DNA from: Deltaproteobacteria bacterium
GTDB taxonomy: Bacteria; Acidobacteriota; Thermoanaerobaculia; Multivoradales; JAHZIX01
DNA length: 64,000 bases
Direction of reading: 5' to 3'
Assembly: GCA_022601195.1 (NCBI GenBank)
Contig: JAHZIX010000034.1
Location: 18,504-82,503, forward strand
The notes under the pieces: model-generated
The model's database searches: none
The model's input: the letters and a program-made list of their open reading frames with translations, nothing else
Told to the model about the DNA's origin: nothing
Made by a program: the position numbers and the translations under genes
Part shown: in pieces, positions 1 through 64,000 of the stretch
How the letters are laid out: each line of letters begins with the position of its first letter
Position numbering within the stretch: the stretch's first letter is position 1

Positions 1-1933
1 ATACGTCTACGAGCGATTCGGCCCCCACGGCGCCGCTATGACCGCCAACGTCATCACCTATCGAGACCGTTCCGCGGCCCGGGAGACGGCCAAGGCTCTT
101 GGTTACTCCAACGAACAGGTCGACAAGCTTGCCAAACAGCTGGGGCGTTGGCGCTATGACGTCTCTCGAGGAGACTCCAAGGATCTCGATCACGAACTGA
201 CCGAGGCGGGCTTCGATCCCTCGGAGCCCAGAATCCGTCTCTTCACTCAAATGTGGCAACGGATCCAGAACTTGCCCCGCCACCTGGGACAGCACTCCGG
301 GGGCATGATCATCGCCGCTGGCCGTCTGGATGAGGTCGTTCCCCTAGAGCCCGCCTCTATGCCCGGCCGTACGGTGGTGCAATGGGACAAAGACGACTGT
401 GCCGACTTAGGGCTGATCAAAGTCGACCTCTTGGGCCTTGGGATGCTCAACGCCCTCGAAGAGGCGGTGCCTCTGGTCAGGACCCGAGAGAAACTCAACC
501 TCGACTTGGCCCACCTACCCCCAGATGATGAAAAAACCTTCGAGCTGTTGCGCAAAGCAGACACCGTCGGCGTCTTCCAAGTAGAAAGCCGCGCTCAAAT
601 GGCCTCTCTACCCCGCAACAACCCCCAGCGCTTCTATGACCTGGTGATTCAAGTCGCCATCATCCGCCCCGGCCCCATCGTCGGCGGCATGGTGCACCCC
701 TACTTCGAGAGGCGCCAAGGACGGCAACCGGTTGAATACCCCCATCCGAGCCTCGAGCCCATCCTGGAGCGCACCTTGGGAATTCCTCTTTTCCAGGAAC
801 AACTGCTGCGCATCGCCATGGTCGCGGCTGGTTTTTCCGGCGGCGAAGCTGAGGAACTGCGCCGCGCCATGGGCTTCAAACGTTCCCAAGAACGTATGGA
901 GGCAATCGAGCGACGATTGCGCTCCGGCATGGCCAAAAACGGCATTCGAGGTGAGGTGCAAGACCAAATCGTCCAATCCATCACCTCCTTCGCCCTCTAT
1001 GGCTTTCCCGAATCTCATGCCGCCAGCTTTGCTCTCATCGCCTACGCCAGTGCCTACCTCAAAGCTCATCACCCCACCGCCTTTCTACTCGGCTTGCTCA
1101 ATGCCTGGCCCATGGGCTTCTACCATCCAGCAACCCTGATCAAAGACGCTCAACGCCACGGCGTGGAAGTTCGACCCATCGACGTTCAATCCTCCGGCTG
1201 GAAATGTCGTTGGGAAGACCGCTCCAAGCCAACCCTGCTCCCCACGGGAGCCGTCCGCCTGGGAATGCGCTACGTAAAAAGCCTCCGCAAGGAAACCGGA
1301 GAAGCCATTGCCATTCACCAGCCCTTCGAAAACCTGGCGGATTTTTCTCGCCGTTGTTCCCCTCGAGAGCCGGAGCTCCAAGCCCTGGCTCAAGTGGGCG
1401 CACTCGCCTCTTTGGGGCTCACCCGCCGACAAGCTCTGTGGCAAGTGGCCCGCCTGGCTCGCCCTGCCGGTGAGCTCTATCGGAGCGAACCCGACCAATC
1501 TCCAAGTCCGTTGCCGGAGATGTCCGTCAGCGACGAAATGGTGGCCGACTACGATGGCACCGGCCTCACCACCGGAGACCATCCCCTCGCCTACCTACGC
1601 CGCCAATTGAGCCAACGAGGTGTCACCCCTGCCGCTGTCCTCGAGCGCATGCCAGCGGGGCAACGGGTCAAAATAGCTGGTTCGGTGATCGTTCGGCAAC
1701 GACCGGGCACCGCTAAAGGGATCCTGTTCATCACGGTAGAAGACGAAACCGGTATGGCTCAAGCCATCGTCACCCGGGAACAGATGGAAGAGCACCGGCG
1801 CACTATCGTCAACTCTCCCGGCTTGGTGATCGAAGGCGTCCTGCAACGCCGGGACGGCTCGATGTCGATCAAAGGAGAGCGGTTCTGGACTCTCGCCGAA
1901 ATCGTCGAAATCCCCAGCCACGACTTCCACTAA
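1..1933 (+). CDS. dnaE2: Error-prone DNA polymerase DnaE2 (Pol III alpha family), C-terminal ~640 aa; 5' end lies outside the window
   Basis: The frame is open from base 2 (..VYERFGPHGAAM..). Motifs typical of DnaE2/ImuC: HLGQHSGGMIIA, VVQWDKDDCADLGLIKVDLLGLGML, FQVESRAQM, IIRPGPIVGGMVHPYFERRQG..VEYPHPSLEPILERTLGIPLFQEQ, and an OB-fold-like VKIAGSVIVRQRPGTAKGILFITVEDETG. Confidence 0.85.
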   Translation, partial: YVYERFGPHGAAMTANVITYRDRSAARETAKALGYSNEQVDKLAKQLGRWRYDVSRGDSKDLDHELTEAGFDPSEPRIRLFTQMWQRIQNLPRHLGQHSGGMIIAAGRLDEVVPLEPASMPGRTVVQWDKDDCADLGLIKVDLLGLGMLNALEEAVPLVRTREKLNLDLAHLPPDDEKTFELLRKADTVGVFQVESRAQMASLPRNNPQRFYDLVIQVAIIRPGPIVGGMVHPYFERRQGRQPVEYPHPSLEPILERTLGIPLFQEQLLRIAMVAAGFSGGEAEELRRAMGFKRSQERMEAIERRLRSGMAKNGIRGEVQDQIVQSITSFALYGFPESHAASFALIAYASAYLKAHHPTAFLLGLLNAWPMGFYHPATLIKDAQRHGVEVRPIDVQSSGWKCRWEDRSKPTLLPTGAVRLGMRYVKSLRKETGEAIAIHQPFENLADFSRRCSPREPELQALAQVGALASLGLTRRQALWQVARLARPAGELYRSEPDQSPSPLPEMSVSDEMVADYDGTGLTTGDHPLAYLRRQLSQRGVTPAAVLERMPAGQRVKIAGSVIVRQRPGTAKGILFITVEDETGMAQAIVTREQMEEHRRTIVNSPGLVIEGVLQRRDGSMSIKGERFWTLAEIVEIPSHDFH

Positions 1934-2127
1934 CCCCACCAAAGCACCACCAAAGGGTGTCAGGCATGAGCTCCTTGCAGCGCTTAAATACTTAAATTCC
2001 TACCTCTCGCCCGACGATCCCGGTGCAGTGCCTTCAACGAGTGTCTGACGCCTTCCCTAGGGCCTACTCATCGGCCGTTATTTAGCGATGCATGGAACGC
2101 ATGCCTGACACCACCGGAGAGAGTGGG

Positions 2128-3084
2128 CTACGGGCCGGTGTAGGGAACGAGGTCGGCGGTGAAGTTGAAGTAGAACCACCAACCGGACTCGTCCATGAAG
2201 GTGTCACGGTCGTCTCCCGATGAGCAGTTGCCCGTTCCTCCCCGTAGCAGGATGCTCAGCGGCTGGCCGCCGACAATAGGCAGGTCTGCCGGCAGGAGCA
2301 GCGCATCCGCGTCGGCCTCCCGAAGGAAACCCAACAAGAGCCCTGGAGTCAACTGGTCGACCGGGGACCCCGATAGGGTTCCCGCGGTCTGAGCAGCCAA
2401 CAAGGGGATCGTCAAGCCGTTGAGATCGATGGAGAACTCCTCCGCTTCGGTCACGAAGCACGGTGCCCCAGGCTCTGCCACCGTTGGTGTGTAGCCTCCC
2501 GTCGTTCCGGCGACCGGTTCCAGGCAAATTCCCGCGGTTTGTCCGCTGTAGGGAAGGATCTCCCGAGGACTGGCCGGATCCCGGTCGCAACTGGTGCTGC
2601 CAATCGGCGCCGAGCACAAGCCCCGAACCGAGTCCACTCTCTCCCGAAAGGCCATCGGGGTGAGGGGGCGAAACAGCAGCAGCAGGCTCAGATCCAATAG
2701 GTTGTCCATATCGCCATCGCTGGTCACCGCGTCCGACAAGGCCTGATTGAAGGAAGGCCCGAAGTCGAGGGGGAGAGCCGTATCCGTGAAGTCGAAACAC
2801 CCGAAAACGGGAAGGTCGATAAAGAGGTGTGGGTCCCGCAGGTCGAGATCCGAGAAGCGAAACGGCGTCGCAGAACCCGCCGTCCAATCGGTCCATTCGA
2901 AGAGGCCTGCGGATTCGAAATCGTCCGAGAAGATCTCTTCCGGGCCTGCCAGCTGATTGGTTGGTTCGGTGGCCAACTCAACGGCTGAGGTCTCACCGGC
3001 GAGTAAGAAGGACAGTAGGAAAATCGAGCCTAAACCTCGCCATGACACTCGCTCCACAGACGCCATTTGAATCCCTCCCAGCAA
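2128..3084 (-). CDS. Hypothetical secreted protein (318 aa)
   Basis: Long ORF with an N-terminal signal-like segment (WRGLGSIFLLSFLLAGETSAVE). No recognisable domain. Convergent with dnaE2. Confidence 0.5.
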   Translation of the reverse strand: MLGGIQMASVERVSWRGLGSIFLLSFLLAGETSAVELATEPTNQLAGPEEIFSDDFESAGLFEWTDWTAGSATPFRFSDLDLRDPHLFIDLPVFGCFDFTDTALPLDFGPSFNQALSDAVTSDGDMDNLLDLSLLLLFRPLTPMAFRERVDSVRGLCSAPIGSTSCDRDPASPREILPYSGQTAGICLEPVAGTTGGYTPTVAEPGAPCFVTEAEEFSIDLNGLTIPLLAAQTAGTLSGSPVDQLTPGLLLGFLREADADALLLPADLPIVGGQPLSILLRGGTGNCSSGDDRDTFMDESGWWFYFNFTADLVPYTGP

Positions 3085-3139
3085 CCGATTGAATGAAGAG
3101 CTTGCATCCTAACAGGCCCAGGGAGCATGACGAACCATG

Positions 3140-3168
3140 TTGTTGAGACCTAATTTTTATGCTATAAA
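3140..3168 (+). promoter_or_regulatory. Candidate sigma-70-type promoter (TTGTTG-N17-TATAAA) in an AT-rich patch upstream of secreted paralogue A
   Basis: TTGTTG at 3140-3145, a 17-nt spacer, TATAAA at 3163-3168. It sits in a locally AT-rich stretch of an otherwise GC-rich region, ~220 nt upstream of the start codon. Confidence 0.25.
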
Positions 3169-3385
3169 CACATTAACCGATGAACGCATCCGGAAATCGC
3201 CAACGGGAGGTGATGGATCTAGCTGTCAAGAAACTCGACACCAACACCCAACTTCGCCATAAACCGGCCATCAAGGACCTTAGGGCTTGCCCCCATCGAC
3301 GGCAGACCCACGGCAAGGCCACCCCGATGCTGGCGGGAGTTTTCCCGGCCTGCTCTCAGTTGAATGAAAGAGGAGAACGCGACTC

Positions 3386-4693
3386 ATGGCAAAATTCATT
3401 GCCTCACTCAGCCTCATCTGCCTATTGGCCCTCGGCGGCCAGGCTTTCGCCGAAATAGGCTCCCTAGATTCCGTCCCTGCGGCGACCTTACTGCTGCCCT
3501 ACTTCGAAGTCGGCCTGGAAAACAGTGGCAGCTCGGTCACCACTCTTTTCTCCGTCAACAACGCCTCCGCCGCACCGGTGGTCGCTCACGTAACCCTGTG
3601 GACAAAACTCGCTCGGCCAACGCTGGATTTCGATGTCTTCCTGACCGGATATGACGTCTACACAGTGAATTTGGCGGATGTGTTTCTGAATGGCTCGGTA
3701 CTTCAAACGCCGATCGCGGACCCAGGTCTGTTCTCCCAACCGAACTTCGTTCCGGGTGGGTGTTCATTCCCCCTACCCGCGAATCTACCCACTTCGCTCC
3801 ACACCTATATCCGAAACCTCCACACCGGCTTGCCAGCCCCCGCGGGCTTCGGTAACTCCGGCCTTTGCGGAGCTCCGGATCAGGGCCTGGCTTCCGCAGA
3901 TGAAGGCGTTGCAACCGGCTATCTCACCATCGACGTGGTCAACGACTGCTCTCTGGCCTTTCCTGGAAATCCCGGCTACTTCGCGGACGGCGGCACCGGC
4001 ATCGCAGCCAATGCCAATGTGCTGTGGGGTGATTATTTCCTCGCCGACCCCAATAACAATTTCGCCCAGGGAGATCAGTTGGTTCATATCGAAGCGATGG
4101 ACTCGGTGCAGGGTGGTTTCTGGTCTCCGGGGGACTACACCTTCTATGGCCGCTACTTGGGCTATGACGCAACTGACAATCGAGAGCCTCTGGCGACCGT
4201 TTGGGCCTCCCGCTATTTCAGCGGCGATGCGGGTCCTTTCAGCGATGACTCGGACATCATCTGTTGGCGCGACACAGGGCTGGATGACAGCTTCTTTTTC
4301 GAGTGTGGCACCACCCCGAACCCGTACCCATTGACCCAGAATCAGATTGTCATTTTCGATGAAGACGAGAACCCCGTAGTGGTCGACGGCCCGGTCTTTT
4401 CTCCTCCGACGATTCCGGATGCCCTGGTCCCTTGCTCCTGCGCCTCAACCCGAGCCAACGCCTCGGACTTCGGAGATATCTTCGACTTTGGATGGTTCTA
4501 CTTGAATCTCAATACCTCGACGGGATCTCTGCAGGATCCCATCAAGCAATCCTATGTGACCACCATTCACAGCGCCTCCGGTCTGTTTAGCGTCGGTTTT
4601 CAGGCGGTTCACCTGGATAGTGCCTTGGACAAGACCTTCACGGTCACCACGGCGCCCGCCAATATCGATCTCGACGAGCCGGAAGAGCCCTAG
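3386..4693 (+). CDS. Secreted protein of an unrecognised family, tandem paralogue A (435 aa)
   Basis: RBS AGAGGAGAA upstream and a signal peptide (LICLLALGGQAFAE). It shares long conserved blocks with the ORFs at 5255 and 6730: VPAATLLLPYFEVGLENSG, LDFDVFLTGYDV, HTGLPAPAGF, WGDYFLADP, GDYTFYGRY, DNREPLAT, QDPIKQS, FSVGFQAVHLDSALDKTF. Confidence 0.7.
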   Translation: MAKFIASLSLICLLALGGQAFAEIGSLDSVPAATLLLPYFEVGLENSGSSVTTLFSVNNASAAPVVAHVTLWTKLARPTLDFDVFLTGYDVYTVNLADVFLNGSVLQTPIADPGLFSQPNFVPGGCSFPLPANLPTSLHTYIRNLHTGLPAPAGFGNSGLCGAPDQGLASADEGVATGYLTIDVVNDCSLAFPGNPGYFADGGTGIAANANVLWGDYFLADPNNNFAQGDQLVHIEAMDSVQGGFWSPGDYTFYGRYLGYDATDNREPLATVWASRYFSGDAGPFSDDSDIICWRDTGLDDSFFFECGTTPNPYPLTQNQIVIFDEDENPVVVDGPVFSPPTIPDALVPCSCASTRANASDFGDIFDFGWFYLNLNTSTGSLQDPIKQSYVTTIHSASGLFSVGFQAVHLDSALDKTFTVTTAPANIDLDEPEEP

Positions 4694-4717
4694 ACCTTCC
4701 ACTATCCTTCCTCCTAC

Positions 4718-4742
4718 GGGGCGGGCCCGAAGGGCCTGCCCC
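4718..4742 (+). terminator. GC-rich hairpin downstream of paralogue A (possible terminator; weak U-tract)
   Basis: ggggcgggcc-cgaa-gggcctgcccc forms a ~10-bp stem with one G-U pair, followed by ccctttcc. It lies 25 nt after the stop codon. Confidence 0.3.
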
Positions 4743-5254
4743 CCTTTCCATCCACCGCTTCCTTCCCCGGTGTTTCCTCCAGTCGGTTCGACAGGTCGGT
4801 CGCCAGTTATTTCTCCCGGCGCAAAGGGACCATGATGTAACGGCATGAGAAATCGGACTAAAGGAGCCCCTATCTCACCAACGAAAAGCGGCCCGAAACG
4901 AGCTCTGAAAGGCTGCTATTCACGAATCCCTCTTGGCGGCCTATCCCATAGTAGGAATACGCGTCACCGGCTGCGGTAAGAAGAACTCTGGTGCCGAATC
5001 GGCGCAATTGACAAGTCCCTCCTTCGTTCCCCAAGACCTTCTGCCTTGAAGTTTCTTCCGCCCCTTGCGTCAAAATTCGACCTATGCTAATTTAGCATCA
5101 ATTCGTCACTCATGGTGCCTTGACGAGCTCTGGCGCGAAACACAGTAAGAGGCTCAGGAAATATTTCTGCCGGGTGTATTTGCAACGACCTCGAGACGGT
5201 CGGTAAGGCACTCTACTTTCATCGTTTTCTTCAAGTCCAGGAGGGTTTCTGGAG

Positions 5255-6598
5255 ATGCGCAAGCTGTACCCATTTCTCGCTCTTTTGCTCCTAGCTCTAA
5301 CCGTTCCCCCTGTATCGAGAGCCGAGTTGGGGGCGGTCGATGCCGTCCCTGCGGCGACCCTTCTCTTGCCCTATTTCGAAGTCGGACTGGAGAACAGCGG
5401 CGATAGCCGCACCACTCTCTTCTCCATTAACAATGCCAAAAGCGAGTCGGTGGTCGTGCACGTTACGTTGTGGACCATCTTGGCCCGTCCCTCCCTCGAT
5501 TTCGACGTCTTCCTGACCGGCTATGACGTGCAGACCTATAACCTTGCCGACTTGTTCCTGCGCGGCGGTCTGCCCCAAACACCCGTGCTGCCGCCGGGCC
5601 AATTCTCCGAGGACAACGAGGTACCTGCCAGCTGCCAGTTCCCCCTCCCCAACAACTTACCGCCGATTCTTCAAAGCTACCTTCGCAACGTCCATACGGG
5701 ACTCCCGGCCCCTGCAGGCTTCGCCAACGGGGGCCTCTGTGGCGCTCCGAGTCAAGGCGAAGGAGACGCTGGAGATTTCGTTGCCAAGGGCTATATCACC
5801 ATGGATGTCGTCAACGACTGCTCACAGACCTTTCCAGGAGACGAGGGCTATTTTGGAGACGGTGGAACCGGTGTGATTTCCAACAACAATGCCATCTGGG
5901 GCGATTTCTTTCTCGTCGACCCGGACAATGCCTTCGCTCAAGGGGACAATCTGGTTCATATCGAGGCCATGGATTCCGTCGCCGAAGGTTTTTGGGAAGC
6001 CGGCGACTACACCTTTTATGGCCGTTATACGAATTTTGACGGCAGTGACAACCGGGAGCCCCTGGCAACGACCTGGGCGACTCGTTACTTCGCCGGTACG
6101 ACAGGACCTTTTGTTGTTGGGTCGGATCTCTTCGTGTGGCGGGATTCCGCCTTGAACGATAGCGAATTCTTCCAATGCGGCACCATCCCTGCGCCCTACC
6201 CTCTGGAGCAGGAATCGGTCCTCATGTGGGATGAGGAGGAAAATCACGTCTCCATCAATGATTCCCCTTTCTTAACTCAACCAAATCCTTCTTCTTTTCC
6301 ACTTCCTTTGACTCCACCACTCCCTCCTGCTCGGCCATTTCCTCTAGCAGCAGACCGAGTCTCTGTGGCGGAGATCGGACCACTGTTTTTCAATTCAGGT
6401 TGGTTGAGGCTCAATCTCAACTTCTCGACAGGCTCCCCTCAGGACCCCATCAAGCAATCCTTCGTCAGTGCGATGCACAGTGCCTCCGGCCAGTTCAGTG
6501 TCGGTTTTCAAGCCGTCGCTCTGGATAGCGCTTTGGACAAAACCTTTCTGGTAACGACCGCTCCCGAAACCACTGAGCCAGGACTCCCGGGAGTTTAG
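5255..6598 (+). CDS. Secreted protein of an unrecognised family, tandem paralogue B (447 aa)
   Basis: RBS AGGAGGG, signal peptide (LALLLLALTVPPVSRAE), and the same conserved blocks as paralogues A and C. Confidence 0.7.
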   Translation: MRKLYPFLALLLLALTVPPVSRAELGAVDAVPAATLLLPYFEVGLENSGDSRTTLFSINNAKSESVVVHVTLWTILARPSLDFDVFLTGYDVQTYNLADLFLRGGLPQTPVLPPGQFSEDNEVPASCQFPLPNNLPPILQSYLRNVHTGLPAPAGFANGGLCGAPSQGEGDAGDFVAKGYITMDVVNDCSQTFPGDEGYFGDGGTGVISNNNAIWGDFFLVDPDNAFAQGDNLVHIEAMDSVAEGFWEAGDYTFYGRYTNFDGSDNREPLATTWATRYFAGTTGPFVVGSDLFVWRDSALNDSEFFQCGTIPAPYPLEQESVLMWDEEENHVSINDSPFLTQPNPSSFPLPLTPPLPPARPFPLAADRVSVAEIGPLFFNSGWLRLNLNFSTGSPQDPIKQSFVSAMHSASGQFSVGFQAVALDSALDKTFLVTTAPETTEPGLPGV

Positions 6599-6729
6599 GT
6601 TCCCCTGCGGTTAGTGAGCTCTACACCGAGAGATTTGACGGACTCGGTGAGCCAGATGCCCAAGCACTGCCATAGCGGCCACAGGAAACTAGCTCGCCAA
6701 CGGACCCAGCTGATGAACCAGAAGAGAAC

Positions 6730-8124
6730 GTGAACACCATGATGAAACCAGTCCGAACCTGTCGACCGCTGCTGCCGACAGGGCGAGTCATGCCCGTGGG
6801 TCACCGATTCGCAGTGGCCATAGCTTTTTGCGCTTTGATCCTCGCCCCAAAAAACGTTTCGGGAGAGATCGGAGCCATCGACGCTGTGCCTGCCGCCACT
6901 CTCCTCCTGCCCTATTTCGAAGTGGGACTGGAGAATAGTGGGAACACCAGAACCACCCTTTTCTCCATCAACAATGCCAAGGCCGAATCCGTGGTGGTGC
7001 ACATCACGATTTGGACGGTCCTGAGCCGCCCCACCCTGGACTTCGATGTGTTCCTTACCGGATACGACGTCCAGACCTACAACCTGGCGGATCTTTTCCT
7101 ACAGGGCCTGCTTCCTCAAACCCCCATACTCCCACCGGGAGGGCTCTTGCAAGTCCATGACCTTCCTCCGAATTGCACCTTCCCCCTCCCCCCCAATCTG
7201 CCCGTCAACCTCCATACCTACATTCGCAATGCCCACACGGGCCTTCCCGCACCTGCGGGTTTTCAGACCACCGGCCTGTGCGCAGCACCGAGCCTGGGGG
7301 AGGGCGAGGCAGCCGATTTCGTTGCCAAGGGCTACGTCACCATGGACGTGGTGAACGAGTGTTCCTTTGTCTTCCCTCCCGTCGATGGCTATATCGAGGA
7401 TGGGGGATCAGGAATCCTCTCCAACAACAATGCCATTTGGGGTGATTTTTTCCTCGCCGACCCGGACAATGCCTTCGCTCAAGGGGACAACCTGGTCCAC
7501 ATTGAGGCCACCGGTTCCGTCGCCGACGGGTTCTGGGAAGCCGGCGACTACACTTTCTATGGGCGGTATACCGGTTTTGATGGCAGCGACAATCGAGAAC
7601 CGCTAGCCACCACTTGGGTGACGCGATATTTCGCCGCCAGCCGCCCACCCTTTTCGATGGCCTCCGATCTCTTCGTTTGGCGAGGCACGGGGCTGGACGA
7701 TTCGGCCTTCTTCGAGTGCGGCCCCGATCAATGGGATAGTGTGCCGGCTCCCTATCCCCTCGAGCAAAGCCCGGTCTACATCTGGGATGAGGAAGAGACT
7801 GTCGTCGTCTACGACCGTTCCCTCCCCTCTCCCTTCGGTCTGCCACCGTTTTCCGGCACACCTCCCTTTCCCGCTGCCGCATCCCGGGTCAGCCCCGGTG
7901 ACCATACGGATATCTTCGATGCGGGCTGGCTTCGCCTCGACTTCAACCTCGACACGGGCTCCCTTCAAGATCCCGTCAAACAATCCTTCGTCAGCGTGGT
8001 GCACAGCGCCTCGGGGCAGTTCAGCGTCGGCTTCCAGGCGGTGCACTTGGACAGCGCCTTGGACAAGACTTTCCTGGTCACGACGAAGCCGGAGAGCACC
8101 CTCCCTAGGCCACCAGATCCCTAG
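6730..8124 (+). CDS. Secreted protein of an unrecognised family, tandem paralogue C (up to 464 aa; start uncertain: GTG 6730, ATG 6739 or ATG 6790)
   Basis: Same conserved blocks as A and B. The hydrophobic signal segment FAVAIAFCALILAPKNVSGE follows the Met at 6790. Confidence 0.7.
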   Translation: MNTMMKPVRTCRPLLPTGRVMPVGHRFAVAIAFCALILAPKNVSGEIGAIDAVPAATLLLPYFEVGLENSGNTRTTLFSINNAKAESVVVHITIWTVLSRPTLDFDVFLTGYDVQTYNLADLFLQGLLPQTPILPPGGLLQVHDLPPNCTFPLPPNLPVNLHTYIRNAHTGLPAPAGFQTTGLCAAPSLGEGEAADFVAKGYVTMDVVNECSFVFPPVDGYIEDGGSGILSNNNAIWGDFFLADPDNAFAQGDNLVHIEATGSVADGFWEAGDYTFYGRYTGFDGSDNREPLATTWVTRYFAASRPPFSMASDLFVWRGTGLDDSAFFECGPDQWDSVPAPYPLEQSPVYIWDEEETVVVYDRSLPSPFGLPPFSGTPPFPAAASRVSPGDHTDIFDAGWLRLDFNLDTGSLQDPVKQSFVSVVHSASGQFSVGFQAVHLDSALDKTFLVTTKPESTLPRPPDP

Positions 8125-8375
8125 ATAGGCACAAGTACCTGGGAGAGCAACGAAACTGTGGCGGAAAACACCTACCGACAGGCTCCGCTCTGCTAGCCGC
8201 CGCCCGAGATTTCCAGGCTCCCTCAGAAGGCCCTTCCGGCGAGCGTTCTCGGCCCCGTTTGGCAGCTACCACCCCGGGAAGATAGACTGCCGCCGGATGA
8301 GCGACGCTTTGCGAGCGTCCTTGGCTTTCCGCAACATCGACCAGACCGAGACAGCTCTGAAATTTTCTCAGAGAC

Positions 8376-11300
8376 GTGCCTTCAGAGAGCCTCTATTTCA
8401 GAGGCGCCTCCTCAGGTCCCCCGAGCCGTCACTCCCTGGTGGCGGGTGATTGGAGTCATGGTCATCGGCAAGAGGCTCAGGGTATGAATCAGCAAGAGGT
8501 ACACACCGGCATGCGCAACTCAGACATTCGGCGTCGAGACCTGGCTCGGCAAGTTCGTGAAATGAGCCTGACCAGTCTCCTCGATCGCTTTCGGGAAGCC
8601 GGTGTTCAACACGCCTTCGTGGTCTTTGAGAACGGTCAGTTCACTCTCTCCCATCCCAAGCTACTGGAACCGCTCCGGGCCTTCATGGAGCTGTCCAACG
8701 ACTTTGCCCGGCACGAGGCGGTGTTCATCGGTACCGAGCCGGGACTGCCAACGCTTTTTTTCGCCTTCGTTCACGACACCCGTAGAGGTCTTTCTCAGGG
8801 AGGACTGCGATACCGCATGTACCAGAGCGTGGCAGAGGTTCTCGAGGATGGCCTCAGGCTCTCTCAGGGGATGACGCGCAAGAACGCTCTAGCTGGTCTC
8901 TGGTGGGGTGGCGGCAAAGGGATTCTTCCCATGACGGATCACATGACCGACCCTTCCTATTTGAAAGAGGGCAGCGACCAACGCCTGGAGGTTTTTCGAG
9001 GCTATGCCCGCTTCGTCGCCAGTCTAGGAGGGGTCTATTACACGGCGGAAGATGTCGGTACAAAGACTTCGGACATGGATGCCATGCTCTCCCAGAATCG
9101 GTTCCAAACTTGTGTCTCCAGTTCGGTGGGAGGGAGCGGAAACCCATCACCAGCCACCGCTCGAGGAGTCTTCTGGGCCATGCAGGCCGCTTGGAGGTTT
9201 CTCACCGGGGAAGAGCGCCTTCAGGGCGTAAAAGTGGCCGTGCAAGGCGCCGGTAATGTCGGCGGAGTCCTGATCGATCTCTTGGACCGAGCTGGAGCCG
9301 AGGTCTGGACCTGCGACGTCAACCAACCGGTGCTCGATGAGTTGGCCCAGCGCCGGCCCGGCGTCCATATCGTGCCGCCGGATGAGATCCTCGGTCTCGA
9401 AGTAGATATTCAGGCTCCTTGCGCCATCGGCGATCAGATCAACGTCCGGACGATCCCTCACCTGAAGGCCAGGCTAGTCTGCGGTGCCGCCAACAACATC
9501 CTCGGTGAGCCTGCGGACGCCGAACGCCTGCGGGAGCGAGGTATCGCCTTTGTGCCCGACTATGTTTGCAATCGCATGGGGATCACCAATTGCGCAGATG
9601 AGTGGCAAGGATATCTGGCAGAAGATGTGGAAATCGCTGCCCAGCGCCTTTACCCGGACACCTTGCGAGTGCTCAAGCACGCCCGCAATCTGGCGATTAG
9701 CACCACGGCTGCTGCCGATGAGCTCGCCGACATCGCTGCCAGTGAGCTTCACCCTTTGTTGGGGCACCGGGGGCGACGGATCATCGATCACTTGATGGCG
9801 AGTGGGTGGCATCGTGCCGGCGAACCCGTGGCCGAGAGAGGCAAGGGGGCTCAAGCAGAGGAAAGACCCAAGGGACCGAACCGGAACGCCTCCAAGAAGA
9901 CGGGCCACGGGACCGGAAGAGAGGTCATTTTTGACCCCGCCTTGGATGAAGCCGAGCAGAGGTTGCTGTGGAAGAGCGGCGGGGCCAAACAGCCAGCCAC
10001 CACGGCTGTGGCTGCCGCGCCTATTCCCACCGACTCCCGCCCCAGTCTCGACGCCTTCCTCTCCAACGTCTTGGCAGACGTCCGAGCTCGGGCTTTGGAA
10101 ATCGACAACGGCCAGCCCTGCCGGCGGGTCATGGGATCGGACCACGGCGGCCTGTCCCTCCAACTCGCCGTGGAACGATCTTTGCCCTACGAAAGAGAAG
10201 AGACGGGTCGGGCCGAGTTCTTTGAGATCTGTCGGGATCTCCACAATGAAAACGACGCGACGGTGCGCGAACACCTGCACAGCTTGGGCATTGGTTTTAG
10301 TCCTCGCGAGTGGCTCGATCCGATGGCCCGCAAGGGCTCTCAAGTGGTCACTCGGCTATTTTTCGCCCTCAAGGATGCTGGCTACTTGCGGTGGGAGAAG
10401 CGAGTCGGGCACCACTGCCCTCGCTGCCAGACGGTCCTGGTCTCCTCTGAGGTCAAACCGACCCTACTCAAGATCGACCGCCGCTACCGCATCGTCTTTG
10501 CCACCGGAGACGGCTCACAGCCGGGGCAAAAGGTCGAGGCCCTGACCTTCTTTCCGGAGCTCTTGGTGGGAGCGGTAGCCTTAGCCGTTCAGCCCCAAGG
10601 CAGGTTTGGCGAAACGGTAGGACAGACCGCGGTCAACCCGGTGACCAACGAGGACCTTCCCATCCTGGCGGTGGATTCCCTGGAAACAGAAGCGGCTTTC
10701 CTGGTCCCCTCCTACAGCCGGGGAGACGAGCGGATCGCCCGCGATCACGGCCTCCTGGCGGCTCCTCCCGTATTCGATGGAGAAGGGCAGGTCTTGTTCC
10801 CCAAAGCACCGGGACAGGCGGTCGAGCCCCTACCCCGCCGACAGGCGCGAGAGGCGGTGCTGGCCCGTCTGGGAGACCGAGCCACTGCCCTAGCGGGCGG
10901 TTGGGTGCTCAATACCCAGCGTTGCCGGCGCTGCGAAACCGTGGTTATCCCCTGCCATTCTGAGCAGCTCTTCGTCCATTTCGGCAGCGCCGTCGACACC
11001 TTGAGGCAAGCTCTGGAATCCGGAGCCGTGACCTTTAGCCACCCGCGCTGGCGAACCGCTGTCGAAGGTTACCTGGACAACCTCGAGCCCCTCTGCATTT
11101 CCCGCCAGCAATGGTGGGGCAACCGAATGCCAGAGGGCACCGAGGAGGTCTTTTCAACTTGGTTTTCTCTCATCGCTTGGTCTCTTCAGGGAGTCGGCTG
11201 GCCCCAGCAGGGAATGCCCGAGCCGGTGGACGAAGTCTTTGTCGACCCGGATCATCTCCTGCGCTGGGTAATTCCTAGCCAACTGGCGTCTCTCGCCCTA

Positions 11301-12227
11301 ACGGGCCGACCGGTCTTCCGACGCATCGCCGTACACGGTGCATTGCACTTAGCGGATCGCTGGCTGCAGCCGATCTCCGGCCAGCCGGCGGACGAACCGG
11401 ATGAGGACCGATTCCTCTATCGTTCTCGCCTGCGCCCAATGCGCCGGCAATTGGGCAATGTGGTGGAGCCTGCCACACTGACTCGACGCTTCGGCACCGA
11501 TGCCCTCCGTCTCGGCTACTTGCTCTGCCTGGGAAGCGGTCGACCGGAAGTCGTCACTTTGGACGAGGGAGCCTTGAGGCGTGCACGACGTGCCCTGCAT
11601 CGGCTCACCGCGCAAATCAGTGGCCTCTATGGGCTTTCCCAGCGGGCTGGTCAAGAAGACCCTAGGCAGCAGCTCGCGGGACAGGCTGCCACGGCTCAAG
11701 TTCTCGATCACTGGATTCTCACCCGCTGTGAATTAGCTGTCGCAGGAGCCCAGAAGGACTACCAAGGGCTCCAACTCGCCAGTGCGGCTCGGCGCTTGGT
11801 GACCTTGGTAGAGGATCTCCGGCGCTACGGTCGCCTGGCCTCAGAGCGCATCGAAGCCGGAAAATCCGTGCCTGCCGTGCGGGCTACCCTCGGCTCTCTC
11901 ATTCCAATCCTTGGGGTTGGGTTCGGGCCCATCTGCCCTTTCACTTTCTCGAAACTCTCTACTTGGGCCCTCGACCGAGGTCTCGAAGCACCCCAGGGTC
12001 CTCAACCGGAAGCCTGGCTCGGGCAATTGGTGGAAGAGCTCTCCCGCCACTCCGGTACGGTTTGCCGTCTCAGCGCCCCGGAAGCTGCGGTGCGGGAGCT
12101 GCTGGCTCGCACCACGACGGAGCTGGTCGGCCTGAGTGGCTCCCAGGTGGAAGTGGTCGATGACGTCGACAGCCCCCACGTCTCCGTAGGACCCTGTCGA
12201 CTCGCCACGGTAAGTGAGTCCAGCTAG
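8376..12227 (+). CDS. Fusion protein: Leu/Phe/Val (Glu/Leu/Phe/Val family) amino-acid dehydrogenase domain plus a ValRS-like class I aaRS body lacking HIGH and KMSKS. The start codon is uncertain; internal Met codons occur near 8478-8510.
   Basis: Dehydrogenase motifs: GGLRYRMY, LSQGMTRKNALAGLWWGGGKG (Lys181, nt 8916-8918), YYTAEDVGT, VAVQGAGNVGG, APCAIG, CGAANN, FVPDYVCN. ValRS-like motifs: GSDHGG, TFFPE (TTRPET position), CISRQQWWGNRMP, FSTWFSL, LGNVVEP..FGTDALRLGYL, and an anticodon-domain-like DHWILTR. Confidence 0.75.
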   Translation: MPSESLYFRGASSGPPSRHSLVAGDWSHGHRQEAQGMNQQEVHTGMRNSDIRRRDLARQVREMSLTSLLDRFREAGVQHAFVVFENGQFTLSHPKLLEPLRAFMELSNDFARHEAVFIGTEPGLPTLFFAFVHDTRRGLSQGGLRYRMYQSVAEVLEDGLRLSQGMTRKNALAGLWWGGGKGILPMTDHMTDPSYLKEGSDQRLEVFRGYARFVASLGGVYYTAEDVGTKTSDMDAMLSQNRFQTCVSSSVGGSGNPSPATARGVFWAMQAAWRFLTGEERLQGVKVAVQGAGNVGGVLIDLLDRAGAEVWTCDVNQPVLDELAQRRPGVHIVPPDEILGLEVDIQAPCAIGDQINVRTIPHLKARLVCGAANNILGEPADAERLRERGIAFVPDYVCNRMGITNCADEWQGYLAEDVEIAAQRLYPDTLRVLKHARNLAISTTAAADELADIAASELHPLLGHRGRRIIDHLMASGWHRAGEPVAERGKGAQAEERPKGPNRNASKKTGHGTGREVIFDPALDEAEQRLLWKSGGAKQPATTAVAAAPIPTDSRPSLDAFLSNVLADVRARALEIDNGQPCRRVMGSDHGGLSLQLAVERSLPYEREETGRAEFFEICRDLHNENDATVREHLHSLGIGFSPREWLDPMARKGSQVVTRLFFALKDAGYLRWEKRVGHHCPRCQTVLVSSEVKPTLLKIDRRYRIVFATGDGSQPGQKVEALTFFPELLVGAVALAVQPQGRFGETVGQTAVNPVTNEDLPILAVDSLETEAAFLVPSYSRGDERIARDHGLLAAPPVFDGEGQVLFPKAPGQAVEPLPRRQAREAVLARLGDRATALAGGWVLNTQRCRRCETVVIPCHSEQLFVHFGSAVDTLRQALESGAVTFSHPRWRTAVEGYLDNLEPLCISRQQWWGNRMPEGTEEVFSTWFSLIAWSLQGVGWPQQGMPEPVDEVFVDPDHLLRWVIPSQLASLALTGRPVFRRIAVHGALHLADRWLQPISGQPADEPDEDRFLYRSRLRPMRRQLGNVVEPATLTRRFGTDALRLGYLLCLGSGRPEVVTLDEGALRRARRALHRLTAQISGLYGLSQRAGQEDPRQQLAGQAATAQVLDHWILTRCELAVAGAQKDYQGLQLASAARRLVTLVEDLRRYGRLASERIEAGKSVPAVRATLGSLIPILGVGFGPICPFTFSKLSTWALDRGLEAPQGPQPEAWLGQLVEELSRHSGTVCRLSAPEAAVRELLARTTTELVGLSGSQVEVVDDVDSPHVSVGPCRLATVSESS

Positions 12228-12487
12228 CATCTCGAGGCGGCTTCACCCAAGGGAATCCGGAAGGGGCTTCCACCGATCGAGAGTGAGGACCGCGACTCTA
12301 CTTGGCAAACGGTCGATTCACTTGGCGTTGGCCTGTGAGCTATCTTGAGGATCGGCCTCAGGATTCGCCTCCTGGGTCAACGAGGAATCTCTCATTCTCG
12401 CAAACAAGCGACTCTCATCACCTGCTCCTAGCCCTTGACAGTCACAGCTAGGTCGGCAACCATCGACTTTTACTTTGGTTTATTGCA

Positions 12488-13039
12488 ATGCAGTCAAGCG
12501 AAGCTGATCTCATACAGCGCTTTCTAGATGGGGAAGAGCAAGCGGTCCAACTCGTAGACAGCTGGATCTCGCAAGCCGCCTGGGGCTTTCGCCAGCGCTT
12601 GTCCCGAGATTGGGAAGATGTCTTCCAGGAAATCCGCCTGGAGCTGACCCGTCTGCTGATCCAAAAGAAGTTCAGAGGCGAGTCGAGCCTCAAGACCTAC
12701 CTCTGGCGAGTCGTCAATCACACCTGCATCGATCGAGTCCGGGCCCTTTCCCGCTGGCGTTGGGAAGCTCTGGATGACCTCGACCACCGAGGCGTCTTGG
12801 TACAACATGCAAAACAAGGGGACCGCAAGGAATTTCGCGACCTGATGCTTCGGGTGGTTGAACAGAGCTCTGAAGAATGTCGCAAGCTTTGGCGTTTGGT
12901 TTTGGAGGGTTACAGCTATCGGGAAATGAGTGAGAGCCTCGGCGTCGCCGAACCAACTCTCCGAGTGAGAGTGCTTCGTTGTCGGAAGAAAGCAGTCGAA
13001 GCCCGTGACCAGTTACTGGACGAAAGCCCTGAATCTTAA
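12488..13039 (+). CDS. ECF-type RNA polymerase sigma factor (sigma-70 family)
   Basis: 183 aa. Region 2-like segment YLWRVVNHTCIDRVR and region 4 HTH LEGYSYREMSESLGVAEPTLRVRVLRCRKK. Confidence 0.8.
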   Translation: MQSSEADLIQRFLDGEEQAVQLVDSWISQAAWGFRQRLSRDWEDVFQEIRLELTRLLIQKKFRGESSLKTYLWRVVNHTCIDRVRALSRWRWEALDDLDHRGVLVQHAKQGDRKEFRDLMLRVVEQSSEECRKLWRLVLEGYSYREMSESLGVAEPTLRVRVLRCRKKAVEARDQLLDESPES

Positions 13040-13093
13040 TTTTTTTTCCCGGGTCGGTAACAAATCTCGAGCCACACCGCCTGTAGAACCGTT

Positions 13094-14053
13094 ATGGATA
13101 GAAATCACCTGAACTGCGCATCGATTGAAGAGCTACTCCCCTGGTACCTGAACGGCACCCTGGAATCCGCCGAGAGCTCGGCTGTAGCCCGACATTTGGA
13201 GGAATGCCCCCAGTGTCGCCAGGAGCACCGGGACGCGGCGATGGCTGCCGCTTCCTATGCAGCTCATCCCACAGCAGAGGATCTGGTGGACTTCGCGTTC
13301 CACCGCCTCAGCTTCGGGGATCGCCGATCCAGGATCCAGGCTCACCTCGAGTTCTGCTCCTCCTGTACGGAGGAAGTGGCTCTGATCAGCGAGAGCCGCG
13401 ATGCCCTCGAGAGTCTCGAGGAGGGAGAGCTCCCGGCAGCTTCGACGAGCGCCCCCCCTACGAGTCCCGTCATCGCCTTTCCTGGGCCGAAAAAACCGAC
13501 GGAGAGCTTCCTCGGGAGCTCACCAACGGTTCTGCGCTGGGCCGCCGCTGCCGCTATCGCCTTCTTGGCAACGACAGTCGTGTGGCAAATTTCCCGGCCA
13601 CCAGTGCCCGGATCTTCCACCGCTTCCGTCCAAGCGGGCGGCGGGTCGGCAGGCCCCCTCCAGACCCTTCCCAGAACGAATCTGGATCGGATTCGGGAGC
13701 GGCTTGCGGGAGCCCCCTCCTGGGCCCTATCCGATAGCCCCACAGGCGGTTGGCTGCCTTCGGGACCGCGGGGAAATGCTGTCCTTCTCCTCCCCACCGA
13801 TGCCACTGAAGTGGTACTCTGGGCGAGCGATCTGGGGACGACTGAAGGAAAGACTTTTTCCGCCCAGATCCTCGGTCCAGAAGAGGAGTTGCTATGGGCC
13901 GCCCGGAACCTGGTTGCGGATGATCAAGATAAGATTCAACTTCAAATCCCCGTCGAGGCACTGCAAGCCGCGCGAATCTACCTCGAGGTGGCTCGCTACA
14001 GCAGCGGTGAGTCTAAATCTCTGGGAATCCGGGAGGTCGAGGTACGCCGCTAG
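13094..14053 (+). CDS. Putative anti-sigma factor (zf-HC2 type) with one TM segment
   Basis: Immediately downstream of the ECF sigma gene. N-terminal H-x3-C-x2-C motif (ARHLEECPQCRQEH) and a central hydrophobic helix (LRWAAAAAIAFLATTVVW). Confidence 0.6.
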   Translation: MDRNHLNCASIEELLPWYLNGTLESAESSAVARHLEECPQCRQEHRDAAMAAASYAAHPTAEDLVDFAFHRLSFGDRRSRIQAHLEFCSSCTEEVALISESRDALESLEEGELPAASTSAPPTSPVIAFPGPKKPTESFLGSSPTVLRWAAAAAIAFLATTVVWQISRPPVPGSSTASVQAGGGSAGPLQTLPRTNLDRIRERLAGAPSWALSDSPTGGWLPSGPRGNAVLLLPTDATEVVLWASDLGTTEGKTFSAQILGPEEELLWAARNLVADDQDKIQLQIPVEALQAARIYLEVARYSSGESKSLGIREVEVRR

Positions 14054-14345
14054 GAAGCAGCGCAGCCCCTTGGGAGAATCTCGAGCCACCGGCCCGAGCC
14101 TCAGGCCGTCGAGAAGTCCGAAGTCCCAAATCCTCCATCGAAGCCTCCTGAGCCCGGCATTTCCCTATGCCCCGCGGTCTCCAAGAAACCACGGTGGCCC
14201 GAGTTCTGCTCAACGCCAGGCAAAAGCTCAACAATTTCGAATGAAACCTTTTCAACTCGGCCTGGCTCAGACGCCCAGCCCTTGACTTGCGAACCCCTGT
14301 TCAATACTTTTATGACGATATTTCAATTCACTACCTGGAGGGTCT

Positions 14346-14864
14346 TTGAACGTGTGGAAAAAACAGGACTCAGATAACGCCTCGCCGCCTCTCGCTTCCT
14401 CCCCTTCCGCTCCTGCTCCGCTACCCAGTCGCAAAGATTCCCAAGCCCAACCGAGCCGAGGAGCAGCTACCATAGGCCCTTCCATCGTCATCAAGGGGGA
14501 TGTTTCCGGCCAGGAAGATCTGATCATCGAAGGTACCGTAGAGGGCGAGGTCTCCCTCCGAAAGCACAATGTCACCGTGGGCCGCACCGGTAAGGCCAAG
14601 GCCGATATTTATGGGAAGAATATCCGTGTCGAAGGCGAAGTTCGGGGCAACCTTTTCGGTGAAGAAGCGGTGGTCATTCACGAAACCGGGTCCGTGGCCG
14701 GCAACATCACCGCTCCCCGAGTCTCTTTGGAAAACGGTTCTACTTTCAAGGGCAGCATCGACATGGGCGCTTCCGTAGATTCTGGCCAGCCGGGGGCTGG
14801 CTCCAAGCACAAGGTTGGGCACCCTGGGAAAGCCTCCGGAAACAAGCCGGGAGCCCAGCTCTGA
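14346..14864 (+). CDS. Bactofilin (polymer-forming cytoskeletal protein, DUF583)
   Basis: Repetitive beta-helix pattern IGPSIVIKGDVSGQEDLIIEGTVEGEV..VTVGRTGKAKADIYGKNIRVEGEVRGNLFGEEAVVIHETGSVAGNITAPRVSLENGSTFKGSIDM. The start could be TTG 14346 or GTG 14352. Confidence 0.8.
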   Translation: MNVWKKQDSDNASPPLASSPSAPAPLPSRKDSQAQPSRGAATIGPSIVIKGDVSGQEDLIIEGTVEGEVSLRKHNVTVGRTGKAKADIYGKNIRVEGEVRGNLFGEEAVVIHETGSVAGNITAPRVSLENGSTFKGSIDMGASVDSGQPGAGSKHKVGHPGKASGNKPGAQL

Positions 14865-14976
14865 ACGGGCTAGAGCTCGGGAGTGTTCCAGCCAGGCTCG
14901 TCGAAGGGGCCAGGGAACGGGACAGGGCCAATGAACGGGCCGGCGTCTCTAGGACCGGTCATAGGGAGAGGATCTC

Positions 14977-15642
14977 TTGAGCAGTCGCGGAGCGGAGACC
15001 GTCGAACAACAAAGCCTAGGGTTGAAGGCCTTATTCGCCGGCCTCGACCCGAATACTGATTCCGCCGTATTGGACTTGGGACCTGCCTCTGGGACGAACC
15101 TGACCTTCTTTTCCCAGCTGGGTTGCCGGGTCCATGTGGCCGATCTCTACCGGAGTCTTTGGGACTCGGCGGCGGACCGCCCCACGGACGCCGCAACCTT
15201 CGCCGAGGCTTGTTCTTCGCTGCTACCGGACAGCGATGATCATCGCTTCGACTACATCCTCACCTGGGACCTGTTCAACTACCTGACCCAGGACCAGATC
15301 ACAGCCGTAGTGGAGCCTTTGACAGCATTGTGCAAACCGGGCGCCGTACTGTTTTCTATGATCTCCATCCGGCACCAAATCGCTTCCCGACCGGGAAGCT
15401 TTCAGATTCTCGAGCCCGGAAGACTGAGCACCCAGCAGGCTCCCTCCAACGCTCGACCCTCCCCGGAATACAAGGAGCCACAGCTCTTGCGACTCCTCCC
15501 CGGATTCTTGGTGCGACGATGCTTTCTCATGCGTCATGGAGTTCAGGAGTACCTATTCGAATACAAGCCGGTCTCCGCCGGCAATGAGCAGCCTGCCGCC
15601 GGTCTTCCAGGCCCGCGACCACGTTCTCTGCGCATGCCATGA
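14977..15642 (+). CDS. Probable class I SAM-dependent methyltransferase (TTG start)
   Basis: Motif I-like VLDLGPASGTNLTFFSQLGCRVHVADL. Purine-rich GGGAGAGGA lies upstream of TTG. Confidence 0.5.
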   Translation: MSSRGAETVEQQSLGLKALFAGLDPNTDSAVLDLGPASGTNLTFFSQLGCRVHVADLYRSLWDSAADRPTDAATFAEACSSLLPDSDDHRFDYILTWDLFNYLTQDQITAVVEPLTALCKPGAVLFSMISIRHQIASRPGSFQILEPGRLSTQQAPSNARPSPEYKEPQLLRLLPGFLVRRCFLMRHGVQEYLFEYKPVSAGNEQPAAGLPGPRPRSLRMP

Positions 15643-15698
15643 GGGCTCCCCGCTGGAAAAGCCACCCTTGAAACCCTGAAGCCCGGGGGAGTATTTCC

Positions 15699-17345
15699 AT
15701 GAGAAGCCTCAGCCAGCAGGCCAAGAGCCTGATCGAGCAGCTCGACTGGCAACCCGGTTGGTGGCAGGCGCTCCTTGGAGATCACCAACACCTCCAGACC
15801 ACCCTAGCCAGTCTCGGCAGACTCGCAGAACCCGCGTCCCTGCCGCATCTGCTGCCCTTCGCCTTCCACCGCGACAAAACCGTCGCTAAAACCGCCCGGG
15901 AAGCGATCCGTCAAGCCCTCGATCAGGTTTCCGTAGGAGATCTTCCGTGGCTCGACGACTACCTCCGGCAGGGGCACTCCTGGCTCGACCCGGCCGACGG
16001 ATGGTCCTCCATCGAACCGAGGAAAATCCCCTTTCTACCTCTGCCATTGAGGTCCCTAGCAACCTTTCACCGCAGTGGCTTCGTGCGGCAAGCCGCTGTG
16101 CAAGTAATGGGGTTGGCCCGGGACGGCACCGAGCTTCCCTACCTGCTGCTGCGCCTCAGCGATTGGGTCGATCCGGTTCGCCACCTCGCCTCTCAGTTGG
16201 TCGAGGATCGCCTGACGGACGACTACGCGGGGCATTTCCTGGATTGTCAAAGCTTGATTCGACGCCTAGAGAGCCGAGATCGCAGCCAACAACAACCGAT
16301 TCTCGATCGTGTTGCGACACTGCTCCTTCGTGGAGAGAATCTCCCTCTCCTTCGCCAGGCCATCTCAGGGCCGGATCGCCTGCTCAGCCAGCGAGCCTTC
16401 GGCATCGTCTTGGCATCCCCCCAGGGCGTCGATGAAGAATCCGTGATGCTGGCAAGCCAGTCACGAGATTCGGTGACGCGACTGAGATCCGTTCGGGCCA
16501 TGCCCACTCTTCTCGAAAAAAGCAGCGCCCTCGAAAAAAGCAGCGCCCTCGAAAAAGACAGCATCCGCGAAAGACTGACTCAGCTCGGCGACGACCCTTT
16601 CATGCCGGTCCGCCGAGAGGCGCTGACGACTCGCATCGACCAACTGGGCGAAAGCCCTAGCGCAGCCAGTCGTCATCTCTTCGATCACCATGCCTCCCTT
16701 AGATACCTCGCCCGGTATTATCTGGGTCGTTCCTCCGCTGACTATGCCGAGCTCTACCGACAGGCCCTGACCCAGGACCGCCCCGGCGCCGACGCCCCGA
16801 GAGAAAGCCTGATCGGCGCCATCTCTGGGCTGAGCGAAACCGGAGATTCTTCCGACACCGCGCAGCTCGAAAACTTGCTGAGCCATTCTTCGGCCACCGT
16901 GCGTCAAAAAGTGATCCGAGCCATTGCCAGACTCGATTCCGATCGTTCGAAAGGAATCTGTCTAACCGCTCTCGAATCTGCGAGTCCCCGAGTGTCTCGG
17001 GAAGCCTCGAATTGCCTCTCGAGAGCAGCAGCTCGAGGGGAAGAGGTTCGACTGCAGGAAATCTTTGCTCGCTCTCCCCTGTTGCACGTGAAGCGCAATG
17101 CTCTCTTCCTGCTATCCGGTTTGCCGAAGTGGCAAAGCCTACCCTACCTACTACAGGGGGTCCGTTCCGATCATCCGGAGATCGAGGCTCTAGCGCGCGG
17201 TTTCTTGAGAAAATGGCTGCTCCATTTCAATAGGGATTTCTCCCAGCCGCCCCCCGGGGCAGAGGATCGTTTTTGGCAGGAGATGGGAAAGACCGAGAAT
17301 CGACTCTCAGCGAAAACCAGAAAAGCTCTCGAGTTTCTCTTTTGA
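15699..17345 (+). CDS. HEAT/ARM-like repeat protein (548 aa)
   Basis: Recurrent helical repeats with a conserved xxVRxxA pattern (FVRQAAVQVMG, DPVRHLASQLV, SVTRLRSVRAM, MPVRREALT, ATVRQKVIRAIARL, PRVSREASNCL). Contains an in-frame 18-bp tandem repeat (EKSSAL x2). Confidence 0.5.
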   Translation: MRSLSQQAKSLIEQLDWQPGWWQALLGDHQHLQTTLASLGRLAEPASLPHLLPFAFHRDKTVAKTAREAIRQALDQVSVGDLPWLDDYLRQGHSWLDPADGWSSIEPRKIPFLPLPLRSLATFHRSGFVRQAAVQVMGLARDGTELPYLLLRLSDWVDPVRHLASQLVEDRLTDDYAGHFLDCQSLIRRLESRDRSQQQPILDRVATLLLRGENLPLLRQAISGPDRLLSQRAFGIVLASPQGVDEESVMLASQSRDSVTRLRSVRAMPTLLEKSSALEKSSALEKDSIRERLTQLGDDPFMPVRREALTTRIDQLGESPSAASRHLFDHHASLRYLARYYLGRSSADYAELYRQALTQDRPGADAPRESLIGAISGLSETGDSSDTAQLENLLSHSSATVRQKVIRAIARLDSDRSKGICLTALESASPRVSREASNCLSRAAARGEEVRLQEIFARSPLLHVKRNALFLLSGLPKWQSLPYLLQGVRSDHPEIEALARGFLRKWLLHFNRDFSQPPPGAEDRFWQEMGKTENRLSAKTRKALEFLF

Positions 17346-17541
17346 CGGCTGGAAAATCTGCCGAGTCACCACACAGCTGCCGCCAAGGAGCCGTCTCCAC
17401 AGAGCCACCCCACAGAGGCACCCCACAGAGGCACCTCGCCTTGCGGGGCACAGGGGCCTTGGGAAGAGAAGATCCCGAGCAGATGATAGTGTCCATCGTC
17501 GACTCGGCTAGAAGACTCCCCGCCCTCGGAGGTATTTGAGC

Positions 17542-18642
17542 ATGGGTAATCAAGATCGGAAGCTCAGCACATTCATCGTCGCGACCCTCATCTTGGCAAG
17601 CCCAGGGCTCGCCGCGGTTGCCGAACAGGAACCGGAGGCGCCATTTAAGGACACCATCGAGGTCAAGGAAGTCCTCCTCGATGTGGTGGTCACGGACGAA
17701 GATGGCAATGTGATTGTCGGCCTCGACAAGGGAGACTTTCGCATCGAAGAAGAAGGCCGTGAGGTGGAGATCGAGAGCGCTTCTTTTTACAGCAGCCGCC
17801 AACTCCTGGAGCCGATCTTCGAACCAGGGGAGGCTCCCCAGCCGGAATCCTCGTCATCTCCTCAAGACTCCCCTCCGGAAGACCGCTATTTCGTGCTTCT
17901 CTACTTCCGGCCGCTCGTTGGAAGCCAAGGCGACAATCGCCTTTACCTACGTTTGCCGGAAGCGGGAAAAAAGAGTTTCGAGTGGGTGGTCCAAGAGCTG
18001 TTGCCCAACGACCACGTAGCCGTGGTCGGCTTCGATACCGCCCTTCGCCTACACCACGATTTCACCCGGGATCGCAGTCGCCTCGGCAGGGCAATCGAGC
18101 GTGCCTCGAGGGGCAAGGCACCGGATGGGCGATGGCCGTCCCGCACGGAGGCTCCCGAGGAAGGCATCACTCTCACCTCCCTCCCCCTAGGGGATGAGCT
18201 GCGGGATGAAACCCCAGACATCTACCAAGCCCTAAAGATGCTCGCCAAGGGGCTCGGCAACGTCCGGGGGCGCAAGAACATTATTCTTTTCGGAGTCGAC
18301 TTCCCCGGCGAAAACAGCCGACGGGCACGAACCGATTTTCGCGAGATGATCGAGGCCCTGAACCGCCGCAACGTGGCGGTCTACTCCATCGCCGTGACCG
18401 GCCGAGGTCGCCAGGAAAACCTGGACCAGCTGGCCCAGGAAACCGGCGGCCAACACCTCTTCTCGTTCCGAAACTTCCTGGACCCTCTCCGCAACATTGC
18501 CCGTCAGAATAGTGGCTACTATCTCCTCAGCTTCCGCAGCGAACACCCGGCAGGAGAAAGCGGCTACCGAGAATTGGCGGTCAGCACCACCAACGAGGAA
18601 TTTGAGGCCCGTGCCCGGGGCGGCTATTCCTTTGGGGACTAG
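17542..18642 (+). CDS. VWA domain protein with a TIGR03436-like (acidobacterial VWFA-related) N-terminal module
   Basis: GGAGG lies 9 nt upstream of ATG 17542. Signal peptide present. FKDTIEVKEVLLDVVVTDEDGNVIVGLDKGDFRIEEEGREVEI is the characteristic N-terminal block. VWA-like FVLLYF..VAVVGFD..NIILFG core. Confidence 0.75.
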   Translation: MGNQDRKLSTFIVATLILASPGLAAVAEQEPEAPFKDTIEVKEVLLDVVVTDEDGNVIVGLDKGDFRIEEEGREVEIESASFYSSRQLLEPIFEPGEAPQPESSSSPQDSPPEDRYFVLLYFRPLVGSQGDNRLYLRLPEAGKKSFEWVVQELLPNDHVAVVGFDTALRLHHDFTRDRSRLGRAIERASRGKAPDGRWPSRTEAPEEGITLTSLPLGDELRDETPDIYQALKMLAKGLGNVRGRKNIILFGVDFPGENSRRARTDFREMIEALNRRNVAVYSIAVTGRGRQENLDQLAQETGGQHLFSFRNFLDPLRNIARQNSGYYLLSFRSEHPAGESGYRELAVSTTNEEFEARARGGYSFGD

Positions 18643-18688
18643 GGCTTTCGGAGAATATGACCTCTCCATTTCCACTTCGAGACCCCCG

Positions 18689-19798
18689 CTAGGGAGACAC
18701 CCTCGCAGGGCCATTGGTGCGGCGCGCTCCCTGCTCCAATAAGGCCTCGAAGTCTGCAGGGCTGCGAGCTCGCACCACCGAGATCAGTTGCTCCACTGCT
18801 GCCCGCAGGCGCTCGACAGCGGCCAGGGAATGGGGGTTGTTGGCCTGGATCTCGAAGTAGACGTCGGGGCTCTCCCGAACAACCGCAGCGGCCAGCCCCT
18901 CCAAAGCTGAAAAGCTCGTGCTGCGCACCGGGTGCTCCGACTCCGGCAGGGCCAGGGCGAAGGCGATGGCCGTGGCGTGAGCCAAACTCAATAGATCCGC
19001 CATGATGCGGTCGTGATCCGCCAAAGGAAGGCGCACCAAGTGCGCTGTCGTCGGTTCGAAGAGGGCTTCCACCGCGGCGGTGGCCTCGGAGTCTCCGGTG
19101 TCGCAAACCAACACGTCAGCGTCGCGGAGGAGCAAGGTCGCAGGACCGAACATGGGGTGAAAGGAGGCCACTCGCCCCCCGGCCCTTTGAAGCTCTCGAA
19201 TCGGCCCGAGGAGTGGAGTCTTGATGCTGGCGAGATCTGCCACCACTCCCTGGAGTGGCGCCTCACACCACTGGTGGTACCAGCTGGCCGTTCTACCGGG
19301 AGGGGTGGAGCAGAGCACCAGGCTCGCCGTGGGCAGGCTCTCGTGGGCTCGCTGGTTCTCCTCCTCCGAGGCCGCCGGATCGAGAACCGCGACGGCAAAA
19401 CCCTGTGCCTCCAGGAAGCGGCTCATCCACTGCCCCATTCGGCCCGCCCCTCCCAGCACAACGGCTCGCTCTCCGGCACCGGTAGCGGCAAAATGAAGAC
19501 TGTCCCCTTCTTGGGCGGTGACCGCAGCACGGATCAACCGGGCCATGAGATCTTCCCCCAACCCCCCTTCCAGACCGATTTCTTCGGCCAAGTTGGCGGC
19601 CCGATCGAGTACCTGGCGTTCCCGGGAGTAATCGATGGTGGGCAGTCCCTGGCTGCGCTTGATCTCTCCCACCTGGCGCGCCAGAGTCAACCGCTCCTGG
19701 GCCAAGGTCAGCAGCTGTTCATCCAATGCGTCGAGGCGCTGTCGCAACCGATCCAGCCGTGGGTCGACTCCATTTTCCTCTGAAGTGCTCATCGTCAA
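18689..19798 (-). CDS. tyrA: Bifunctional chorismate mutase / prephenate dehydrogenase
   Basis: N-terminal chorismate mutase helix pattern (LRQRLDALDEQLLTLAQERLTLARQVGEIKRSQGLPTIDYSRERQVLDR). This is followed by a Rossmann VVLGGAGRMGQW and a prephenate dehydrogenase body (HPMFGP). Confidence 0.75.
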   Translation of the reverse strand: MTMSTSEENGVDPRLDRLRQRLDALDEQLLTLAQERLTLARQVGEIKRSQGLPTIDYSRERQVLDRAANLAEEIGLEGGLGEDLMARLIRAAVTAQEGDSLHFAATGAGERAVVLGGAGRMGQWMSRFLEAQGFAVAVLDPAASEEENQRAHESLPTASLVLCSTPPGRTASWYHQWCEAPLQGVVADLASIKTPLLGPIRELQRAGGRVASFHPMFGPATLLLRDADVLVCDTGDSEATAAVEALFEPTTAHLVRLPLADHDRIMADLLSLAHATAIAFALALPESEHPVRSTSFSALEGLAAAVVRESPDVYFEIQANNPHSLAAVERLRAAVEQLISVVRARSPADFEALLEQGARRTNGPARVSP

Positions 19799-20094
19799 AG
19801 AGTCATATCACGGCTTGGTCGAAACCAGCCACGATAAGAAGTCAGGACAGGAAGCCACAACTAGGGGGCGCCCATCCCCTCGCTGTCGCCCCAACAAACC
19901 CCTTTTGCCAGGAAGGAGATCCCTGGGTGAACCTGGTGCACCCCCCATGGGACACACAGAGTATGCTCTGCCGGATCATCCGGCCCACTTCGTTTGATCG
20001 AGTCGACCTGGCCCGAGAAGCCAGGAACGACCGAGGCCATTCTTCAGCTGCTAGACTGCCAGCCCGATGGCCTGTTGTTTTGAGGGAGGTTCTT

Positions 20095-20925
20095 GTGATC
20101 CATCGATCTAGACGCGCCACCGCGCCTTCCAGACTTGCCGCGACGGTCCTCGTGGCTCTCTTGACGACCCTAGGAAGCCCGGTTCTCTTGGCAGCCCAAG
20201 ACGGCCTGCCTCTTCAAGAGGGATCCGTATTGACGGTGGTGGGTTTTGGGGCTCCTCACACCTTGATCGAATTCTCGGCCAGTGGCGAAGAATTGGGCCG
20301 GCTGGTCATCGACGACCCGGATGGATTGATCTCCTCTCCTTCCGGCCTGACCTTGGTCGGCAACCAGCTCTGGGTTACCGGATCTAACAACGTCAACCGC
20401 ATCAACTTGACGAGTGGGCTCGCCAGCCTTGGGTTCCAAATAGTCGAGCAGATCTCCCTAACTGCACTGGCTGATAGCGGTGAGTTTCTCCTGGTGGGAG
20501 ACATTCATCCGGACCGAGTGCTGCGATTTGACGGCTCCGGCAAACTTCAAGACACCGTCGTGCTCGATCCCGAGGTCTCTATGACCGGTCTGGATACGGA
20601 CGGGTCGAAGCTATTCGTCACCTCCTACCAAACCGGGAACGTCCACGTTTTCGACCTGGATGGCCATCAGGTAGGCGTGATTCCCACAGAATTGGGCGCC
20701 GGCACTCTTACCGGCGTGAGCCTCGATAGGGATGGTCGGTCCCTGTGGGTGACCACGGGAACCGGCATCAACGACATTCTGCACTTCGACCTCAACGGTC
20801 AACCCCTCGGTAGCTTTCGGGTCACCGCGGATGCCACCATGGGCCTCCATGCGGTCGGTTCGGCACTGTTCGTCGACGGCTTCGAGGCCGGGAACACCGA
20901 CGCCTGGACTCTCACCACACCTTGA
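20095..20925 (+). CDS. Secreted beta-propeller-like (NHL/SMP-30-type repeat) protein; start reassigned to GTG 20095
   Basis: GAGGGAGG RBS at 20082-20089, then a signal peptide (LAATVLVALLTTLGSPVLLAAQ). Repeated motifs LWVTGSNNVNRINL / RVLRFDGSGK / LFVTSYQTGNVHVFDLDG / LWVTTGTGINDILHFDLNG. The upstream part of ORF 19726 overlaps tyrA antisense. Confidence 0.5.
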   Translation: MIHRSRRATAPSRLAATVLVALLTTLGSPVLLAAQDGLPLQEGSVLTVVGFGAPHTLIEFSASGEELGRLVIDDPDGLISSPSGLTLVGNQLWVTGSNNVNRINLTSGLASLGFQIVEQISLTALADSGEFLLVGDIHPDRVLRFDGSGKLQDTVVLDPEVSMTGLDTDGSKLFVTSYQTGNVHVFDLDGHQVGVIPTELGAGTLTGVSLDRDGRSLWVTTGTGINDILHFDLNGQPLGSFRVTADATMGLHAVGSALFVDGFEAGNTDAWTLTTP

Positions 20926-21004
20926 GAAGCTCGCCAGAAGTTTCCCTGGAGGACTCCCCTGAGGCCTCCACCACTGAGGGGCTTTCTCGGCTCTGAAGAC
21001 CTCG

Positions 21005-22189
21005 ATGCTCGATGCCGTGATCATTGGGGCCGGAGTCTCTGGCTTGCACACCGCTTGGCGCCTCCAGCAGGCTGGCCAGAAAGTCGTGGTCTGTGAAGCC
21101 CGCGATCGGGCGGGCGGTCGGCTGCTGTCAGCCAAAGTGCTCCCTGACCTGCCAACCGATTCTTCAGATTCTCCACCTGAATCACAGCCCACGGAGAATT
21201 CCGTAGACCTAGGAGCCACTTGGATCTGGCGCGAAGAGCCCAAGGTGACAGCCCTTGTTCGGGAGCTCGGCGTCACCCCCTTTCCCCACTACGAACGGGG
21301 TGCCCTGGTCTACGATCTCCCCGACGGACCGGTACTCGTCCCAGGGCCGGATCAGGGCCGCACCTTCCTGCGCGTCACCGGCGGCACCGCCGCCATCACA
21401 GACACTTTATTGGATCGACTGGAGGCCGCAACGGTACGCCTAAGCTCCACCGTCACCAAGATCACCCAGCAGGGCTCCCACGAGAAAGCGGAGAACCCGC
21501 AGCCGAGTTTCAGAGTAGACCTCCGCGACCAGCCACCTCTGGAAGCTCGTCAGGTCGTCCTAGCTCTGCCGCCCGCCTTGGCCATGACCAACATCGCCTT
21601 CACTCCCAAGCTCCCCAGCCAATTCGTCCAGCTAGCTTCTGCGACGCCGGTGTGGATGGGGAACATCGTCAAGACGGTCGTCATCTACGAATCGCCGTTC
21701 TGGCGCGAGAAGGGGTTGTCAGGAGCCGTTCTTTCTGCCTTGGGCCCCCTGAGTGAGATTCATGACGCTAGCGGACCGGAGGGAGTTCCCGCGGCTCTGT
21801 TTGGCTTCACGGGTATTCCGAAACCGGCTGTTCCGAGACCTGCTGATTCGCGGGCCAGTGTTCCCAAACAGGGAGGGCCACCGGAGGCGTTCCCCCCTCG
21901 CCAGGCGGTTCTAGCTCAGCTGACTCGGGTTTTCGGACCGGCGGCGGGAGAGGTACGGGAATTCTTTCAACAGGATTGGAGCCGGGAGCCCCACACATCA
22001 CCGCCAGATGTCGCGGCGCGAGAAGACTACGACCTCTTCGGTCACGGCTCCTATGCCAAAGCCTACCTAGGCGGGGGGCTCCATTTCTGTTCCTGCGAAA
22101 CCAGCGGCTTCGGCGGCCATATCGAAGACGCCCTCCACGCCTCAGCGCGGACCGTCAGCAGGGTGCTCGACCATTTAGGGAGGCCTTGA
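21005..22189 (+). CDS. Flavin-containing amine oxidase family protein
   Basis: N-terminal FAD dinucleotide fold DAVIIGAGVSGLHTAWRLQQAGQKVVVCEARDRAGGR and a C-terminal FAD-contact-like segment GGLHFCSCETS..GGHIEDAL. Confidence 0.7.
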   Translation: MLDAVIIGAGVSGLHTAWRLQQAGQKVVVCEARDRAGGRLLSAKVLPDLPTDSSDSPPESQPTENSVDLGATWIWREEPKVTALVRELGVTPFPHYERGALVYDLPDGPVLVPGPDQGRTFLRVTGGTAAITDTLLDRLEAATVRLSSTVTKITQQGSHEKAENPQPSFRVDLRDQPPLEARQVVLALPPALAMTNIAFTPKLPSQFVQLASATPVWMGNIVKTVVIYESPFWREKGLSGAVLSALGPLSEIHDASGPEGVPAALFGFTGIPKPAVPRPADSRASVPKQGGPPEAFPPRQAVLAQLTRVFGPAAGEVREFFQQDWSREPHTSPPDVAAREDYDLFGHGSYAKAYLGGGLHFCSCETSGFGGHIEDALHASARTVSRVLDHLGRP

Positions 22190-22309
22190 AACGGACGGAG
22201 GGCAGCTTCCCCAGGAAACGCCCTCCGTATTGGTGCAGTCCACGGCCTAACCGCTACTGCGTGTTGGTCGATAGCTCCGGGGCCTGTACGCCCCAGAGCT
22301 GGGACAGCT

Positions 22310-22570
22310 CTAGGCCCCTTCCACCAGATCCGCCTTGCGCAGCTCCAACTTCTCCACGAAGCGCTCTTCGATCTCGTAGACCCAGGAGCCGTGAAACGCG
22401 TTGAAATTGCGAATCTCGTCGGCCCGGGAGAGAGTGTCGGCCTTTTCCTTGAGCTCCTCTTCGGACTCATCCGGGGCAATCTCCACCCGGTCGACGGTGG
22501 AAAATCCCTGGATGCTCAAGTAAGTAATGAGTGCCGTCTTTCTCCGCTGTGGCGACGAGGTAGCCGGAGG
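22310..22570 (-). pseudogene. Displaced, frameshifted duplicate of the 3' end (last ~85 codons) of the DUF4340-like gene at 30631..31782; left direct repeat of the RT island
   Basis: Hand alignment of 22310-22570 against 30631-30887 gives about a dozen substitutions plus one 4-bp insertion (taag, ~22521-22524) that breaks the frame. Similarity starts exactly at the stop codon and ends at ..gtagccggagg. Confidence 0.8.
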
Positions 22571-22670
22571 AATTCTCGGGTCTCGACCCACACAATGAGC
22601 GTCATACCCGCAAAGTTAAAACCCATTAATTCATAAATAGAAATACACTAAATATTGAACTCGTGAGATC

Positions 22671-25600
22671 ATGGACACTTCAACCTTACTTCAAGGAGTA
22701 GTGCCTTTGACGATCGAGAGAGAGACGTTTCTCAACAGGCTCAGAGAAGGAGCAGACCTCCCGCGGGTCGCCGCGCAACTTGGGATGAAAGTAATTCGGC
22801 GTGGAACCGAGTCTACTGCGCTATGCCCGTTCCATAACGACCATCGCCCCTCGCTCCGATTCTTTCAAAATCAACGAGGAACTTGGGCCTACAAATGCTT
22901 TGCTTGCGATGCCTACGGGGACGCCTTCGACCTCGTCATGAAACTAGAGGGAACGGCATTCTGGCCGGCAGCAGAATGGTTGGCCCAATTCCAAGGTGTG
23001 CCTGTGCCACCTCGAAGGGTACAAGGGGAAGGGTCGCCACGAACCAGTTTGAGAATCCAAGGCCTCGAGACGGCCCTGGCGGTTTTTCGCTCCGAAACGA
23101 AAACTGAAGGAAAGCTGAGCGAGGCGGAAGCGGAAAGGCGGGGATTCTCAGCTGAGATTTTTCAGGCTCATGAAATCGCCGCAGCCCGGAAACACAAACT
23201 CAGTCGCCATCTCGCACGAAAGAACAAGTCAGCCGGCCACGAGTTAAGAGAGTTGCGCGCGGGGTTCGAGGCTGCGGGGCTCCTGGTTCGCCGCCGGAAC
23301 CGGGACGAAGAAACCCAAGAGCGGTTCGCCTTTGACAACCTAACGGATTTCTTCTGGGATGAAAGGCTTCTCTTCCCAATCCGAGATCACCGGGGGAACC
23401 TCGCGGGTTTCGCTGGACGAGCCCTTGGAGAAGCCTCCAAGCCGAAGTACCTCTACTCCAAGGGTTTCGAGAAAGGAAGGGTGATCTATGGGCTGGACCG
23501 GGTTTTTGCAGACCTTGAAGAAAGGCGGACGGCGGAGCGATCCCGGAAAGGGAAAAAGAGGCCCTGGACCCTAGACCTCTACCTCGTTGAAGGACTCTTC
23601 GATGTCTTGAGACTGAGGGAGCTGGGATTCCAATGTGGCGCGGTGCTCGGCAACAACCTGAGCGCGCACCAAGCTGAGTTAGTTTGCCAGGTGGTTACTG
23701 AGGTAGCGAGGAGCGGTGGCGTTCTAGCAATCCACGTTTTCTTCGACGGGGATGCTGCAGGTCGAAGAGGCGCAAGCCGTGCGCTGGTGGAGCTCTGGAA
23801 GAGCTTTCTCCGCAATGACCTTGCCTCCCTGGTAGATGTAGTTGCCCTCACGACGGAACACTTCCCGAAGAAAGATCCGGATGAGTTTCTTCGCGGTAGA
23901 ACCCGGAAACAAGCGAATGGAGACATATCCGGTCTGGTCGTGCCTGCAACTCAAGCCATTTTGGCGGATCTTCTCGACTCCCCAATCGTGGAGGTAGAGA
24001 GGCAGTGGAACGAGACAGCTCCACCGACTCAACAATGGGTCCTGCAAGGCTTTCTGGAGAAGCTTCCTCGTAAGAAGTGGCGCCAAGTTTTCCAGCGGTT
24101 TCGCCCGCTGGCTACGTCACTAGAGGCCGAGTCCAGCCAGGAGGTATCTTGGCAGAATAGAGTCCGAAGCTTCCTCGGAGTCAACGATCCCGAGGAATTC
24201 TCAGAGCTACCCGCCCAAACCGCCAGGATGTCCGCGGCGGTCCCCACTGAAGTTCTCGAACATAGCGACGAACAGCATCTAGTCCTCGCTCATCAGTTGG
24301 CGATGGCTAGCCGCCACCGGAGGGAGTTCCCTATCGACGAAGCGAGTTGGGAGCGACTGGGTACTGGCTTCGATGCCATAATTCCATTTTACAAGAGTCT
24401 CTTAGAGGACGGCCAAGCAAAAAGGCTGGAGCCTTACCTGGCAGTCTACCTACCCAAAGCGAGTGGGGACCTACGGCTTAAGGCCCTACCTTGCCCGGAG
24501 GACCTGACTCTCCAACAGTACATGCTCAACGAATTGTTGCGCACTTATCCGGAGGACTCAGAGCTTTCCGAGCACATTCCGGCAGTGAGATGGCAACAGG
24601 GACATCTGGTGACGACCGGGTGGAGAGACGGCGGCGAGTTCGGGCTCCGAGAAGGTGCTGTTAGTTTTGCCTACCAGGTCGACATGGATGCCCTAGAGGA
24701 GAGACTCAGGGCGGGCAAGCGAACCCTGTTTCGACCATTTTTTGAATGCTGGAAAGCCTATATTCATTTCCTCTCTCACGGCGTTACGCAATTCGAAGAG
24801 GATCCCCTATACGCACTTCGACTGGATATTCGTGGTTTCTATGACAACCTGCACAGGTCCATCGTCAATGATGCCATTCGGCAACCCCTACAGAAGGCCC
24901 TCAGCCGCGAAGGCTTCGATGCCAACTCCATGGCTCCTCTTTTCGGGAATTCCCATCGAAATCTAGCGTCAAGTTTGGACGAAACGGACCGATCGGCCGA
25001 TACCGATAGTAATGCAGCCGGCGACCGAGCTAACGCGATCGTCGACTGGCTCTGCGAGCAGAGCTTCCACTATCCGTACCGCGATCCCAGCAGCGGCAAG
25101 CAACTCCAGAGTCCACCGGACAGGGGACTTCCTCAAGGACCGGACCTCTCCGCCTATCTTGCAAACATCTCTCTATTCAAACTCGACCAAGCCGTAACCG
25201 AGGCCATCGAACTGCTGAACCAGCGACGAGCAGAACCGACGCAACAAGCGGCCTCCTTGAGTCACACCAGATTCGCATCTGCTGAGCGTCGAGACAAAGA
25301 GCAAGAAACCAGAACGACAAGAACAGCTCTCTACGCCCGCTACGTCGACGATTTAATTCTCATAGCCTGCCAGCCCGGGGAACTCGAGGAACTGCGCAGC
25401 TTGATCGAGCACAAGCTGAGTGAGATCGGCCTATCCTTGAGCCACAAAACGGACCCGCTCCCTCCGATGAGCCGTGGAGACCTGCGCCGTTGGCTCACCG
25501 ACCAAAGGAGTATGGGCGCCGAGTACGGGCCTGTGCCCGGACTCGACCCCTTGCAACTCCTGGCCACTCGTGGATGGGGTGATAGCGGTCTGGAGTTGGA

Positions 25601-28600
25601 CCGGGGAACGGCCCTCCAACTGCTTCATGGCCAAAGTCTTCACGACCTCGAGAAAGCGCCCCAACAAGTCGAAGACTCTATTGCCTTGGCTCGCCAGGCA
25701 GAACTGCGACCAGGAGACGAAGCCGTCGCAGCCAAACTCCTTTGGTTAACTGCAGCCAGCCGAGGAATCGAAGATACAGAGCCGGAGCTACTGGCCCGCC
25801 AAATCAAGGCAAAGTGGCAGGAGTCCAACCCTGCCACGGCTCGAGAGCTTGCCCTGGGAGTTGAGGAACGCTTGATAGAGGAGGAGTTTCAAAGGGCTTG
25901 GCCGGTTCTAGCTTGGCTCGAAGGCCTCATGCTAGCCCTCCGGAGTCGCATGGACCGAAATCTCAAGGCAAGTTCCGAGGAGAAGAAGTCCCTGTCTCGT
26001 CTCCGCGAATCTCTTGCCCGAAAGGTCCAGGAGGGCCTATGTCCAGCCCTGGTCTCACTAGACACCGACCCAAAGCCCTTCGCTCATCAAAAGGCGGCTT
26101 GGTGTTGGGCTCTTCTGAAAGCCGCTGCTGAAGTGGTGGACCCGAAAGACGGCAGCGTGGGATTGAACCAAATGGCGTTACCCTCGCATGAGCTGCACAA
26201 GTCCCCTTTCCTATTCCGACTAGCTTGCTCCTTACATCAACTCTTTCCGATCTCCGACTTTCTCGGGCCTCTCAGATTCCAACCTGGGCCAAACCACAAG
26301 AGCAACGAACATGGGTTGGCCGAGCTGAGGTATTTCCATGAAGCCGTTGCCCGGCTGAGCCGAGGGGAGCTCGACGCTGGCAGGGACGACGCGACTCCCC
26401 TAGACCCCCTCCAGCCCATGGTGTCTTTTCTCTCGAATACCTACAGGGCCAGCGATCCAATAGCCACCGAACTACTGGAGAGCATCCGTTCGTGGCTCCC
26501 TGACCAAGAAGGTGAGGCCCCGAAAGGGAGTGAAGGCTCAACAACGCCCCAGCTGCTGGCCCTTTCTGCCTTTGTCAATGCCGCTGGTAGTCGGACTCCC
26601 CAGTTGTTGTTTCGAAGGAGCTGCTTTCACTCAGTAATACTCGAGACGCACGGATTTGAGGGAGCCAAATTTCTACCAGTGCCTCAGGGAGTGGCCTATC
26701 CTGGCTTACTCGCCATCCAAGAGCAGCGATTGATCGCTTTCCTGTTCGGCCAAGAAGATATCCCCAATAGGTCCGCTTCTGGGCCACCCACATGCCTGAC
26801 CTCGGACTTTCGGCCACGGGAACTCAGGTGGAAAACCAGTGCCAACTCGGGTTTGAATCAACCCCATTGGGACGCTTACGAGACAGATTTGGGCGCCTGG
26901 CGCCTGAGGGAACATGCCGAGATTCCGTTGGTACGCAGAGAGGACCAAGAGAAGGTCCAGGTCCTCACTGAAATTGGTGCGGCTTTCAAGGCTCTAGCAC
27001 GGGGCCAGCAAGACTCTCAGGGCCGGGAACCTGTCCCATCCGCAGCCCACCTACTGAGGCGGCAGCGAATCGACACCGACCAGGGAAGCGAGTGGTCGTT
27101 CCTTGGCTTCGGGCTTCGCCAGGAGGATCTTGGCTACCAGGCCTTCGTAGTGCAAAAGAACTCCGGGAGTTTACTGGCGGAGCCTGTTCCCGCGTCCGGT
27201 GCAGCCCTATGGCGCCTCGGAGTCGCCCTAGGAAACCTTCACCTCGCTTACGATCCCAAATTGGCCGACCCTGCCCACCGACTCAGTGCGAAAGCGCTCG
27301 TTCTGGCACCGCATCAAGATCCAGCCGTGGAGGCCGTCGTGCGCACATCATTAGCCCGACTGGTAGGAGCCTATGCCCCCCTAGGCCCCCTTTACTACTC
27401 ACCTGACGACGCACCTGGCGACAAATTGCCGCAGTCCATCTCCCGAACCCTGAATAGACTGAGTGCATTCAAGCGGGCCTTCGAGGCCAAGGAGACAAAC
27501 CAGACTTTGGCCTTCGCCCTGGCGATCTTCTTCGAGGGCCGGATAGACCGAGAAATCATCCGCCAACAGGAGCTTGAGGTTCGCCAAGGTGGCGCAGCCT
27601 TGGGATTGTTGAAAGCAGTCCGCCACTTGATCGGCGTCGACGCCAAACTCAACGAGGCTCTGCCGCCCCTCCCTTCCCTCCCCAGTTGGTTCCCGAAACG
27701 GCGGCCCGCCCGTGCCTGGCTCGCCATCGCCCAGCGCCTCCGTCAGCTGCCGAAAATCGCTGATCAGGACTTCCTAGAATTCGCCATGGCAGGGTATCGG
27801 CTCCTAGGCCTCCAAGAGCTTCTTCGAGCACAGGCCCTAGAGAGATGGACCACCTTGCCCTCGTCATGGAAGGCCGAGGCCAACTGGAGCCTGGACCTGT
27901 CATTTTGGGGCGTCAACGAAGGAGCCATCCTGGTCGACGATGAGTCCCTGACATCTCCCCTCGACCTCCTTGTTGACTTAGAAGAGCGCTTCTCCCCCGC
28001 CCGCCTAGGAAGCTTGGAACGCATCACTCCCTTGGGCTGGCTGGCGTTGCTCGCAGCCCTCTCTGGAATGACTCCCAACAACGACCGACGGCAGCCACTC
28101 CCGGAGAATGCCGAGACCAAAGCTGTAGAAGGGACCCTGAAAGAGCTTGCATCTCTCCTCGCGGAGCCATGGCAGCTCGAGGAAGAACCGAGAAAGAAGA
28201 GCTTCACTCACCTGGCGAGAACTCTCAAAGGCAACAGTCTTCCAAACCAACCGAACCTGCGAAAGTTTTGCGAAGCTCTCGACTCTTTAGACCGAACACA
28301 AGGCTACAAAGTGCATATCGAAGAGTCGGACCGCCTAGATTCGCGCCCTCGGATCGGACTGGACTGGGAGCTTTTCTCTGACTCCTACGGCGCGAGGGGA
28401 CTTCCCTGCTATAGCCTTCGTCAGCTCCGGTTGGATCCAAGGAATCAGCAAGAAAACTGGGAGACCATTGACGCAGAAGCCGCGAAGTACCGCCTTCAAA
28501 GGCGTGCGAGCCTAACCATCCGAGAAGAGGAACTCGTCGGTGTGGGCTGGCTCTCCCAGGAGATGGCCCACCTGGCTGGGCTCGACAAAGAAGAAAAGAG

Positions 28601-30515
28601 TCAGGAGAACACCCTGGGGCACCCCACTCCACCCCCGGTTCCCTCCGCCGAAGCAGAGTTAACTCCCAAAGCGAAGAGCGATTTACCACCCAAGGAAGAG
28701 CCTCGCGATAAGGCACCTACGGAAGAGCCCCCTGTCCAGGATGAGCCAAGTGCTGACCCAGACTCGGAATCTGAGGGAATCCGGGAGCTACAGCTCAGAC
28801 AACGTGCGGGCTGGAAAACCAGAGGCCAGTCGAAACGACCCAATACCGCTCGAATTGCTTTTCTCCAATGGTCTGTCGAGGAGAGCTATCACCATCCGAT
28901 CTTTGATACCTGCAACAACCTGGAAGCCTGGAACCAACTGACGGAAGCTCGCCAAGAGGAACCGAGGGAGCAGAAAGATGCCAAGTGCGAGATTAAGGGA
29001 CACTTGAAAAAAAACAGAGATCTCCGGAAGAACCTCCGAGGACCTAGGCTCGAGGCTGGAGATTCGCCCAGGAAGCTCCGCAGCTGCGCCGAGCACCGTC
29101 GGCGCAAGATCCTGGCTTCAGCCCTAGAGGCCTGTCACACCTTCGGTGTAGACCTGCTGTTACTTCCTGAGTACGGCATCCGACCGGACACCGTTGACTG
29201 GTTGAAAAGAAGGCTACAGGCCACCACTCAAACCTCTGTATGGGCCGGGACCTATCGGCTGCCCCCTCAGTCGTCTCAAGAAATCGGCCGTAATTCTTCT
29301 TTCTTGCAAGAGCGGAGAGATTGGGAGTCTTGCTTGAGCGCGGTGATTCCGGACCTAAGAACTGGGGGAGAACCGAGAATTCTGCGACGCTCCAAGAAGT
29401 ATCCCGCTCAAGCGGTGAACGAGATCTTCAATCCCCACTCCGACATCATCAAACCCCTCTTTGATCAGAACATTGGGCGGCCCGTCTTCGACCCGCGTCG
29501 ATTCGTTATGGAGCTCATTTGCTCCGAGATCTTCCTGATCACCAGTCCGGCGAATTGGAGATTCCTAGCGGAGGCACTGGGGACATTGATGAGAAAATTC
29601 CGTTGGGATTCCAAAAGCCTAAAGAAAGCATATGAAGATGACGTGATTCAAGACGCAAGCGGCCTTGGAGACTACCTCTCGTACTACTCAAAGACTCAGT
29701 TTCCCAGACGATCGATCCTGCTCGTTCCCGCCATGACCCGGAGGGCCGTTGACTTTGCCGCGCTCGGACAAGCGAGCTACTTATCTGCTGGCATCACGAC
29801 GGTTTTCTGCAATGCGATAGGGAAAGAAGGTATCGGAAACAGCTGTTTTATCGGGCATGGCTGCTGGGACATCGAGGCAAGCAAGGTCCCAAAGAGCGTC
29901 TCTTCGCAAAATCCCTACCATGGTCTGACTCCCGGCATCTTTCGGCAACACGAAGAGGGGCGAGGCTCGCTTGGCAGCAAAGAGCAAGCTCTGGTGATCG
30001 CCGATGTAGATCCGCTGCATTCCATCACCGGCCAGCCGCGCCCCCAATCTCAACCGCCAGCCCTGGAGCTGGTGGCACACTTGCCGATCATCGAGTCTTG
30101 GAAAAAGCGCTACCAGCCCTCTGCGGGAAATCGGGACCGTGCCTCATGCACCTGCGGACGAATGGAATCGGCTGAACTCGATAACAGCAAGGGCTTCAAG
30201 ATAAAAGATCTGGTCGAACGGCTGGAACAGCTCAAAGACATTTCTTCCATCAAAGACAACGACCCGGGGAAGCTCGCGGAAGTCCTGCGAAGCCTCGCTC
30301 ATCGAGCAGGTCACCAGAATGGAGGCTGGTTGCAGAAGCGGGCTGACGCCTATGAGAAGAATCACTTGCAGCATCCGGTACCCTGGCCGCCACCGGTTGC
30401 CATTGACTGGCTTTGGGTCGATCTGGGTCAACCCGGTAACGCGGTTACCTACCCCAAAATCGAGGTTCCTCCTTACTCGAACGCAGCAGGAGAGATTTCG
30501 GAGGAAGAGGAATAG
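22671..30515 (+). CDS. Giant multidomain protein (2,614 aa): DnaG-type primase (zf-CHC2 + core + TOPRIM), reverse transcriptase, long helical region, nitrilase/CN-hydrolase domain
   Basis: Zinc finger [21 protein letters not shown] (nt 22824-22907). DnaG core [45 protein letters not shown] (E307) and [11 protein letters not shown] (D359/D361). RT motifs [37 protein letters not shown] (nt 25341-25352). CN-hydrolase triad candidates LLLLPEYG (E2167), SKKYPA (K2242/3), ELICSEIF (C2284, nt 29520-29522). Confidence 0.9.
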   Translation: [2614 protein letters not shown]

Positions 30516-30555
30516 CTATCGAAACCCCTGGCCTAGCTTCAACAGCAATGAAAGC

Positions 30556-30588
30556 GACCTACCCGGAACTCTAGGTCACGGGTAGGTC
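30556..30588. terminator. 10-bp perfect-stem hairpin between the convergent RT gene and DUF4340-like gene (possible bidirectional terminator)
   Basis: gacctacccg (30556-30565) pairs with cgggtaggtc (30579-30588), with a 13-nt loop. There is only a weak T-tract (tgcttgt) on the + strand. Confidence 0.35.
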
Positions 30589-30630
30589 TGCTTGTAGCTA
30601 TCACCTTCTTCTGCGAAGGTTTCTAGGAAC

Positions 30631-30887
30631 CTAGGCCTCTTCCACCAGGTCCGCCTTGCGCAACCCCAGCTTCTCCACGAAGCGCTCCTCAATCTCGTAG
30701 ACCCAGGAGCCGTGAAACGCGTTGAAATTGCGAATCTCATCCGCTCGGGAGAGAGTGTCGGCCTTTTCCTTGAGCTCCTCTTCGGACTCATCCGGGGCAA
30801 TCTCCACGCGGTCGACGGTGGAAAATCCCTGGATGCTCAAGTAATGAGTGCCGTCTTTCTCGGCTGTGGCGACGAGGTAGCCGGAGG
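30631..30887. repeat. Right direct repeat of the RT island (functional 3' end of the DUF4340-like gene)
   Basis: See the pseudogene at 22310-22570. Roughly 95 percent identical by hand count, in the same orientation, 8.3 kb apart. Confidence 0.8.
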
Positions 30888-31782
30888 TGTCTTTGAGAGC
30901 CACCTCCAAGACCTGCTGAAAGTCGAGGCCCCGAACTTCCGGCGCATCCGCTGGGTACACCTGAGTGAACTCCAGACGACTCAAGGCGGATTTGAGATCC
31001 CCGATGGCAGTAGAGCTCTCCTTCTTTCCGGAGGGAACCTCGGCCAGTTTCAGGCCGAGAGAAATGCGTTCCGGCGCCGCTACCTCGGCCACCGCCGGTA
31101 GCTCTCCCTCCCCGGGAGCTGAAGGTACTGAGGGCTCAGCAGAGTCAGCTTCCCCCGCCGGTGCAGCAGGGATCTCCTCGAAGATCTCTTCCACCAGGAA
31201 GTCCGGCCCTTGGATTCGAGTGACCTCCGAGGCGGCGACGTCGACAATCTCTTTCTTCAAAAAGACATCCGCGCTGGTACTCAAACCGGGGCTGGACGAG
31301 GTGAGGTAGATCATCTCGTCATCCACATCGAGGCGCTGGGCGTAGACCCCACCTTCCTCGAAGCTCTTCCCCAGTCGCAAGCTCACCATCTGCTTGCCGC
31401 TGGTGTCGGTGAGGGTGACTGCAATGGTTTCCTCGCCCGCCGGCTCAATCTCCAGCTCCTCAGCGAGCTTTTCGCCCCGACCGACTTCTTTCTCCAAGCT
31501 AAGGTCGAGCAGCCCCTTGAGGAAACGGTTCACTTCCTCATTGCGAGCTCGGTAGCCGTCTTTCTCAGCAATGGTGAATGCCTCGCCGGACCGTTCCAGG
31601 GTCAGAGCCTCACCCCCCTTCTCGATGGCGATGGCAGCGACTTCCTCGGGATTGAGATTGGGCAAGAACTTTCTGCCTCGTTCGAAACGCTCGGCGCTTT
31701 GGGAAGCCCGGTAATAACTGAGCGCTGAGACCAGAATGAGCCCCAGGGCAACCAGGCCCAGGATCTGATTCACTTTTCTCAT
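30631..31782 (-). CDS. DUF4340-like protein, last gene of the GldA/F/G-like ABC operon
   Basis: N-terminal TM anchor (ILGLVALGLILVSALSYY), then the pattern V..I.IEKGGEALTLERSGEAFTIAEKDGYRA typical of DUF4340 proteins that follow gldG-like genes. The start is 5 nt from the stop of the upstream gene. Confidence 0.6.
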   Translation of the reverse strand: MRKVNQILGLVALGLILVSALSYYRASQSAERFERGRKFLPNLNPEEVAAIAIEKGGEALTLERSGEAFTIAEKDGYRARNEEVNRFLKGLLDLSLEKEVGRGEKLAEELEIEPAGEETIAVTLTDTSGKQMVSLRLGKSFEEGGVYAQRLDVDDEMIYLTSSSPGLSTSADVFLKKEIVDVAASEVTRIQGPDFLVEEIFEEIPAAPAGEADSAEPSVPSAPGEGELPAVAEVAAPERISLGLKLAEVPSGKKESSTAIGDLKSALSRLEFTQVYPADAPEVRGLDFQQVLEVALKDTSGYLVATAEKDGTHYLSIQGFSTVDRVEIAPDESEEELKEKADTLSRADEIRNFNAFHGSWVYEIEERFVEKLGLRKADLVEEA

Positions 31783-31786
31783 AGCC

Positions 31787-33820
31787 CTAACCCCTCCTCG
31801 ACCGATTTCGGCGCTCGCGCCGCTTAAAGGATTGAAACACTCCGAATCCCAGCACCAGAGCTGGCATCAACCAGAGCATGCTGAACCGAACCTTCGCCTC
31901 TTCGCTCTCCAGGGCTGCCCGTCGATCCTTGCGAATCTCCCGCAGCTCCCGGTTGGCCTCTTTCATCCGGTCGTTGAGGCGATCCACCTCATCCCCCAGA
32001 CGCTTTTCCAATAGGGCCGCATTGCGCTCGGTGCTCTCTCCCAGTTTGGCATTGAGCTCCTGCTGGAAGGTCTCGATCTCCGCCCGCAGCTGGCGCTCTC
32101 GCTCCAAGGTTTCCTTTTCAGCCGAGGCTTCAATGTCGTCAAAGCGAGTAAAGGGACGCTGGACAGGTCGCTTGGCCCGCACCTGCATGAGCTCCTCAGC
32201 GCCGAGTAGAAAATCGACACTGTTGAGAAAGAGCTTGTGGTTGTCGTTGGCAGCGGAGAGACCAAAGAGGGACTGCTGAAAAGCCACCTGGTCGGAGACG
32301 AAATCAACGTCCGCAAAGACCAGCACCGTAGCTTCCTGGCGCTGATCTTCCGGGACGGGATCCTTATGAATCCTCTCCCCACCTTCCGGTTCCGGTAGCT
32401 CCATGCCCGGCGGCAACCCCGGAGGAGGCGCGGGTGGTTCTTCCAGGAAATCTCCGCCGTTAGGAAAGGCAGAGGGTAACTTGCCCTGAATCATGGCGGC
32501 CAGCACCAGGGGTTCGCCACCCGGAGAGTAGCGATCCCGCAATTTGGCCGGCTCGTTGAGATCCATGAAATGAAGGCCGTCAGCGCCAAAACCCGGTTGA
32601 ATGGTCAAGGCGTTGCCGTCGGCGGTAGTGGTCACCAGGGGCGTCACGGTGACACCTTCTGGTGTCGTGCTGGTCTCCAGGATACCGCTCAGAAAGAAGC
32701 GCAGGCTTCCCAAGCCTTGTACCACTGGGTGACCCTCCGACAAGGTCCGAGGCAGATCCTTTTCATCGATGGCCAAGTCGACGATCACCGACTCCGAGCC
32801 CCCGAGGGCTGAAACCGGGCGCCGCACCGCCAGCTCGAAATCTGCCGCAAAGCGATCCTCCGGGCGACTCAAACCCCAAGCTTCGAGGAGCTTGTCCAGG
32901 TTGGAGGCCGGTTTGTACTGCATAGCAGCCCACGGCTGTTGAGGATTCTGCGGGGGCTGGTCGTCCAGGGAATAGGGGTCCAGTAGAACCAGAGCGTTGC
33001 CACCCTTGGTAATCCACTCATCCAAAGCCCATTGCGACTTGTCCGCCAAGTCCTTGGGGTGAAGAGCAATCACCAAATCGAAGTCGTCTTGGGAAATCTG
33101 ATCCGTTCCGGGCTCGATGGCGCTGAGCTTGTAGCCCTGCTCTTCCAGCAAGCTGAAAATCACCCACTTTTCCTTTGGAGTTTTGCCCTGGGCCGCTAGC
33201 ATTTGAGCTAGATAAGGATTGTCACCACTCCCCAGGACTTCCAGGGACGAAAGTACGCCGATTTTCTTGCCCCCAGGCCACAGCAGAGTGTAGATCTTCT
33301 TGGAGATCTCATATTCGACACTCTCCTGGTTATTGGGCCAGAGAAAAGGAATCACTTCTCGGCTACCAGTGTGAGTTTGAACCACTAGACCAAAGAAGAA
33401 TAGGTCACCCTGCTGATTGATGGGTTTGCCTTCCAAACCGAAGTCCTGAGCGTCCTCCGCATCGTCGGAATCCGGCAGAGGGTCGATGAAATGCAATCGA
33501 ATCCGCCCATCCGCTGCGCGCTCGTACTCCTTGAGTAGATTGCGCAGATATCGCTCATAAGTGATGAAGTCCTTGATGAACTTTGGCAGTGTTTTTCCCG
33601 TAGTCTGGGAAAAATAAAGAGAGACATCCAAAGGTTGAACACCCTCTTGCTGCATCTTGCCGAGGATCTGTTCGGTTCCAGGAGTCAACGAGTAGAGATT
33701 GTCAGCGGTGAGATCTCCGCGGATTCCAGAAAAGAAGGTGCCCAGGATGTGCACCGCCAGGGCTGCGATAAGAAGAATCAATAGAGCCGTCGTCATGCGG
33801 CTTTCGAAGATTTTTTTCAT
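31787..33820 (-). CDS. GldG-like ABC-transporter auxiliary protein (677 aa)
   Basis: N- and C-terminal TM anchors, a large periplasmic body and a C-terminal coiled-coil. Positioned after ABC ATPase and ABC-2 permease genes, as in gldA-gldF-gldG-type operons. Confidence 0.65.
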   Translation of the reverse strand: MKKIFESRMTTALLILLIAALAVHILGTFFSGIRGDLTADNLYSLTPGTEQILGKMQQEGVQPLDVSLYFSQTTGKTLPKFIKDFITYERYLRNLLKEYERAADGRIRLHFIDPLPDSDDAEDAQDFGLEGKPINQQGDLFFFGLVVQTHTGSREVIPFLWPNNQESVEYEISKKIYTLLWPGGKKIGVLSSLEVLGSGDNPYLAQMLAAQGKTPKEKWVIFSLLEEQGYKLSAIEPGTDQISQDDFDLVIALHPKDLADKSQWALDEWITKGGNALVLLDPYSLDDQPPQNPQQPWAAMQYKPASNLDKLLEAWGLSRPEDRFAADFELAVRRPVSALGGSESVIVDLAIDEKDLPRTLSEGHPVVQGLGSLRFFLSGILETSTTPEGVTVTPLVTTTADGNALTIQPGFGADGLHFMDLNEPAKLRDRYSPGGEPLVLAAMIQGKLPSAFPNGGDFLEEPPAPPPGLPPGMELPEPEGGERIHKDPVPEDQRQEATVLVFADVDFVSDQVAFQQSLFGLSAANDNHKLFLNSVDFLLGAEELMQVRAKRPVQRPFTRFDDIEASAEKETLERERQLRAEIETFQQELNAKLGESTERNAALLEKRLGDEVDRLNDRMKEANRELREIRKDRRAALESEEAKVRFSMLWLMPALVLGFGVFQSFKRRERRNRSRRG

Positions 33821-33835
33821 TTTCTGATCTCTCCC

Positions 33836-34636
33836 TCAATTGGCCTTGGTCTGACGCAGCACTAACATGCCGCCGACCAGCCAGGCGGCCGTGAACAACA
33901 GGAAAAAGAGCAGAGTCGGTAATTCCAACAGACCCCGAGTGAGACTTTCGAAGTGATCTACCAAGCTTACGGAGGAGGCCACTTCTTCGACCCAGCCACC
34001 GGCGAGATTGCCAATGGCTTCCAAAGATTGAGGCAGGCCCAAAAGCAAGAAGATAACGCAGGCCGTTACACCGAGAATAAAAGCGACCACTTGGTTCTTG
34101 GTCAGGGCGGAGAACAGCATCCCAATGGCCAAGAAGGCTGCTGAAGTCAACAAGCAAGCGAGGTATCCGGTGAAGATGACTCCCCAATCCGGGTCTCCTA
34201 GGCGCGCCACCTGGAACACCACGGGCCAGGTGAGGAGCAAGGAAAAACCCAGGAAACACCAGCCGGCCAGGAATTTGCCCACATAACTGCCTTCCAGGGT
34301 CACGGGAAGAGTGAGGAGCAATTCGACACTGCCGGTTTTTCGCTCCTCCGCCCACAACCGCATAGCCACCGCTGGAACAAGAACCACGAAGAGCCAGGGG
34401 ATATAAGTAAAGAAGGCATCCAAGTCTGCCTGGCGAAGTTCGAGGAAGCGGCCAAAATCCCGTGACAGGGTCAAATAGCCACTGGCCACCAAGAAGATGA
34501 CGATGAAGATGTAGCCCAAGGGAGAAGCAAAGTAGCTGCGGAACTCACGCCGAAAGACGGCCTTGGCTCCGGTGTATTTGCGCCCCTGGAACCAGCTGCC
34601 CAGGGAGCTGCCCGTGGCGGTATTCGCCGTACTCAT
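33836..34636 (-). CDS. ABC-2 type transporter permease (GldF-like)
   Basis: 266 aa with six hydrophobic helices. There is a 4-bp overlap with the upstream ATPase gene. Confidence 0.7.
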   Translation of the reverse strand: MSTANTATGSSLGSWFQGRKYTGAKAVFRREFRSYFASPLGYIFIVIFLVASGYLTLSRDFGRFLELRQADLDAFFTYIPWLFVVLVPAVAMRLWAEERKTGSVELLLTLPVTLEGSYVGKFLAGWCFLGFSLLLTWPVVFQVARLGDPDWGVIFTGYLACLLTSAAFLAIGMLFSALTKNQVVAFILGVTACVIFLLLGLPQSLEAIGNLAGGWVEEVASSVSLVDHFESLTRGLLELPTLLFFLLFTAAWLVGGMLVLRQTKAN

Positions 34637-35598
34637 GCTGCCACCCCCTTTGTCACCGAACGAAAGAGGTCGTCCAAACGACCTTCTAGCAGCTGGACCC
34701 CTTCAACCTGAGCATCCCCCAGCAATTCCAGAAGCTCCGAGAGATGATTGGCTCCATCCGCCGGCACCGCGTCGATCGCTCCCCTGGGGGAGGATTCGAC
34801 AGAGCCGCACCAGGGTTGCTCCCGCAGCCGCTGTATCCAGTTTGAACCCGCTTCGGAAGCGAGAAAATCTTCGTTGAGGTGAACCCGAATGACATTGTGG
34901 TGAGGCGCTCGGGCGATCAGTTGCCGCGGGGTCGAATCCTCGAGAACCCGTCCTCCGGAAATGATCAAAGCTCGATTGCACACCTGCTCCACTTCGTCGA
35001 GGATGTGAGTCGAAAGAATGATCGCCTTCTCCGCTGCCAGGCTCTCGATGAGTCCGTGAACGACCGCTTTCTGATTGGGATCCAGACCATCCGTGGGCTC
35101 GTCGAGAATGAGCACCTCCGGATCGTGGATCAATGCCTGAGCCAAGCCCACCCGACGCTTGAAACCTTTGGAAAGGGTTTCTACTGTCTGATGGAACACT
35201 TCGTTCAAGCCCGTCATCTCTACGACCCGACGTACCGCCCCGGAGCGATCCGGCAGAGACCGCGCCTCAGCGATGAAATCGAGAAAGCCCTCCACGGTCA
35301 TCTCGCCGTAGGCGGGAGCGTTCTCCGGTAAATAGCCGACGCGGCGGCGAGACTCCAGTCCCTCGGTGGCGACATCGAACCCGGCCACCTGGATCTGTCC
35401 GTTGTCCGGTTCGAGAAAGCCGGTGATCATTTTCATCGCTGTCGTCTTGCCAGCACCGTTGGGCCCCAAAAAGCCCAGCACATCCCCTCGGCGCACGGAA
35501 AAGCTGACGCCGTCCACGGCCTTGATGGAACCGTAATGTTTGGTTAGGTCTCGTACCTCTACTAAGAGGTCAGGAGCCTTACCTCCCTGCTCTTCCAT
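34633..35598 (-). CDS. ABC transporter ATP-binding protein (GldA-like); start reassigned to ATG 35598
   Basis: Walker A GPNGAGKTT, signature LSKGFKRRV, Walker B LILDEPTDGLD. A strong GAGGAGGA RBS lies 6 nt upstream of ATG 35598. Confidence 0.85.
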   Translation of the reverse strand: MEEQGGKAPDLLVEVRDLTKHYGSIKAVDGVSFSVRRGDVLGFLGPNGAGKTTAMKMITGFLEPDNGQIQVAGFDVATEGLESRRRVGYLPENAPAYGEMTVEGFLDFIAEARSLPDRSGAVRRVVEMTGLNEVFHQTVETLSKGFKRRVGLAQALIHDPEVLILDEPTDGLDPNQKAVVHGLIESLAAEKAIILSTHILDEVEQVCNRALIISGGRVLEDSTPRQLIARAPHHNVIRVHLNEDFLASEAGSNWIQRLREQPWCGSVESSPRGAIDAVPADGANHLSELLELLGDAQVEGVQLLEGRLDDLFRSVTKGVAA

Positions 35599-36053
35599 CC
35601 GAATCCTCCTCGTCAAGAGTTCCAATGATCGATGTTCATGGGGCAGTTTTGACCGGTGCCGCGCCAGTTTGGCGCCTTCAGCAGCGAAGACTGGGTGAGT
35701 TTGTTTCCCTGAAAAGAGTGCTCGAACTGCCTACGATACTCTACATCTCGCTTCTGCAGCGTCCCTGGTCCTGTCTGCGGTGAAGCAATCCCCATACCAA
35801 CATCTCCGAGATCTCTTCTCCTTTGACGGCCCCCTTGGCCATCCCTGGCCACCCGCCCAAGAGCACTCTTCGCCTAGGGAGTAAGGAACTTGCTTTTCGG
35901 AAACGTGAGCCTCCATGAGACAAACCGACGACCGATTCCGCCGATCGGTGTAGGAGACGGCTGAAGGACTCTCGGCACCGCCGAAGCTTCCGCCGATTTC
36001 TGGAAACCGGTCGCGTATAGGGCCCGACCGAAACATCGAAGGAGAACATCTTC

Positions 36054-36392
36054 ATGCGCTTCAAGAAACTGCTTCTCTGCTCTCTGCCAGTCGTCGTCCT
36101 GGCCTTTGCCGTCACCCTGGGCGGATCTCTATTTCACACTCCCGAAGCAGAAGCGGCTGGGTTCTGTCTGCCCACCGTCAAGACGGCTCACGGCTGGGCT
36201 GCCGGCAATACCTGCGCTGCCGCTCGTTCCGCTTGCGCGACGGATGTGTGGAACGATGCCGATATCTTCAACTGCAATACTCGCGAGGTCTGCGCAGCCC
36301 AGGCGATCTCCTTTGGCGCCTGCCGACCCGTCGGCAACCAATTTCACCTCGACTGCACCATGAAGCATCGCTGCACGGGACCTTCCTGGTAG
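36054..36392 (+). CDS. Small secreted cysteine-rich protein (112 aa, 8 Cys in the predicted mature part)
   Basis: AAGGAGAA RBS, signal peptide (LLLCSLPVVVLAFAVTLGG..AEA), mature region with 8 Cys. No recognised family. Confidence 0.6.
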   Translation: MRFKKLLLCSLPVVVLAFAVTLGGSLFHTPEAEAAGFCLPTVKTAHGWAAGNTCAAARSACATDVWNDADIFNCNTREVCAAQAISFGACRPVGNQFHLDCTMKHRCTGPSW

Positions 36393-36432
36393 GGCTCCAC
36401 TGCCAGGGCTCCACTGCTAGGGCTCCACTGGG
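36391..36432. repeat. 3 x 14-bp tandem repeat (agggctccactgcc / ..gct / ..ggg) starting within the stop codon of the Cys-rich gene
   Basis: Read directly: units at 36391-36404, 36405-36418 and 36419-36432. Confidence 0.8.
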
Positions 36433-36541
36433 AGAATTGGGGATTCCAGTTGGCAGGAGGGAGCCTATTGAGGCAAATCCAGGCTGGTGGAGCTCTCTGG
36501 TCAGCACCGGAGGCCCCCCGCCTGGGGTTGCCTAACCTAGA

Positions 36542-37126
36542 TCAGGCCTGAAGCTCGATAAATAGCCAAGCCCGGGCGCTGGCCCAGTCTCGATTCGCCG
36601 TGGCGACAGCCACGTTCAGAGCGTCGGCGGTTTCCTGAATGCTCAAGCCACCAAAGAAACGTAGCTCGACGATGCGGCTTTGGCGTTGGTTCATTTCTGC
36701 TAGTCGCTTCAAGGCCTCGTCCACCGCCAGAATGTCCGCGTCTCTCTCTCCAACCCCAGCCTCAGCTCCAGCCTCGGCCTCGGTCAGGGAGAGGAGCGTC
36801 ACCCCACTACCCCGTTTGGCTGCCCGACGGGTCCGCGCGTGATCCACCAGAATGCGCCGCATAGTGCGGCAGGCAAAGGCGAAAAAATGGGTGCGATCTT
36901 TCCAGGACACCGTTTTGCGGTCGAGCAAGCGCAAAAAGCACTCGTTGACCAGGGCGGTGGGCTGAAGCGTGTGATCGGCGGGTTCCCGCGCCATATAGCT
37001 CGCGGCGATGCGCCTTAGCTCCCGCTCGACCATAGGAATGAGTTTGTCGAGAGCTTGGCGGCTGCCGTCGTTCCATCCGGCGAGCACGTCCGTGACTTCG
37101 TGGCGGTCCTCATGGGAAATCGACAT
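36542..37126 (-). CDS. ECF sigma factor of the TIGR02999-like (kinase-associated, Acidobacteria/Planctomycetes-type) group
   Basis: N-terminal VTDVLAGWNDGSRQALDKLIPMVERELRRIAASYMAREPADHTLQPTALVNECFLRLLD and C-terminal HTH VELRFFGGLSIQETADALNVAVATANRDWASARAWL. Confidence 0.8.
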   Translation of the reverse strand: MSISHEDRHEVTDVLAGWNDGSRQALDKLIPMVERELRRIAASYMAREPADHTLQPTALVNECFLRLLDRKTVSWKDRTHFFAFACRTMRRILVDHARTRRAAKRGSGVTLLSLTEAEAGAEAGVGERDADILAVDEALKRLAEMNQRQSRIVELRFFGGLSIQETADALNVAVATANRDWASARAWLFIELQA

Positions 37127-37276
37127 CTTTCTATTCTGCCACGATCTCCCGCCAGGGCGAGGCCGGATTTCCGGATCCGTCGTCCTCCTGGCCTTGACCC
37201 CGATAGAGAATCAGAGTCCTCCCACCGAGGGACTCGACTTGGAGATTGCCATGGTCGCCTGATCTAATCGGCTGCC

Positions 37277-37987
37277 ATGACCCAAACCATGCCCCGCCAA
37301 GAGCCTGCCTCCAAAAGATCCAGCTGGCTGCGATGGCCTCTGACTCACTTCCTGGCTTTGGGTGCCCTCCTATGGGTATTCCAGACGCTCACGGCGTCTC
37401 CTCCTCGGGAAACCATCACCATTTCTGCTGCCAGAGTCGAGCAACTGAGGGCAGATTGGGCCTCGGAGAAGGGCGAGCCACCTTCTGCCCAGGACGAGAG
37501 CCGGTTGCTTGCCGCGGAGATCGATGAGGAAATCCTGCTCATCCACGCCCTCGATCAGGAGCTATACCGCCACATGCCCGCAGCCCGCAGCCGCCTCCTG
37601 AGCCTGATGCGTTTTCTCTATCCGGATTCGGCCGGTAGCGACGAGGAGCTTCTCGCCCAGTCTCTGGAGCTCGCCTTCCACCGTCGGGACCCCATGGCGC
37701 GAGACAACCTGCTGACCGCAGCTCGAGCATCCCTGGAAGCCATCGCTCCCATTGCCGACCCGACGGACCAAGAGGTCGAAGATTTCTTGCAGAGCCAACC
37801 CAGAGGAGATCAGTTCTTGGAAGGCTCTGATCCGGAGATGCGCCGGAAAGGGTCTCAGCTTTGGCAGGCTCACCAGCGCCGTTCCTGGGTCGACGAAGAG
37901 CTCAAAAAGCGCCGGGAGCTATTCCAGATCCACATCGAGGCTCCAACTCCTTCCCTTGCTGCCTCTTCGGCGAGCCCCTCACCATGA
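37277..37987 (+). CDS. Hypothetical membrane-anchored protein (236 aa)
   Basis: One N-terminal TM helix (LTHFLALGALLWVFQTL). The ATGA stop/start overlap with the next gene suggests co-translation. No recognised domain. Confidence 0.45.
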   Translation: MTQTMPRQEPASKRSSWLRWPLTHFLALGALLWVFQTLTASPPRETITISAARVEQLRADWASEKGEPPSAQDESRLLAAEIDEEILLIHALDQELYRHMPAARSRLLSLMRFLYPDSAGSDEELLAQSLELAFHRRDPMARDNLLTAARASLEAIAPIADPTDQEVEDFLQSQPRGDQFLEGSDPEMRRKGSQLWQAHQRRSWVDEELKKRRELFQIHIEAPTPSLAASSASPSP

Positions 37988-38994
37988 CCTCAGCGAGATC
38001 TCTCCCTCGCCTTGGCCACGGCTGGGTCTGGCTCTACCTGGTCTTCCTGTGGACGGCGGTACCTGCCTTCTCTCACCCCCTGGCGCCATCCTTGCTCCGC
38101 CTCGAAGAGGTCGATGCGGGCCGCTATGAGGTCGGTTGGAAGGTTCCCCCGGGCCGAGGGCGAGCGGCGGACCTTCGCCCCTTCTTACCGGAGCACTGCG
38201 TTCGGCAGTCCACTCCCACCAAGGTCCGAGAGCAAGGGGAGGTCGTCGAGCGTTGGAGTGTCGACTGCGGCGCTCAGGGCCTTCAAGGCCACACCATTGA
38301 GGCCCCCAACCTGGAAGCCCGCCAAGGGGAGGTGCTGATCTTCATCCACCAAGCCGACGGCACCTCCCAGCGGGGCCTTCTGCGCCCCGACCAGCCTGCC
38401 TGGGCCGTTCCCCATCGCCAAAGCACGGCCCAGGTTGCCGCCACTTACGCCCACCTGGGCCTAGAGCACATCCTGGCCGGCTTCGATCACCTTCTCTTCG
38501 TCCTCGGGTTGGTCCTTCTAGTACCCGGCTGGCGCCGCCTCCTGATCACCGTCACCGGTTTCACTCTGGGCCACAGCATTACCCTCGGTCTCGCCACATT
38601 AGGTCTTTTGAAGGTCCCCTCCGCCCCAGTGGAAGCTGCCATCGCGGCCAGCATCCTCTGGCTCGCCGTCGAGCTCACCCGTGGCCAGGAAACCCTCATG
38701 CACCGCCGTCCTTGGGCTCTGGCTAGCGCCTTTGGCCTCCTCCACGGCCTTGGGTTCGCCGGTGCCCTGGCCGAAGTCGGCCTCCCCGCTGGCGAAGTCC
38801 CCCTCGCCTTGGCGGCCTTCAACATCGGTATCGAAGGCGGACAGGTCTTCTTCGTCCTTGGGATACTCGCCCTCGGCCTCTGTCTACGCCCTTTTCGCCC
38901 ATGGCTTCCGGACTGGGCACCACGAGTCCCCGCCTATTTCATTGGCACTCTGGCCGCCTTTTGGTTGATGGAGAGGATAGTGGCTGTCTTCTAG
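37984..38994 (+). CDS. HupE/UreJ family membrane protein with an N-terminal periplasmic domain; start reassigned to ATG 37984
   Basis: Signal peptide (GHGWVWLYLVFLWTAVPAFS). C-terminal HILAGFDHLLFVLGLVLL followed by several Gly-rich TM helices (HGLGFAGAL, NIGIEGGQ) typical of HupE/UreJ. Confidence 0.65.
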   Translation: MTSARSLPRLGHGWVWLYLVFLWTAVPAFSHPLAPSLLRLEEVDAGRYEVGWKVPPGRGRAADLRPFLPEHCVRQSTPTKVREQGEVVERWSVDCGAQGLQGHTIEAPNLEARQGEVLIFIHQADGTSQRGLLRPDQPAWAVPHRQSTAQVAATYAHLGLEHILAGFDHLLFVLGLVLLVPGWRRLLITVTGFTLGHSITLGLATLGLLKVPSAPVEAAIAASILWLAVELTRGQETLMHRRPWALASAFGLLHGLGFAGALAEVGLPAGEVPLALAAFNIGIEGGQVFFVLGILALGLCLRPFRPWLPDWAPRVPAYFIGTLAAFWLMERIVAVF

Positions 38995-39033
38995 GGTCCC
39001 GTGGAGTCTTAGCAGCCCTCTTTCCCAGTCGGC

Positions 39034-39489
39034 TCAATCGTAGGAAGCGACCGCGAGCTCGTTGCCGGAAGGATCGAGAAACTGAAATCGACGGCCGCCG
39101 GGGAAGGTGAAGGGTTCCTTTGTGATCCGGCCTCCTGCACCTCGGACGGACTCCAGACTGGCTTCCAAGTCGACGGAGTACAGCACGACGAGCGGTCCAC
39201 CGGTTCGGACATCAGAATCTTGTCTCAGTCCTCCCGACTCACCCTCACCGGGTTTCCGGATTCCCGCATAGGTCGGGCCATAGTCTTGAAAGGTCCAGCC
39301 GAATGCAGCACCGAAAAAGCGCTTGGCTTCGATCAGATCCGCAACAGTGAACTCGATGTAGTCGATGGTGTGGTGTTCATGGGGCATTTCAGGGCTCCTG
39401 TTCAAATAGGCACAACTACCTAGGGCCATCAAGAGGATTACGCCCCAGGCAGGCGAGGGGTAGCGAGGTCTTCCGGTCACGAGCTGCAT
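39034..39489 (-). CDS. VOC (glyoxalase/bleomycin-resistance fold) family lipoprotein
   Basis: Lipobox LMALGSC. VOC pattern HTIDYIEFTVADLIEAKRFFGAAFGWTF..GGPLVVLYSVDLEASLESVRGAGGRI..FPGGRRFQFLDPSGNELAV. Confidence 0.7.
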   Translation of the reverse strand: MQLVTGRPRYPSPAWGVILLMALGSCAYLNRSPEMPHEHHTIDYIEFTVADLIEAKRFFGAAFGWTFQDYGPTYAGIRKPGEGESGGLRQDSDVRTGGPLVVLYSVDLEASLESVRGAGGRITKEPFTFPGGRRFQFLDPSGNELAVASYD

Positions 39490-39630
39490 CGAGGCCTCCA
39501 GTCAGTCCTGCGGATTTCTAGAGTCCGAAACCTATCTCCCCTTTCCTGACATCGTCCTGTCAGGAGACCTTGCGAGGAGGTCTCTGGCACCTCGAGGCTT
39601 CTCGCCTCCCCTCGGTTTTGGTGAGCAGTT

Positions 39631-39771
39631 TTAGTGGGTACATTGGGCCGAGGGGGGGGCTCTCATCCTCCTTAGCACCAGTTGCGGTTTCGCTTCGTCA
39701 TAGCGGTTCACTTCAAAGAGTCCTTCTCCCACAGATCGTCCCACGGTGAGGATCCAAGGGCTCCTCGCTCC
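39631..39771 (-). pseudogene. Remnant of the C-terminal end of a TPR/kinase-type gene (46 codons, no start)
   Basis: The minus-strand translation GARSPWILTVGRSVGEGLFEVNRYDEAKPQL.. aligns with ASSPWRLTVERSLGESLFQLNRYDEAKPHL near the C terminus of the kinase at 43793..46849. The ~90 nt at 39682-39772 versus 43892-43985 are about 80 percent identical by eye. An in-frame stop lies directly upstream. Confidence 0.4.
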
Positions 39772-40303
39772 TCAAATATCTGCGCGATCATCACAAATAT
39801 TCTACATACAATAATACATTTCTTAAATATTATGCTACTATTTGAATACCAAATAACCCGCAAGGGCGGAAGAAGAAGGGAGCTCGAAAACTCAACAAGC
39901 TAGATGTTGTCTTCGCCACCCACGCGTAACGGAGCCGAACCAGACCCGCACGCGATTGTGAACCCGCTTCGGGCTTGCCGAGGCTACAAATGGACAGCCA
40001 TCGGGAGGTACATGCACGATCCAGAATAAATACCCTGTGAAACCGAAGTCACTTGGGACCTAGGACCACTTCGCTTGCGAAAACGCCTACGGCGAACCAC
40101 CCTAGCGACAATGCCCGATCTCGCTGGAGAGCCTGATCAGTGTCCCAAGCTCTGCCGTACCCGACACAGCCTTGGCCGTGGCTCGGAGGAGTGATTCTTC
40201 TACGCCCCGGATTGTCATACGGGCACCCTAGATCCTGAGGCAAACAACGTTTCTCTGCATGGCAAGGAAAGACCACCAAAACTCGCACCCAAAGGAGATC
40301 TCA

Positions 40304-41281
40304 ATGTTACGAAACTCTGCCACCGCATTCACCGTCGTGCTCACTTTCGCCTTTGCGGGGATTGCTTCCGCGCAGATTTGCTCCGATCAGGTCCCAACTT
40401 TGACTGGAAATACCTCTGCAGTATCAACCTCGGGAATCTTCAGCTCAAGCTACCCGGCTTGGAAGGCATTTGACGGTAGCAACAGTTCCATGTGGATCTC
40501 CCAAGTTTGGGAAACACCTGCCTGGATCGCCTACAACTTCGGCTCGGCACGAGTCATAGACCGCTACACCATCACGAACACCAACGGCTCGCTAACAAGC
40601 CGAGCTCCAAAGGACTTCACCCTACAAGGCTCCAATAACGGCAGCCTCTGGGCCACCCTCGACACTCGCAGCAATCAGACCGGATGGGTCAGCGGGACCC
40701 CGCGTTCCTATACCGTGGCGAATCCTGGCAGCTACTCCAGGTATCGTCTCCACATTACCGACGACAACGACTTCCGAGCCGGCGTAGTCGTTATCTCCAT
40801 CGGCAACCTGCAATTCGAATCGTGCTCTTGCCCTGATCTGGTTCCAACGCTGACTGGGAATTCTTCCGCTGTCTCAACTTCGGGAATCTTCAGCTCAAGC
40901 TACCCGGCTTGGAAGGCATTTGACGGTAGCAACAGTTCCATGTGGATCTCCCAAGTCTGGGAAACACCTGCCTGGATCGCCTATAACTTCGGCTCCAGTC
41001 GCAGAGTTACTCAATACTCGCTAAACAACACCAACGGCTCCCTCACAAGCCGAGCCCCCAAGAACTTCACATTACAGGGCTCCAACAACGGCTTCATATG
41101 GCTCACCTTGGATACGCGCAATAATCAAACCGGTTGGGTCAGCGGGACCCCTCGGACCTACACAGTTGCAAATCCAGGGAACTTCTCCCGATATCGTCTC
41201 CACATAACTGATGACAACGACAGTCGTTTAGGCGTCGTGGTGATCTCTCTCGGCAACCTAGAATTTAGGGATTGTAGCTAA
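40304..41281 (+). CDS. Secreted protein with two tandem discoidin/F5-F8 type C-like (galactose-binding-like) domains; start reassigned to ATG 40304
   Basis: AAAGGAGA RBS and signal peptide (AFTVVLTFAFAGIASAQ). Each 150-aa unit contains YPAWKAFDGSNSSMWIS..WIAYNFG..RY.I.N.NGSLTSRAPK.FTLQGSNNG..W..LDTR.NQTGW..YRLHITDDND. Confidence 0.65.
   Translation: MLRNSATAFTVVLTFAFAGIASAQICSDQVPTLTGNTSAVSTSGIFSSSYPAWKAFDGSNSSMWISQVWETPAWIAYNFGSARVIDRYTITNTNGSLTSRAPKDFTLQGSNNGSLWATLDTRSNQTGWVSGTPRSYTVANPGSYSRYRLHITDDNDFRAGVVVISIGNLQFESCSCPDLVPTLTGNSSAVSTSGIFSSSYPAWKAFDGSNSSMWISQVWETPAWIAYNFGSSRRVTQYSLNNTNGSLTSRAPKNFTLQGSNNGFIWLTLDTRNNQTGWVSGTPRTYTVANPGNFSRYRLHITDDNDSRLGVVVISLGNLEFRDCS
40391..41278 (+). repeat. 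Intragenic tandem duplication, period 450 bp (2 copies)
   Basis: cgggaatcttcagctcaagctacccggcttggaaggcatttgacggtagcaacagttccatgtggatctcccaagt occurs at 40431 and again at 40881. Long near-identical runs continue through both units. Confidence 0.85.
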
Positions 41282-41996
41282 GTACCAAGAGTGCGTGGGC
41301 GGATCCACTTACCGTCCGCCTACGCACTCTCTTCCCTGTGTTGAGCTGTCGGAAATCAAGAGGTTTCTAGATGCTCTTCGCATCCTTCATGGGAGCTACT
41401 CCACTGCCTCAGCTAGCTTTTGGAGCAGGGATTTTTGAAATCGGTGTTAATAGACCCCGGTCCATCGATCCAGAGACAAGGAAACTCGCCCAGCCGGATC
41501 CAGGATTTGTAGGCTTCACCGATCCAAAGCGGGTGGTCTTCGAGCAGAAATTCCATAGTTTGCTTCTGAAGGCCAGGGCGCGACCGGACGTCGTAGGGCC
41601 AACCTGACTTATCCCTAAACTAGCGCAGAAGCCCAGGCAACACGGCTGTGATCTACCCAGACAAATTCCACCAGAGGACTCACGCTTCATTCGCCCAATC
41701 AATGGCAGTAGGTACCTCACCTTCGTGACTCTCTATGGCCTTCGGTTCTACTGCAAATTCGGCGCGGCTCTCGCTACCGCAGCTGGTTTTTTGGCTGTTC
41801 CTTCTCGCCAACCTTCTGCTGCGACGCCGGGGCCGCCTGCACCTGCCGCCTCTTTCTCTGCCATCCCTTCTTCGGCGTACCGCACCGCTGTTCCACAAAC
41901 TTTCATAAGAAAGCCAGAGCAATCTGAGAATCGTTCGGATCCGGAGGTGGGGGCTGCTCTTCTAAGAGATCGTCTAGCTTGCGTCTCTCTAGCAGG

Positions 41997-42164
41997 TTGC
42001 TGTTGTAGCAGCCGGAGAGTCTTGCTCAAAGAGCACGTCAGGCGAAGGTGGAAATTCAAATGTGCCAGCAATAGATAGGCGATCATAACTACCCAGAGCT
42101 GGGAGAGAACCGCGTTGGCCGAACGGCCGAGGAAACTCTTGACCTTCAAGTTCTGCTTGCCCCA
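41997..42164 (-). mobile_element. IS4-family (DDE_Tnp_1) transposase C-terminal remnant
   Basis: The minus-strand translation WGKQNLKVKSFLGRSANAVLSQLWVVMIAYLLLAHLNFHLRLTCSLSKTLRLLQQ matches the conserved C-terminal tail (W.KQ.L.IKSF.G.S.NAV..QIW......L...) of IS4-family transposases. No catalytic DDE region precedes it. Confidence 0.55.
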
Positions 42165-42274
42165 TCCCGACCCGGAGCTTGACGGCTCCCCTCTGAGCCC
42201 GATATGCAGTCCCAGGACGATTGACAGCACCTCTTGCTCAGCATAGTCTGATCGCAGGAACGGAAGGAGAAACG

Positions 42275-42670
42275 ATGGAATTTACCCTGCTGTTTTCGAA
42301 GGTCGTCGGTCCCGTGCTCATCCTGCGAGCCTTGTCGATTCTCCTGAGCCGGGAACACTTTTTCAAGATGATCGATGGGATGGAGCGAGAGGTGACAACC
42401 GTATCGTTTTCTTTCTTTCCCATCGCCTTGTTTATGTCCTGCACCGCCATCGCCGTAACGCATTCGGATAGATCAAGTTTCGCTGCCTTTTTGATTCTTC
42501 TCATCGCTTGGGGTGGCATGGCTAAGGGGGCGGCTCTCATCCTCTTCCCTCACCTATCGGTAGAAAAGGGACGGCATCTGGTCAAACCCATGTTCCTAAA
42601 CATCGTCCTTTTCGTTTGCCTGGCTGTTGGGGGATATTTCACCTGGTTCGGATACTTCGGTCACGGCTAA
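42275..42670 (+). CDS. Small integral membrane protein (131 aa, ~4 TM helices)
   Basis: GGAAGGAGA RBS before ATG 42275 and four hydrophobic segments. GC looks lower than the surroundings by eye. Confidence 0.45.
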   Translation: MEFTLLFSKVVGPVLILRALSILLSREHFFKMIDGMEREVTTVSFSFFPIALFMSCTAIAVTHSDRSSFAAFLILLIAWGGMAKGAALILFPHLSVEKGRHLVKPMFLNIVLFVCLAVGGYFTWFGYFGHG

Positions 42671-42813
42671 GGTTTGAAACTGCCGAAGAGGTCGAGGGCT
42701 AGAGGTATGGTCAACGGGTATCTCCGCCGGGAGAAGGGCCTCTCCCCTAGCAAACTGTCCGTAGCTAGGTCGCCGCTTCCATCTCTGCGATCATTTGGTC
42801 AGGAGATTGCCCC

Positions 42814-43395
42814 ATGAAGACTCCGGAAATCATGACGGATCGACTGATCCTCGGGGCTCTCCGAAAAGCAGATGCCCCACAGCTATTCGAATATCGTTCA
42901 GAACCAGAGGTCTTGCGTTACCAATCCTGGGCTCCCGGTTCCCTCGAAGAGGCCATGGACTTCGTCACGGGTTTTCTTCGCATTCCTTTCGACCAAGCCG
43001 AAACCTGGTATCAGCTGGCGATTCGTCATCGCCAATCCGGCTCCTTAATCGGTGACTTTGGTCTTCATTTCCTGGAAGCTGAATCCCGCCAGGTGGAGAT
43101 CGGTTTCACCATCGCTCCGACCCACCAACGGAATGGATATGGAACCGAGGCGGTAACGGCTATTCTTGGCTATCTCTTCGACCATCTCGACAAACACCGC
43201 GTGATCGCCTCCGTCGACCCTCGCAACGAGCCCTCTGTAGGGTTATTAAAACGCCTTGGGATGCGCCAAGAGGCCCATTTCCGCCAGAGCATTTGGTTCC
43301 AAGGAGAGTGGGCGGATGACATGGTTTTCGCTCTGCTGAAGTCAGAGTGGTCAGCAGCTCGTGAGAGGGAGGGGCAAGCCCCCGAGAGGCGATAG
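42814..43395 (+). CDS. GNAT family N-acetyltransferase (RimJ/RimL-like)
   Basis: TDRLILGALRKADAPQLFEYRSEPEVLRY.., acetyl-CoA motif HQRNGYGTEAV, C-terminal VDPRNEPSVGLLKRLGMRQEAHFR. Confidence 0.85.
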   Translation: MKTPEIMTDRLILGALRKADAPQLFEYRSEPEVLRYQSWAPGSLEEAMDFVTGFLRIPFDQAETWYQLAIRHRQSGSLIGDFGLHFLEAESRQVEIGFTIAPTHQRNGYGTEAVTAILGYLFDHLDKHRVIASVDPRNEPSVGLLKRLGMRQEAHFRQSIWFQGEWADDMVFALLKSEWSAAREREGQAPERR

Positions 43396-43463
43396 CTAGA
43401 CCCAGCTATCGAATTGGCTGGGGCATAGATATCAAGGGAGCTCTGATCGGACCAGGACCACGG

Positions 43464-43694
43464 ATGACTGAAGAAAGAAGGTTATCGTTGACCCAACAAC
43501 CAGAAAAGAAGGACAAGAAGAAAGGCCTACAAAATCCGCGGGCCGCCGGGATCGCTATTGGAGTAGGCGTTGGACTGGCTTTGGGATCTGCCATGGACAA
43601 CGTCGCCTCTGGCCTCGCCGTGGGAACAGCTCTCGGGGTGGCTATCGGTGCGGGGATGCAGAGGAAAAGAGACTCCGATTCGGACGAGAAATAG
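43464..43694 (+). CDS. Small glycine-zipper-like membrane protein (76 aa)
   Basis: AAGIAIGVGVGLALGSAMDNVASGLAVGTALGVAIGAGM core. The RBS is weak. Confidence 0.4.
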   Translation: MTEERRLSLTQQPEKKDKKKGLQNPRAAGIAIGVGVGLALGSAMDNVASGLAVGTALGVAIGAGMQRKRDSDSDEK

Positions 43695-43792
43695 AAAGGG
43701 TCAGCTCGTAGCTGGTACGACTGGTCGGAACGAGAACACAACCCGGAGCGAGAGGCAAATCAGCCTGCAATGGAAGGAGACCAAAAGCCGGA

Positions 43793-46700
43793 CTAGCGAG
43801 GGCTGGCGAGAGCCTGAAGACGCTTCCTGGCCTCTTTGACCTGCGGATGATCTGGCCCCCGAGTCTTCAGGAGACCCTGGTACCAGAGTTCCAGGTGCGG
43901 TTTCGCTTCGTCGTAGCGGTTCAGTTGGAAGAGACTTTCTCCCAATGACCGTTCCACGGTGAGCCTCCAAGGGCTCGACGCTGCTAACTTGTCGTGCAGA
44001 ATATCTCTCGCCTGCACCGCTAGATCGAGGCACTCCTTCGCATCGCCGGCCCGACCTCGCAACGCCGCCAGGCTGGCCAACACCCGCCCCACATCCAGGT
44101 GCTCTTCACCGAGCCGGCGGCGAAAAATCTCCAGGGCCCGGCGAAACGACTGTTCCGCCTTCTCCACCTCTCCCAAAGACCAACGCACGGTAGCCAAATT
44201 GTGAACCGCTTTCCCCACCCGCGGGTGGTCCTCCCCAAGAGCGGCCGTCATCACTGCCAAAGACCGCTCGTAGAGTTCTTCCGCTTCCGCAAGATCTCCG
44301 GAAGCCTTGGCGAGGCCACCGAGGTTGTTGAGCACGATGGCGACCTGGAAATGCTCTTCCCCTAGCTGGCTGCGGGTGATCTCCAAAGCCTGGACGTAGA
44401 GGTCGCGAGCCTGCTCCTGGCGCCCGGTGGCCGCGAGGATTTCTCCCAGGTTGTTGAGGCTGGCCGCGACCTCTTCGTGCCTCTCTCCGAGCGTCCGCTG
44501 ACGCATGGCCAGGGACTGACGGTAGAGATCTTCAGCTTCCTCCCTCCTCCCTTGGTCCAGGTAGAGGGCTGCCAGGTTGTTGAGGGTCGTCGCCAGTCGC
44601 GGATGGTCGCCGTGGTAGGCCTTGCGCTGCATCTCTAAAGCCTCCAGGTAGAAGGCCTCGGATTCTTCGAGACGGCCGGCCTGATCCAAGGAGAGCCCCA
44701 GGTTGCTGAGAGTGGTGGCCAGGTGCAAGTGACCCTCCGGATAGAGTCGGCGCTGCATCTGCTCCGCTTCGCGAAAGAGCTCTTCCGCAGCCTCGACATC
44801 CGATTCCTTGAGGAGCAACCCTAGGTTGTTGAGGCTCAGGGCAACCTCCGGGTGATCGCCGCCATAGAGGCCTCGGAGGATCTCCAGAGCTTCGCGGTAG
44901 AAGTCCTCTGCTTGATCCGTCTGCCCCCGCCGCGCCAAAGAAATGGCATAGTCGTCGAGGCCGGAAGCCAGAATTCTGCTAGCGCCTAGCTCGCGTGCCA
45001 AGGAAAGGCCTCGCCGAAATTCGTCATCGGCATCCTGAAAGTTCCCTTGGAGGTCGAGGACCCGAGCCAATTGAAGGTGACTGCCGGCGGTCTCTTCGTG
45101 GCCCTCTCCGGACCCTCCCCGATGAACTTCTACGGCCTTGCGGGCCGTCTCCGCCGCCTCTGGGTAGCGCCCTTGGGCTTCGAAAACCTCCGACAGCCGC
45201 AGCAACCCCGTGCCCACTTCCGAATGATCCTCTCCCTGGAGGCCCCGGCGCAGATCGAGGCTGTGCTGAAGGAGTTCCTCGGCTTCCTCCAGCAGGCCCA
45301 AATTGAGAAAGGACCGTCCCATGGACGCCTCCACGTCGGCCTGGGCCTGTGGTTGGTCCGAAAGCTCCGACCGCACCTTGAGGACTCCATCTTCGAGGAT
45401 CTGTCGAGCCGTCACGATGTTGCCTCGCGCTCGCCCGGGGTCCGGAATCTCGAACAGTGCCACCAGTAGATCGGAGACGGACTCGGCGCGCTCGAAATGG
45501 CGCAGTGCCTGCCTTTGGGACTCGACGAGTAAGACCACGAACCCCAAGAGGGCGGCCAGGCTGATCGCCGCCACCGCCGCTGCCAAGCGATGCCGGCGAA
45601 GCAATTTCATTCCCCGGTAGACCCAGGAATCACCACTGGCCAGCACCGCATGCCCCGCCAAATGGCGTTCCAAGTCCTTGGCCATTTGATCTGCGGAGGA
45701 GTACCGCCGCTGGGGCTCGGAGCGCAAAGCCATGGCGACGATATTGTCCAAATCCCCCCGGAGCTGTCGGTGCAGACGGTTCGGTTCTGTACGCCTTTTG
45801 TCAGCGACTTCTTCCCTTGCCGGCGGAGCCAAACGGCCCACGGTCGTCGACAGGCGCTCCACCGGTGTGTCCCAACGAGGCAAAGCACTCTCTCGACGGT
45901 TGGCGACACCTAGGGGCCCCTGATGGCCAACTCCCTTCGCTGGGCGTCCGTCTCCAGAGCGCTGGTCTCCAGAGCGCTGGCCTCCAGGACGGCACCCGGC
46001 CAGAAGCTCGAACAGCACAACTCCCAGCGAATAGACATCGCTGGCGGTGCTGATGACTTCTCCGCGCAGCTGTTCGGGGCTGGCGTAGGCGGGGGTCATC
46101 AGCGCCGTCCCCTGCTGAGTCAGGGCAGCCAATTCCTCTTCCGAGCTTGGGGCCAAGAGCTTGGCGATACTGAAGTCCAGGAGCTTGGGCTCTCCTTCTT
46201 CGGTCACCAAGATATTGCCGGGTTTGAGATCCCGGTGTACCACCAGATTCTGGTGAGCCACATGGACCGCTCGGCAGATCTTCCGGAACAGCTCCAGCCG
46301 CTGCTTCAAGGTCAGCCGAAGCTGGTCACAATAGTGATGGAGAGGCTTACCGTCGACATACTCCATGACCAAGAAGGGAACGCCACCGGGAGTGCTACCG
46401 CCGTCCAGGAGCTTGGCAATGTGAGGATGGTCCAACCCCGCCAAGATCTGCCGTTCCTGGCGAAACCGATGGAGGAAATCGTCCGTATCGAGGCCACGCC
46501 GAAGGATCTTCACCGCCGCTTGTTGGAGGTAGGCACCATCCGCCCGTACCGCCAAATAGACGCTCCCCATGCCTCCTCGTCCCAACAACCTCTCGAGGCG
46601 ATAGGAGCCCATTTTCTGGCCGAGATTTTCATCGACCACGGTGACCGCGGCAGCTCCCGTCAAACTAGCCACAGGGCGGTCCAGAGGATTGGCCGACGCC

Positions 46701-46849
46701 AGGTCCGCCTCCAGCAGAGCCTGAACCTGATGGGCCAAGTCCTCGTCTTCGGCGCAGGCGTGGGCTAGAAACTCCGCGACGGATTCTGCGGGAAGCTCCC
46801 GTGCGCTGTGAAACACGTCTTGAATCTGATGCCAGCGCTCCGGCGTCAT
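43793..46849 (-). CDS. Ser/Thr protein kinase with a TM segment and a long C-terminal TPR array (1,018 aa)
   Basis: Kinase motifs GRGGMGSVYLA, AVKIL, HRDLKPGNILV, DFSIAK, YASPEQ. TM segment LAAAVAAISLAALLGFVVLLV. At least 10 TPR-like units of the type ..LNNLG.L....G....AE.LY..AL. Confidence 0.85.
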   Translation of the reverse strand: MTPERWHQIQDVFHSARELPAESVAEFLAHACAEDEDLAHQVQALLEADLASANPLDRPVASLTGAAAVTVVDENLGQKMGSYRLERLLGRGGMGSVYLAVRADGAYLQQAAVKILRRGLDTDDFLHRFRQERQILAGLDHPHIAKLLDGGSTPGGVPFLVMEYVDGKPLHHYCDQLRLTLKQRLELFRKICRAVHVAHQNLVVHRDLKPGNILVTEEGEPKLLDFSIAKLLAPSSEEELAALTQQGTALMTPAYASPEQLRGEVISTASDVYSLGVVLFELLAGCRPGGQRSGDQRSGDGRPAKGVGHQGPLGVANRRESALPRWDTPVERLSTTVGRLAPPAREEVADKRRTEPNRLHRQLRGDLDNIVAMALRSEPQRRYSSADQMAKDLERHLAGHAVLASGDSWVYRGMKLLRRHRLAAAVAAISLAALLGFVVLLVESQRQALRHFERAESVSDLLVALFEIPDPGRARGNIVTARQILEDGVLKVRSELSDQPQAQADVEASMGRSFLNLGLLEEAEELLQHSLDLRRGLQGEDHSEVGTGLLRLSEVFEAQGRYPEAAETARKAVEVHRGGSGEGHEETAGSHLQLARVLDLQGNFQDADDEFRRGLSLARELGASRILASGLDDYAISLARRGQTDQAEDFYREALEILRGLYGGDHPEVALSLNNLGLLLKESDVEAAEELFREAEQMQRRLYPEGHLHLATTLSNLGLSLDQAGRLEESEAFYLEALEMQRKAYHGDHPRLATTLNNLAALYLDQGRREEAEDLYRQSLAMRQRTLGERHEEVAASLNNLGEILAATGRQEQARDLYVQALEITRSQLGEEHFQVAIVLNNLGGLAKASGDLAEAEELYERSLAVMTAALGEDHPRVGKAVHNLATVRWSLGEVEKAEQSFRRALEIFRRRLGEEHLDVGRVLASLAALRGRAGDAKECLDLAVQARDILHDKLAASSPWRLTVERSLGESLFQLNRYDEAKPHLELWYQGLLKTRGPDHPQVKEARKRLQALASPR

Positions 46850-47039
46850 GGTTTTCCCAGGCCTACGAGAGTCGAAGAAAATTCCCTCATCACCCCTACA
46901 TTACAACAGCAAAAGTTTGTACCCGTGAGACGATTCGCCACCCTTTTTCGCCAAATAGATTGCTACCGACTCGATGGCCCTCGGCACCTCAATGAAGAAA
47001 CGCCAGGGTAGGGAACGGCGAACGATTAGGGAGTTGAAT

Positions 47040-48698
47040 ATGAAGATTCTGCGAACGACTTTTGTAGCAACAATGCTTCTCCTGGGAACGGGGATAGGGG
47101 GTGTCTCCGGCCAGGTGGCGGCCCAAGGATGGACGCCGGAATTGGGCTCCTCTGTAACGATCTCGGTGGAACGGGGCGTCGAGGCGGAAGCCATCGCCAA
47201 ATCCGCCCTCCAGATCGGACCGCCCGCGGGATGCGTGGTCAAGGACATCATCCTGGAAAGCCCTCCCCTCCACGGGATACTGCTTGAAGAGCCGGATCGG
47301 TTCGTGTATCAACCGGGGCTGGATTTCTGGACGAGCGGCACCGATCGGTTGATCTACTCCGTCCGGTACGGAAGTTATTGTTCCCCTCTCTCCCAGACCT
47401 TCTTTCTCAATTTGGTGACCGCGAAGTTCACTGGAAGCCCCACGTTCTCAGAAGGGTTCGAGACCGGAGACCCCGACCTACCTCCCATCGAGGGTCCCGG
47501 GGCATCCATCAACCGGAGTCAAGAGGCTGCGATCTCCGGAACCTGGGGCCTATCGGTCGTCGCCGCTCCTGGAGCGCAAGCCTACCAACCCTTTCTCGGC
47601 GACCTGAAGATCGGAGGCAATCAGGGAGGGGAAATCCGCATGGAATTGGAACCGCCGGTGCTCCCCTTGGCAGGAGATGAGTCGAACTTCCTCATCTATG
47701 CTCTCGTCCCCGTCACCGGGGGCCGCCCCTTCCTCCGGCTGCGCATGAACCAAACCTCCATCGAGACGCTGCTGCGGACCGAAACCTGGAACGACGGCAT
47801 CCAGGACTGGAACGAAGGGGCTTGGTTCAAACTCTCCCCAAACTCTCACACCATCGTTTTGGACTATTGGCGCGCCAACGCCCACCGCGGAGCAGGGGTC
47901 GGCTTCTGGCTCGACGGGGCCCTCCGAGAGGAGCTCCGTTGGACTCCACCTCGAGATCCCAGCGACAGCCTGGAACATCGCTTCGGTGCCATGGAAATAG
48001 AGTCGGATTACGCCCTAGACTTCCCCATGGACAGCCTTTGCCTGGTGGAACATGTCCTCGCCGATACCTTTGTGGTGTTGGCCGCGGATGGCTTCGAAGG
48101 TGGGGCCCTCAACCAACAGCCAGGCTCGAATCCCATCGTTAGCCATCCCGGTGCAGCGATTACCGGTGAAGGTGGTTTAGAAGTGGCCGTGGTGGCCTCC
48201 CACCCGGACGGCGCTTACCTGCTCGACGAGGCCCCGTTCGATGAGAATGACTATGGAGTCCGCTTCGACTTCGACACTTCCTTGCTCACGCTGCAGCCCT
48301 GGGAAGGGGTAACCTTGGTCGCCGGCTCCGGTACCCAAGCCCCTACCCTGGGGCAGGAAGCGGTCAAGCTTCGCCTGCGCGCCACCCCAACGGGATTTCA
48401 GGTGCGCGCCGTCGCCCGGTTGAACACCGGCTCGAGCCAAGGAGCCCTAAGGTTCACCGACTGGATCCCCTTCAGCCGAGGGGTGCACACCTTGAGCCTC
48501 CATTGGCGAGCCGCACCCGAAGGCTCGGCGCTGGGCCGCCTACGCCTCTGGCTCGGTGACACCTTGGCCGCCGAAGAGCTCGGCCTCGACAATAGCCAGT
48601 GGCGGGTCCAATCCCTCTGGCTGGGGGCTAGGAAGGCCGACCCGGGAGCCTCGGGTTTTCTCCACTACGACAACTTCCAGGCCTGGAAGAATCTCTAG
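47040..48698 (+). CDS. Hypothetical secreted protein (552 aa); start reassigned to ATG 47040
   Basis: AGGGAG RBS and signal peptide (TTFVATMLLLGTGIGGVSGQVAAQ). No recognised domain. Confidence 0.55.
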   Translation: MKILRTTFVATMLLLGTGIGGVSGQVAAQGWTPELGSSVTISVERGVEAEAIAKSALQIGPPAGCVVKDIILESPPLHGILLEEPDRFVYQPGLDFWTSGTDRLIYSVRYGSYCSPLSQTFFLNLVTAKFTGSPTFSEGFETGDPDLPPIEGPGASINRSQEAAISGTWGLSVVAAPGAQAYQPFLGDLKIGGNQGGEIRMELEPPVLPLAGDESNFLIYALVPVTGGRPFLRLRMNQTSIETLLRTETWNDGIQDWNEGAWFKLSPNSHTIVLDYWRANAHRGAGVGFWLDGALREELRWTPPRDPSDSLEHRFGAMEIESDYALDFPMDSLCLVEHVLADTFVVLAADGFEGGALNQQPGSNPIVSHPGAAITGEGGLEVAVVASHPDGAYLLDEAPFDENDYGVRFDFDTSLLTLQPWEGVTLVAGSGTQAPTLGQEAVKLRLRATPTGFQVRAVARLNTGSSQGALRFTDWIPFSRGVHTLSLHWRAAPEGSALGRLRLWLGDTLAAEELGLDNSQWRVQSLWLGARKADPGASGFLHYDNFQAWKNL

Positions 48699-48869
48699 CC
48701 ATAGCAACCGGTCTCGACCTGGGAGAGCTGACCTTTTCATCTCACTTGTGGCGAGCGCACCTTGATTGCACAAGAAAAATGATCCCTATTTAACGATTTT
48801 TGGGCGTTAGAAGATTGCAAGGTTCCGGATTTCCCGGAACTCTTCTTTCTTTTCGAGGAGGAGACTTTT

Positions 48870-49664
48870 ATGTCGAATCGTAGCTTCGCCCCGACGGCTC
48901 TCGCCGTCATCGCTCTATTGGTGTCGTTCGCGGCTTCACCAGCTGTTGCCCAAAGCGGTCAATACATCTACACGGTGGGTTTCGAGTGTGGATTCCAAGC
49001 CTCTGCGGATGGCAACTTCGGATATGAGCCAGTGGCCAAGATCGCCAACTACGCCATCAAAGTGGATCTGTTCAATTATGGAGCCAATTCCGCCAACCTC
49101 ACCGCCCAGGTCCACAACACTGGCCCAACTCGTTGGCCCACTTCGGTACCTCCGATCACGGTAGCTCCCTCCACTGTCAACGCCGGACACGGTGGACTAC
49201 TCGACTGCGTCAACATCGTCACCGCCATCTTGGGCCAGACCCCAACGGGGAAGCCCTTCTACAGCGGCATCCTCACGGTGCGCAGCCCCACACCTCTCAT
49301 CGTATGGGCTACCAAAACCACTGAGGTCTGCTCCGGCCTGGCCACTTACTACAACGGTGATTTCGTCGACCCGTTGGTCTATATCGACGAAAACGGCATC
49401 CCTTCGACTCCGTCCACCGGTCCCCTGCCTCCGGCCCGCATTTCTCTCTTCAACTGCCCCACCGGCAACGCCCCGCCCGGCTCCCCCTCCGAAGGCCAAG
49501 GTCCCTACACCGGCCCTGGCGGCGGAGTCCCCCCCAACATTCGTCCCATCGGCATGATGACCAACCTCCAAGGCAACCATTTCGTGTCCAACTTGGGAGT
49601 CAGTCACTCACTGGACTTCGAACGGATCGAAGGGGTCTTCGTTCCTGAAGACCCAGCTCCCTAG
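48870..49664 (+). CDS. Hypothetical secreted protein (264 aa)
   Basis: GAGGAGGAG RBS and signal peptide (ALAVIALLVSFAASPAVAQ). No recognised domain. The C-terminal third is Pro/Gly-rich. Confidence 0.6.
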   Translation: MSNRSFAPTALAVIALLVSFAASPAVAQSGQYIYTVGFECGFQASADGNFGYEPVAKIANYAIKVDLFNYGANSANLTAQVHNTGPTRWPTSVPPITVAPSTVNAGHGGLLDCVNIVTAILGQTPTGKPFYSGILTVRSPTPLIVWATKTTEVCSGLATYYNGDFVDPLVYIDENGIPSTPSTGPLPPARISLFNCPTGNAPPGSPSEGQGPYTGPGGGVPPNIRPIGMMTNLQGNHFVSNLGVSHSLDFERIEGVFVPEDPAP

Positions 49665-49770
49665 CGGCTCGGGGCTCGGTGAGGTCTCCGGCCAAGGCGG
49701 TGATTTCACCGATGCCTTTTTCTCGCATCATTCGGCCTAGAGCCCTGCGAGCACCTCGCAGGACAGATCC

Positions 49771-50307
49771 TCATTGAGGAATCGGTTCATGAAGAGCCCG
49801 GGCGATGAGGCCGTACCCTTCATCTAGGTAAAGAGATCGATCAATGACTTCGTCCTCGGGCGCGCGATTGAAAAACACCCTCCGAAAGTGATGCGCTTGA
49901 CTGGGGACGAAGTCGGGTACTCCGTCTCCAGGAAGTTGCTGAGAGCTCCAATACTTCCCGACTTCGTCCACACACTCGACCCAGCAATCCTGCTGGCTGA
50001 CCAGCCGAGCCACCTCGCGAACCGCATCGATGACATTACGAGCCTCGCAATCCCATCGCTCATAGTGACAGTGTCCCCGATGCTCGCTTTTGCCGCCAAG
50101 AATCGACGAGAAATAGTGCACCGAGTGAAGGATCTCCTGCCGCTGGCGACCGAAAACCCCGAAGATCAAATCGATGGTGCCCAGCCCCTCCTGCTCCGGA
50201 AGAATGGAGATTACTCGGCTGGTGCCATAGGGATCTACTTTCTCGGTCGAACGGATATGTGGCCATCTCAACCTACGGCGCAGCCAGTCGACGGAAACGG
50301 TCAGCAT
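49771..50307 (-). CDS. Hypothetical cytoplasmic protein (178 aa)
   Basis: AGGAGG RBS 5 nt upstream of ATG 50307. The overlapping + strand ORF 49888..50376 has no comparable signal. No recognised domain. Confidence 0.55.
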   Translation of the reverse strand: MLTVSVDWLRRRLRWPHIRSTEKVDPYGTSRVISILPEQEGLGTIDLIFGVFGRQRQEILHSVHYFSSILGGKSEHRGHCHYERWDCEARNVIDAVREVARLVSQQDCWVECVDEVGKYWSSQQLPGDGVPDFVPSQAHHFRRVFFNRAPEDEVIDRSLYLDEGYGLIARALHEPIPQ

Positions 50308-50420
50308 GACGTCCTCCTAGTGGACTCTCGGAGTCAGGGGACCTCAGTGGATTCCAAACGACGACTGCCCACTTGATAGAAAGGTTTCGCAAAGAAGCCG
50401 CTTAGTCTCCTCGTCTGAGG

Positions 50421-50464
50421 AAAAGAAAAATAGGCCTCGAGGGGCAATAGGAAACCCCTCGAGC
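50421..50464 (-). terminator. Intrinsic terminator after rtcA
   Basis: The minus strand reads GCUCGAGGGG-UUUCCUAUUG-CCCCUCGAGGCC (9-bp perfect stem, nt 50436-50444 with 50455-50463), followed by UAUUUUUCUUUUCC. Confidence 0.6.
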
Positions 50465-50705
50465 CCTTATTAGGAGGATGGGGATGAGGGGCCTCGAACG
50501 GCTCCGCGGTTGAGAAGTTGCGGGCTGATCGAAGCCGGAAGGATCGAGGCACTCTAGAGAGCCCCGTTCGGTGCTTGGGAACGATGCTCTCAGAAGAGTG
50601 CTCTCTATATGGGTAGTTGCCGGCCAGAGAGAATTGTGGACACTCGAGCCGAAGTTTTCTTTCCACTACCTGCTTCCAGTCCTCTTTCGCTACATCCCTC
50701 AACTT

Positions 50706-51794
50706 TCAACCCAACACCACTCGGCACTGGGGAGGCGACAGCCGTTCTACGTGAATGGGTACGTCCAAGAATTGTTGGATGAGCCCAATCTGCGTGGTCG
50801 AGTGGCGAGACAGAGGGAGCGTCAGCATCGATCCCGCACCGGCCATGGCCATGGGAACGAGCAGTTGATCCGCCAGGTATTCACCAACGGGCACTCGAGC
50901 TTTGAGAAAGCGTTGCATGGCCTGCACTCCTCGCCCCACCACCGCTTCCGCCCGCACCCCCACCACCCCAAAACTAGAGATGACCTCGGTGACGACTTCC
51001 CCACCTAACTCCAGCAGGACGACATTGCCGGGACCGGCGACGTCGGCAAGCTCTTCCAAGTGAAGATTCTCCTGGGGCCAGCCGGTGCGTTTTTCCAAGT
51101 GCCGCAATTCACGCCTGCCGATGTGACCGGGAAGGTTTGCCACCAAAACCCGGCCTTGCCGACGGCCCACATCACCGACCTCCTCGAGGTCGATCCTGTT
51201 CAAGATTGGACTGGGCTCCACCTGTACCCGGATCTTGCCGCCACCGGCAGGATAGAAGCCGGCCCGCTCTAGCGTCGCCGAGACTCGGGGCCCCATGAGC
51301 TCCAAAGCCGGCAACAGCGATCTAGCAAGAAAGTCGAAGGGGGGAGCTGAGGGGTTGTGAGTCCCTCCCTCCAGCACCAACTCCGACGGGCCGCTGGCCA
51401 CCAGCAGGGCCGGCAATAACGCCTGGACCACCAAGGTCGTGCTGCCCGCGGTCCCCATGGCGTAGGAGTACCGCCCGGGAATCACTGGCCCCGGCTCGAA
51501 TAGGACTTCCGCAGATCCGAGATCGGCCCCCTGGACCTCGGCACGACAAATTTCCTGAGCGGCAACCAGAGCGGTCAGATGCTGCCGAAGGAGACCTGGT
51601 TTGCGGCGACCGGCGCGAATGTTGCGCACCCGAACCGCGTTTCCAGTCACCATGGAGAGAGCGAGAGAGGAGCGAAAGATCTGCCCGCCCCCCTCTCCCT
51701 CGGAACCATCTATTTCGATCCACTGCTGGGTCATCGCTTTCTCACTCGGCACGGCCTCAGCTGATACTCCTTTAGCTGGTACTGGCTCGGCCAA
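50706..51794 (-). CDS. rtcA: RNA 3'-terminal phosphate cyclase (TTG 51794, or more likely ATG 51734)
   Basis: IEIDGSEGEGGGQIFRSSLALSMVTG..VRNIRAGRRKPGLLRQHL is the RtcA N-terminal signature. The gene abuts the rtcB stop. Confidence 0.85.
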   Translation of the reverse strand: MAEPVPAKGVSAEAVPSEKAMTQQWIEIDGSEGEGGGQIFRSSLALSMVTGNAVRVRNIRAGRRKPGLLRQHLTALVAAQEICRAEVQGADLGSAEVLFEPGPVIPGRYSYAMGTAGSTTLVVQALLPALLVASGPSELVLEGGTHNPSAPPFDFLARSLLPALELMGPRVSATLERAGFYPAGGGKIRVQVEPSPILNRIDLEEVGDVGRRQGRVLVANLPGHIGRRELRHLEKRTGWPQENLHLEELADVAGPGNVVLLELGGEVVTEVISSFGVVGVRAEAVVGRGVQAMQRFLKARVPVGEYLADQLLVPMAMAGAGSMLTLPLSRHSTTQIGLIQQFLDVPIHVERLSPPQCRVVLG

Positions 51795-53342
51795 CTAATC
51801 ATCCGCCGGCGCCCCGTCCTTGATGACGAACCGAGCCTCCAGGCGGGCGACCTCCGAGGCGAGACCAGCGACTTTCACCGACCGTAAGACCTCATCGAAG
51901 TCCTTATAAGCAGCAGGAGCTTCGTCCCGCGGGTAGCGCCGGCAGTTGGTCAGGATGTCGCGCTCCTCGAAACTGCGATCGACTTCCTGCTGGTCGAGCT
52001 CTCGAAAGGCCCGACGTCGGCCAAGAGCCCTTCCGGCACCGTGGTTGACGCTGAAGCAAGACCTCTCGGCTCCCGCCTCCGCGGCCATCACGGCAGAGCC
52101 CGCTTGGGGATTCCCGGGAAGCAGAATCGGGTGCCCGGTTTCAGCAAACGGAGTCTCCTTCAACGCATGGTGACCCGCTGGAAAGGCTCGCGTCGCCCCT
52201 TTCCGGTGCACCCACATGGGCCGATTGTCGATCACTTCTTTGCGAGCGATGTTGTGGCTGATGAAGTACACCAGATGCCCCTGGACTCCGGGAATCACCT
52301 CCTGAAAGGCTTCCAGCACCAATGCGTTGATGAGCAGGTGGTTCACCGTCGCAAAGTTGGCACCCAGAGCCATGTCGTTGAGATAGGCATCCGCCTCCGG
52401 CGTCCCCAGAGGGGCATAGACCAGCTGCGGATCTCCTCCTGGAAGGGGAATATCCCAGTTGTCGAACTTCCCTTGCAGGGCCTTGAATTGCCCGGAAGCC
52501 AAGTCGTGACCGAAACCGCGAGACCCACAGTGGGACAGGAAGGCAGCATGGCCGTTCTCGAGGCCGAAGACTTTCGCCCGTTTGCGGGCGACGGAGTTTT
52601 CAGCCACTTTCACCACTTCACACTCACCGAAGTGATTCCCTCCACCGTAGGAACCGAGCTGGCTCATTTTTCCCCGAAAGCGACCTTCAGGAAAACGCGA
52701 GCGCAGCAGATCCAGCCGCTCTAACAGCGTCTCCACCGTTCCATCGTGCCCCTGGTGGGCCGAATCTTCACAGCGCAGGGCCCACTCCGGAGGAATTCCC
52801 AGCTGCTCACAAACCTCTTGGGAAGCCCCTTCCGTGACCACCTGGCTCCCCAGGTCCGGTAGCACCCGGCGAGCTTTCTTGACGTGGCGCTGCCCCCGAC
52901 CAGCACCGGTCGGCACCCGTTCGGCTATGGCATTGATCAGAGCCCGGCGCACCGGTCGATCCACCAGCTGGTCTGCCGGTAGGTCCAGCTGCAGCAAACT
53001 CATGGAGCATTTGATGTCCACCCCCACGGGGCCCGGGTAGATATGGCTCGGTGACGCCAGCACACAGCCTACGGGAGCCCCATAGCCACAGTGAGCATCG
53101 GGGTTGAGGACCAGCTCTTCCACCCCTGGGGCCAGGCGAGAGTTCTGTGCCTGCTGCAAACAGAGGTCATCGAAGCCCGCGCGGATCACCTCGGTACCAA
53201 TAACCGTAATGGGCTTCTTGGCGCCATCTTTCACCGGCAGCAGGGCTGTCGCCTCCCCGGTGGCGACAAAAGGACTGGCCGAGCTGTTTGCCGCTCGAAC
53301 ACTCGTGTTCTGAAAATCCGCTTTCTTGCTAGCCATCACCAA
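51795..53342 (-). CDS. rtcB: RNA-splicing ligase RtcB
   Basis: PDAHCGYGAPVG, GPVGVDIKC, GGGNHFGECEV, SHCGSRGFGH, NHGAGR: the RtcB metal- and GMP-binding motifs. Confidence 0.9.
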   Translation of the reverse strand: MVMASKKADFQNTSVRAANSSASPFVATGEATALLPVKDGAKKPITVIGTEVIRAGFDDLCLQQAQNSRLAPGVEELVLNPDAHCGYGAPVGCVLASPSHIYPGPVGVDIKCSMSLLQLDLPADQLVDRPVRRALINAIAERVPTGAGRGQRHVKKARRVLPDLGSQVVTEGASQEVCEQLGIPPEWALRCEDSAHQGHDGTVETLLERLDLLRSRFPEGRFRGKMSQLGSYGGGNHFGECEVVKVAENSVARKRAKVFGLENGHAAFLSHCGSRGFGHDLASGQFKALQGKFDNWDIPLPGGDPQLVYAPLGTPEADAYLNDMALGANFATVNHLLINALVLEAFQEVIPGVQGHLVYFISHNIARKEVIDNRPMWVHRKGATRAFPAGHHALKETPFAETGHPILLPGNPQAGSAVMAAEAGAERSCFSVNHGAGRALGRRRAFRELDQQEVDRSFEERDILTNCRRYPRDEAPAAYKDFDEVLRSVKVAGLASEVARLEARFVIKDGAPADD

Positions 53343-53403
53343 GCTCCCTCTATTCCTATGACTTCCTGGGTCAACTGAGTTCTATCAGCCCAAACGGCGG
53401 GCG

Positions 53404-53520
53404 CGACGACAAAAATCGAGAAACATTGCTCTACCCCTGAGCTACAGCCGGTTCTCCAAGGAGAGCACGACCGGCGGGATTCGAACCCGCGACCCATGTA
53501 TTTCCTCGGGCATTCGTCAC
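53404..53520 (-). ncRNA. Y RNA-like ncRNA module 1 (YrlA-type with tRNA-like T-arm, closed acceptor-like stem, D-arm)
   Basis: Minus strand, 5' to 3': GACGA-AUGCC-CGAGGAAAUACAUGG-GUC-GCGGGUUCGAAUCCCGC-..hairpin..-GCUCAGGGGUAGAGC-AAUGUUUCUCG-AUUUUUG-UCGUC. The terminal helix is GACGA/UCGUC. It lies between rsr and rtcB. Confidence 0.6.
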
Positions 53521-53566
53521 GCCCGCCGCTGCCGGCAGCACCGGCCTCCCGATGCTGCAAATGGAA

Positions 53567-53698
53567 GAAACGACGAAATTTTGTGAGACCTCTCTGTGCT
53601 CTACCTCTTGAGCTACGACGGGTTTACCTAACGGCATCCCACCGACGGGTTTCGAACCCGCAACCTCAGAGCCATGTAGTCCCACAGGCATTCGTTTC
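53567..53698 (-). ncRNA. Y RNA-like ncRNA module 2 (YrlA-type)
   Basis: Minus strand: GAAACGA-AUGCC-UGUGGGAC-UACAUGG..GCGGGUUCGAAACCCGU..GCUCAAGAGGUAGAGC..GUCUCACA-AAAUUUCG-UCGUUUC. The terminal helix is GAAACGA/UCGUUUC and the second helix is UGUGGGAC/GUCUCACA. Confidence 0.6.
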
Positions 53699-53770
53699 AT
53701 CCAACTCACACTCTTATCAATTCAACTTCTATTCGACAGATCCCGTTTCCAAAACAGAATCATGAAACAA

Positions 53771-53860
53771 CCGGCGACGAGATTCGGAGAGAGATCTCCG
53801 CCGCAGCGGGAGCGGATTTGAACCGCTCAATCACCATGTACTCTCTCCAGCATTCGCCGG
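53771..53860 (-). ncRNA. Y RNA-like ncRNA module 3 (shorter, T-arm-like hairpin only; YrlB-like)
   Basis: Minus strand: CCGGCGA-AUGC-UGGAGAGAG-UACAUGG..GAGCGGUUCAAAUCCGCUC..CUCUCUCCG-AAUCUCG-UCGCCGG. It shares the CGAAUGC and UACAUGG motifs with modules 1 and 2. Confidence 0.45.
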
Positions 53861-53889
53861 AAACGAAACCTTGTTCACCCACCAAGGGA

Positions 53890-55467
53890 TCAAGCCGCCG
53901 AAGCCGTCAATTCAATCTCTCGAATCTGCTTCACCCAGTAATCGGCGCTGGAAGCCTCCAGAAAACCGGCCAGCAGCTTGAAGACCTGATCTGAAAAGCC
54001 ACCGATGTTGAGCACGTCTTGCCGATCCGTTGCCTGGGTCGTCCCGTAAGGCTGAATATCGATGCAGACTAGCTTGGCCTTGGGACAGCGCTGTTTGAGT
54101 ACCGCCCATTGCCGCAAGGTCTCGGTAGCTCCTTGCCGGTAGGGACTACTGGAGTCCAACCAGGACTCGTTGTCCGAAACGTAGACCACCAGATCCGCAT
54201 GAACCCTCTTCCTGTTGAGATAGGTCAGCGGTGCTGAGCAGTTGGTTCCTCCCCCGTTGAGAGCCGCCAACTTGGAGGCATTGGTCATCACCGGGTCTCC
54301 GGCTTTCAGACGCACCGGCAGCACCTGGCTGCCAAAGGGGAGGATTCCCGTTTTCGGGTTGCGCCGCAGAATCGCCGCGGCTACCAACCCGGCCACATCC
54401 ACACACCGAACAGCCGTGGTGGAACCGCGGCGGTGGCCGGTCACCGGGGAGTGCATGGACCCTGAGGCATCCGGAAAAACCCAGATCTTGCCGGGCAGTT
54501 CCGGCACGTGACTCAAAGACAATTCCAATGCGATCCTCAAGGCATCCTGAATCTCCCCTGGTACCCCGGGCGCCAGCGCCCCATAGGCGGCCAGCAACTG
54601 GTAGGGAAAGACCCGAGATTGCGCGATAGCTTGCGGGTCCTGCAGCCGCTGAGCGATCAACGAAGCCATCCCATCCTCCTCATAGACTCCATGACGGTGA
54701 AACGTGTTCAGGTTCATTCGGGTCATCTGCCAGGATGCCCGGGCGGCAATCTCTACCCAAGCGCTGCGATCCAGGCTCAGGGAAGTGAGCATCTGAAACG
54801 GCACGTCGGGAGAGGGTCGACCGTGGGGATTCTTTTTGTAGGCTTCGAACTCCCGAACGACTTCCGGCAAGGCTGCCGCGTCGTGGACCCGGCCGAGGAG
54901 ATACCCGTAGAGGGCCCGCCGACTCGCCGTCGCCGGCTTCGGGTGCACCATCTTGACGATATCTACCAGGGACGGATCCTTGCCCACGGAAGCCGTGAAG
55001 ATCTGCTCGTCGGAACGCCCCGCCAACCAATCCCTGACCAAGGCCTTGGGCAAAGATCCCAGAGACTTGCGCCCGACAACCCCGGAACGCAGGATCTGTA
55101 CGAAGTTGCGCAGCATCCGAGGATGGTCCACCACTCTCGGGAAAGTGAGCTTCAACAGCTCCCGGTCGCGCACCGCCAGGACCGCTAAGAGGAGCGCCGG
55201 TAGGTCCTTCATGAAGGCCTGACGCCGCGCATAAATGGCGGTGCGGGCGATGATCTCCGGCTCCACCTGGCGGCAGAGCTCGAGAACCTTCGCTAGCTGC
55301 TGGTCAGCGTTCGCGTAGTAGGTTGAGGCGAGGCAACCGGTAGCCGCATATTGCGCCAAGGCGTGTTCAGGGGAAAGCTCATAGGCGACGCCTCCGGCTT
55401 CGTTGACGGCCTCCGCCTTGGGAAGCAGGCGTCCGATGATCGACCTGAAGAGTTCTTTACTTGCCAT
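53890..55467 (-). CDS. rsr: Ro60-related protein (TROVE + vWA domains)
   Basis: N-terminal TROVE-like EAVNEAGGVAYELSPEHALAQYAATGCLASTYYA..QL..V, and C-terminal vWA/MIDAS-like VFPDASGSM..GGGTNCSAPL..VYVSDNESW. It sits in the canonical position next to Y-RNA-like elements and rtcBA. Confidence 0.85.
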   Translation of the reverse strand: MASKELFRSIIGRLLPKAEAVNEAGGVAYELSPEHALAQYAATGCLASTYYANADQQLAKVLELCRQVEPEIIARTAIYARRQAFMKDLPALLLAVLAVRDRELLKLTFPRVVDHPRMLRNFVQILRSGVVGRKSLGSLPKALVRDWLAGRSDEQIFTASVGKDPSLVDIVKMVHPKPATASRRALYGYLLGRVHDAAALPEVVREFEAYKKNPHGRPSPDVPFQMLTSLSLDRSAWVEIAARASWQMTRMNLNTFHRHGVYEEDGMASLIAQRLQDPQAIAQSRVFPYQLLAAYGALAPGVPGEIQDALRIALELSLSHVPELPGKIWVFPDASGSMHSPVTGHRRGSTTAVRCVDVAGLVAAAILRRNPKTGILPFGSQVLPVRLKAGDPVMTNASKLAALNGGGTNCSAPLTYLNRKRVHADLVVYVSDNESWLDSSSPYRQGATETLRQWAVLKQRCPKAKLVCIDIQPYGTTQATDRQDVLNIGGFSDQVFKLLAGFLEASSADYWVKQIREIELTASAA

Positions 55468-55502
55468 TTTGGGTCCTCCAACTTTCTCGTTCGCTCTAGT
55501 CC

Positions 55503-55521
55503 ATTACATGAACCGTGCCAG
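55503..55521 (-). promoter_or_regulatory. Candidate sigma-54 promoter for rsr-Y RNA-rtcBA
   Basis: The minus strand reads CTGGCACGGTTCATGTAAT. The -24 element (CTGGCACG) is perfect. The -12 element is ATGT instead of TTGC, so it lacks the conserved GC. It lies ~40 nt upstream of the rsr ATG, and RtcR (a sigma-54 activator) is encoded divergently. Confidence 0.35.
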
Positions 55522-55665
55522 GTCATCTGGGCGCTCACACAGATCGACTCCAAGCCCTTTAAATACAGACAGATAGAGAGGAACCAAGCTAGTTCCCAGA
55601 ACTCTCACCCGCGAGAAGAGATGGATCATTTATATCCAGAAGTATCTTGTTCTATACTCTGATCT

Positions 55666-57303
55666 ATGACCTCTCACTCCTCAAGATCACAAATCGTTCT
55701 CGGCCTGATCGGGATAACGCTGGATTCAGGCAGTGGCCCGGAACGATGGGAGCGCTGGCGCCCGACAGTAGCCCTGTGCCAGCACGAGGATTTCGTCGTC
55801 GACCGTTTGGAGCTGCTGGTCCAGAAACGTCACCGACCCTTGGCGGAAAGCCTGAGAAGGGATATCGGCAATATCTCGCCGGAAACCGAGACCCGCATTC
55901 ACGAGTTGGAGTTCGACGACCCATGGGATTTCGAAGAGGTCTATGGAGCCCTGCACGACTTTGCCCTGTCCTACCCTTTTGAGCCAGAGGAGGAGGACTA
56001 CCTCCTGCACATCACCACGGGCACTCACGTAGCGCAGATCTGCCTCTTCCTGCTCGCCGAGTCTCGCCACTTCCCGGCTCGCCTGCTCCAAACCGGCCCG
56101 CCGCGCCGCAGCCGGGGGCATAGCGAACCGGGCACTCGACGCATCATCGACTTGGATCTGTCCCGCTATGACCGCATCGCGCAGCGTTTTCACCGCGAGC
56201 AAAGTGAGGCCCTCTCCTTCCTGAAGGCGGGTATCGAGACCCGCAACCCAGCCTTTAACCAGCTCATCGAGCGCATCGAGTACGTGGCTGTTCACTCCCA
56301 GGAACCGATCCTCCTAACGGGGCCGACGGGAGCCGGTAAGTCCCGCTTGGCCCAACGCATCTTCGAGCTGAAAAAGCAGCGACACCAGGTAGCTGGAGAG
56401 TTCGTGGAGGTGAACTGCGCCACCTTGCGAGGCGACGGTGCCATGTCGGCCCTCTTCGGCCACCGTCGAGGGGCCTTCACCGGCGCCCTACAAGATCGCC
56501 CGGGCCTCCTCCTCTCCGCCGACAAAGGAGTGCTCTTTCTCGACGAAATCGGCGAGTTGGGTTTGGACGAACAAGCCATGTTGTTGCGTGCGTTGGAGGA
56601 AAAGCGCTTCCTCCCGGTAGGAGCCGACCAGGAAGTAGGGAGTGAGTTCCAACTGCTCGCGGGTACCAATCGGCACCTCGCCAGCCGAGTTCGAGAAGGG
56701 CGTTTTCGAGACGACCTACTGGCCCGCATCGACCTCTGGACTTTTGAGCTTCCCGGGCTCCAAGCGAGACCGGAGGATATCGAGCCGAACCTGGATTACG
56801 AGCTGCAACGGTTCTCGGCGCGCTCTCAGGAGGTAGGCTCCAAGACTCACCACGCCTCCATGAACACGGAGGCACGACGACACTTCCTTCGCTTTGCCAC
56901 CAGTGGCGCGCCTTGGCACGGCAATTTTCGAGATCTCAACGCAGCGGTCATCCGCATGGGCACCTTGGCCCCCGGAGGCCGAGTCGACGCCGGGATCGTC
57001 CAAGAGGAGATAGCGCGCCTGGAGGCATCCTGGTCCCGAGGTGAAGCCGACACAGATAGCCACTTGCTCCAAGACCTGCTCGGTGCCGAGGGCCTCAACG
57101 GCCTCGATCGATTCGATCGGGTTCAGCTGGCCGAGGTCATTCGGGTCTGTCGCGCTTCACCGAGCCTTGCGGCGGCGGGACGAAAGCTCTTCGCCGTCTC
57201 CCGGAGCCGGAAGAAACAACCGAATGACGCCGACCGAATTCGCAAATATCTCGCCCGCTTCGGCCTCTCTTGGTCATCGGTTGCGCCGGACGGGAGTCCC
57301 TAG
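55666..57303 (+). CDS. rtcR: Sigma-54-dependent transcriptional activator RtcR (CARF-like N domain + AAA+ + HTH)
   Basis: AAA+ motifs ILLTGPTGAGKSRLAQRIF, GAFTGA, LFLDEIGELGLDEQAMLLRALEEKRFLPVG, and GNFRDL. The N-terminal ~180 aa are typical of the RtcR sensor domain. Divergent from rsr. Confidence 0.85.
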   Translation: MTSHSSRSQIVLGLIGITLDSGSGPERWERWRPTVALCQHEDFVVDRLELLVQKRHRPLAESLRRDIGNISPETETRIHELEFDDPWDFEEVYGALHDFALSYPFEPEEEDYLLHITTGTHVAQICLFLLAESRHFPARLLQTGPPRRSRGHSEPGTRRIIDLDLSRYDRIAQRFHREQSEALSFLKAGIETRNPAFNQLIERIEYVAVHSQEPILLTGPTGAGKSRLAQRIFELKKQRHQVAGEFVEVNCATLRGDGAMSALFGHRRGAFTGALQDRPGLLLSADKGVLFLDEIGELGLDEQAMLLRALEEKRFLPVGADQEVGSEFQLLAGTNRHLASRVREGRFRDDLLARIDLWTFELPGLQARPEDIEPNLDYELQRFSARSQEVGSKTHHASMNTEARRHFLRFATSGAPWHGNFRDLNAAVIRMGTLAPGGRVDAGIVQEEIARLEASWSRGEADTDSHLLQDLLGAEGLNGLDRFDRVQLAEVIRVCRASPSLAAAGRKLFAVSRSRKKQPNDADRIRKYLARFGLSWSSVAPDGSP

Positions 57304-57311
57304 GAAGCCCC

Positions 57312-60119
57312 TTAGGAAACTCCACCGTCCTGAAGTTGGAGCAGAGCGACAGCTGGCTCACGGGTCATAGAAGCTTCACTTCCGCGAGTGGCCTCGAGGA
57401 TAGGAACCGCAGCCATCAGTAGCTCTTTGGCTTCGCCTTCCCGCCCCAGCTCCAACAAGGCGAGCCCCAGCTGGCTCTCTCCCCAGGCCCTCTGCCAGGC
57501 ACCGACCTCATGGGCCTGGCGGATCACTTCCAGCCCTTTGCGTATTAGTGGCTCCGCCGCCCTTGCATCGCCCGAACGACGCAGGGACATCCCTTGTTTG
57601 AGCCAGCTGTAGCCGACCCGAGGATCGCCGTCTGGATAGACCCGCAACTGCTTTTCGGCGACCTCACCGTAGCGAGCCGCGGCTTGATCAAAGAATTTGC
57701 GGCCAAAGGCCAGGTTGGCCAAGTTGGCCTCGACCACGGTGGTCGCTATGTGATCCTCTCCAAACTGACGGAGAAAGATCTCCCGGGCTCGGTGGTAAAG
57801 CTCCTCGGCATCATCAAAGTCACCCTTCTCCTCGAGCACCAAGGCCAGATCGGAGAGGTTGGTGCCTGTGGATGGATCCTCCTCCCCCAGCGCCGCAACC
57901 TTCCGGGCCAAAGAGTCTCGGAGTATCTCTTCTGCCTCGTCCAGCTTGCCTCCCTCGAAAAGCACCAGCCCGAGATCATTCATGGCACTTGCCACTTCAT
58001 GATGGTGTTCCCCCTGGACCTTGCGGTGCCCTTCCACGGCTTTTCGAGCCTGCTCTTCCGCCAGGGGGAAATCCTCCCGTTGGCGACTGAGAATGGCGAG
58101 GCTGCCCCAGATGTCGGCGATCACCGGGTGAGAGCCGCCGAAGGTGGGCTCTCCCTGGGCCAGAGCCTTCTTCAAGGTGACTTCCGCTTCGTCCAAGCGA
58201 CCCAGATTCAAGAGCAGGAATCCCAGATCCGAGGTCGTCTCCAAGGCTTGTCGGCTGTAGTCCCCCACCGCCTCCTGGCGAATCTCCAGAGCCCGACGAT
58301 AGAGGCTCTCGGCTTCCTCCCAGCGACCCAGGTGGTGTACGACCTCAGCGAGTTGATGAAGGCTCTCGGCTACTTGTGGGTGGCGAGGCCCTAGGTGAGC
58401 TTCCCGTAAACCCAAAGCCTGGCGGTTGAGTTCCTCTGCCACAGCCAGATCCGACTCGGAATGGCGCAGAGAAGCGAGCAAGCTGAGGCTTTGGGCCAGC
58501 TCGCCCTGGCGCAGCGCGTTGAGATCTCCAGAAGATCCAGGGTTTCCGGATGTCACGGCCTGATCGAAAAGGCCCCCCGAGGGAAAAGCCTCAGCTTGTC
58601 TCAGGGAAACCGCCTCGACCAGCAACGAACCGGCCTGAGAGTAGAGACCGAGGCTGCGATGCACCCCGCCCAAGGTCTCCAGAAGACTGGCGCGAAGCTG
58701 CGGCTCCAGATCCCGATCTTGCTCCGCCCGCTCGACACCTCGATGCAGAAGCTCTTGCACCGTCAGCTGACGATTCGGCTGCTGCCTGGGGTCCGCAGAT
58801 TGGAACAGGCTGGCCAGAAAGGCGGAGACTTGCTGGGCCCTGGCAGTTTGTTGGGCAGCTACGGCTCGTTCCTGGGTCGCCACCCTTAGAGCCCGGGAGG
58901 TTCGCACCGCCAGCACCGTCATAGCGATGCCGAAAGCCACCAGAGCGACCAGCAACGCTGCTGCCAGGCGGTTGCGACGGGAGAACTTGCCAATGCGATA
59001 GAACCAGGTATCTCGCCTCGCCAGGACGGGCTCGTGCTCCAGGTGGCGCCGCAAATCCTCCGACATCTCTTCCACCGAGGCGTAACGCCGATCCGGCTCC
59101 TTGCGCAGCGCCTTGAGGACGATGCTATCCACATCCCCGGCGAGGTGACGGGCGTTACCGGGAGCCCCGTCGGCGATCAATGCCCGGCTCGGGCCACGAG
59201 GCTCCAACTCACACACCCGGCGTTCCGCTTCTCGGCGGGTAACTCCTTCCAAATCATAGGGGAGCTTCCCCGCTAGAAGCTCGTAGAGCAGGACTCCCAA
59301 CGAATACACATCGCTGGCCGTCGTCATGATCTCGCCTCGCACCTGCTCCGGGCTGGCGTAGGCCAAAGTCATGATCCGCAAAGCGGGTGCTGTGGCTCCC
59401 AGATCCGGCTCCGAGAGCACCGGATCAAGCCATTTGGCGATACCGAAGTCCAGCAGCTTAACCACTCCCTCTTCGGTCACCAGCACATTGCTGGGCTTGA
59501 TGTCGCGATGAATGATGAGGTTCTGATGAGCCCTGCGGATACCTTCACAGACAGCTCGAAACAGCTCCAAACGGGCCGTCAGTGAAAGCTGATAGCGGCG
59601 GCAATGCTGGTCGATAGCCAAGCCATCGATATATTCCAGGACGAAATAGGGCAGACCATCCTCCGTGGTGCCTCCATCCAGGATGCGCGCGATATGCGGA
59701 TGGTCGAGGCCAGCGAGAATTTGCCGCTCCTGGCGAAAGCGATGCAGAACCTCGGTCCCCAAGAGGCTCGACCGCAATACTTTGATCGCTACCTGTTGGT
59801 CATATTGATCGTCCGCGCGGACCGCCAAATAGACGTCGCTCATACCGCCGACACCGATCTTCCGCAGCAGCCGATAAACGCCAATGCGGTCCTCTCGGTC
59901 GAGCCCATTCGGATTCGCGACAAGATCTTCCTGGCGCAGCGCTTGGGGAGAAAAAACCGATTCTTCCTCCCCGTCCGCTGCCAACAAATCCAGCACTTGG
60001 GAAAGCAATCTCTGGTCGTCGCCACAAGAGCTCTCGAGAAAGCCCTCTATCTCTTGGGGAGCCAGCTCAACCGCTTCCGTGAACAGCTCGCAAACCCGCG
60101 CCCACCGTTCCGGGCTCAT
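57312..60119 (-). CDS. Ser/Thr protein kinase with TM segment and TPR array (935 aa); start reassigned to ATG 60119
   Basis: MSPERWARVCELF.. is the usual N terminus of this kinase class. Kinase motifs GVGGMSDVYLA, AIKVL, HRDIKPSNVLV, DFGIAK, YASPEQ, then a TM segment and TPR units. The ATG overlaps the sigma gene stop (ATGA). Confidence 0.85.
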   Translation of the reverse strand: MSPERWARVCELFTEAVELAPQEIEGFLESSCGDDQRLLSQVLDLLAADGEEESVFSPQALRQEDLVANPNGLDREDRIGVYRLLRKIGVGGMSDVYLAVRADDQYDQQVAIKVLRSSLLGTEVLHRFRQERQILAGLDHPHIARILDGGTTEDGLPYFVLEYIDGLAIDQHCRRYQLSLTARLELFRAVCEGIRRAHQNLIIHRDIKPSNVLVTEEGVVKLLDFGIAKWLDPVLSEPDLGATAPALRIMTLAYASPEQVRGEIMTTASDVYSLGVLLYELLAGKLPYDLEGVTRREAERRVCELEPRGPSRALIADGAPGNARHLAGDVDSIVLKALRKEPDRRYASVEEMSEDLRRHLEHEPVLARRDTWFYRIGKFSRRNRLAAALLVALVAFGIAMTVLAVRTSRALRVATQERAVAAQQTARAQQVSAFLASLFQSADPRQQPNRQLTVQELLHRGVERAEQDRDLEPQLRASLLETLGGVHRSLGLYSQAGSLLVEAVSLRQAEAFPSGGLFDQAVTSGNPGSSGDLNALRQGELAQSLSLLASLRHSESDLAVAEELNRQALGLREAHLGPRHPQVAESLHQLAEVVHHLGRWEEAESLYRRALEIRQEAVGDYSRQALETTSDLGFLLLNLGRLDEAEVTLKKALAQGEPTFGGSHPVIADIWGSLAILSRQREDFPLAEEQARKAVEGHRKVQGEHHHEVASAMNDLGLVLFEGGKLDEAEEILRDSLARKVAALGEEDPSTGTNLSDLALVLEEKGDFDDAEELYHRAREIFLRQFGEDHIATTVVEANLANLAFGRKFFDQAAARYGEVAEKQLRVYPDGDPRVGYSWLKQGMSLRRSGDARAAEPLIRKGLEVIRQAHEVGAWQRAWGESQLGLALLELGREGEAKELLMAAVPILEATRGSEASMTREPAVALLQLQDGGVS

Positions 60120-60778
60120 ATGGCCTCCGGAGAAGCTGCCCCCAGAGAAGCTGCCTCCGAGGAAGCCGTGGCCACTTCCCTTGGAGAGGGAATCTCCAGC
60201 TGCCGCTTGAGCCAGGCCTTGGCGAGGCGCCAATCCCGCTTGATGGTGATGCTCGACACTTCCAAGATTCCAGCAGCTTCTTCGACGGTAAAACCGCCGA
60301 AGAAACGCAGCTCGACGGTACGTGCCTGACGAGGTTGAAGAGCTGCCAAGCGCTCTAGAGCGAGGTCCAGAGCGAGGAGATCCTCTGAACGTTCCCTCGC
60401 CACCGTAAGGGCATCTTCCAGGGGTTCCCGGGACCGCTGGCCACCCCGCTTGGCAGCGCGTTTGGCCTGGGCATGCTTCACCAGAACGCGGCGCATCAGA
60501 GTCGCGGCGATGGCAAAGAAATGCTCCCGACTTTGCCATTCCACTCGGCTCTGTCGCGACAGGTGCAAATACGCCTCGTGAATCAACGCCGTCGGCTGCA
60601 GGGTGTGGTCGGAGGATTCTCGGCGCAGATAATTCTCCGCTTGCCGGTGTAGCTCTTGCCAAACCAGGGGTAGCAACTCTTCGAGAGCCTCGTCTTCGCC
60701 ACCCCCCCATTGCTGGAGCAACTCGGTCACAGCCCCTCTCCAGGAGGATTCTTCGGGAGGCGGAATCTCAGAGCTCAT
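60116..60778 (-). CDS. ECF sigma factor of the TIGR02999-like group, translationally coupled to the downstream kinase
   Basis: VTELLQQWGGGEDEALEELLPLVWQELHRQAENYLRRESSDHTLQPTALIHEAYLHL and HTH VELRFFGGFTVEEAAGILEVSSITIKRDWRLAKAWL. A paralogue of the sigma at 36542..37126. Confidence 0.8.
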   Translation of the reverse strand: MSSEIPPPEESSWRGAVTELLQQWGGGEDEALEELLPLVWQELHRQAENYLRRESSDHTLQPTALIHEAYLHLSRQSRVEWQSREHFFAIAATLMRRVLVKHAQAKRAAKRGGQRSREPLEDALTVARERSEDLLALDLALERLAALQPRQARTVELRFFGGFTVEEAAGILEVSSITIKRDWRLAKAWLKRQLEIPSPREVATASSEAASLGAASPEAI

Positions 60779-60847
60779 GGTAGTTTCTCCAGATCTTCCT
60801 CTAGAACTTATTAGGGCGCCCCGCGTAATGAGTAGAATCCGGATGGG

Positions 60848-63361
60848 ATGCTAGTGGGACCCTGGAACTCTACCAAGACACTGAACCTTCTCGGAGGCAT
60901 CGCCTTCGTCGTGGCCGTATTGTCTATCGTCGATATGTTTATTCCTAGGCCTTTCGACGGTGTCATCCTCAACCCGGACATCTCCGACAAGGTCGTTGTA
61001 ATGCGAGTAGCACCGGGCTCCGGTGCCGACCTGGCGGGCATCCAGCCCGGGGACCAAATTCGGGGAATCGCCCGGAATATTCTGCAGAATCGGCAGGATG
61101 CTGCCCGCCTGCTGCGGCGCTTTGAAATAGGCCAGGAGGTGGCCTATTTCATCAAGAAGGAAGGCCAAGTTGGGCCGGTCACGGTGGTGCTGGGGGAACA
61201 CCGCTATGCCAACTCCACCTATGTGTTCGCCTGCCTATTGGGGTTCAGCTTCTTTTTCATTGGGTTCTTTGTTCTACAGCGCCAGCCGCGCATGCGCGCC
61301 AGCCAGGTGTTCTTCCTGCTGTGTAGCCTCTTTCTCGTCTTTCTCGTCTGCCGCCTACGGCCCGCCTCCTATTCCGAGGTAGACGCCCTGGTACTGAGCA
61401 CCGGCACGGTGGCCCTATTGCTGCTGCCAGCCTGCTTCCTCCACTTCTTTCTCATTTTTCCTCGGCCTCTGCCCCTCATTGCCGGATGGCTGAGCACCGC
61501 CGATAGAACTCTGTGGAGACGACTTCTCCTGGCCATATATCTGCTCCCCGCCTTGGCCATGGCAGCAGCACTTCTGTTCTCGAAACTGAGGCAGGTCCCC
61601 TTGGCCCTGATCAGCGGGGCGCCGGTGGCCAATTGGTGGGTCCTAGCCGGCTATATGCTCACCGGTCTCGGCATCCTCGCAGCCAACGCCCGCAGCCTCG
61701 ACAGCCAAAGGGAACGCCGAGGAGCCATCTGGGTCCTAGTGGGGTCCATCTTTGGCCTAGTGCCGTTTCTCGTCGTGGCGGTGGCCTTCCCCTCGTTCCT
61801 CCACACGGAGCAATTCCTCATCTATGGCATCGTCCCTCTCGGCCTGGTCCCCCTCACCTTCGCCTACGCCATCGTTCGGTTTCAATTGCTGGATATTCGG
61901 GTCATCCTGCACAAGGGTCTTCTCTACACCGCCACAACCGCCGTCATCACCGGTCTCTATGCTCTTGGCATCGCCTTTTTCAACACCTGGTTCAGTGGTA
62001 CGACTCTGGCAGCTTCGCGCTTTTTTCCCCTGGTTTTCGCCCTGGCCATCGTCCTGCTATTCGAACCCTTGCGGCGACGTATCCAAGGCCCAGTGGATCG
62101 ATTCTTCTTCGGCGAAGAGTCCCGCCTTCAAAAGGCTATGGTGGAAATGGGAGAAGCCCTCACCGGCCAGGTGGACCTGGAAGAGGTGGTCAGGGATCTG
62201 GTAGAGGAGCTACCGCGTCTACTCGGTCTCCATTTCTCTGCCCTCTATCTGGTCAAAGGAGAGGACCTGGAGCGGGTCGCGGGACCGGCGACCCTGCCGA
62301 AAAAAGTCCCCTTGAGACCGGTGCTGGATGCCCACCTGGACCGGCGCCAGCAACGCCTACAACGCTTGGCCTCGCTGACCAGCTTGCGACTGAGCTCGAC
62401 AGAGCTGGCCCTTCGTCTCGAGGAGATGGAAGCCCAGGGCGTCGAGCTTGTGGGGGATTTGGCCTCTTCCCGAAGACGCATCGGTGCAGTGCTGCTATCC
62501 GGCAAGACGGGCCAAATGGACTTCGAACCTGCGGAGCTCGAGCTGCTCAGTGGCTTGCTCTCCCATGCCGCGCTGGCGCTGGAGAACAGTCTGCTCCTGG
62601 AGGAACGGACTCAGCAGGCAGAGCTCAAGCGCGAGGTGGAAATCGCCTCCTCCATTCAGAGCTCTCTTCTCCCCGACAAGGTCTCCCTAGGGCCCGGTTG
62701 GGACGTGGCGGCGGTCTGCCGCCCGGCTCGGGATGTCGGGGGAGACTTCCTGGCGCAGCTTCCCGGCCCCGGCCCGCAGGACCAAGCCCTGGTCTATGGT
62801 GACGTTTCCGGCAAGAGCGTTCCCGGCGCCCTGATGATGATGGCCGCCCACGAAGTGCTCCACTCCTTGGCCATGACCCATTCGGACCCAGAGGAGCTCC
62901 TCGACCTCGCCAACCGACGTCTCTACCAACTCTCGAAGCGAAGTTTCGTTGCCGTGGGCTACTTGGCCGCTGCTGGCAGCGAACATTTGCTGTATTCCCT
63001 GGCCGGTCAGCCGAGCCCGCTGCTGCGAGGAATAGACGGCTCGATTTCCGAGTTGGAACCGCCGACCCATCGCATGCCCCTGGGCGCCCTTGCCCAGAGC
63101 TCCTACACGGGCCTGGAAACGCCGATTCGCAGGGGTGAGTTGGTCCTCGCCTACTCCGACGGCGTCGTGGAAACCGTCTCTCCAAGAGGAGAGTTTTTCG
63201 GCGAAGACCGCCTGCACCAAACCCTATTGAACAGCCCGGCGGAGCCCGCAGCCGCCCTCGATCATATTCTCGCCACCCTGGAAGAGTTTTCCCAGGGCCA
63301 TGCGCCCTACGATGACCTCACCTTGGTAGCGATTCGCCGCCATCCGGAGACTGCCCCATGA
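60848..63361 (+). CDS. Membrane-bound PP2C/SpoIIE-family Ser/Thr phosphatase with N-terminal PDZ, multi-TM region and GAF-like domain (837 aa)
   Basis: PDZ-like VMRVAPGSGADLAGIQPGDQI, about 9-10 hydrophobic helices, and a SpoIIE/PP2C block IQSSLLP..DVGGDF..YGDVSGKSVPGALMM..SDGVVE. Confidence 0.75.
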   Translation: MLVGPWNSTKTLNLLGGIAFVVAVLSIVDMFIPRPFDGVILNPDISDKVVVMRVAPGSGADLAGIQPGDQIRGIARNILQNRQDAARLLRRFEIGQEVAYFIKKEGQVGPVTVVLGEHRYANSTYVFACLLGFSFFFIGFFVLQRQPRMRASQVFFLLCSLFLVFLVCRLRPASYSEVDALVLSTGTVALLLLPACFLHFFLIFPRPLPLIAGWLSTADRTLWRRLLLAIYLLPALAMAAALLFSKLRQVPLALISGAPVANWWVLAGYMLTGLGILAANARSLDSQRERRGAIWVLVGSIFGLVPFLVVAVAFPSFLHTEQFLIYGIVPLGLVPLTFAYAIVRFQLLDIRVILHKGLLYTATTAVITGLYALGIAFFNTWFSGTTLAASRFFPLVFALAIVLLFEPLRRRIQGPVDRFFFGEESRLQKAMVEMGEALTGQVDLEEVVRDLVEELPRLLGLHFSALYLVKGEDLERVAGPATLPKKVPLRPVLDAHLDRRQQRLQRLASLTSLRLSSTELALRLEEMEAQGVELVGDLASSRRRIGAVLLSGKTGQMDFEPAELELLSGLLSHAALALENSLLLEERTQQAELKREVEIASSIQSSLLPDKVSLGPGWDVAAVCRPARDVGGDFLAQLPGPGPQDQALVYGDVSGKSVPGALMMMAAHEVLHSLAMTHSDPEELLDLANRRLYQLSKRSFVAVGYLAAAGSEHLLYSLAGQPSPLLRGIDGSISELEPPTHRMPLGALAQSSYTGLETPIRRGELVLAYSDGVVETVSPRGEFFGEDRLHQTLLNSPAEPAAALDHILATLEEFSQGHAPYDDLTLVAIRRHPETAP

Positions 63362-64000
63362 AGAAGATTCTTCCCATTCTGGCCGTAGCTGTGGCTGCAG
63401 GCGTGGCCCTCAGCCTGCTCGACCGTGAAGAGCCGACGACCTGGACCACCGACTCTCCGGAGGCCTTAGCGGAGCTCGAGCGAGGCCTCGAAGCGATGAG
63501 CAAGTTCTACCGAGGAGAAGCCAGCCACCACTTGCAACTGGCCCTCGAAGAAGATCCAGGCTTCGCCGCCGCGCTGGTGTTCCTGGCCCGCGGCGAATAC
63601 TCCAACTCACAACAACAGGCGGTTTTCCGAGAACGCTTGCGGCAAGTGGATTTGAGTTCCCTGCAGCCACGGGAAGAGGCGCTGGTTCGCTACACTCTGG
63701 CCGACACCGACGAGGCCTCGAGAACCACCGAGACGGCCCGCGAGATTCTCGAAAACTACCTCCAGGACCATCCTGCCGATCCGGTAATACTGCAGTTTTA
63801 TTGCACCGCCCTATTGGACTCCAGAGATCCCCAGGACTCCGACGCCGTCGAAGAGTGCTTCCGGAGCCTCATTGAGCTCAATCCCAACTGGGTCCAGGCG
63901 CAGAACCGCCTCGGCTACCTGGCCATGGCTCATGGGCGTTTCGAGGAGGCCGAGGAACGGTTCCGTACCTACCAATATGTCGCTCCTCAACAGGCGAATC
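63358..64000 (+). CDS. TPR-like secreted/anchored protein, 5' part (runs off the window end)
   Basis: The ATG overlaps the phosphatase stop (ATGA). Signal/anchor segment KKILPILAVAVAAGVALSLL. TPR-like helices (NPNWVQAQNRLGYLAMAHGRFEEAEERF). The frame stays open to base 64000. Confidence 0.5.
   Translation, partial: MKKILPILAVAVAAGVALSLLDREEPTTWTTDSPEALAELERGLEAMSKFYRGEASHHLQLALEEDPGFAAALVFLARGEYSNSQQQAVFRERLRQVDLSSLQPREEALVRYTLADTDEASRTTETAREILENYLQDHPADPVILQFYCTALLDSRDPQDSDAVEECFRSLIELNPNWVQAQNRLGYLAMAHGRFEEAEERFRTYQYVAPQQAN

Follow-up and report, generated by a model that had tools for sequence, protein, structure and literature searches.

Dead paralogues of aminoacyl-tRNA synthetases that regulate other enzymes are rare and instructive, as in HisZ and GCN2. 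In GCN2, a dead HisRS-like domain is fused to an enzyme; it keeps tRNA binding, and uncharged tRNA is the signal. HisZ lacks an anticodon-binding domain. It is a dead HisRS paralogue that mediates the control of HisG by histidine (PMC9437257). In the double-length, pseudo-dimeric TyrRS of trypanosomatids, a class I synthetase has been duplicated, and one of the copies has lost its activity but stays in the polypeptide (PMC9437257). ValRS is absent from a 2022 review of synthetase duplications, which covers paralogues of many synthetases (PMC9437257).

Here we describe a gene from a Deltaproteobacteria bacterium that joins an amino-acid dehydrogenase to a ValRS-derived body. It lies in a window of 64,000 nucleotides (GCA_022601195.1, JAHZIX010000034.1:18504-82503). 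A preliminary description of this DNA did not recognise the architecture as characterised, and our literature text searches likewise turned up no published account of the fusion.

A single gene encodes a dehydrogenase and a ValRS-derived body

One uninterrupted ORF at 8376-12227 on the + strand, which carries all features given below, encodes the dehydrogenase, a linker and the ValRS-derived body. The mechanical ORF of 1283 aa includes an over-extension and ends with the stop codon at 12225-12227. The true start is probably ATG 8484 or ATG 8511 (8484-8513), since the database copy of the protein (P0001, 1247 aa) begins at the former, an 80% identical orthologue (L080) begins at the equivalent of the latter, and an AAGAGG Shine-Dalgarno-like sequence lies 8-11 nt upstream of each. 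Pfam assigns ELFV_dehydrog_N and ELFV_dehydrog to residues 131-413 and tRNA-synt_1 to residues 562-919 and further, all above cut-off. The AF2 model (pLDDT 89.4, pTM 0.87) shows a rigid two-module protein, with disorder confined to the poorly conserved linker (9840-9914, ORF residues 489-513; pLDDT <50 at model residues 440-464). The uninterrupted frame, the Pfam domains of both halves and the matches to 6acf and 1gax bear out the proposed fusion in a single gene. That two genes had been joined by a sequencing error, a possibility raised at the outset, is contradicted by more than 120 independent clusters that carry the fusion.

The dehydrogenase is predicted to be competent

The core of the dehydrogenase (8766-9734, residues 131-453) consists of the substrate/dimerisation and NAD-binding Rossmann domains, both of which pass the Pfam gathering cut-offs (PF02812, 44.4 vs 25.3 bits; PF00208, 70.8 vs 23.4 bits). 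A PDB sequence search matched residues 121-453 to leucine dehydrogenase 6acf (E=5e-70), and Foldseek comparison with LeuDH and PheDH gave TM scores of 0.81-0.89. The module has a LeuDH-like fold and falls in a distinct ‘extended’ clade of the ELFV superfamily. It shares this fold and the catalytic residues K68/K80/D115/N262 with LeuDH (6acf, 1leh), PheDH and TrpDH/ScyB, at ~39% identity. Three additions set it apart from LeuDH: an extended N terminus, extra residues inserted behind GGGKG and an HPLLGHRGRR tail at the C terminus. The N-terminal extension, a small α/β unit of ~56-60 aa (8523-8690; model residues 1-56, pLDDT >90), is absent from ordinary LeuDH and common to standalone ‘extended’ ELFV dehydrogenases. 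Sequence comparison shows that the dehydrogenases of this clade are also extended at the C terminus, by the conserved stretch ELHPLLGHRGRRIIDHL (9744-9794).

Residue conservation and motif counts were taken from an alignment of 92 family members. The residues K169 (LeuDH K68) and catalytic K181 (K80, in GGGK at nt 8916), which delimit the stretch 8880-8918, are invariant, as are D226, N373/N374 and G291/G293/G296. The three glycines belong to the dinucleotide-binding motif GAGNVG (9246-9263, residues 291-296). The catalytic set is complete, in agreement with the preliminary description, and the enzyme is predicted to be catalytically competent and is probably NAD-dependent. LeuDH K68 binds a free α-carboxylate, and the retention of K169 suggests that the dehydrogenase probably acts on free amino acids.

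The pocket residues of LeuDH have been described as specificity determinants (PMC2723916). The hydrophobic LeuDH pocket L40/A113/V291/V294 is not matched in the family, which has Q141/A224/I403/C406, all invariant in the 92 sequences. Gln141 (8796-8798) occupies the position of LeuDH Leu40 and GluDH Lys89. Ile403 and Cys406, the counterparts of V291 and V294, lie in CNRMGITNCADE (9567-9602) together with the invariant, clade-specific Arg400 and Met401, and LeuDH NAGG is replaced by NRMG. Since the two main specificity positions are invariantly Gln and Cys, ‘Leu/Phe/Val dehydrogenase’, as the module had been called, is too specific a label. The module falls below every NCBIfam equivalog cut-off (best match ScyB, 211 vs 600). 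A valine-family substrate is a guess from the genomic context.

The ValRS-derived body has lost the catalytic motifs

The second module (9924-11990; PF00133) shares the Rossmann core, Zn knuckles, CP1 insertion and anticodon-binding helical bundle of ValRS. Its best match in both sequence and structure is the bacterial-type ValRS of T. thermophilus (1gax), with E=7e-36 in a PDB sequence search and E=5e-33 in Foldseek (TM(target) 0.68, 802 columns; class Ia fold with CP1). The CISRQxWWG, TWFS and GADALR motifs are common to both proteins, at ~23-27% identity. The segments GSDHGG, TFFPE, CISRQQWWGNRMP, FSTWFSL, LGNVVEP, FGTDALRLGYL and DHWILTR align to ValRS motifs as originally claimed, and the HMMER alignment to ValRS and IleRS extends to residue ~1190, through the anticodon-binding domain. 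The ValRS equivalog cut-offs are missed (NF004349, 179.8 vs 704 bits; TIGR00422, 161 vs 612).

Both class I signature motifs are gone. SLDA (10044-10055, residues 557-560) stands at the HIGH position, where HMMER puts it opposite HVGH of IleRS, and PMRRQ (11436-11450, residues 1021-1025) is put opposite KMSKS of ValRS (K528-S532) and IleRS. Alignment of the family with true ValRS gives identical registers for the two motifs, and their coordinates, like that of K181, are exactly those first reported. HIGH and KMSKS occur in none of the 92 aligned members, and PPPNxTG is missing as well; the family consensus at the KMSKS position is RPMRxx. Compared with ValRS, ~24 extra residues precede this position, and a family-specific insertion with an invariant DE(D/E)RF leads into PMRRQ (11400-11450). 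Judging from these motifs, the body appears to be an old duplicate of bacterial ValRS that would no longer bind ATP or form an aminoacyl-adenylate.

The motif GSDHGG (10134-10151) is the counterpart of ValRS GTDHAG, in which the Asp binds the amino group of the amino acid. At this position the family has D58/E26/N6, and the pocket for valine may therefore not have been retained. The CP1 domain is a remnant (10461-10907) from which the functional editing motifs are absent; the window protein has TFFPEL for TTRPET and PSYSRGDE for PAHDxxD. A short subfamily lacks the entire CP1 domain, and the editing domain has been lost at least three times independently with the gene itself kept. The anticodon-binding helical domain is kept across phyla. 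Its Pfam-matched stretch (11706-11957), helical in the AF2 model, scores 22.7 bits against PF08264 Anticodon_1, just under the cut-off of 25.1. The coiled-coil domain of ValRS, which helps to hold tRNA, gave no Pfam match (PF10458). The family ends ~80 aa after the helical domain, and a poorly conserved tail of ~78 aa (11991-12224) takes the place of the coiled coil. With this domain missing and the editing domain degenerate, the body is not the ‘full-length’ ValRS-like unit that had been proposed.

The fusion is conserved and under purifying selection

More than 120 protein clusters have this architecture, at 46-65% identity. The family is conserved in many uncultured bacteria, from at least six phyla that are known almost solely from metagenomes; its holders are Acidobacteriota, Sericytochromatia, Planctomycetota, Wallbacteria, KSB1 and Calditrichota. 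Apparent ‘standalone’ halves in the databases correspond to a run of Ns (L080) and a frameshift (L081). In a rough NJ tree, dehydrogenase-only members of the clade seem to branch off before the fusions.

The dead ValRS body is under purifying selection. The stretch CISRQQWWGNRMP ... VFSTWFSL (11094-11171) holds residues of what was once the active-site cleft that hardly vary in the family. In all, the nearly invariant cleft residues are P549, P556, G587, G591-592, SRQ909-911, WWG913-915, W929, RW963-964, DE1009-1010, M1022, G1040, D1042 and R1045. New invariant acidic and basic residues have appeared in the cleft (D1009, E1010, R1012, R1020-R1023). Averaged over 91 genome pairs, identity reaches 52% in the dead body, compared with 67% in the true ValRS encoded next to it and 69% in the dehydrogenase. 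The identities of the dead body and ValRS correlate with r=0.90, the former evolving 1.5 times faster. In bit score, the family (354 or more) is clearly separated from true ValRS (140 or less). The near-invariant cleft residues, the identity figures and this score gap indicate that the body is not decaying.

The gene is linked to valS and tRNA-Val

A genuine valS neighbours the gene in ~24 of 55 related loci, often with translational coupling, and is directly adjacent in ~20 related genomes. The preliminary description had suggested a check for a canonical valS; its coexistence shows that the fusion is not the cell's ValRS. The valS gene follows immediately, in the same orientation, in L007, L009, L010, L016, L032, L036, L037, L040, L044, L046, L047, L053 and L058, with 4-nt stop/start overlaps in L046 and L047. 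It is 2.5-7.6 kb away in L011, L014, L015, L021 and L022, and upstream in L039. In L001, the fusion is joined in frame to a complete valS, giving dehydrogenase, dead ValRS and live ValRS on one chain. The linkage spans two unrelated ValRS types, the bacterial one and alt_ValS (L022, L035, L050), and extends to dehydrogenase-only members of the clade (L050, L055, L059). No valS was found near ordinary LeuDH in 20 loci. In two Wallbacteria loci (L028, L030), the place of valS is taken by a tRNA-Val(GAC) that overlaps the fusion's stop codon, and in L002 ileS lies 4 bp upstream of the fusion. Roughly half of the loci, among them this window and every locus from Sericytochromatia or Planctomycetota, lack a valS within 10 kb. 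The adjacency could in part be left over from the tandem duplication by which the dead copy arose.

Discussion

The body derives from an aminoacyl-tRNA synthetase, has lost the aminoacylation motifs, is under purifying selection and is associated with an effector by covalent fusion (>120 clusters; model pTM 0.87), as expected of a pseudo-synthetase. Like HisZ, it is an adenylation-dead synthetase duplicate attached to an enzyme of amino-acid metabolism (PMC9437257). However, HisZ belongs to class II and is a separate subunit, and its partner is a biosynthetic transferase rather than a dehydrogenase. Through HisZ, the cognate amino acid controls the enzyme allosterically (PMC9437257); the fusion protein may sense a ligand in a similar way. 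GCN2 similarly has a dead synthetase-like domain and an enzyme on one polypeptide, but it is eukaryotic and class II-derived, its effector is a protein kinase, and tRNA binding by our protein is a proposal. The trypanosomatid TyrRS can be compared with the triple fusion in L001, where dead and live ValRS share one polypeptide, although the dead TyrRS copy merely completes the dimer and no metabolic enzyme is joined.

We tentatively favour, at somewhat less than an even chance, a reading in which the dehydrogenase is active and the dead ValRS paralogue, as a binding or regulatory module, couples it to valyl-tRNA synthesis. The fusion protein would combine a competent ELFV amino-acid dehydrogenase with a ValRS duplicate that keeps the Rossmann core, the cleft-lining residues and the anticodon-binding helical domain, and would be functionally tied to valyl-tRNA synthesis. 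The ligand of the dead body may be valine, tRNA(Val), ValRS itself or a combination of these, and dehydrogenase activity may follow the valine/tRNA(Val) charging state, with a logic like that of HisZ with HisG or of GCN2 with its HisRS-like domain. In this proposal we infer the ligand, the direction in which the dehydrogenase works and the allosteric coupling. The linkage to valS and the Wallbacteria tRNA-Val(GAC) are consistent with the earlier suggestion that this synthetase remnant might recruit tRNA(Val) or act as a sensor of branched-chain amino acids. It is possible, if doubtful, that the body specifically reads tRNA(Val) charging or free valine and gates the attached dehydrogenase, perhaps in complex with the housekeeping ValRS, as a bacterial counterpart of GCN2 or HisZ. 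Amino-acid catabolism or synthesis would then be balanced directly against the demand of translation. The favoured reading has to contend with the loci without a nearby valS, the missing coiled coil, the median pI of the dead body (6.7, not notably basic), a valine pocket that may not be preserved and a Gln/Cys pocket that speaks against a plain aliphatic substrate.

The same linkage could reflect docking or channelling rather than regulation, which we consider unlikely. The dead body would bind genuine ValRS and/or tRNA(Val), so that valine would be made at the charging site by reductive amination of 2-oxoisovalerate, comparable to the transamidosome; in dehydrogenase-only operons the dehydrogenase itself would be the binding partner. 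Translational coupling, the in-frame triple fusion and the apparently basal dehydrogenase-only members directly upstream of valS fit such an arrangement. However, valine is a small, freely diffusing molecule, half of the loci have no adjacent valS, the specificity pocket is not LeuDH/ValDH-like, and ValRS is ordinarily monomeric. Somewhat less probable still is a structural relic, in which a ligand-free ValRS body would serve solely as a scaffold for folding, oligomerisation or stability of the dehydrogenase. The repeated loss of the editing domain without loss of the gene and the faster evolution of the body would agree with this, but conservation is centred on the former active-site cleft and the new invariant DEERF...RPMR element, beyond the core, and the anticodon-binding domain is kept across phyla. 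Moreover, a mere scaffold would not predict systematic linkage to valS and tRNA-Val.

The conserved cleft, with its new invariant charged residues, and the rigid two-module arrangement of the model could instead indicate a neofunctionalised site with ATP-independent chemistry, whose substrate could be, for example, valyl-tRNA, or else a 2-oxo or hydroxy acid made by the dehydrogenase. We regard this as improbable: the retained K169 points to free amino acids as substrates, and no class Ia body with chemistry of that kind is known to us. It is hardly credible that the protein is still a functioning ValRS with unusual motifs, or that the gene is a pseudogene or was misassembled. The overall ValRS fold and the few ‘standalone’ database halves would speak for such readings, but all four His/Lys residues of HIGH and KMSKS, together with PPPNxTG, are missing in 92 of 92 members, and many genomes have a genuine valS. 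More than 120 intact fusions under purifying selection argue against decay or misassembly, and the halves are due to Ns or a frameshift.

The conserved fusion and its frequent placement beside valS suggest that amino-acid metabolism and tRNA charging are connected in a way not described so far. If the dead body does gate the dehydrogenase in response to tRNA(Val) charging or free valine, no pseudo-synthetase derived from ValRS, and no tRNA-synthetase-like sensor joined to a dehydrogenase, would have preceded it. Anyone predicting function would be misled by the current database names, ‘class I tRNA ligase family protein’ and ‘valyl-tRNA synthetase/leucine dehydrogenase’. The uncharacterised ELFV clade with its Gln/Cys pocket may be of interest for chiral amine and amino-acid synthesis. 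Conserved in at least six phyla and linked to two types of valS, the family offers a directly testable case of coupling between amino-acid redox chemistry and tRNA charging in bacteria.

Architecture and distribution of the fusion

The fusion gene occupies a single uninterrupted frame of 1283 codons (8376-12227, + strand), and the coordinates in the preliminary description are all exact. Two candidate start codons are each preceded by AAGAGG: ATG 8484, used in the protein's database copy (P0001, 1247 aa), and ATG 8511, whose equivalent is used in the 80%-identical orthologue of a close relative (locus L080). In ORF numbering, Pfam places ELFV_dehydrog_N and ELFV_dehydrog at aa 131-413 and tRNA-synt_1 from aa 562 onwards; Anticodon_1 scores slightly below its cut-off. 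NCBIfam gave only sub-threshold matches (ScyB tryptophan dehydrogenase, 211 vs 600; valS, 180 vs 704). In a sequence search of the PDB, aa 121-453 retrieved leucine dehydrogenase (LeuDH) 6acf (E=5e-70); for the C-terminal 740 aa, T. thermophilus ValRS 1gax (E=7e-36) ranked ahead of IleRS. AlphaFold2, given an alignment of 92 homologues, produced a confident model for aa 50-1249 (pLDDT 89.4, pTM 0.87), with disorder confined to the linker (ORF aa 489-513). The model's top Foldseek match is again ValRS 1gax (E=5e-33, 802 aligned columns), and the N-terminal module matches LeuDH and PheDH with TM scores of 0.81-0.89.

A search of 5.8 billion proteins returned more than 120 clusters of the same architecture at 46-65% identity, named 'class I tRNA ligase family protein' at NCBI and 'valyl-tRNA synthetase/.../leucine dehydrogenase' at JGI. 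Orthologous fusions, for which the preliminary description proposed a search, therefore exist, and among species-representative genomes they are found in many phyla and restricted to MAGs. Carriers include Acidobacteriota (Thermoanaerobaculia, Holophagales, Pyrinomonadaceae, Blastocatellia), Sericytochromatia/Blackallbacteria, Planctomycetota, Wallbacteria, Calditrichota, Cloacimonadota and others; the nearest relatives of the window protein are Thermoanaerobaculia-like. Joining of two genes by a sequencing error is ruled out by the more than 120 independent fusions. The candidate standalone pseudo-ValRS genes P0121 and P0125 were rejected as artefacts: apparent standalone halves are explained by a run of Ns in L080 and a frameshift in locus L081.

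The dehydrogenase module

The catalytic set described as intact is invariant over 92 family members: K169 (LeuDH K68), K181 (K80), D226 (D115), N373/N374 and the GxGxxG motif. By these residues, the dehydrogenase is intact. The main specificity positions of ELFV dehydrogenases are L40 and V294 in LeuDH, equivalent to K89 and S380 in GluDH (PMC2723916). In this family, Gln141 and Cys406 take their places without exception. The LeuDH V291 position is Ile and the NAGG turn reads NRMG, so the sequence does not allow Leu, Val or Phe to be predicted as the substrate.

The module belongs to an 'extended' clade, recognisable by an N-terminal unit of ~60 aa, extra residues following GGGKG and a HPLLGHRGRRIIDHL tail at the C terminus. 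In an exhaustive search, the fusions made up only about eight clusters at 50% identity. The next tier consists of standalone proteins of 410-530 aa with the same hallmarks, followed by ordinary LeuDHs of ~350 aa. In a representative search, five standalone 'extended' proteins (P0283, P0285, P0303, P0314, P0319) carry long N-terminal leaders resembling organelle presequences, which suggests that the clade may have eukaryotic members. The idea that the N- and C-terminal extensions serve as ValRS-docking elements is weakened, because standalone relatives carry them too, some with apparent organelle presequences.

Loss of the synthetase motifs

The C-terminal module is a ValRS-derived 'dead body', which lacks both class I signatures. 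HMMER aligned SLDA (nt 10044-10055) with the HxGH of IleRS, and PMRRQ (nt 11436-11450) with the KMSKS of both ValRS and IleRS. A second, independent alignment, in which 60 family members were set against 18 genuine ValRS proteins, gave the same registers (PPPNATGTLHxGHA is replaced by aPisaa.rP.L.sf, and KMSKSK by RPMRxx). Column counts found HIGH or KMSKS in none of the 92 family members. The motif replacements originally noted are thus confirmed, and intact motifs shifted elsewhere in the protein are ruled out by the agreement of both alignments and the column counts. On this basis, the ValRS duplicate is predicted to be unable to activate amino acids.

The earlier characterization as a full-length ValRS-like body holds for the match to ValRS and not for the length: the C-terminal coiled-coil domain of ValRS is absent from the family and the editing motifs are degenerate (TFFPEL for TTRPET, PSYSRGDE for PAHDxxD). 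A short subfamily (~1000 aa) lacks the entire editing domain CP1, which a rough NJ tree suggests was lost at least three times; the domain is dispensable. The former active-site cleft is strongly conserved, including G-x-[DE]-H-G-G, the Zn knuckles, CISRQxWWG, sTWFs, RW and FGADALRLGYLL, and a new invariant DE[ED]RF lies within a ~24-aa insertion ahead of RPMR. Constraint is strong on both the cleft and the anticodon-binding domain.

When the dead body alone is used as query, no family member falls below 354 bits and no true ValRS exceeds 140 bits. In 91 pairs of genomes that have valS next to the fusion, identity averaged 69% for the dehydrogenase, 52% for the dead body and 67% for the true ValRS, and the identities of the last two correlate (r=0.90). 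By this measure, the dead body evolves ~1.5 times faster than the essential enzyme, far from neutrally.

Genomic context

The window's own neighbours are uninformative on the function of the fusion. The fusion gene is preceded by a dnaE fragment and three consecutive unannotated ORFs of 435-464 aa (3386-4693, 5255-6598 and 6730-8124, all + strand) with no Pfam match; downstream is an ECF sigma/anti-sigma pair, for which synteny extends only to the close relative L080. No valS or branched-chain amino acid gene was found within the 64-kb window and no RNA leader or riboswitch near the fusion gene, the sole Rfam matches in the window being two YrlA RNAs at a distance of 40 kb. Scans for promoters and terminators gave no signal above background.

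Elsewhere, the window contains a complete Rsr/Y-RNA/Rtc cluster (50706-57303), with rtcA (50706-51794), rtcB (51795-53342), two tandem YrlA Y-RNA-like genes (53400-53520 and 53564-53698; Rfam 72 bits) and rsr/Ro60 with TROVE and vWA domains (53890-55467) on the - strand, and the divergent sigma-54 activator gene rtcR (55666-57303) on the + strand. The tRNA-Arg(acg) called by ARAGORN at 53465-53548 is probably spurious; it overlaps YrlA sequence and the spacer of the tandem pair. The N-terminal third of an ORF of 2614 aa (22671-30515, + strand) carries both a DnaG-type primase (Zn ribbon, DnaG_N, Toprim) and a reverse-transcriptase domain (RVT_1, aa ~794-925).

Related loci show a strong pattern. 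A genuine valS lies directly downstream on the same strand in 13 of them, with the fusion stop and valS start codons overlapping by 4 nt in L046 and L047. It is found 2.5-7.6 kb downstream in five further loci and upstream in L039. L001 encodes an in-frame triple fusion of dehydrogenase, dead ValRS and complete ValRS (NF004349 1063 bits, cut-off 704). The partner valS is of two unrelated types, archaeal-like alt_ValS in L022, L035 and L050 and a bacterial 'KPET' variant. The latter (beside the fusion in L007-L059) has PPPNATGTLH[L/T]GH and KMSKSKPETxxDP without the usual 'GN' after KMSKS, and is also the ValRS usually annotated in Acidobacteriota and Thermoanaerobaculia. Unlike this partner, the dead paralogue retains LGNVVEP. 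Dehydrogenase-only clade members sit directly upstream of valS in L050, L055 and L059, the first two of which branch below the fusion clade; valS is absent from the vicinity of all 20 ordinary LeuDH loci. The fusion gene of L002 is preceded by ileS, which ends 4 bp before it. Two Wallbacteria loci with no valS nearby have a tRNA-Val(GAC) gene overlapping the fusion stop codon; tRNA genes are not enriched near the fusion overall, and this case alone stands out. A neighbour of the valS or tRNA-Val type is missing in about half of the loci, including the window and all Sericytochromatia and Planctomycetota. The linkage with valyl-tRNA synthesis genes is under selection.

Several loci have further features. 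The Thermoanaerobaculia MAG SMAG_U6924 (L045 and L047) has two fusion paralogues, one long, retaining CP1 and without valS beside it, and one short, lacking CP1 and translationally coupled to valS. A second conserved ValRS paralogue, divergent from the fusion gene, occurs in L046 (7198-9801, - strand) and L035 (7340-9838, - strand). Its copies are 68% identical, with LHIGH intact and RMST[S/A]R for KMSKS; three ValRS-related genes therefore lie side by side. In one acidobacterial clade, a hybrid sensor histidine kinase (GAF-HisKA-HATPase-REC-Hpt) is placed between the fusion gene and valS (L011 13619-15499, L014 8217-10493, L015 13709-15991). The other conserved neighbours, hybrid histidine kinases and a CAP-domain protein in Sericytochromatia, are lineage-restricted.

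Proposed role

We favour a model in which the dead body is a binding or regulatory module for the dehydrogenase. It may bind valine, tRNA(Val) and/or ValRS. Counted against this model are the missing linkage in half of the loci, the lost coiled coil, the amino-group-binding Asp, which varies as D/E/N across the family, and the charge of the dead body, which was examined as a sign of RNA binding and is unremarkable.

A docking or channelling complex with ValRS, without regulation, would also draw on the neighbouring valS genes and meet the same gap in half of the loci; we consider it unlikely. Slightly less probable is a ligand-free scaffold, against which the conserved cleft speaks. That cleft and the new DE[ED]RF motif could be read as ATP-independent chemistry in the old active site, which we regard as improbable. 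It is very unlikely that the protein is an active ValRS or an artefact: the signatures are lost throughout a widespread family.

A plausible history is that an 'extended' dehydrogenase gene became a neighbour of valS, which was then duplicated, the proximal copy being fused to the dehydrogenase and losing catalysis. The architecture was not recognised as characterised in the preliminary description, and full-text searches on the fusion, on ValRS-like paralogues and on valine dehydrogenase with ValRS likewise gave nothing relevant. GCN2 provides one analogy for a dead body that couples the dehydrogenase to the charging state. Another is HisZ-HisG (PMC9437257); ValRS is not mentioned in this 2022 review, which tabulates synthetase paralogues. 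A metabolic enzyme joined to a dead paralogue of a synthetase is of a known general type, and the mechanism proposed here is that ligand binding by the dead body may couple the dehydrogenase to the charging state.

Follow-up and report, generated by a model that had tools for sequence, protein, structure and literature searches.

A divergent member of the UG29 reverse transcriptase family, with primase and nitrilase-like modules, carried as the sole gene of an insert between direct repeats

Introduction

What is a protein that holds a DnaG-type primase, a reverse transcriptase (RT) and a nitrilase in a single chain, and how might these three enzymes work together? The question is raised by one gene within a 64,000-nucleotide stretch of contig JAHZIX010000034.1 (the whole of the DNA analysed, here called the window), from a bacterium that GTDB places in the Acidobacteriota. 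An earlier note, made from the sequence alone, had taken the protein for a candidate undescribed defence system, related to UG/Abi RTs of class 1, which had additionally acquired a primase that could supply primers for the RT.

Proteins of this architecture are already on record. At ~2,500 aa the UG29 proteins are the largest of the UG/Abi RTs; a DnaG-type primase forms the N terminus, an RT comes next and a C-N hydrolase closes the chain. The group has been reported as enriched in defence islands, with no experimental validation (Mestre et al., NAR 2022, PMC9226505). Experiments on any UG29 member were not found in the searched literature. UG29 was named 'UG10' in Gao et al. 2020; DRT10 is UG17 and DRT11 is UG5, whereas UG29 itself is without a DRT number.

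The gene and its immediate flanks

The gene lies at 22671-30515 on the plus strand and is one uninterrupted ORF of 7,845 nt, as had been claimed, with zero internal stops in its translation and 2,614 codons counted from the ATG at 22671. The true start is likely to be the TTG at 22707, giving a protein of 2,602 aa, because an AAGGAG Shine-Dalgarno sequence (22693-22698) precedes this codon with an 8-nt spacer, the database gene call begins there and the N-terminal lengths of homologues agree with it. An AT-rich leader of 100 nt (22571..22670, plus strand) runs up to the ORF and is the presumed promoter region, and a consensus scan of it for promoters and terminators gave zero sigma-70-type promoter matches and no terminator match. 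Downstream, 41 nt past the stop codon, a 10-bp perfect GC-rich hairpin, GACCTACCCG...CGGGTAGGTC (30556..30588, plus strand), is terminator-like but lacks a T run (MFE of the region −40.8 kcal/mol, z=−3.4). Rfam gave zero families near the gene, where the flanks are short (100 nt of leader and 115 nt of trailer), and neither the flanks nor the Rfam search showed a candidate for a template or a conserved non-coding RNA.

Assignment to the UG29 family

Of the PADLOC models, PDLC03767 RT_UG29 matches residues 21-2603 of the protein with positions 6-2278 of its 2280 (E=0, 1,523.7 bits), and the next best RT model reaches 43 bits. That the protein is a UG29 member, and so a class 3 UG/Abi RT, is in our view almost certain. 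Within a family catalogued in 2022 it is a new and divergent member. It shares with UG29 the order of primase (CHC2 and Toprim), central RT, long spacer and C-N hydrolase as well as the full-length HMM match, but differs in reaching no more than 45% identity with any other cluster, in being slightly long (2,602-2,614 aa against a family median of ~2,512 aa), in having Tyr and not Ser at position 952 and in having its locus outside any defence island. With the full-length RT_UG29 match and the 2022 description (PMC9226505) the architecture was already named, and the earlier label "undescribed" has to be given up; the class 1 placement goes with it, as UG1/DRT1, UG5 and UG29 make up part of class 3 (PMC9226505). 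The kinship that the note had drawn with the RT-nitrilase DRT1 clade is supported.

A search for homologues yielded 77 protein clusters, nearly all of 2,400-2,600 aa, and loci from many phyla, in no fewer than 59 species-level genomes, nearly all spanning query residues ~17-2607. The fusion is ancestral to the family, and the one-off acquisition of a primase by this protein is not supported, the same primase type being found also with UG6 and UG24. The family is rare yet spread over many phyla, and its loci include isolate genomes and complete chromosomes, for example those of Planctomicrobium sp. SH527 and Haloferula luteola. In alignments of 40-66 sequences, 22-46% identical to the query, the catalytic residues are invariant or nearly so, the set behind this statement being C52/C76/C79, E307, D359, D361, D402, D404, D719, YVDD 891-894, K926, E2167, K2242, E2251 and C2284. 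The motif positions first read from the translation (C52, H55, C76, C79, E307, D359, D361, D719, Y891-V-D-D894, E2167, K2242/K2243 and C2284) all proved correct, and the module order of primase, RT, helical middle, linker and nitrilase is borne out by Pfam, PADLOC and AF2 with Foldseek.

Three other identities were considered and rejected. DRT1/UG1 (PDB 9YFD; PMC13275509), DRT5 and DRT11 (UG5) have in common with the protein a class 3 RT, a helical domain and a C-terminal nitrilase, all as single-gene systems, together with a Glu-Lys-Glu-Cys tetrad and a conserved C-terminal tail; a flexible post-palm loop with a conserved hydroxyl residue may be a further likeness. However DRT1 is of ~1,229 aa and without a primase, the protein here being twice as long (the size of ~1,200 aa given for DRT1 in the earlier note, and the doubling, agree with this), the Drt1a HMM matches the RT core only (aa 679-917, 40.7 bits) and PDB 9yfd_A the RT palm only (E=0.0088), the spacer here is of ~1,000 aa and the UG29 nitrilase is a separate clade, undetectable by Pfam CN_hydrolase; the RT-only match, the primase and the double length led to rejection. 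DRT7 (UG10) resembles the protein in that its UG/Abi RT has a primase fused on at the N-terminal side and a large C-terminal accessory region, but its primase is the archaeo-eukaryotic PriS, unrelated to DnaG/Toprim, its RT is of class 1 with alpha-Rep and it has no nitrilase; the RT_UG10 models of PADLOC match just the palm and score no higher than 35 bits, and DRT7 was set aside on the kind of primase, which here is DnaG/Toprim. As for housekeeping DnaG, the zinc-binding domain, RNA-polymerase core, Toprim and every catalytic motif are present, but the protein scores below the cutoff of TIGR01391 (E=3.8e-44, 151.2 bits against 283.6), an RT is fused on, and a DnaB-binding C-terminal domain was not detected by Pfam anywhere in the protein. 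The UG6 and UG24 systems (cluster 192; PADLOC RTasDnaG-like) use the same DnaG-like type of primase, and UG6 also has a nitrilase, but there the primase is a separate gene, as is the nitrilase of UG6, and UG24 has a phosphohydrolase instead (PMC9226505).

The primase module

The CHC2, DnaG core and TOPRIM calls of the earlier note all hold up against Pfam, TIGR01391, PDB DnaG chains and conserved residues. The CHC2 zinc-binding domain (aa 18-112, 22722..23006, plus strand) is found by Zn_ribbon_DnaG PF01807 at E=1e-14, its four ligands C52/H55/C76/C79 are kept in 64-65 of 66 aligned sequences, and the PDB primases 1d0q and 2au3 match the region. The N-terminal subdomain of the RNA-polymerase core follows at aa 155-277 (23133..23501, plus strand; DNAG_N PF08275, E=5.3e-11) with a GFAGRA...PKYLYS motif in which R250 and Y260 are invariant and K259 nearly invariant among homologues; matches to DnaG cores in the PDB have E-values from 1e-26 to 7e-53, the match to 2au3 being at E=6.7e-53. 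The Toprim domain (aa 303-406, 23577..23888, plus strand), seen with Toprim_2 PF13155 (aa 304-406, E=1.4e-5) and Toprim_4, carries E307, D359-x-D361 and D402-P-D404, and all five acidic residues are invariant in the homologue alignment. The PADLOC RTasDnaG-like model also matches across aa 32-376 (E=2.4e-47).

The reverse transcriptase and its post-palm loop

The RT fingers and palm occupy aa ~593-930 (24447..25460, plus strand), with D719 as motif A, QG at 821-823, YVDD 891-894 as motif C and K926 as motif D. Although RVT_1 matches aa 794-925 at 27.6 bits, just under its gathering score of 29.6, the RT is matched independently by PADLOC (Drt1a, Drt2, Drt3a) and NCBIfam DRT models and, in profile searches, by the PDB Drt2, Drt3a and DRT1 chains, and so the original RT call is sound. 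Across the 66 aligned sequences D719, YVDD and K926 do not vary.

Just after the palm lies a loop (aa 943-974, 25497..25592, plus strand), predicted as flexible by AF2 (pLDDT <50 at model residues 9-40), which carries Y952 (codon 25524-25526) 58 aa past YVDD. Position 952 sits in the motif R946-G-L-[AG]-x-[SY]-[VG]-P and is Ser in 58 and Tyr in 5 of the 66 sequences, making a hydroxyl residue in 63 of them. In DRT1 the priming residue S402 lies within an unresolved loop (residues 382-478), although according to the paper on DRT1 the other class 3 DRTs do not conserve S402 (Neville et al., NSMB 2026, PMC13275509). By analogy Y952 may be a protein-priming residue, a candidacy drawn from its position. 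When aa 644-1010 were run by phmmer against the PDB 9yfd was not retrieved, and no alignment of the loop to DRT1 S402 was obtained.

The middle region, the nitrilase and the C-terminal tail

Between RT and hydrolase comes a mainly alpha-helical scaffold (aa 975-1974, 25593..28592, plus strand), modelled by AF2 at pLDDT 70.6 and pTM 0.62, with beta-containing subdomains predicted around aa 1333-1505 and 1879-1969. It has zero Pfam matches, and what Foldseek found in the PDB were weak matches to generic alpha-solenoid proteins, none with an E-value below 0.1. A Pro/Glu/Asp-rich linker of predicted disorder (aa 1975-2034, 28593..28772, plus strand; pLDDT ~30) separates it from the C-terminal domain, and the helical stretch and linker read earlier from the translation are thus recovered in the AF2 model, where ~1,000 aa are mostly helical.

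The C-terminal domain (aa ~2058-2480, 28842..30110, plus strand) appears as a divergent member of the nitrilase (C-N hydrolase) superfamily. In the AF2 model of aa 2035-2614 (pLDDT 78.1, pTM 0.86), in which ~60 aa of disordered sequence are inserted behind the first strand, all 15 of the top 15 Foldseek matches in the PDB are of the nitrilase superfamily (best E=1.6e-4, probability 1.00), with modest TM-scores of 0.33-0.54. Pfam CN_hydrolase gave zero matches at E<=10 in the query and 18 homologous C-termini, and PDB profile searches with full-length and C-terminal alignments gave no nitrilase chains. The nitrilase assignment made earlier is therefore supported at the level of the predicted fold, where sequence profiles are silent. 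The candidate catalytic tetrad E2167, K2242, E2251 and C2284 is invariant in the homologue alignment. A helical, conserved tail (aa 2481-2614, 30111..30512, plus strand) follows, ending in PPPxAxDWLWVD...PxIxVP with D2579 invariant; as the C-terminus of DRT1 forms an active-site lid, the tail here may by analogy be its counterpart.

One relative, 41% identical (P0005), has a TIR domain in place of the nitrilase and another (P0076) an AAA_16 ATPase, and these replacements support the view of the C-terminal module as a swappable effector.

The locus: an insert between direct repeats

No ORF of 150 aa or more other than the UG29 gene is found in its insert of ~8.06 kb, which is slightly lower in GC than the flanks and lies between direct repeats that are 93.9% identical over 261 nt (E=5.8e-111). 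The right copy (30631..30887) is the 3' end of an intact DUF4340 gene (30631..31782, minus strand; Pfam DUF4340), and the left copy (22310..22570) is a decayed 3' end of such a gene in minus-strand reading, with a 4-nt insertion and ~12 mismatches. Both sit tight on the UG29 gene, 101 nt 5' of its start and 116 nt 3' of its stop. The gene arrived here by insertion. The 261-nt duplication, with its frameshifting indel, looks like the product of single-crossover recombination with related DNA and not like a target-site duplication, and on a more speculative reading, which we hold less likely than not, the layout of the cassette could mean that the 8-kb gene passes whole from genome to genome as a unit of one gene, recombining via a short piece of a conserved host gene. 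When the DUF4340 neighbour was searched for in genome and metagenome contigs zero relatives were found that could reveal an uninterrupted ancestral locus.

The neighbours in the window are of the housekeeping kind (chorismate mutase/prephenate dehydrogenase, amine oxidase and a GldG-like ABC transporter) and have zero matches to specific PADLOC models, and a local defence island was rejected on these grounds. The window also encodes a PF07638-type ECF sigma factor, a family with a taxonomic bias, which along with the taxa of the nearest homologues hints at a PVC-group or Planctomycetota origin. Around the closest homologue there is by contrast a toxin-antitoxin-rich island with PIN/RHH, PhdYeFM/YoeB, SymE, AbiEii-like and Uma2 genes, tyrosine integrases lie near 7 UG29 loci, and clustering of flank ORFs at 46 loci revealed no partner gene shared across the family.

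How the modules may work together

Some guidance comes from the relatives. DRT1 and DRT5 (DRT5S/L) are template-free, protein-primed RTs that make covalent DNA adducts (PMC13275509), their RT and nitrilase mutants lose defence, and the adduct drives the nitrilase into tetramers and dormant filaments. In DRT7 the fused primase copies what the RT has made, adding a second strand (bioRxiv 10.64898/2026.02.16.706125). By analogy with class 3 DRT1 and DRT5, and with DRT7, where primase and RT are fused, we consider it probable, if well short of secure, that the UG29 protein defends against phage by abortive infection, with a nitrilase effector under the control of DNA that the RT makes and a primase that acts on ssDNA. 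The RT would make non-genomic DNA, probably without a template, starting from a side-chain hydroxyl of the protein's own, for which Y952 (Ser in most homologues) is the candidate, and this DNA would set the oligomeric state and activity of the nitrilase, the presumed toxic effector. The DnaG module would act on ssDNA, either the RT's own product, on which it would lay RNA, or phage replication intermediates, and so may add a second nucleic-acid step that the primase-less DRT1 and DRT5 do without. A bolder version, which we offer tentatively and against the balance of probability, would see in UG29 an immune system that works with a bacterial DnaG-type primase, the first to be shown to do so: the RT would build protein-linked, template-free DNA from Y952, the primase would lay RNA on that DNA or on phage ssDNA, and the RNA:DNA product, and not DNA alone as in DRT1, would switch the nitrilase on or off.

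A complete primase could just as well be a sign that UG29 does not rely on protein priming as DRT1 does. DnaG would then prime with short RNA on a phage or cellular template, the RT would extend in the conventional way and the nitrilase would be the downstream effector, much the mechanism that the earlier note had put forward; it is possible but is not the one we favour, and we judge it unlikely. Its appeal is that the primase motifs, the template-recognising zinc finger included, are all invariant, which from sequence would point to a genuine de novo priming activity, that conservation of DRT1's priming serine reportedly does not extend to other class 3 DRTs (PMC13275509), and that the separate primase gene of the same type in UG6 and UG24 makes primase and RT a recurrent pair (PMC9226505). 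Yet the characterised class 3 RTs, DRT1 and DRT5S/L, are template-free and protein-primed, the primase of DRT7, the sole characterised primase-RT defence fusion, works after its RT and not before, a hydroxyl residue persists in 63 of 66 sequences in the flexible post-palm loop, and no conserved ncRNA or template candidate was seen beside the gene.

Could the gene instead be the module by which a selfish element, either a primase-RT replicon or a retro-mobile cassette, replicates and moves, with the repeats as the footprint of its own insertion? A primase with a polymerase is a typical replicon initiator pairing, which counts for such an origin, as does the gene being the sole cargo of the insertion with repeats tight on both sides. 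But the repeats resemble single-crossover recombination and not target-site duplication, only one copy of the gene is found in the window, and in a scan of 45 listed loci, those with <200 nt of flank being skipped, flanking repeats occur at only 4 other UG29 loci and at none are they tight around the gene. Relatives in toxin-antitoxin and integrase islands are mobilised by other elements, and the exchange of nitrilase for TIR or ATPase is the signature of an effector rather than of a replication function, and so this origin seems to us highly improbable. Still further from credible is a chimera, in which assembly has joined primase, RT and nitrilase genes that are separate in the genome, or else a pseudogene in decay. 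Nothing was found in favour of either; the collinear architecture recurs in 59 independent assemblies and 77 protein clusters, and a run of 2,614 codons that is free of stops and keeps all of its catalytic residues is incompatible with decay.

Significance

The architecture itself is not new, having been published in 2022 and being present in PADLOC. What the present member offers is a set of handles, namely a delimited and clonable single-gene cassette, the candidate Y952, the nitrilase tetrad and relatives in which a TIR domain or AAA ATPase takes the place of the effector. DRT7 stands as the tested precedent for primase-RT cooperation, and because UG29 is the only known combination of DnaG primase, RT and nitrilase in one chain, the family is a natural system in which to study primase-RT coupling in class 3.

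Identity and modules of the UG29 protein

The ORF at 22671..30515 (+), which the ORF finder calls as a single 2,614-aa frame from ATG and which translates without an internal stop, is on its sequence a divergent and newly found member of the known UG29 family. Its residues 21-2603 align with the PADLOC profile RT_UG29 (positions 6-2278 of 2280) and score 1,523.7 bits, where the second-best PADLOC RT model reaches 43 bits, and UG29 was defined within the class 3 UG/Abi RTs by Mestre et al. (NAR 2022, PMC9226505), so the three-enzyme architecture of primase, RT and nitrilase was already catalogued. An earlier note, right on the parts, had taken this architecture for a candidate undescribed system related to class 1, and was wrong on both novelty and class. 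According to the same paper this primase and hydrolase also occur in UG6, there encoded by separate genes, Gao et al. 2020 mislabelled UG29 as UG10, and UG29 is enriched in defence islands, its defence role being putative (PMC9226505). UG29 nitrilases form a distinct monophyletic clade (2026 paper).

Every residue named in the earlier note was found at its position in the translation and alignment. For the DnaG-type primase Pfam (Zn_ribbon_DnaG, aa 18-112, E=1e-14; DNAG_N, aa 155-277, E=5.3e-11; Toprim_2 and Toprim_4, aa 303-406), the NCBIfam dnaG model (aa 18-416, E=3.8e-44, a score below the model's equivalog cutoff) and DnaG structures in the PDB matched by a 40-member family profile (2au3, E=6.7e-53) all agree. 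The primase also matches the PADLOC RT-associated DnaG-like model (E=2.4e-47), and this links it to the UG6/UG24 primases that act in trans. The RT is supported by RVT_1 at aa 794-925 (27.6 bits, slightly below the gathering score of 29.6 bits) and by PDB matches of the family profile's palm to Drt2, Drt3a, retron, group II intron and DRT1 (9yfd) chains. The true start is likely TTG 22707, giving 2,602 aa, rather than ATG 22671. This TTG follows AAGGAG (22693-22698) at 8-nt spacing and is where the gene call in the database begins; it makes the first zinc ligand residue 40 instead of the 52 counted from ATG, the homologue median being 38.

The earlier note's description of some 1,100 helical residues is broadly correct. 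In an AlphaFold2 (AF2) model (pLDDT 70.6) aa 935-2034 are mostly helical, two subdomains near aa 1333-1505 and 1879-1969 contain beta structure, and the final 60 residues, which are the Pro/Glu/Asp-rich linker, are disordered. Foldseek gave no fold match below E=0.1 for this region, those obtained being alpha-solenoid proteins only.

The nitrilase was the weakest item of the earlier note, and is accepted here at the level of the predicted fold and not from sequence profiles. Pfam gives no CN_hydrolase match in the query protein nor, with the threshold relaxed to E<=10, in any of 19 C-termini from homologues, and PDB searches with UG29 family profiles return no nitrilase chains. However, the AF2 prediction for aa 2035-2614, made from a 19-sequence alignment (pLDDT 78.1, pTM 0.86), has the nitrilase superfamily as all 15 of its 15 best Foldseek PDB matches, including beta-ureidopropionase, Nit3, Helicobacter C-N hydrolase, AmiF formamidases and Rhodococcus nitrilase (best E=1.6e-4 at probability 1.00; target TM-scores 0.33-0.54). 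The motif order, a first strand ARIAFLQ, then LLLLPE(2167), RRSK(2242)KYPAQAVNE(2251) and ELIC(2284)SE, agrees with the nitrilase-superfamily pattern, and E2167, K2242, E2251 and C2284 are invariant in both alignments (40 and 66 sequences). This nitrilase type appears largely confined to the UG29 architecture, as the C-terminal-module profile, run against 1.84 billion representatives, finds just 312 clusters at E<=1e-3, and in the listed best 150 matches the module is always C-terminal, mostly in ~2,300-2,700-aa proteins, with the shorter matches resembling fragments. The C-terminal tail beyond is also conserved (a PPPxAxDWLWVD motif, D2579) and may have a lid role like that of the DRT1 C-terminus.

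The family in other genomes

Of 77 related clusters in a large protein database nearly all measure 2,400-2,600 aa, and the nearest is 45% identical. Scanning a single genome for each species gave 59 UG29 loci, distributed over Verrucomicrobiota, Planctomycetota, Acidobacteriota, Binatia, Alpha-, Beta- and Gammaproteobacteria and Lachnospiraceae/Oscillospiraceae. Isolates and complete chromosomes are among the sources of the 59, nearly all of which span query residues ~17-2607 collinearly, and an assembly chimera is thereby excluded. In alignments of 40 and 66 sequences, which have 22-46% identity to the query, the catalytic residues of primase, RT and nitrilase are all invariant or almost so. 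One Planctomicrobium sp. SH527 homologue (L008 10022-17167; ORF of 2,381 aa), whose match begins at query residue 241, may be without the zinc-binding domain.

Two relatives carry a different C-terminal module. P0005 (locus L063 3185-9451; 2,088 aa) has a TIR (TIR_2) domain in the nitrilase's place, with no nitrilase gene nearby, and is 41% identical by BLAST over a 1,980-column alignment, an identity that in the inspected portion of the alignment holds as far as query residue ~1500 at least; P0076 (3,069 aa) has an AAA_16 ATPase region. Such swapping is the behaviour expected of an effector module, and these variants were not found in the portions of the UG29 literature consulted.

The flanks of the UG29 loci hold no family-wide conserved neighbour gene. 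A DEDD 3'-5' exonuclease gene (RNase_T, PF00929; ~310 aa) lies directly downstream at seven loci, six of them alphaproteobacterial and mostly from sphingomonads (among the seven, L011 7583-8551, L017 11243-12211, L018 17543-18472, L019, L020 and L057), and upstream at an eighth (L025 6810-7706); it is a possible accessory component of a mainly alphaproteobacterial subclade, and the window lacks it. A Schlafen AlbA_2/HATPase_c_4 gene (in places with wHTH) is directly downstream at four Lachnospiraceae-type loci (L029 14930-16399; L039 17158-18627; L061 18527-20113; L032 17140-17391). Tyrosine integrases are close to seven loci, and the closest homologue neighbours PIN/RHH, PhdYeFM/YoeB, SymE, AbiEii-like and Uma2 genes.

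Local context and insertion

A local defence island is ruled out by the neighbours, of which 10 flanking proteins were scanned without a specific PADLOC match. On the upstream side they are HEAT-repeat and VWA proteins, then a chorismate mutase/prephenate dehydrogenase, then an amine oxidase. Downstream, the opposite strand encodes DUF4340 and GldG-like ABC auxiliary proteins, an ABC-2 permease, an ABC ATPase and then an ECF sigma factor. A direct repeat (22310-22570 and 30631-30887, 93.9% identity over 261 nt) brackets the gene. On the right the repeat coincides with the 3' end of DUF4340, there an intact gene; on the left a piece of the same 3' end recurs, which a 4-nt insertion marks as a pseudogene fragment. 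Since both copies are the DUF4340 gene 3' end, the UG29 gene can be read as a ~8.06-kb single-gene insertion, in which the ORF has an AT-rich leader of 100 nt before it and after it a 115-nt trailer bearing a 10-bp GC-rich hairpin, and which contains no integrase or transposase. GC is 0.56-0.59 across the gene against 0.59-0.63 in flanking 2-kb windows. The route was most likely single-crossover recombination of circular or linear DNA carrying the same host-gene piece from a related genome; scans of genome and metagenome contigs with the DUF4340 neighbour found no uninterrupted version of the locus. Flanking repeats occur at four other UG29 loci among those tested, none equally tight.

Elsewhere in the window lies an RNA-repair operon (50706-55467, -) of Rsr/Ro60 (TROVE and vWA_Ro60, 53890..55467, -), two tandem YrlA Y-RNA-like genes (53564-53698 and 53400-53520, -; 71.5 and 72.2 bits), RtcB (51795..53342, -) and RtcA (50706..51794, -). 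A 1,283-aa ORF at 8376-12227 (+) joins a Glu/Leu/Phe/Val dehydrogenase (aa 131-413) to a class I aminoacyl-tRNA synthetase core and anticodon-binding domain (aa 562-1194), as either an unusual fusion or a run-on from an upstream GTG. Two large Ser/Thr protein kinase-TPR proteins lie at 43793-46849 (-; 1,018 aa) and 57312-60710 (-; 1,132 aa).

A possible mechanism

DRT1 (UG1) and DRT5, which are class 3, need neither template nor primer for DNA synthesis: it begins on a protein side chain (Ser402 in DRT1), and the covalent semirandom DNA gives nitrilase tetramers and dormant filaments; defence, by abortive infection, is lost in RT and nitrilase active-site mutants. DRT11 (UG5-large) requires the RT and nitrilase alone, and in DRT7 (UG10) the RT is class 1 and is joined to an AEP primase, unrelated to UG29's DnaG primase, which copies RT-made poly(dT) into the complementary strand. 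From the behaviour of these four systems the favoured scheme is that the UG29 RT would make protein-linked DNA, the nitrilase would be an effector under its control, and the DnaG module would act on single-stranded DNA, either RT product or phage DNA. The earlier note instead had the primase priming the RT, which is less likely.

A pointer to protein-linked DNA is the candidate priming residue 952, Ser in 58/66 and Tyr in 5/66 sequences (Tyr in the query), in the motif R946-G-L-[AG]-x-[SY]-[VG]-P, 58 residues past YVDD in a loop that AF2 cannot place. DRT1 Ser402 lies 77 residues past the catalytic aspartates in a loop without cryo-EM density. The analogy is positional only, as no alignment of the two loops was obtained, and the DRT1 paper reports that other class 3 DRTs do not conserve Ser402. 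Useful leads for the UG29 family are the structure of the cassette, residue Ser/Tyr-952 as a candidate, and the relatives with a swapped effector.

Follow-up and report, generated by a model that had tools for sequence, protein, structure and literature searches.

What is encoded in the 547-nt gap that separates rsr from rtcB in an uncultured, sponge-associated acidobacterium? The window, by which we mean the whole 64,000-nt stretch of sponge-metagenome DNA analysed here, had been given a first-pass annotation according to which this gap is flanked by rsr and rtcB, holds no credible coding sequence, and carries on its minus strand three tandem Y RNA-like modules, two resembling YrlA and one shorter. 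The flanks were borne out by matches to the TROVE, Ro60 vWA and RtcB (PF01139) families, with rtcA lying downstream of rtcB and rtcR divergent from the operon (Table 1). The order at the locus is thus rtcR (divergent), rsr, Y3, Y2, Y1, rtcB, rtcA, where Y1 to Y3 denote modules 1 to 3; rsr, rtcB and rtcA share one strand, and the Pfam matches identify rtcR as a sigma-54-dependent activator with an RtcR/CARF-type N-terminal domain. As analysed below, we regard it as very probable that the three modules are non-coding Y RNAs belonging to an RNA-repair operon under RtcR control, two of them ordinary YrlA RNAs and one a member of a conserved shorter subclass.

Table 1 Features of the rsr–rtcB locus, listed in the order rtcR to terminator (positions are those of the window)
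Feature	Position	Strand	Evidence or relation
rtcR	55666-57303	+	Pfam PF06956 RtcR, E = 9e-83; PF00158 Sigma54_activat, E = 8e-46
Candidate sigma-54 promoter, TGGCACGGTTCATGT	55506-55520	-	39-53 nt upstream of the rsr ATG
rsr, Ro60 orthologue, 525 aa	53890-55467	-	Pfam TROVE (PF05731) and Ro60 vWA (PF25045)
Module 3, short Y RNA-like RNA	53766-53862	-	RF02553 36.2 bits (<69); own model R1 91.8 bits; covariation, 51 loci
Module 2, full-length YrlA	53564-53698	-	RF02553 71.5 bits, E = 1.9e-14; own model R2 105 bits
Module 1, full-length YrlA	53400-53520	-	RF02553 72.2 bits, E = 1.2e-14; own model R2 89 bits
rtcB, RNA 3'-phosphate/2',3'-cyclic-phosphate ligase, 515 aa	51795-53342	-	Pfam PF01139 RtcB, E = 1.4e-101
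rtcA, RNA 3'-terminal phosphate cyclase	50706-51794	-	Pfam PF01137 RTC, E = 8e-75; RTC_insert domain
Intrinsic-terminator-like hairpin	50436-50463	-	10-bp stem followed by a T run

Across the genome (8.0 Mb, 52 contigs), rsr is the sole TROVE gene detected, and the three modules, all adjacent and beside this single rsr, are the only Y-like elements; no others were found elsewhere in the genome, and a search with the short-form covariance model with filters off returned no fourth, weaker element between rtcB and rtcR. On the strand of rsr and 27-490 nt downstream of it, all three modules fall well inside the distance (<4 kb of a Ro60/Rsr gene) used as a criterion by Chen et al. 2014. Among sequencing runs listed as containing the stretch there is a single one, of DNA from a sponge metagenome and probably the origin of the assembly, and none of RNA. 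For rtcB itself, an ATG at 53336 is more likely, judging from the sequence, to be the true start than the TTG at 53342. On the far side of the locus, rtcR is adjoined by a 1132-aa minus-strand ORF (57312-60710) with a Ser/Thr protein kinase domain and many TPR repeats, which is unrelated to the Y RNA finding.

The three modules share one plan, and every motif quoted for them was recovered at the place given. In each, the 5' and 3' ends pair in a terminal helix (GACGA/UCGUC, GAAACGA/UCGUUUC and CCGGCGA/UCGCCGG in modules 1, 2 and 3, respectively), followed by CGAAUGC, a second helix, UACAUGG, a T-arm-like hairpin (GCGGG-UUCGAAU-CCCGC, GCGGG-UUCGAAA-CCCGU and GAGCGG-UUCAAAU-CCGCUC) and a closed hairpin. 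Both motifs are present in all three modules, as is the T-arm-like hairpin with its UUCGA/UUCAA loop, the stem of which covaries among relatives. The plan is extended by a D-arm-like hairpin (GCUCAGGGGUAGAGC, GCUCAAGAGGUAGAGC) in modules 1 and 2 only, as had been proposed; this element (GCUC...GG...GAGC) is able to dock on the T loop, and module 3 has none. The accompanying description of the arrangement held with a minor correction: the T arm does precede the D arm, but the anticodon arm, stated to be absent, is not missing as a whole, the second helix being the equivalent of the tRNA anticodon stem, with only the anticodon loop missing (10.1101/312249). Near the 5' end, inside the terminal stem, modules 1 and 3 carry the motif GNCGAAN0-1G (GACGAAUG and GGCGAAUG, respectively). 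In module 2 (AACGAAUG) the first G of the motif is replaced by A, with a compensating U on the 3' strand, so that an A-U pair takes the place of G-C; the same replacement is seen at the motif start in 3 of 12 aligned relatives.

Modules 1 and 2 are ordinary members of the YrlA family by Rfam's curated gathering threshold (69 bits for RF02553), and a scan of the whole window at curated thresholds returned exactly these two matches, both to YrlA. Their E-values, computed over the entire 64-kb window, place the scores far beyond chance (Table 1), and module 3 is, as had been proposed, a shorter relative. The two full-length copies lie in tandem and are 61% identical to each other. Single-sequence folding reproduced the proposed helices in all three modules. 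In module 2, every helix was recovered (basal stem, anticodon-stem equivalent, a longer V region, T arm, closed acceptor-like stem and D arm; z = -2.6 against shuffles). The fold of module 1 is marginal when taken alone (z = -1.6), so that this module owes its support to the covariance model and to covariation. The 41-nt minus-strand spacer that separates modules 2 and 1 (53523-53563) contains a GC-rich palindrome, GCUGCCGGCAGC, within GGCCGGUGCUGCCGGCAGCGGC, which may be a processing signal.

Covariation had been suggested as a check in related genomes. Genomes of the same family or order proved unusable for it: none of 60 carried a YrlA above threshold, and no Rsr was found in the sampled genomes of the host's own order or family. 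More distant rsr loci were therefore taken. Briefly, one covariance model (R1) was built from five short elements and a second (R2) from twelve full YrlAs, and both were searched over 89 sources, comprising the window and 88 related rsr loci. (A further alignment, A1, was discarded, as the YrlB-like element of locus L016 that it contained failed to align.) Among the twelve full YrlA sequences (5 helices, 28 pairs), 97% of cells were paired, compared to 40-53% when partners were slid, and compensatory changes were observed in 16 of the 28 pairs, including all seven pairs of the acceptor-like stem; none of 500 shuffles reached the observed values. The shuffle control ignores relatedness, for which the slid-partner control accounts, and the sequences span several phyla. 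All five YrlA helices were thus supported, and the best-conserved part of these RNAs is the basal stem together with CGAAUGC.

The last observation bears on whether the modules might instead be permuted or degenerate tRNA genes, that is, pseudo-tRNAs that are processed into real tRNAs or persist as relics of a tRNA array. Their T and D arms do fit the tRNA consensus, real tRNA arrays stand beside YrlAs at some related rsr loci, and the YrlA of Mycobacterium smegmatis is cut by RNase P and receives CCA (PMC4201824); furthermore, ARAGORN calls a tRNA-Arg (acg) at 53465-53548. Upon inspection, this call is an artefact: it was assembled from the GC-rich spacer hairpin and the module 1 T arm, the D arm being passed over. 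No model of the tRNA clan (CL00001) comes near threshold in the gap. The best of them, tRNA-Sec, needs 47 bits and reaches 22.5, in an alignment with numerous non-canonical pairs, so that the covariance models do not score these elements, as the first-pass annotation had allowed they might, as ordinary tRNA or pseudo-tRNA genes. None of the three modules has an anticodon loop, the acceptor-like stems are closed, and the basal stem with CGAAUGC has no tRNA counterpart, yet is what relatives conserve best. We assign the pseudo-tRNA reading a nearly negligible probability. As to coding sequences, ORFs of 74, 92 and 89 aa run across the gap. All three overlap the structured RNAs and have no Pfam family above threshold, their sole match (Cadherin_C_2, E = 0.013) being at chance level, which agrees with the stated lack of a credible coding sequence.

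Within the Y RNA reading, module 3 requires separate treatment. It comprises a 7-bp basal stem, CGAAUGC, a 9-bp second helix, UACAUGG, a 6-bp T arm (loop UUCAAAU) and a closed 4-bp hairpin, CCGC-UGCG-GCGG. A permissive scan aligned it to the full-length YrlA model at 53768-53860 with 19 model positions deleted where the D arm would be, and its match to RF02553 has E = 3e-6 within a 651-nt region. Being below the YrlA threshold and without a D arm, it is not filed as YrlA, and YrlB (RF02565) gave no match in 53300-53950 at E <= 10. Its predicted fold is the most significant of the three (minimum free energy -43 kcal/mol, z = -3.4, none of 200 shuffles as good).

The low score of module 3 on the YrlA model and the 19-position deletion at the D arm are what one would expect of a decaying, non-functional YrlA copy, with modules 1 and 2 as the only functional RNAs of the array. 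However, 50 other rsr loci, among them loci of Acidobacteriota, Planctomycetota, Verrucomicrobiota and Myxococcota, have an RNA of this plan, likewise without a D arm. Across the resulting 51 sequences from 51 loci (3 helices, 22 pairs), 88% of cells were paired, compared to 41-57% with slid partners, and 18 of the 22 pairs showed compensatory changes, values again reached by none of 500 shuffles. The short forms also carry a signature of their own in the second helix, GGGAGUACAUGG, where full YrlAs have GGAACUACAUG. A closed hairpin of at least 4 bp directly follows the T arm in 48 of the 51; its sequence is unrelated between loci, and this segment, which is not alignable by sequence, was assessed by folding. 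Finally, the place by rsr is conserved: of the 44 loci that allowed an assessment, 35 have rsr, the short form and the first full YrlA in that order, as does the window, the short form following rsr at a median distance of 205 nt. Its own helix-2 signature, the recurrence at 50 loci and the covariation argue for a conserved subclass instead of a decayed copy; together with the conserved place and the stability of the module 3 fold relative to shuffles, the greatest of the three, they make decay very unlikely. The D-arm-less short form is conserved. In about a dozen of the short forms (for example L012:3174-3294, L061:4613-4734, L063:4670-4790 and L068:4921-5039, by locus label and position), an extra hairpin is present between UACAUGG and the T arm, a position equivalent to that of the long variable arm of class II tRNAs.

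Nearly every related locus has several R1 or R2 matches just downstream of rsr, and arrays of two to six Y-like RNAs are common. These fall into three size classes (motif-based tallies per locus are crude and serve only to back up the covariance-model matches): a hairpin type of ~60-75 nt, consisting of basal stem and second helix only, with no tRNA parts; the short form of ~90-120 nt, better matched by R1 than by R2, in which a T arm is present and a D arm absent; and full YrlA, present in one to four copies per locus at 90-128 bits on R2. The window's array combines a short form with two full copies and is without the hairpin type. At related loci, hairpin RNAs directly after rsr (L037:4644-4712, L100:3547-3618, L013:1291-1356 on the minus strand, L016:3228-3302 and many others) have the basal stem GGCCGAAUGC...UUGUCGGCC found in the other Y-like RNAs, followed by the second helix; they are YrlB-like, and one gave a weak match to RF02565.

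The module as a whole is patchily distributed, Rsr occurring in scattered genomes of several phyla. Among 401 sampled Acidobacteriota genomes, 13 had an Rsr match (E <= 1e-20), ten at 55-59% identity and three distant (26-29%), and the nearest Rsr proteins in a collection of species representatives, 55-62% identical, come from Acidobacteriota, Planctomycetota, Verrucomicrobiota, Myxococcota and other groups. Among 80 related loci, the neighbours within 3 kb of rsr include rtcR at 43, rtcB at 33 and rtcA at 13, mostly in the order of the window. At Pyrinomonadaceae loci, rsr is accompanied by Y RNAs, and the 3-kb flanks retrieved showed neither rtcR nor rtcB. (L015, a 'same phylum' match, and L061, from Pyrinomonadaceae, lie on one contig.) Four loci of Pyrinomonadaceae type (L011, L012, L014 and L015) have 4-9 real tRNA genes by rsr (Rfam tRNA, 49-73 bits), interleaved with YrlA at some of them; this is another genomic setting within the same Rsr clade.

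How the three RNAs might be expressed can be read, with due caution, from the flanking signals. The candidate sigma-54 promoter upstream of rsr, whose function as the promoter of the operon we infer from its sequence, stands at the expected distance and has a perfect -24 box and a -12 box that reads TGT instead of TGC (TGGCAC-N5-xxGT, with GT in place of the -12 GC). Of 59 related loci, 29 have a TGGCA[CT] box in the 300 nt preceding rsr; at most of these it is 30-100 nt from the rsr start and a -12-type TGC/CGC box comes after it. Neither a terminator-like site between rsr and rtcB nor a same-strand promoter consensus inside the gap was found, and the hairpin downstream of rtcA (Table 1) probably ends the operon. 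Between the rtcA stop and this hairpin, ~240 nt of the minus strand (50464-50705) are unannotated; a 122-aa ORF at 50334-50702, without a Pfam match, runs across the hairpin and is probably not a gene.

For the transcripts, ends, processing and Rsr binding of the three modules, we infer the following course from these signals and from described systems. RtcR is switched on by 5' tRNA halves with a terminal 2',3'-cyclic phosphate (PMC7790460); once damaged tRNA fragments accumulate, it would activate the sigma-54 promoter, from which all three RNAs would be co-transcribed with rsr and rtcBA, with read-through of the gap as far as the terminator-like hairpin. The RNAs would then be excised from the polycistronic precursor and bind Rsr, tethering or gating it by analogy with Yrn1 and YrlA in Deinococcus and Salmonella. 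In the YrlA modules, the basal stem formed by the 5' and 3' ends bears the GNCGAA-type motif recognised by Ro60/Rsr and is topped by a circularly permuted tRNA mimic. This begins with the anticodon-stem equivalent and the V region, continues with the T arm and the closed acceptor-like stem, and ends in the D arm, whose loop has a GG that could dock on the T loop. Of these parts, module 3 retains the stem for Rsr binding, the T arm and the closed hairpin resembling an acceptor stem, with a 3-4 nt linker in the place of the D arm. Being without a D loop, it is predicted to be unable to form the T-loop/D-loop elbow of tRNA; it may adopt a simpler coaxial stack of T arm and acceptor-like hairpin, and would probably offer a different surface or meet a different partner, or simply gate Rsr.

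The same arrangement could be read differently, with the array acting mainly in cis on the operon mRNA, either by uncoupling the expression of rsr from that of rtcBA through effects on processing or stability or as built-in tRNA-like decoys or substrates for the ligase and the toxins to which the operon responds, and not as trans-acting partners of Rsr. The RNAs are indeed flanked by two coding genes of the same operon and lack a promoter or terminator consensus of their own, and, as RtcR senses broken tRNAs (PMC7790460), a tRNA mimic could in principle feed its signal. We nevertheless hold a mainly cis-acting role to be extremely unlikely: such RNAs accumulate as discrete Rsr-bound species in every species tested (PMC4201824), and the Pyrinomonadaceae loci pair them with rsr where no rtcR or rtcB was found within 3 kb, which argues that the Y RNAs track rsr and not rtcBA.

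The Y RNA reading of the gap is thus a correct reading of a known system and not of a new one. The plan of YrlA and its motif GNCGAAN0-1G have been described, as has the occurrence of several YrlAs per locus (PMC4201824), so that three RNAs here against two in Salmonella are unremarkable; Chen et al. 2014 listed 355 YrlAs in 254 bacteria and 22 phages (PMC4201824). The only point that is mildly new is the existence of a conserved D-arm-less subclass that no Rfam family scores above threshold. It is conceivable, although we would not yet favour it, that the short form constitutes a distinct and widely conserved class of bacterial Y RNA, above the threshold of no Rfam family, standing between hairpin-type YrlB-like RNAs and YrlA, holding a fixed place by rsr, and recruiting a different Rsr partner than YrlA does. 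Current understanding is unchallenged by the locus, through which the hosts of the Rsr/Y RNA/RtcB RNA-repair module come to include a sponge-associated acidobacterium. A point of annotation follows for the rsr loci of this clade, where Rfam YrlA at its curated threshold finds only the full-length copies and misses both the conserved T-arm-only relative and the hairpin-type relative of ~70 nt. Taken together, hairpin type, short form and full YrlA make up a graded array after rsr which, if the short form binds Rsr, would lend itself, as a natural series, to dissecting the contribution of the tRNA elbow in YrlA.

Compared to the YrlA family (RF02553) as known from Salmonella Typhimurium and >250 other bacteria, modules 1 and 2 share the CGAA basal stem, the YUAY start of the V region, the permuted order of T arm, closed acceptor-like stem and D arm, and the site by rsr, in addition to scoring above the curated threshold. 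The crystal structure reveals YrlA as a mimic of tRNA, its T, acceptor-like and D elements forming a tRNA-like L shape (10.1101/312249). The GNCGAA motif with the terminal stem is the Rsr-binding site, and Y RNAs, processed from polycistronic precursors, tether Rsr to partners such as PNPase (PMC4201824; 10.1101/312249). Further hallmarks of YrlA are its stabilisation by bound Rsr and its modification by TruB and DusA. The locus differs in having two divergent tandem copies where Salmonella has one, in its longer and irregular acceptor-like stems, in the A that begins the motif of module 2, and in module 3, which is below threshold and without a D arm.

For module 3, the closest described analogues are the T-arm-only YrlB of M. 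smegmatis, which is encoded between YrlA and rsr and shares a single precursor (PMC4201824), and Yrn1 of D. radiodurans. Both bind Rsr via a terminal stem and have a T-arm-like hairpin without a complete D arm, and module 3, likened to them by description, has a similar plan; it differs in being clearly built on the YrlA plan (CGAAUGC, UACAUGG and the closed acceptor-like hairpin), and its relatives form a conserved group of their own. With the short, hairpin-type YrlB of Salmonella (RF02565), encoded between rsr and yrlA, module 3 shares its place as the first RNA after rsr and a length below that of YrlA. However, it has no match to RF02565, and the hairpin-type equivalent at related loci is a separate RNA of ~65-75 nt with no T arm. 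At the level of the operon, the -12 box of the candidate promoter here is sub-consensus, and one short and two full Y RNAs take the place of YrlB plus YrlA. RtcR here likewise combines a CARF-like RtcR domain with a sigma-54 interaction domain, and in genes, order and orientation the locus is identical to the Salmonella rsr-yrlBA-rtcBA operon with its divergent rtcR (Hughes et al. 2020, PMC7790460).
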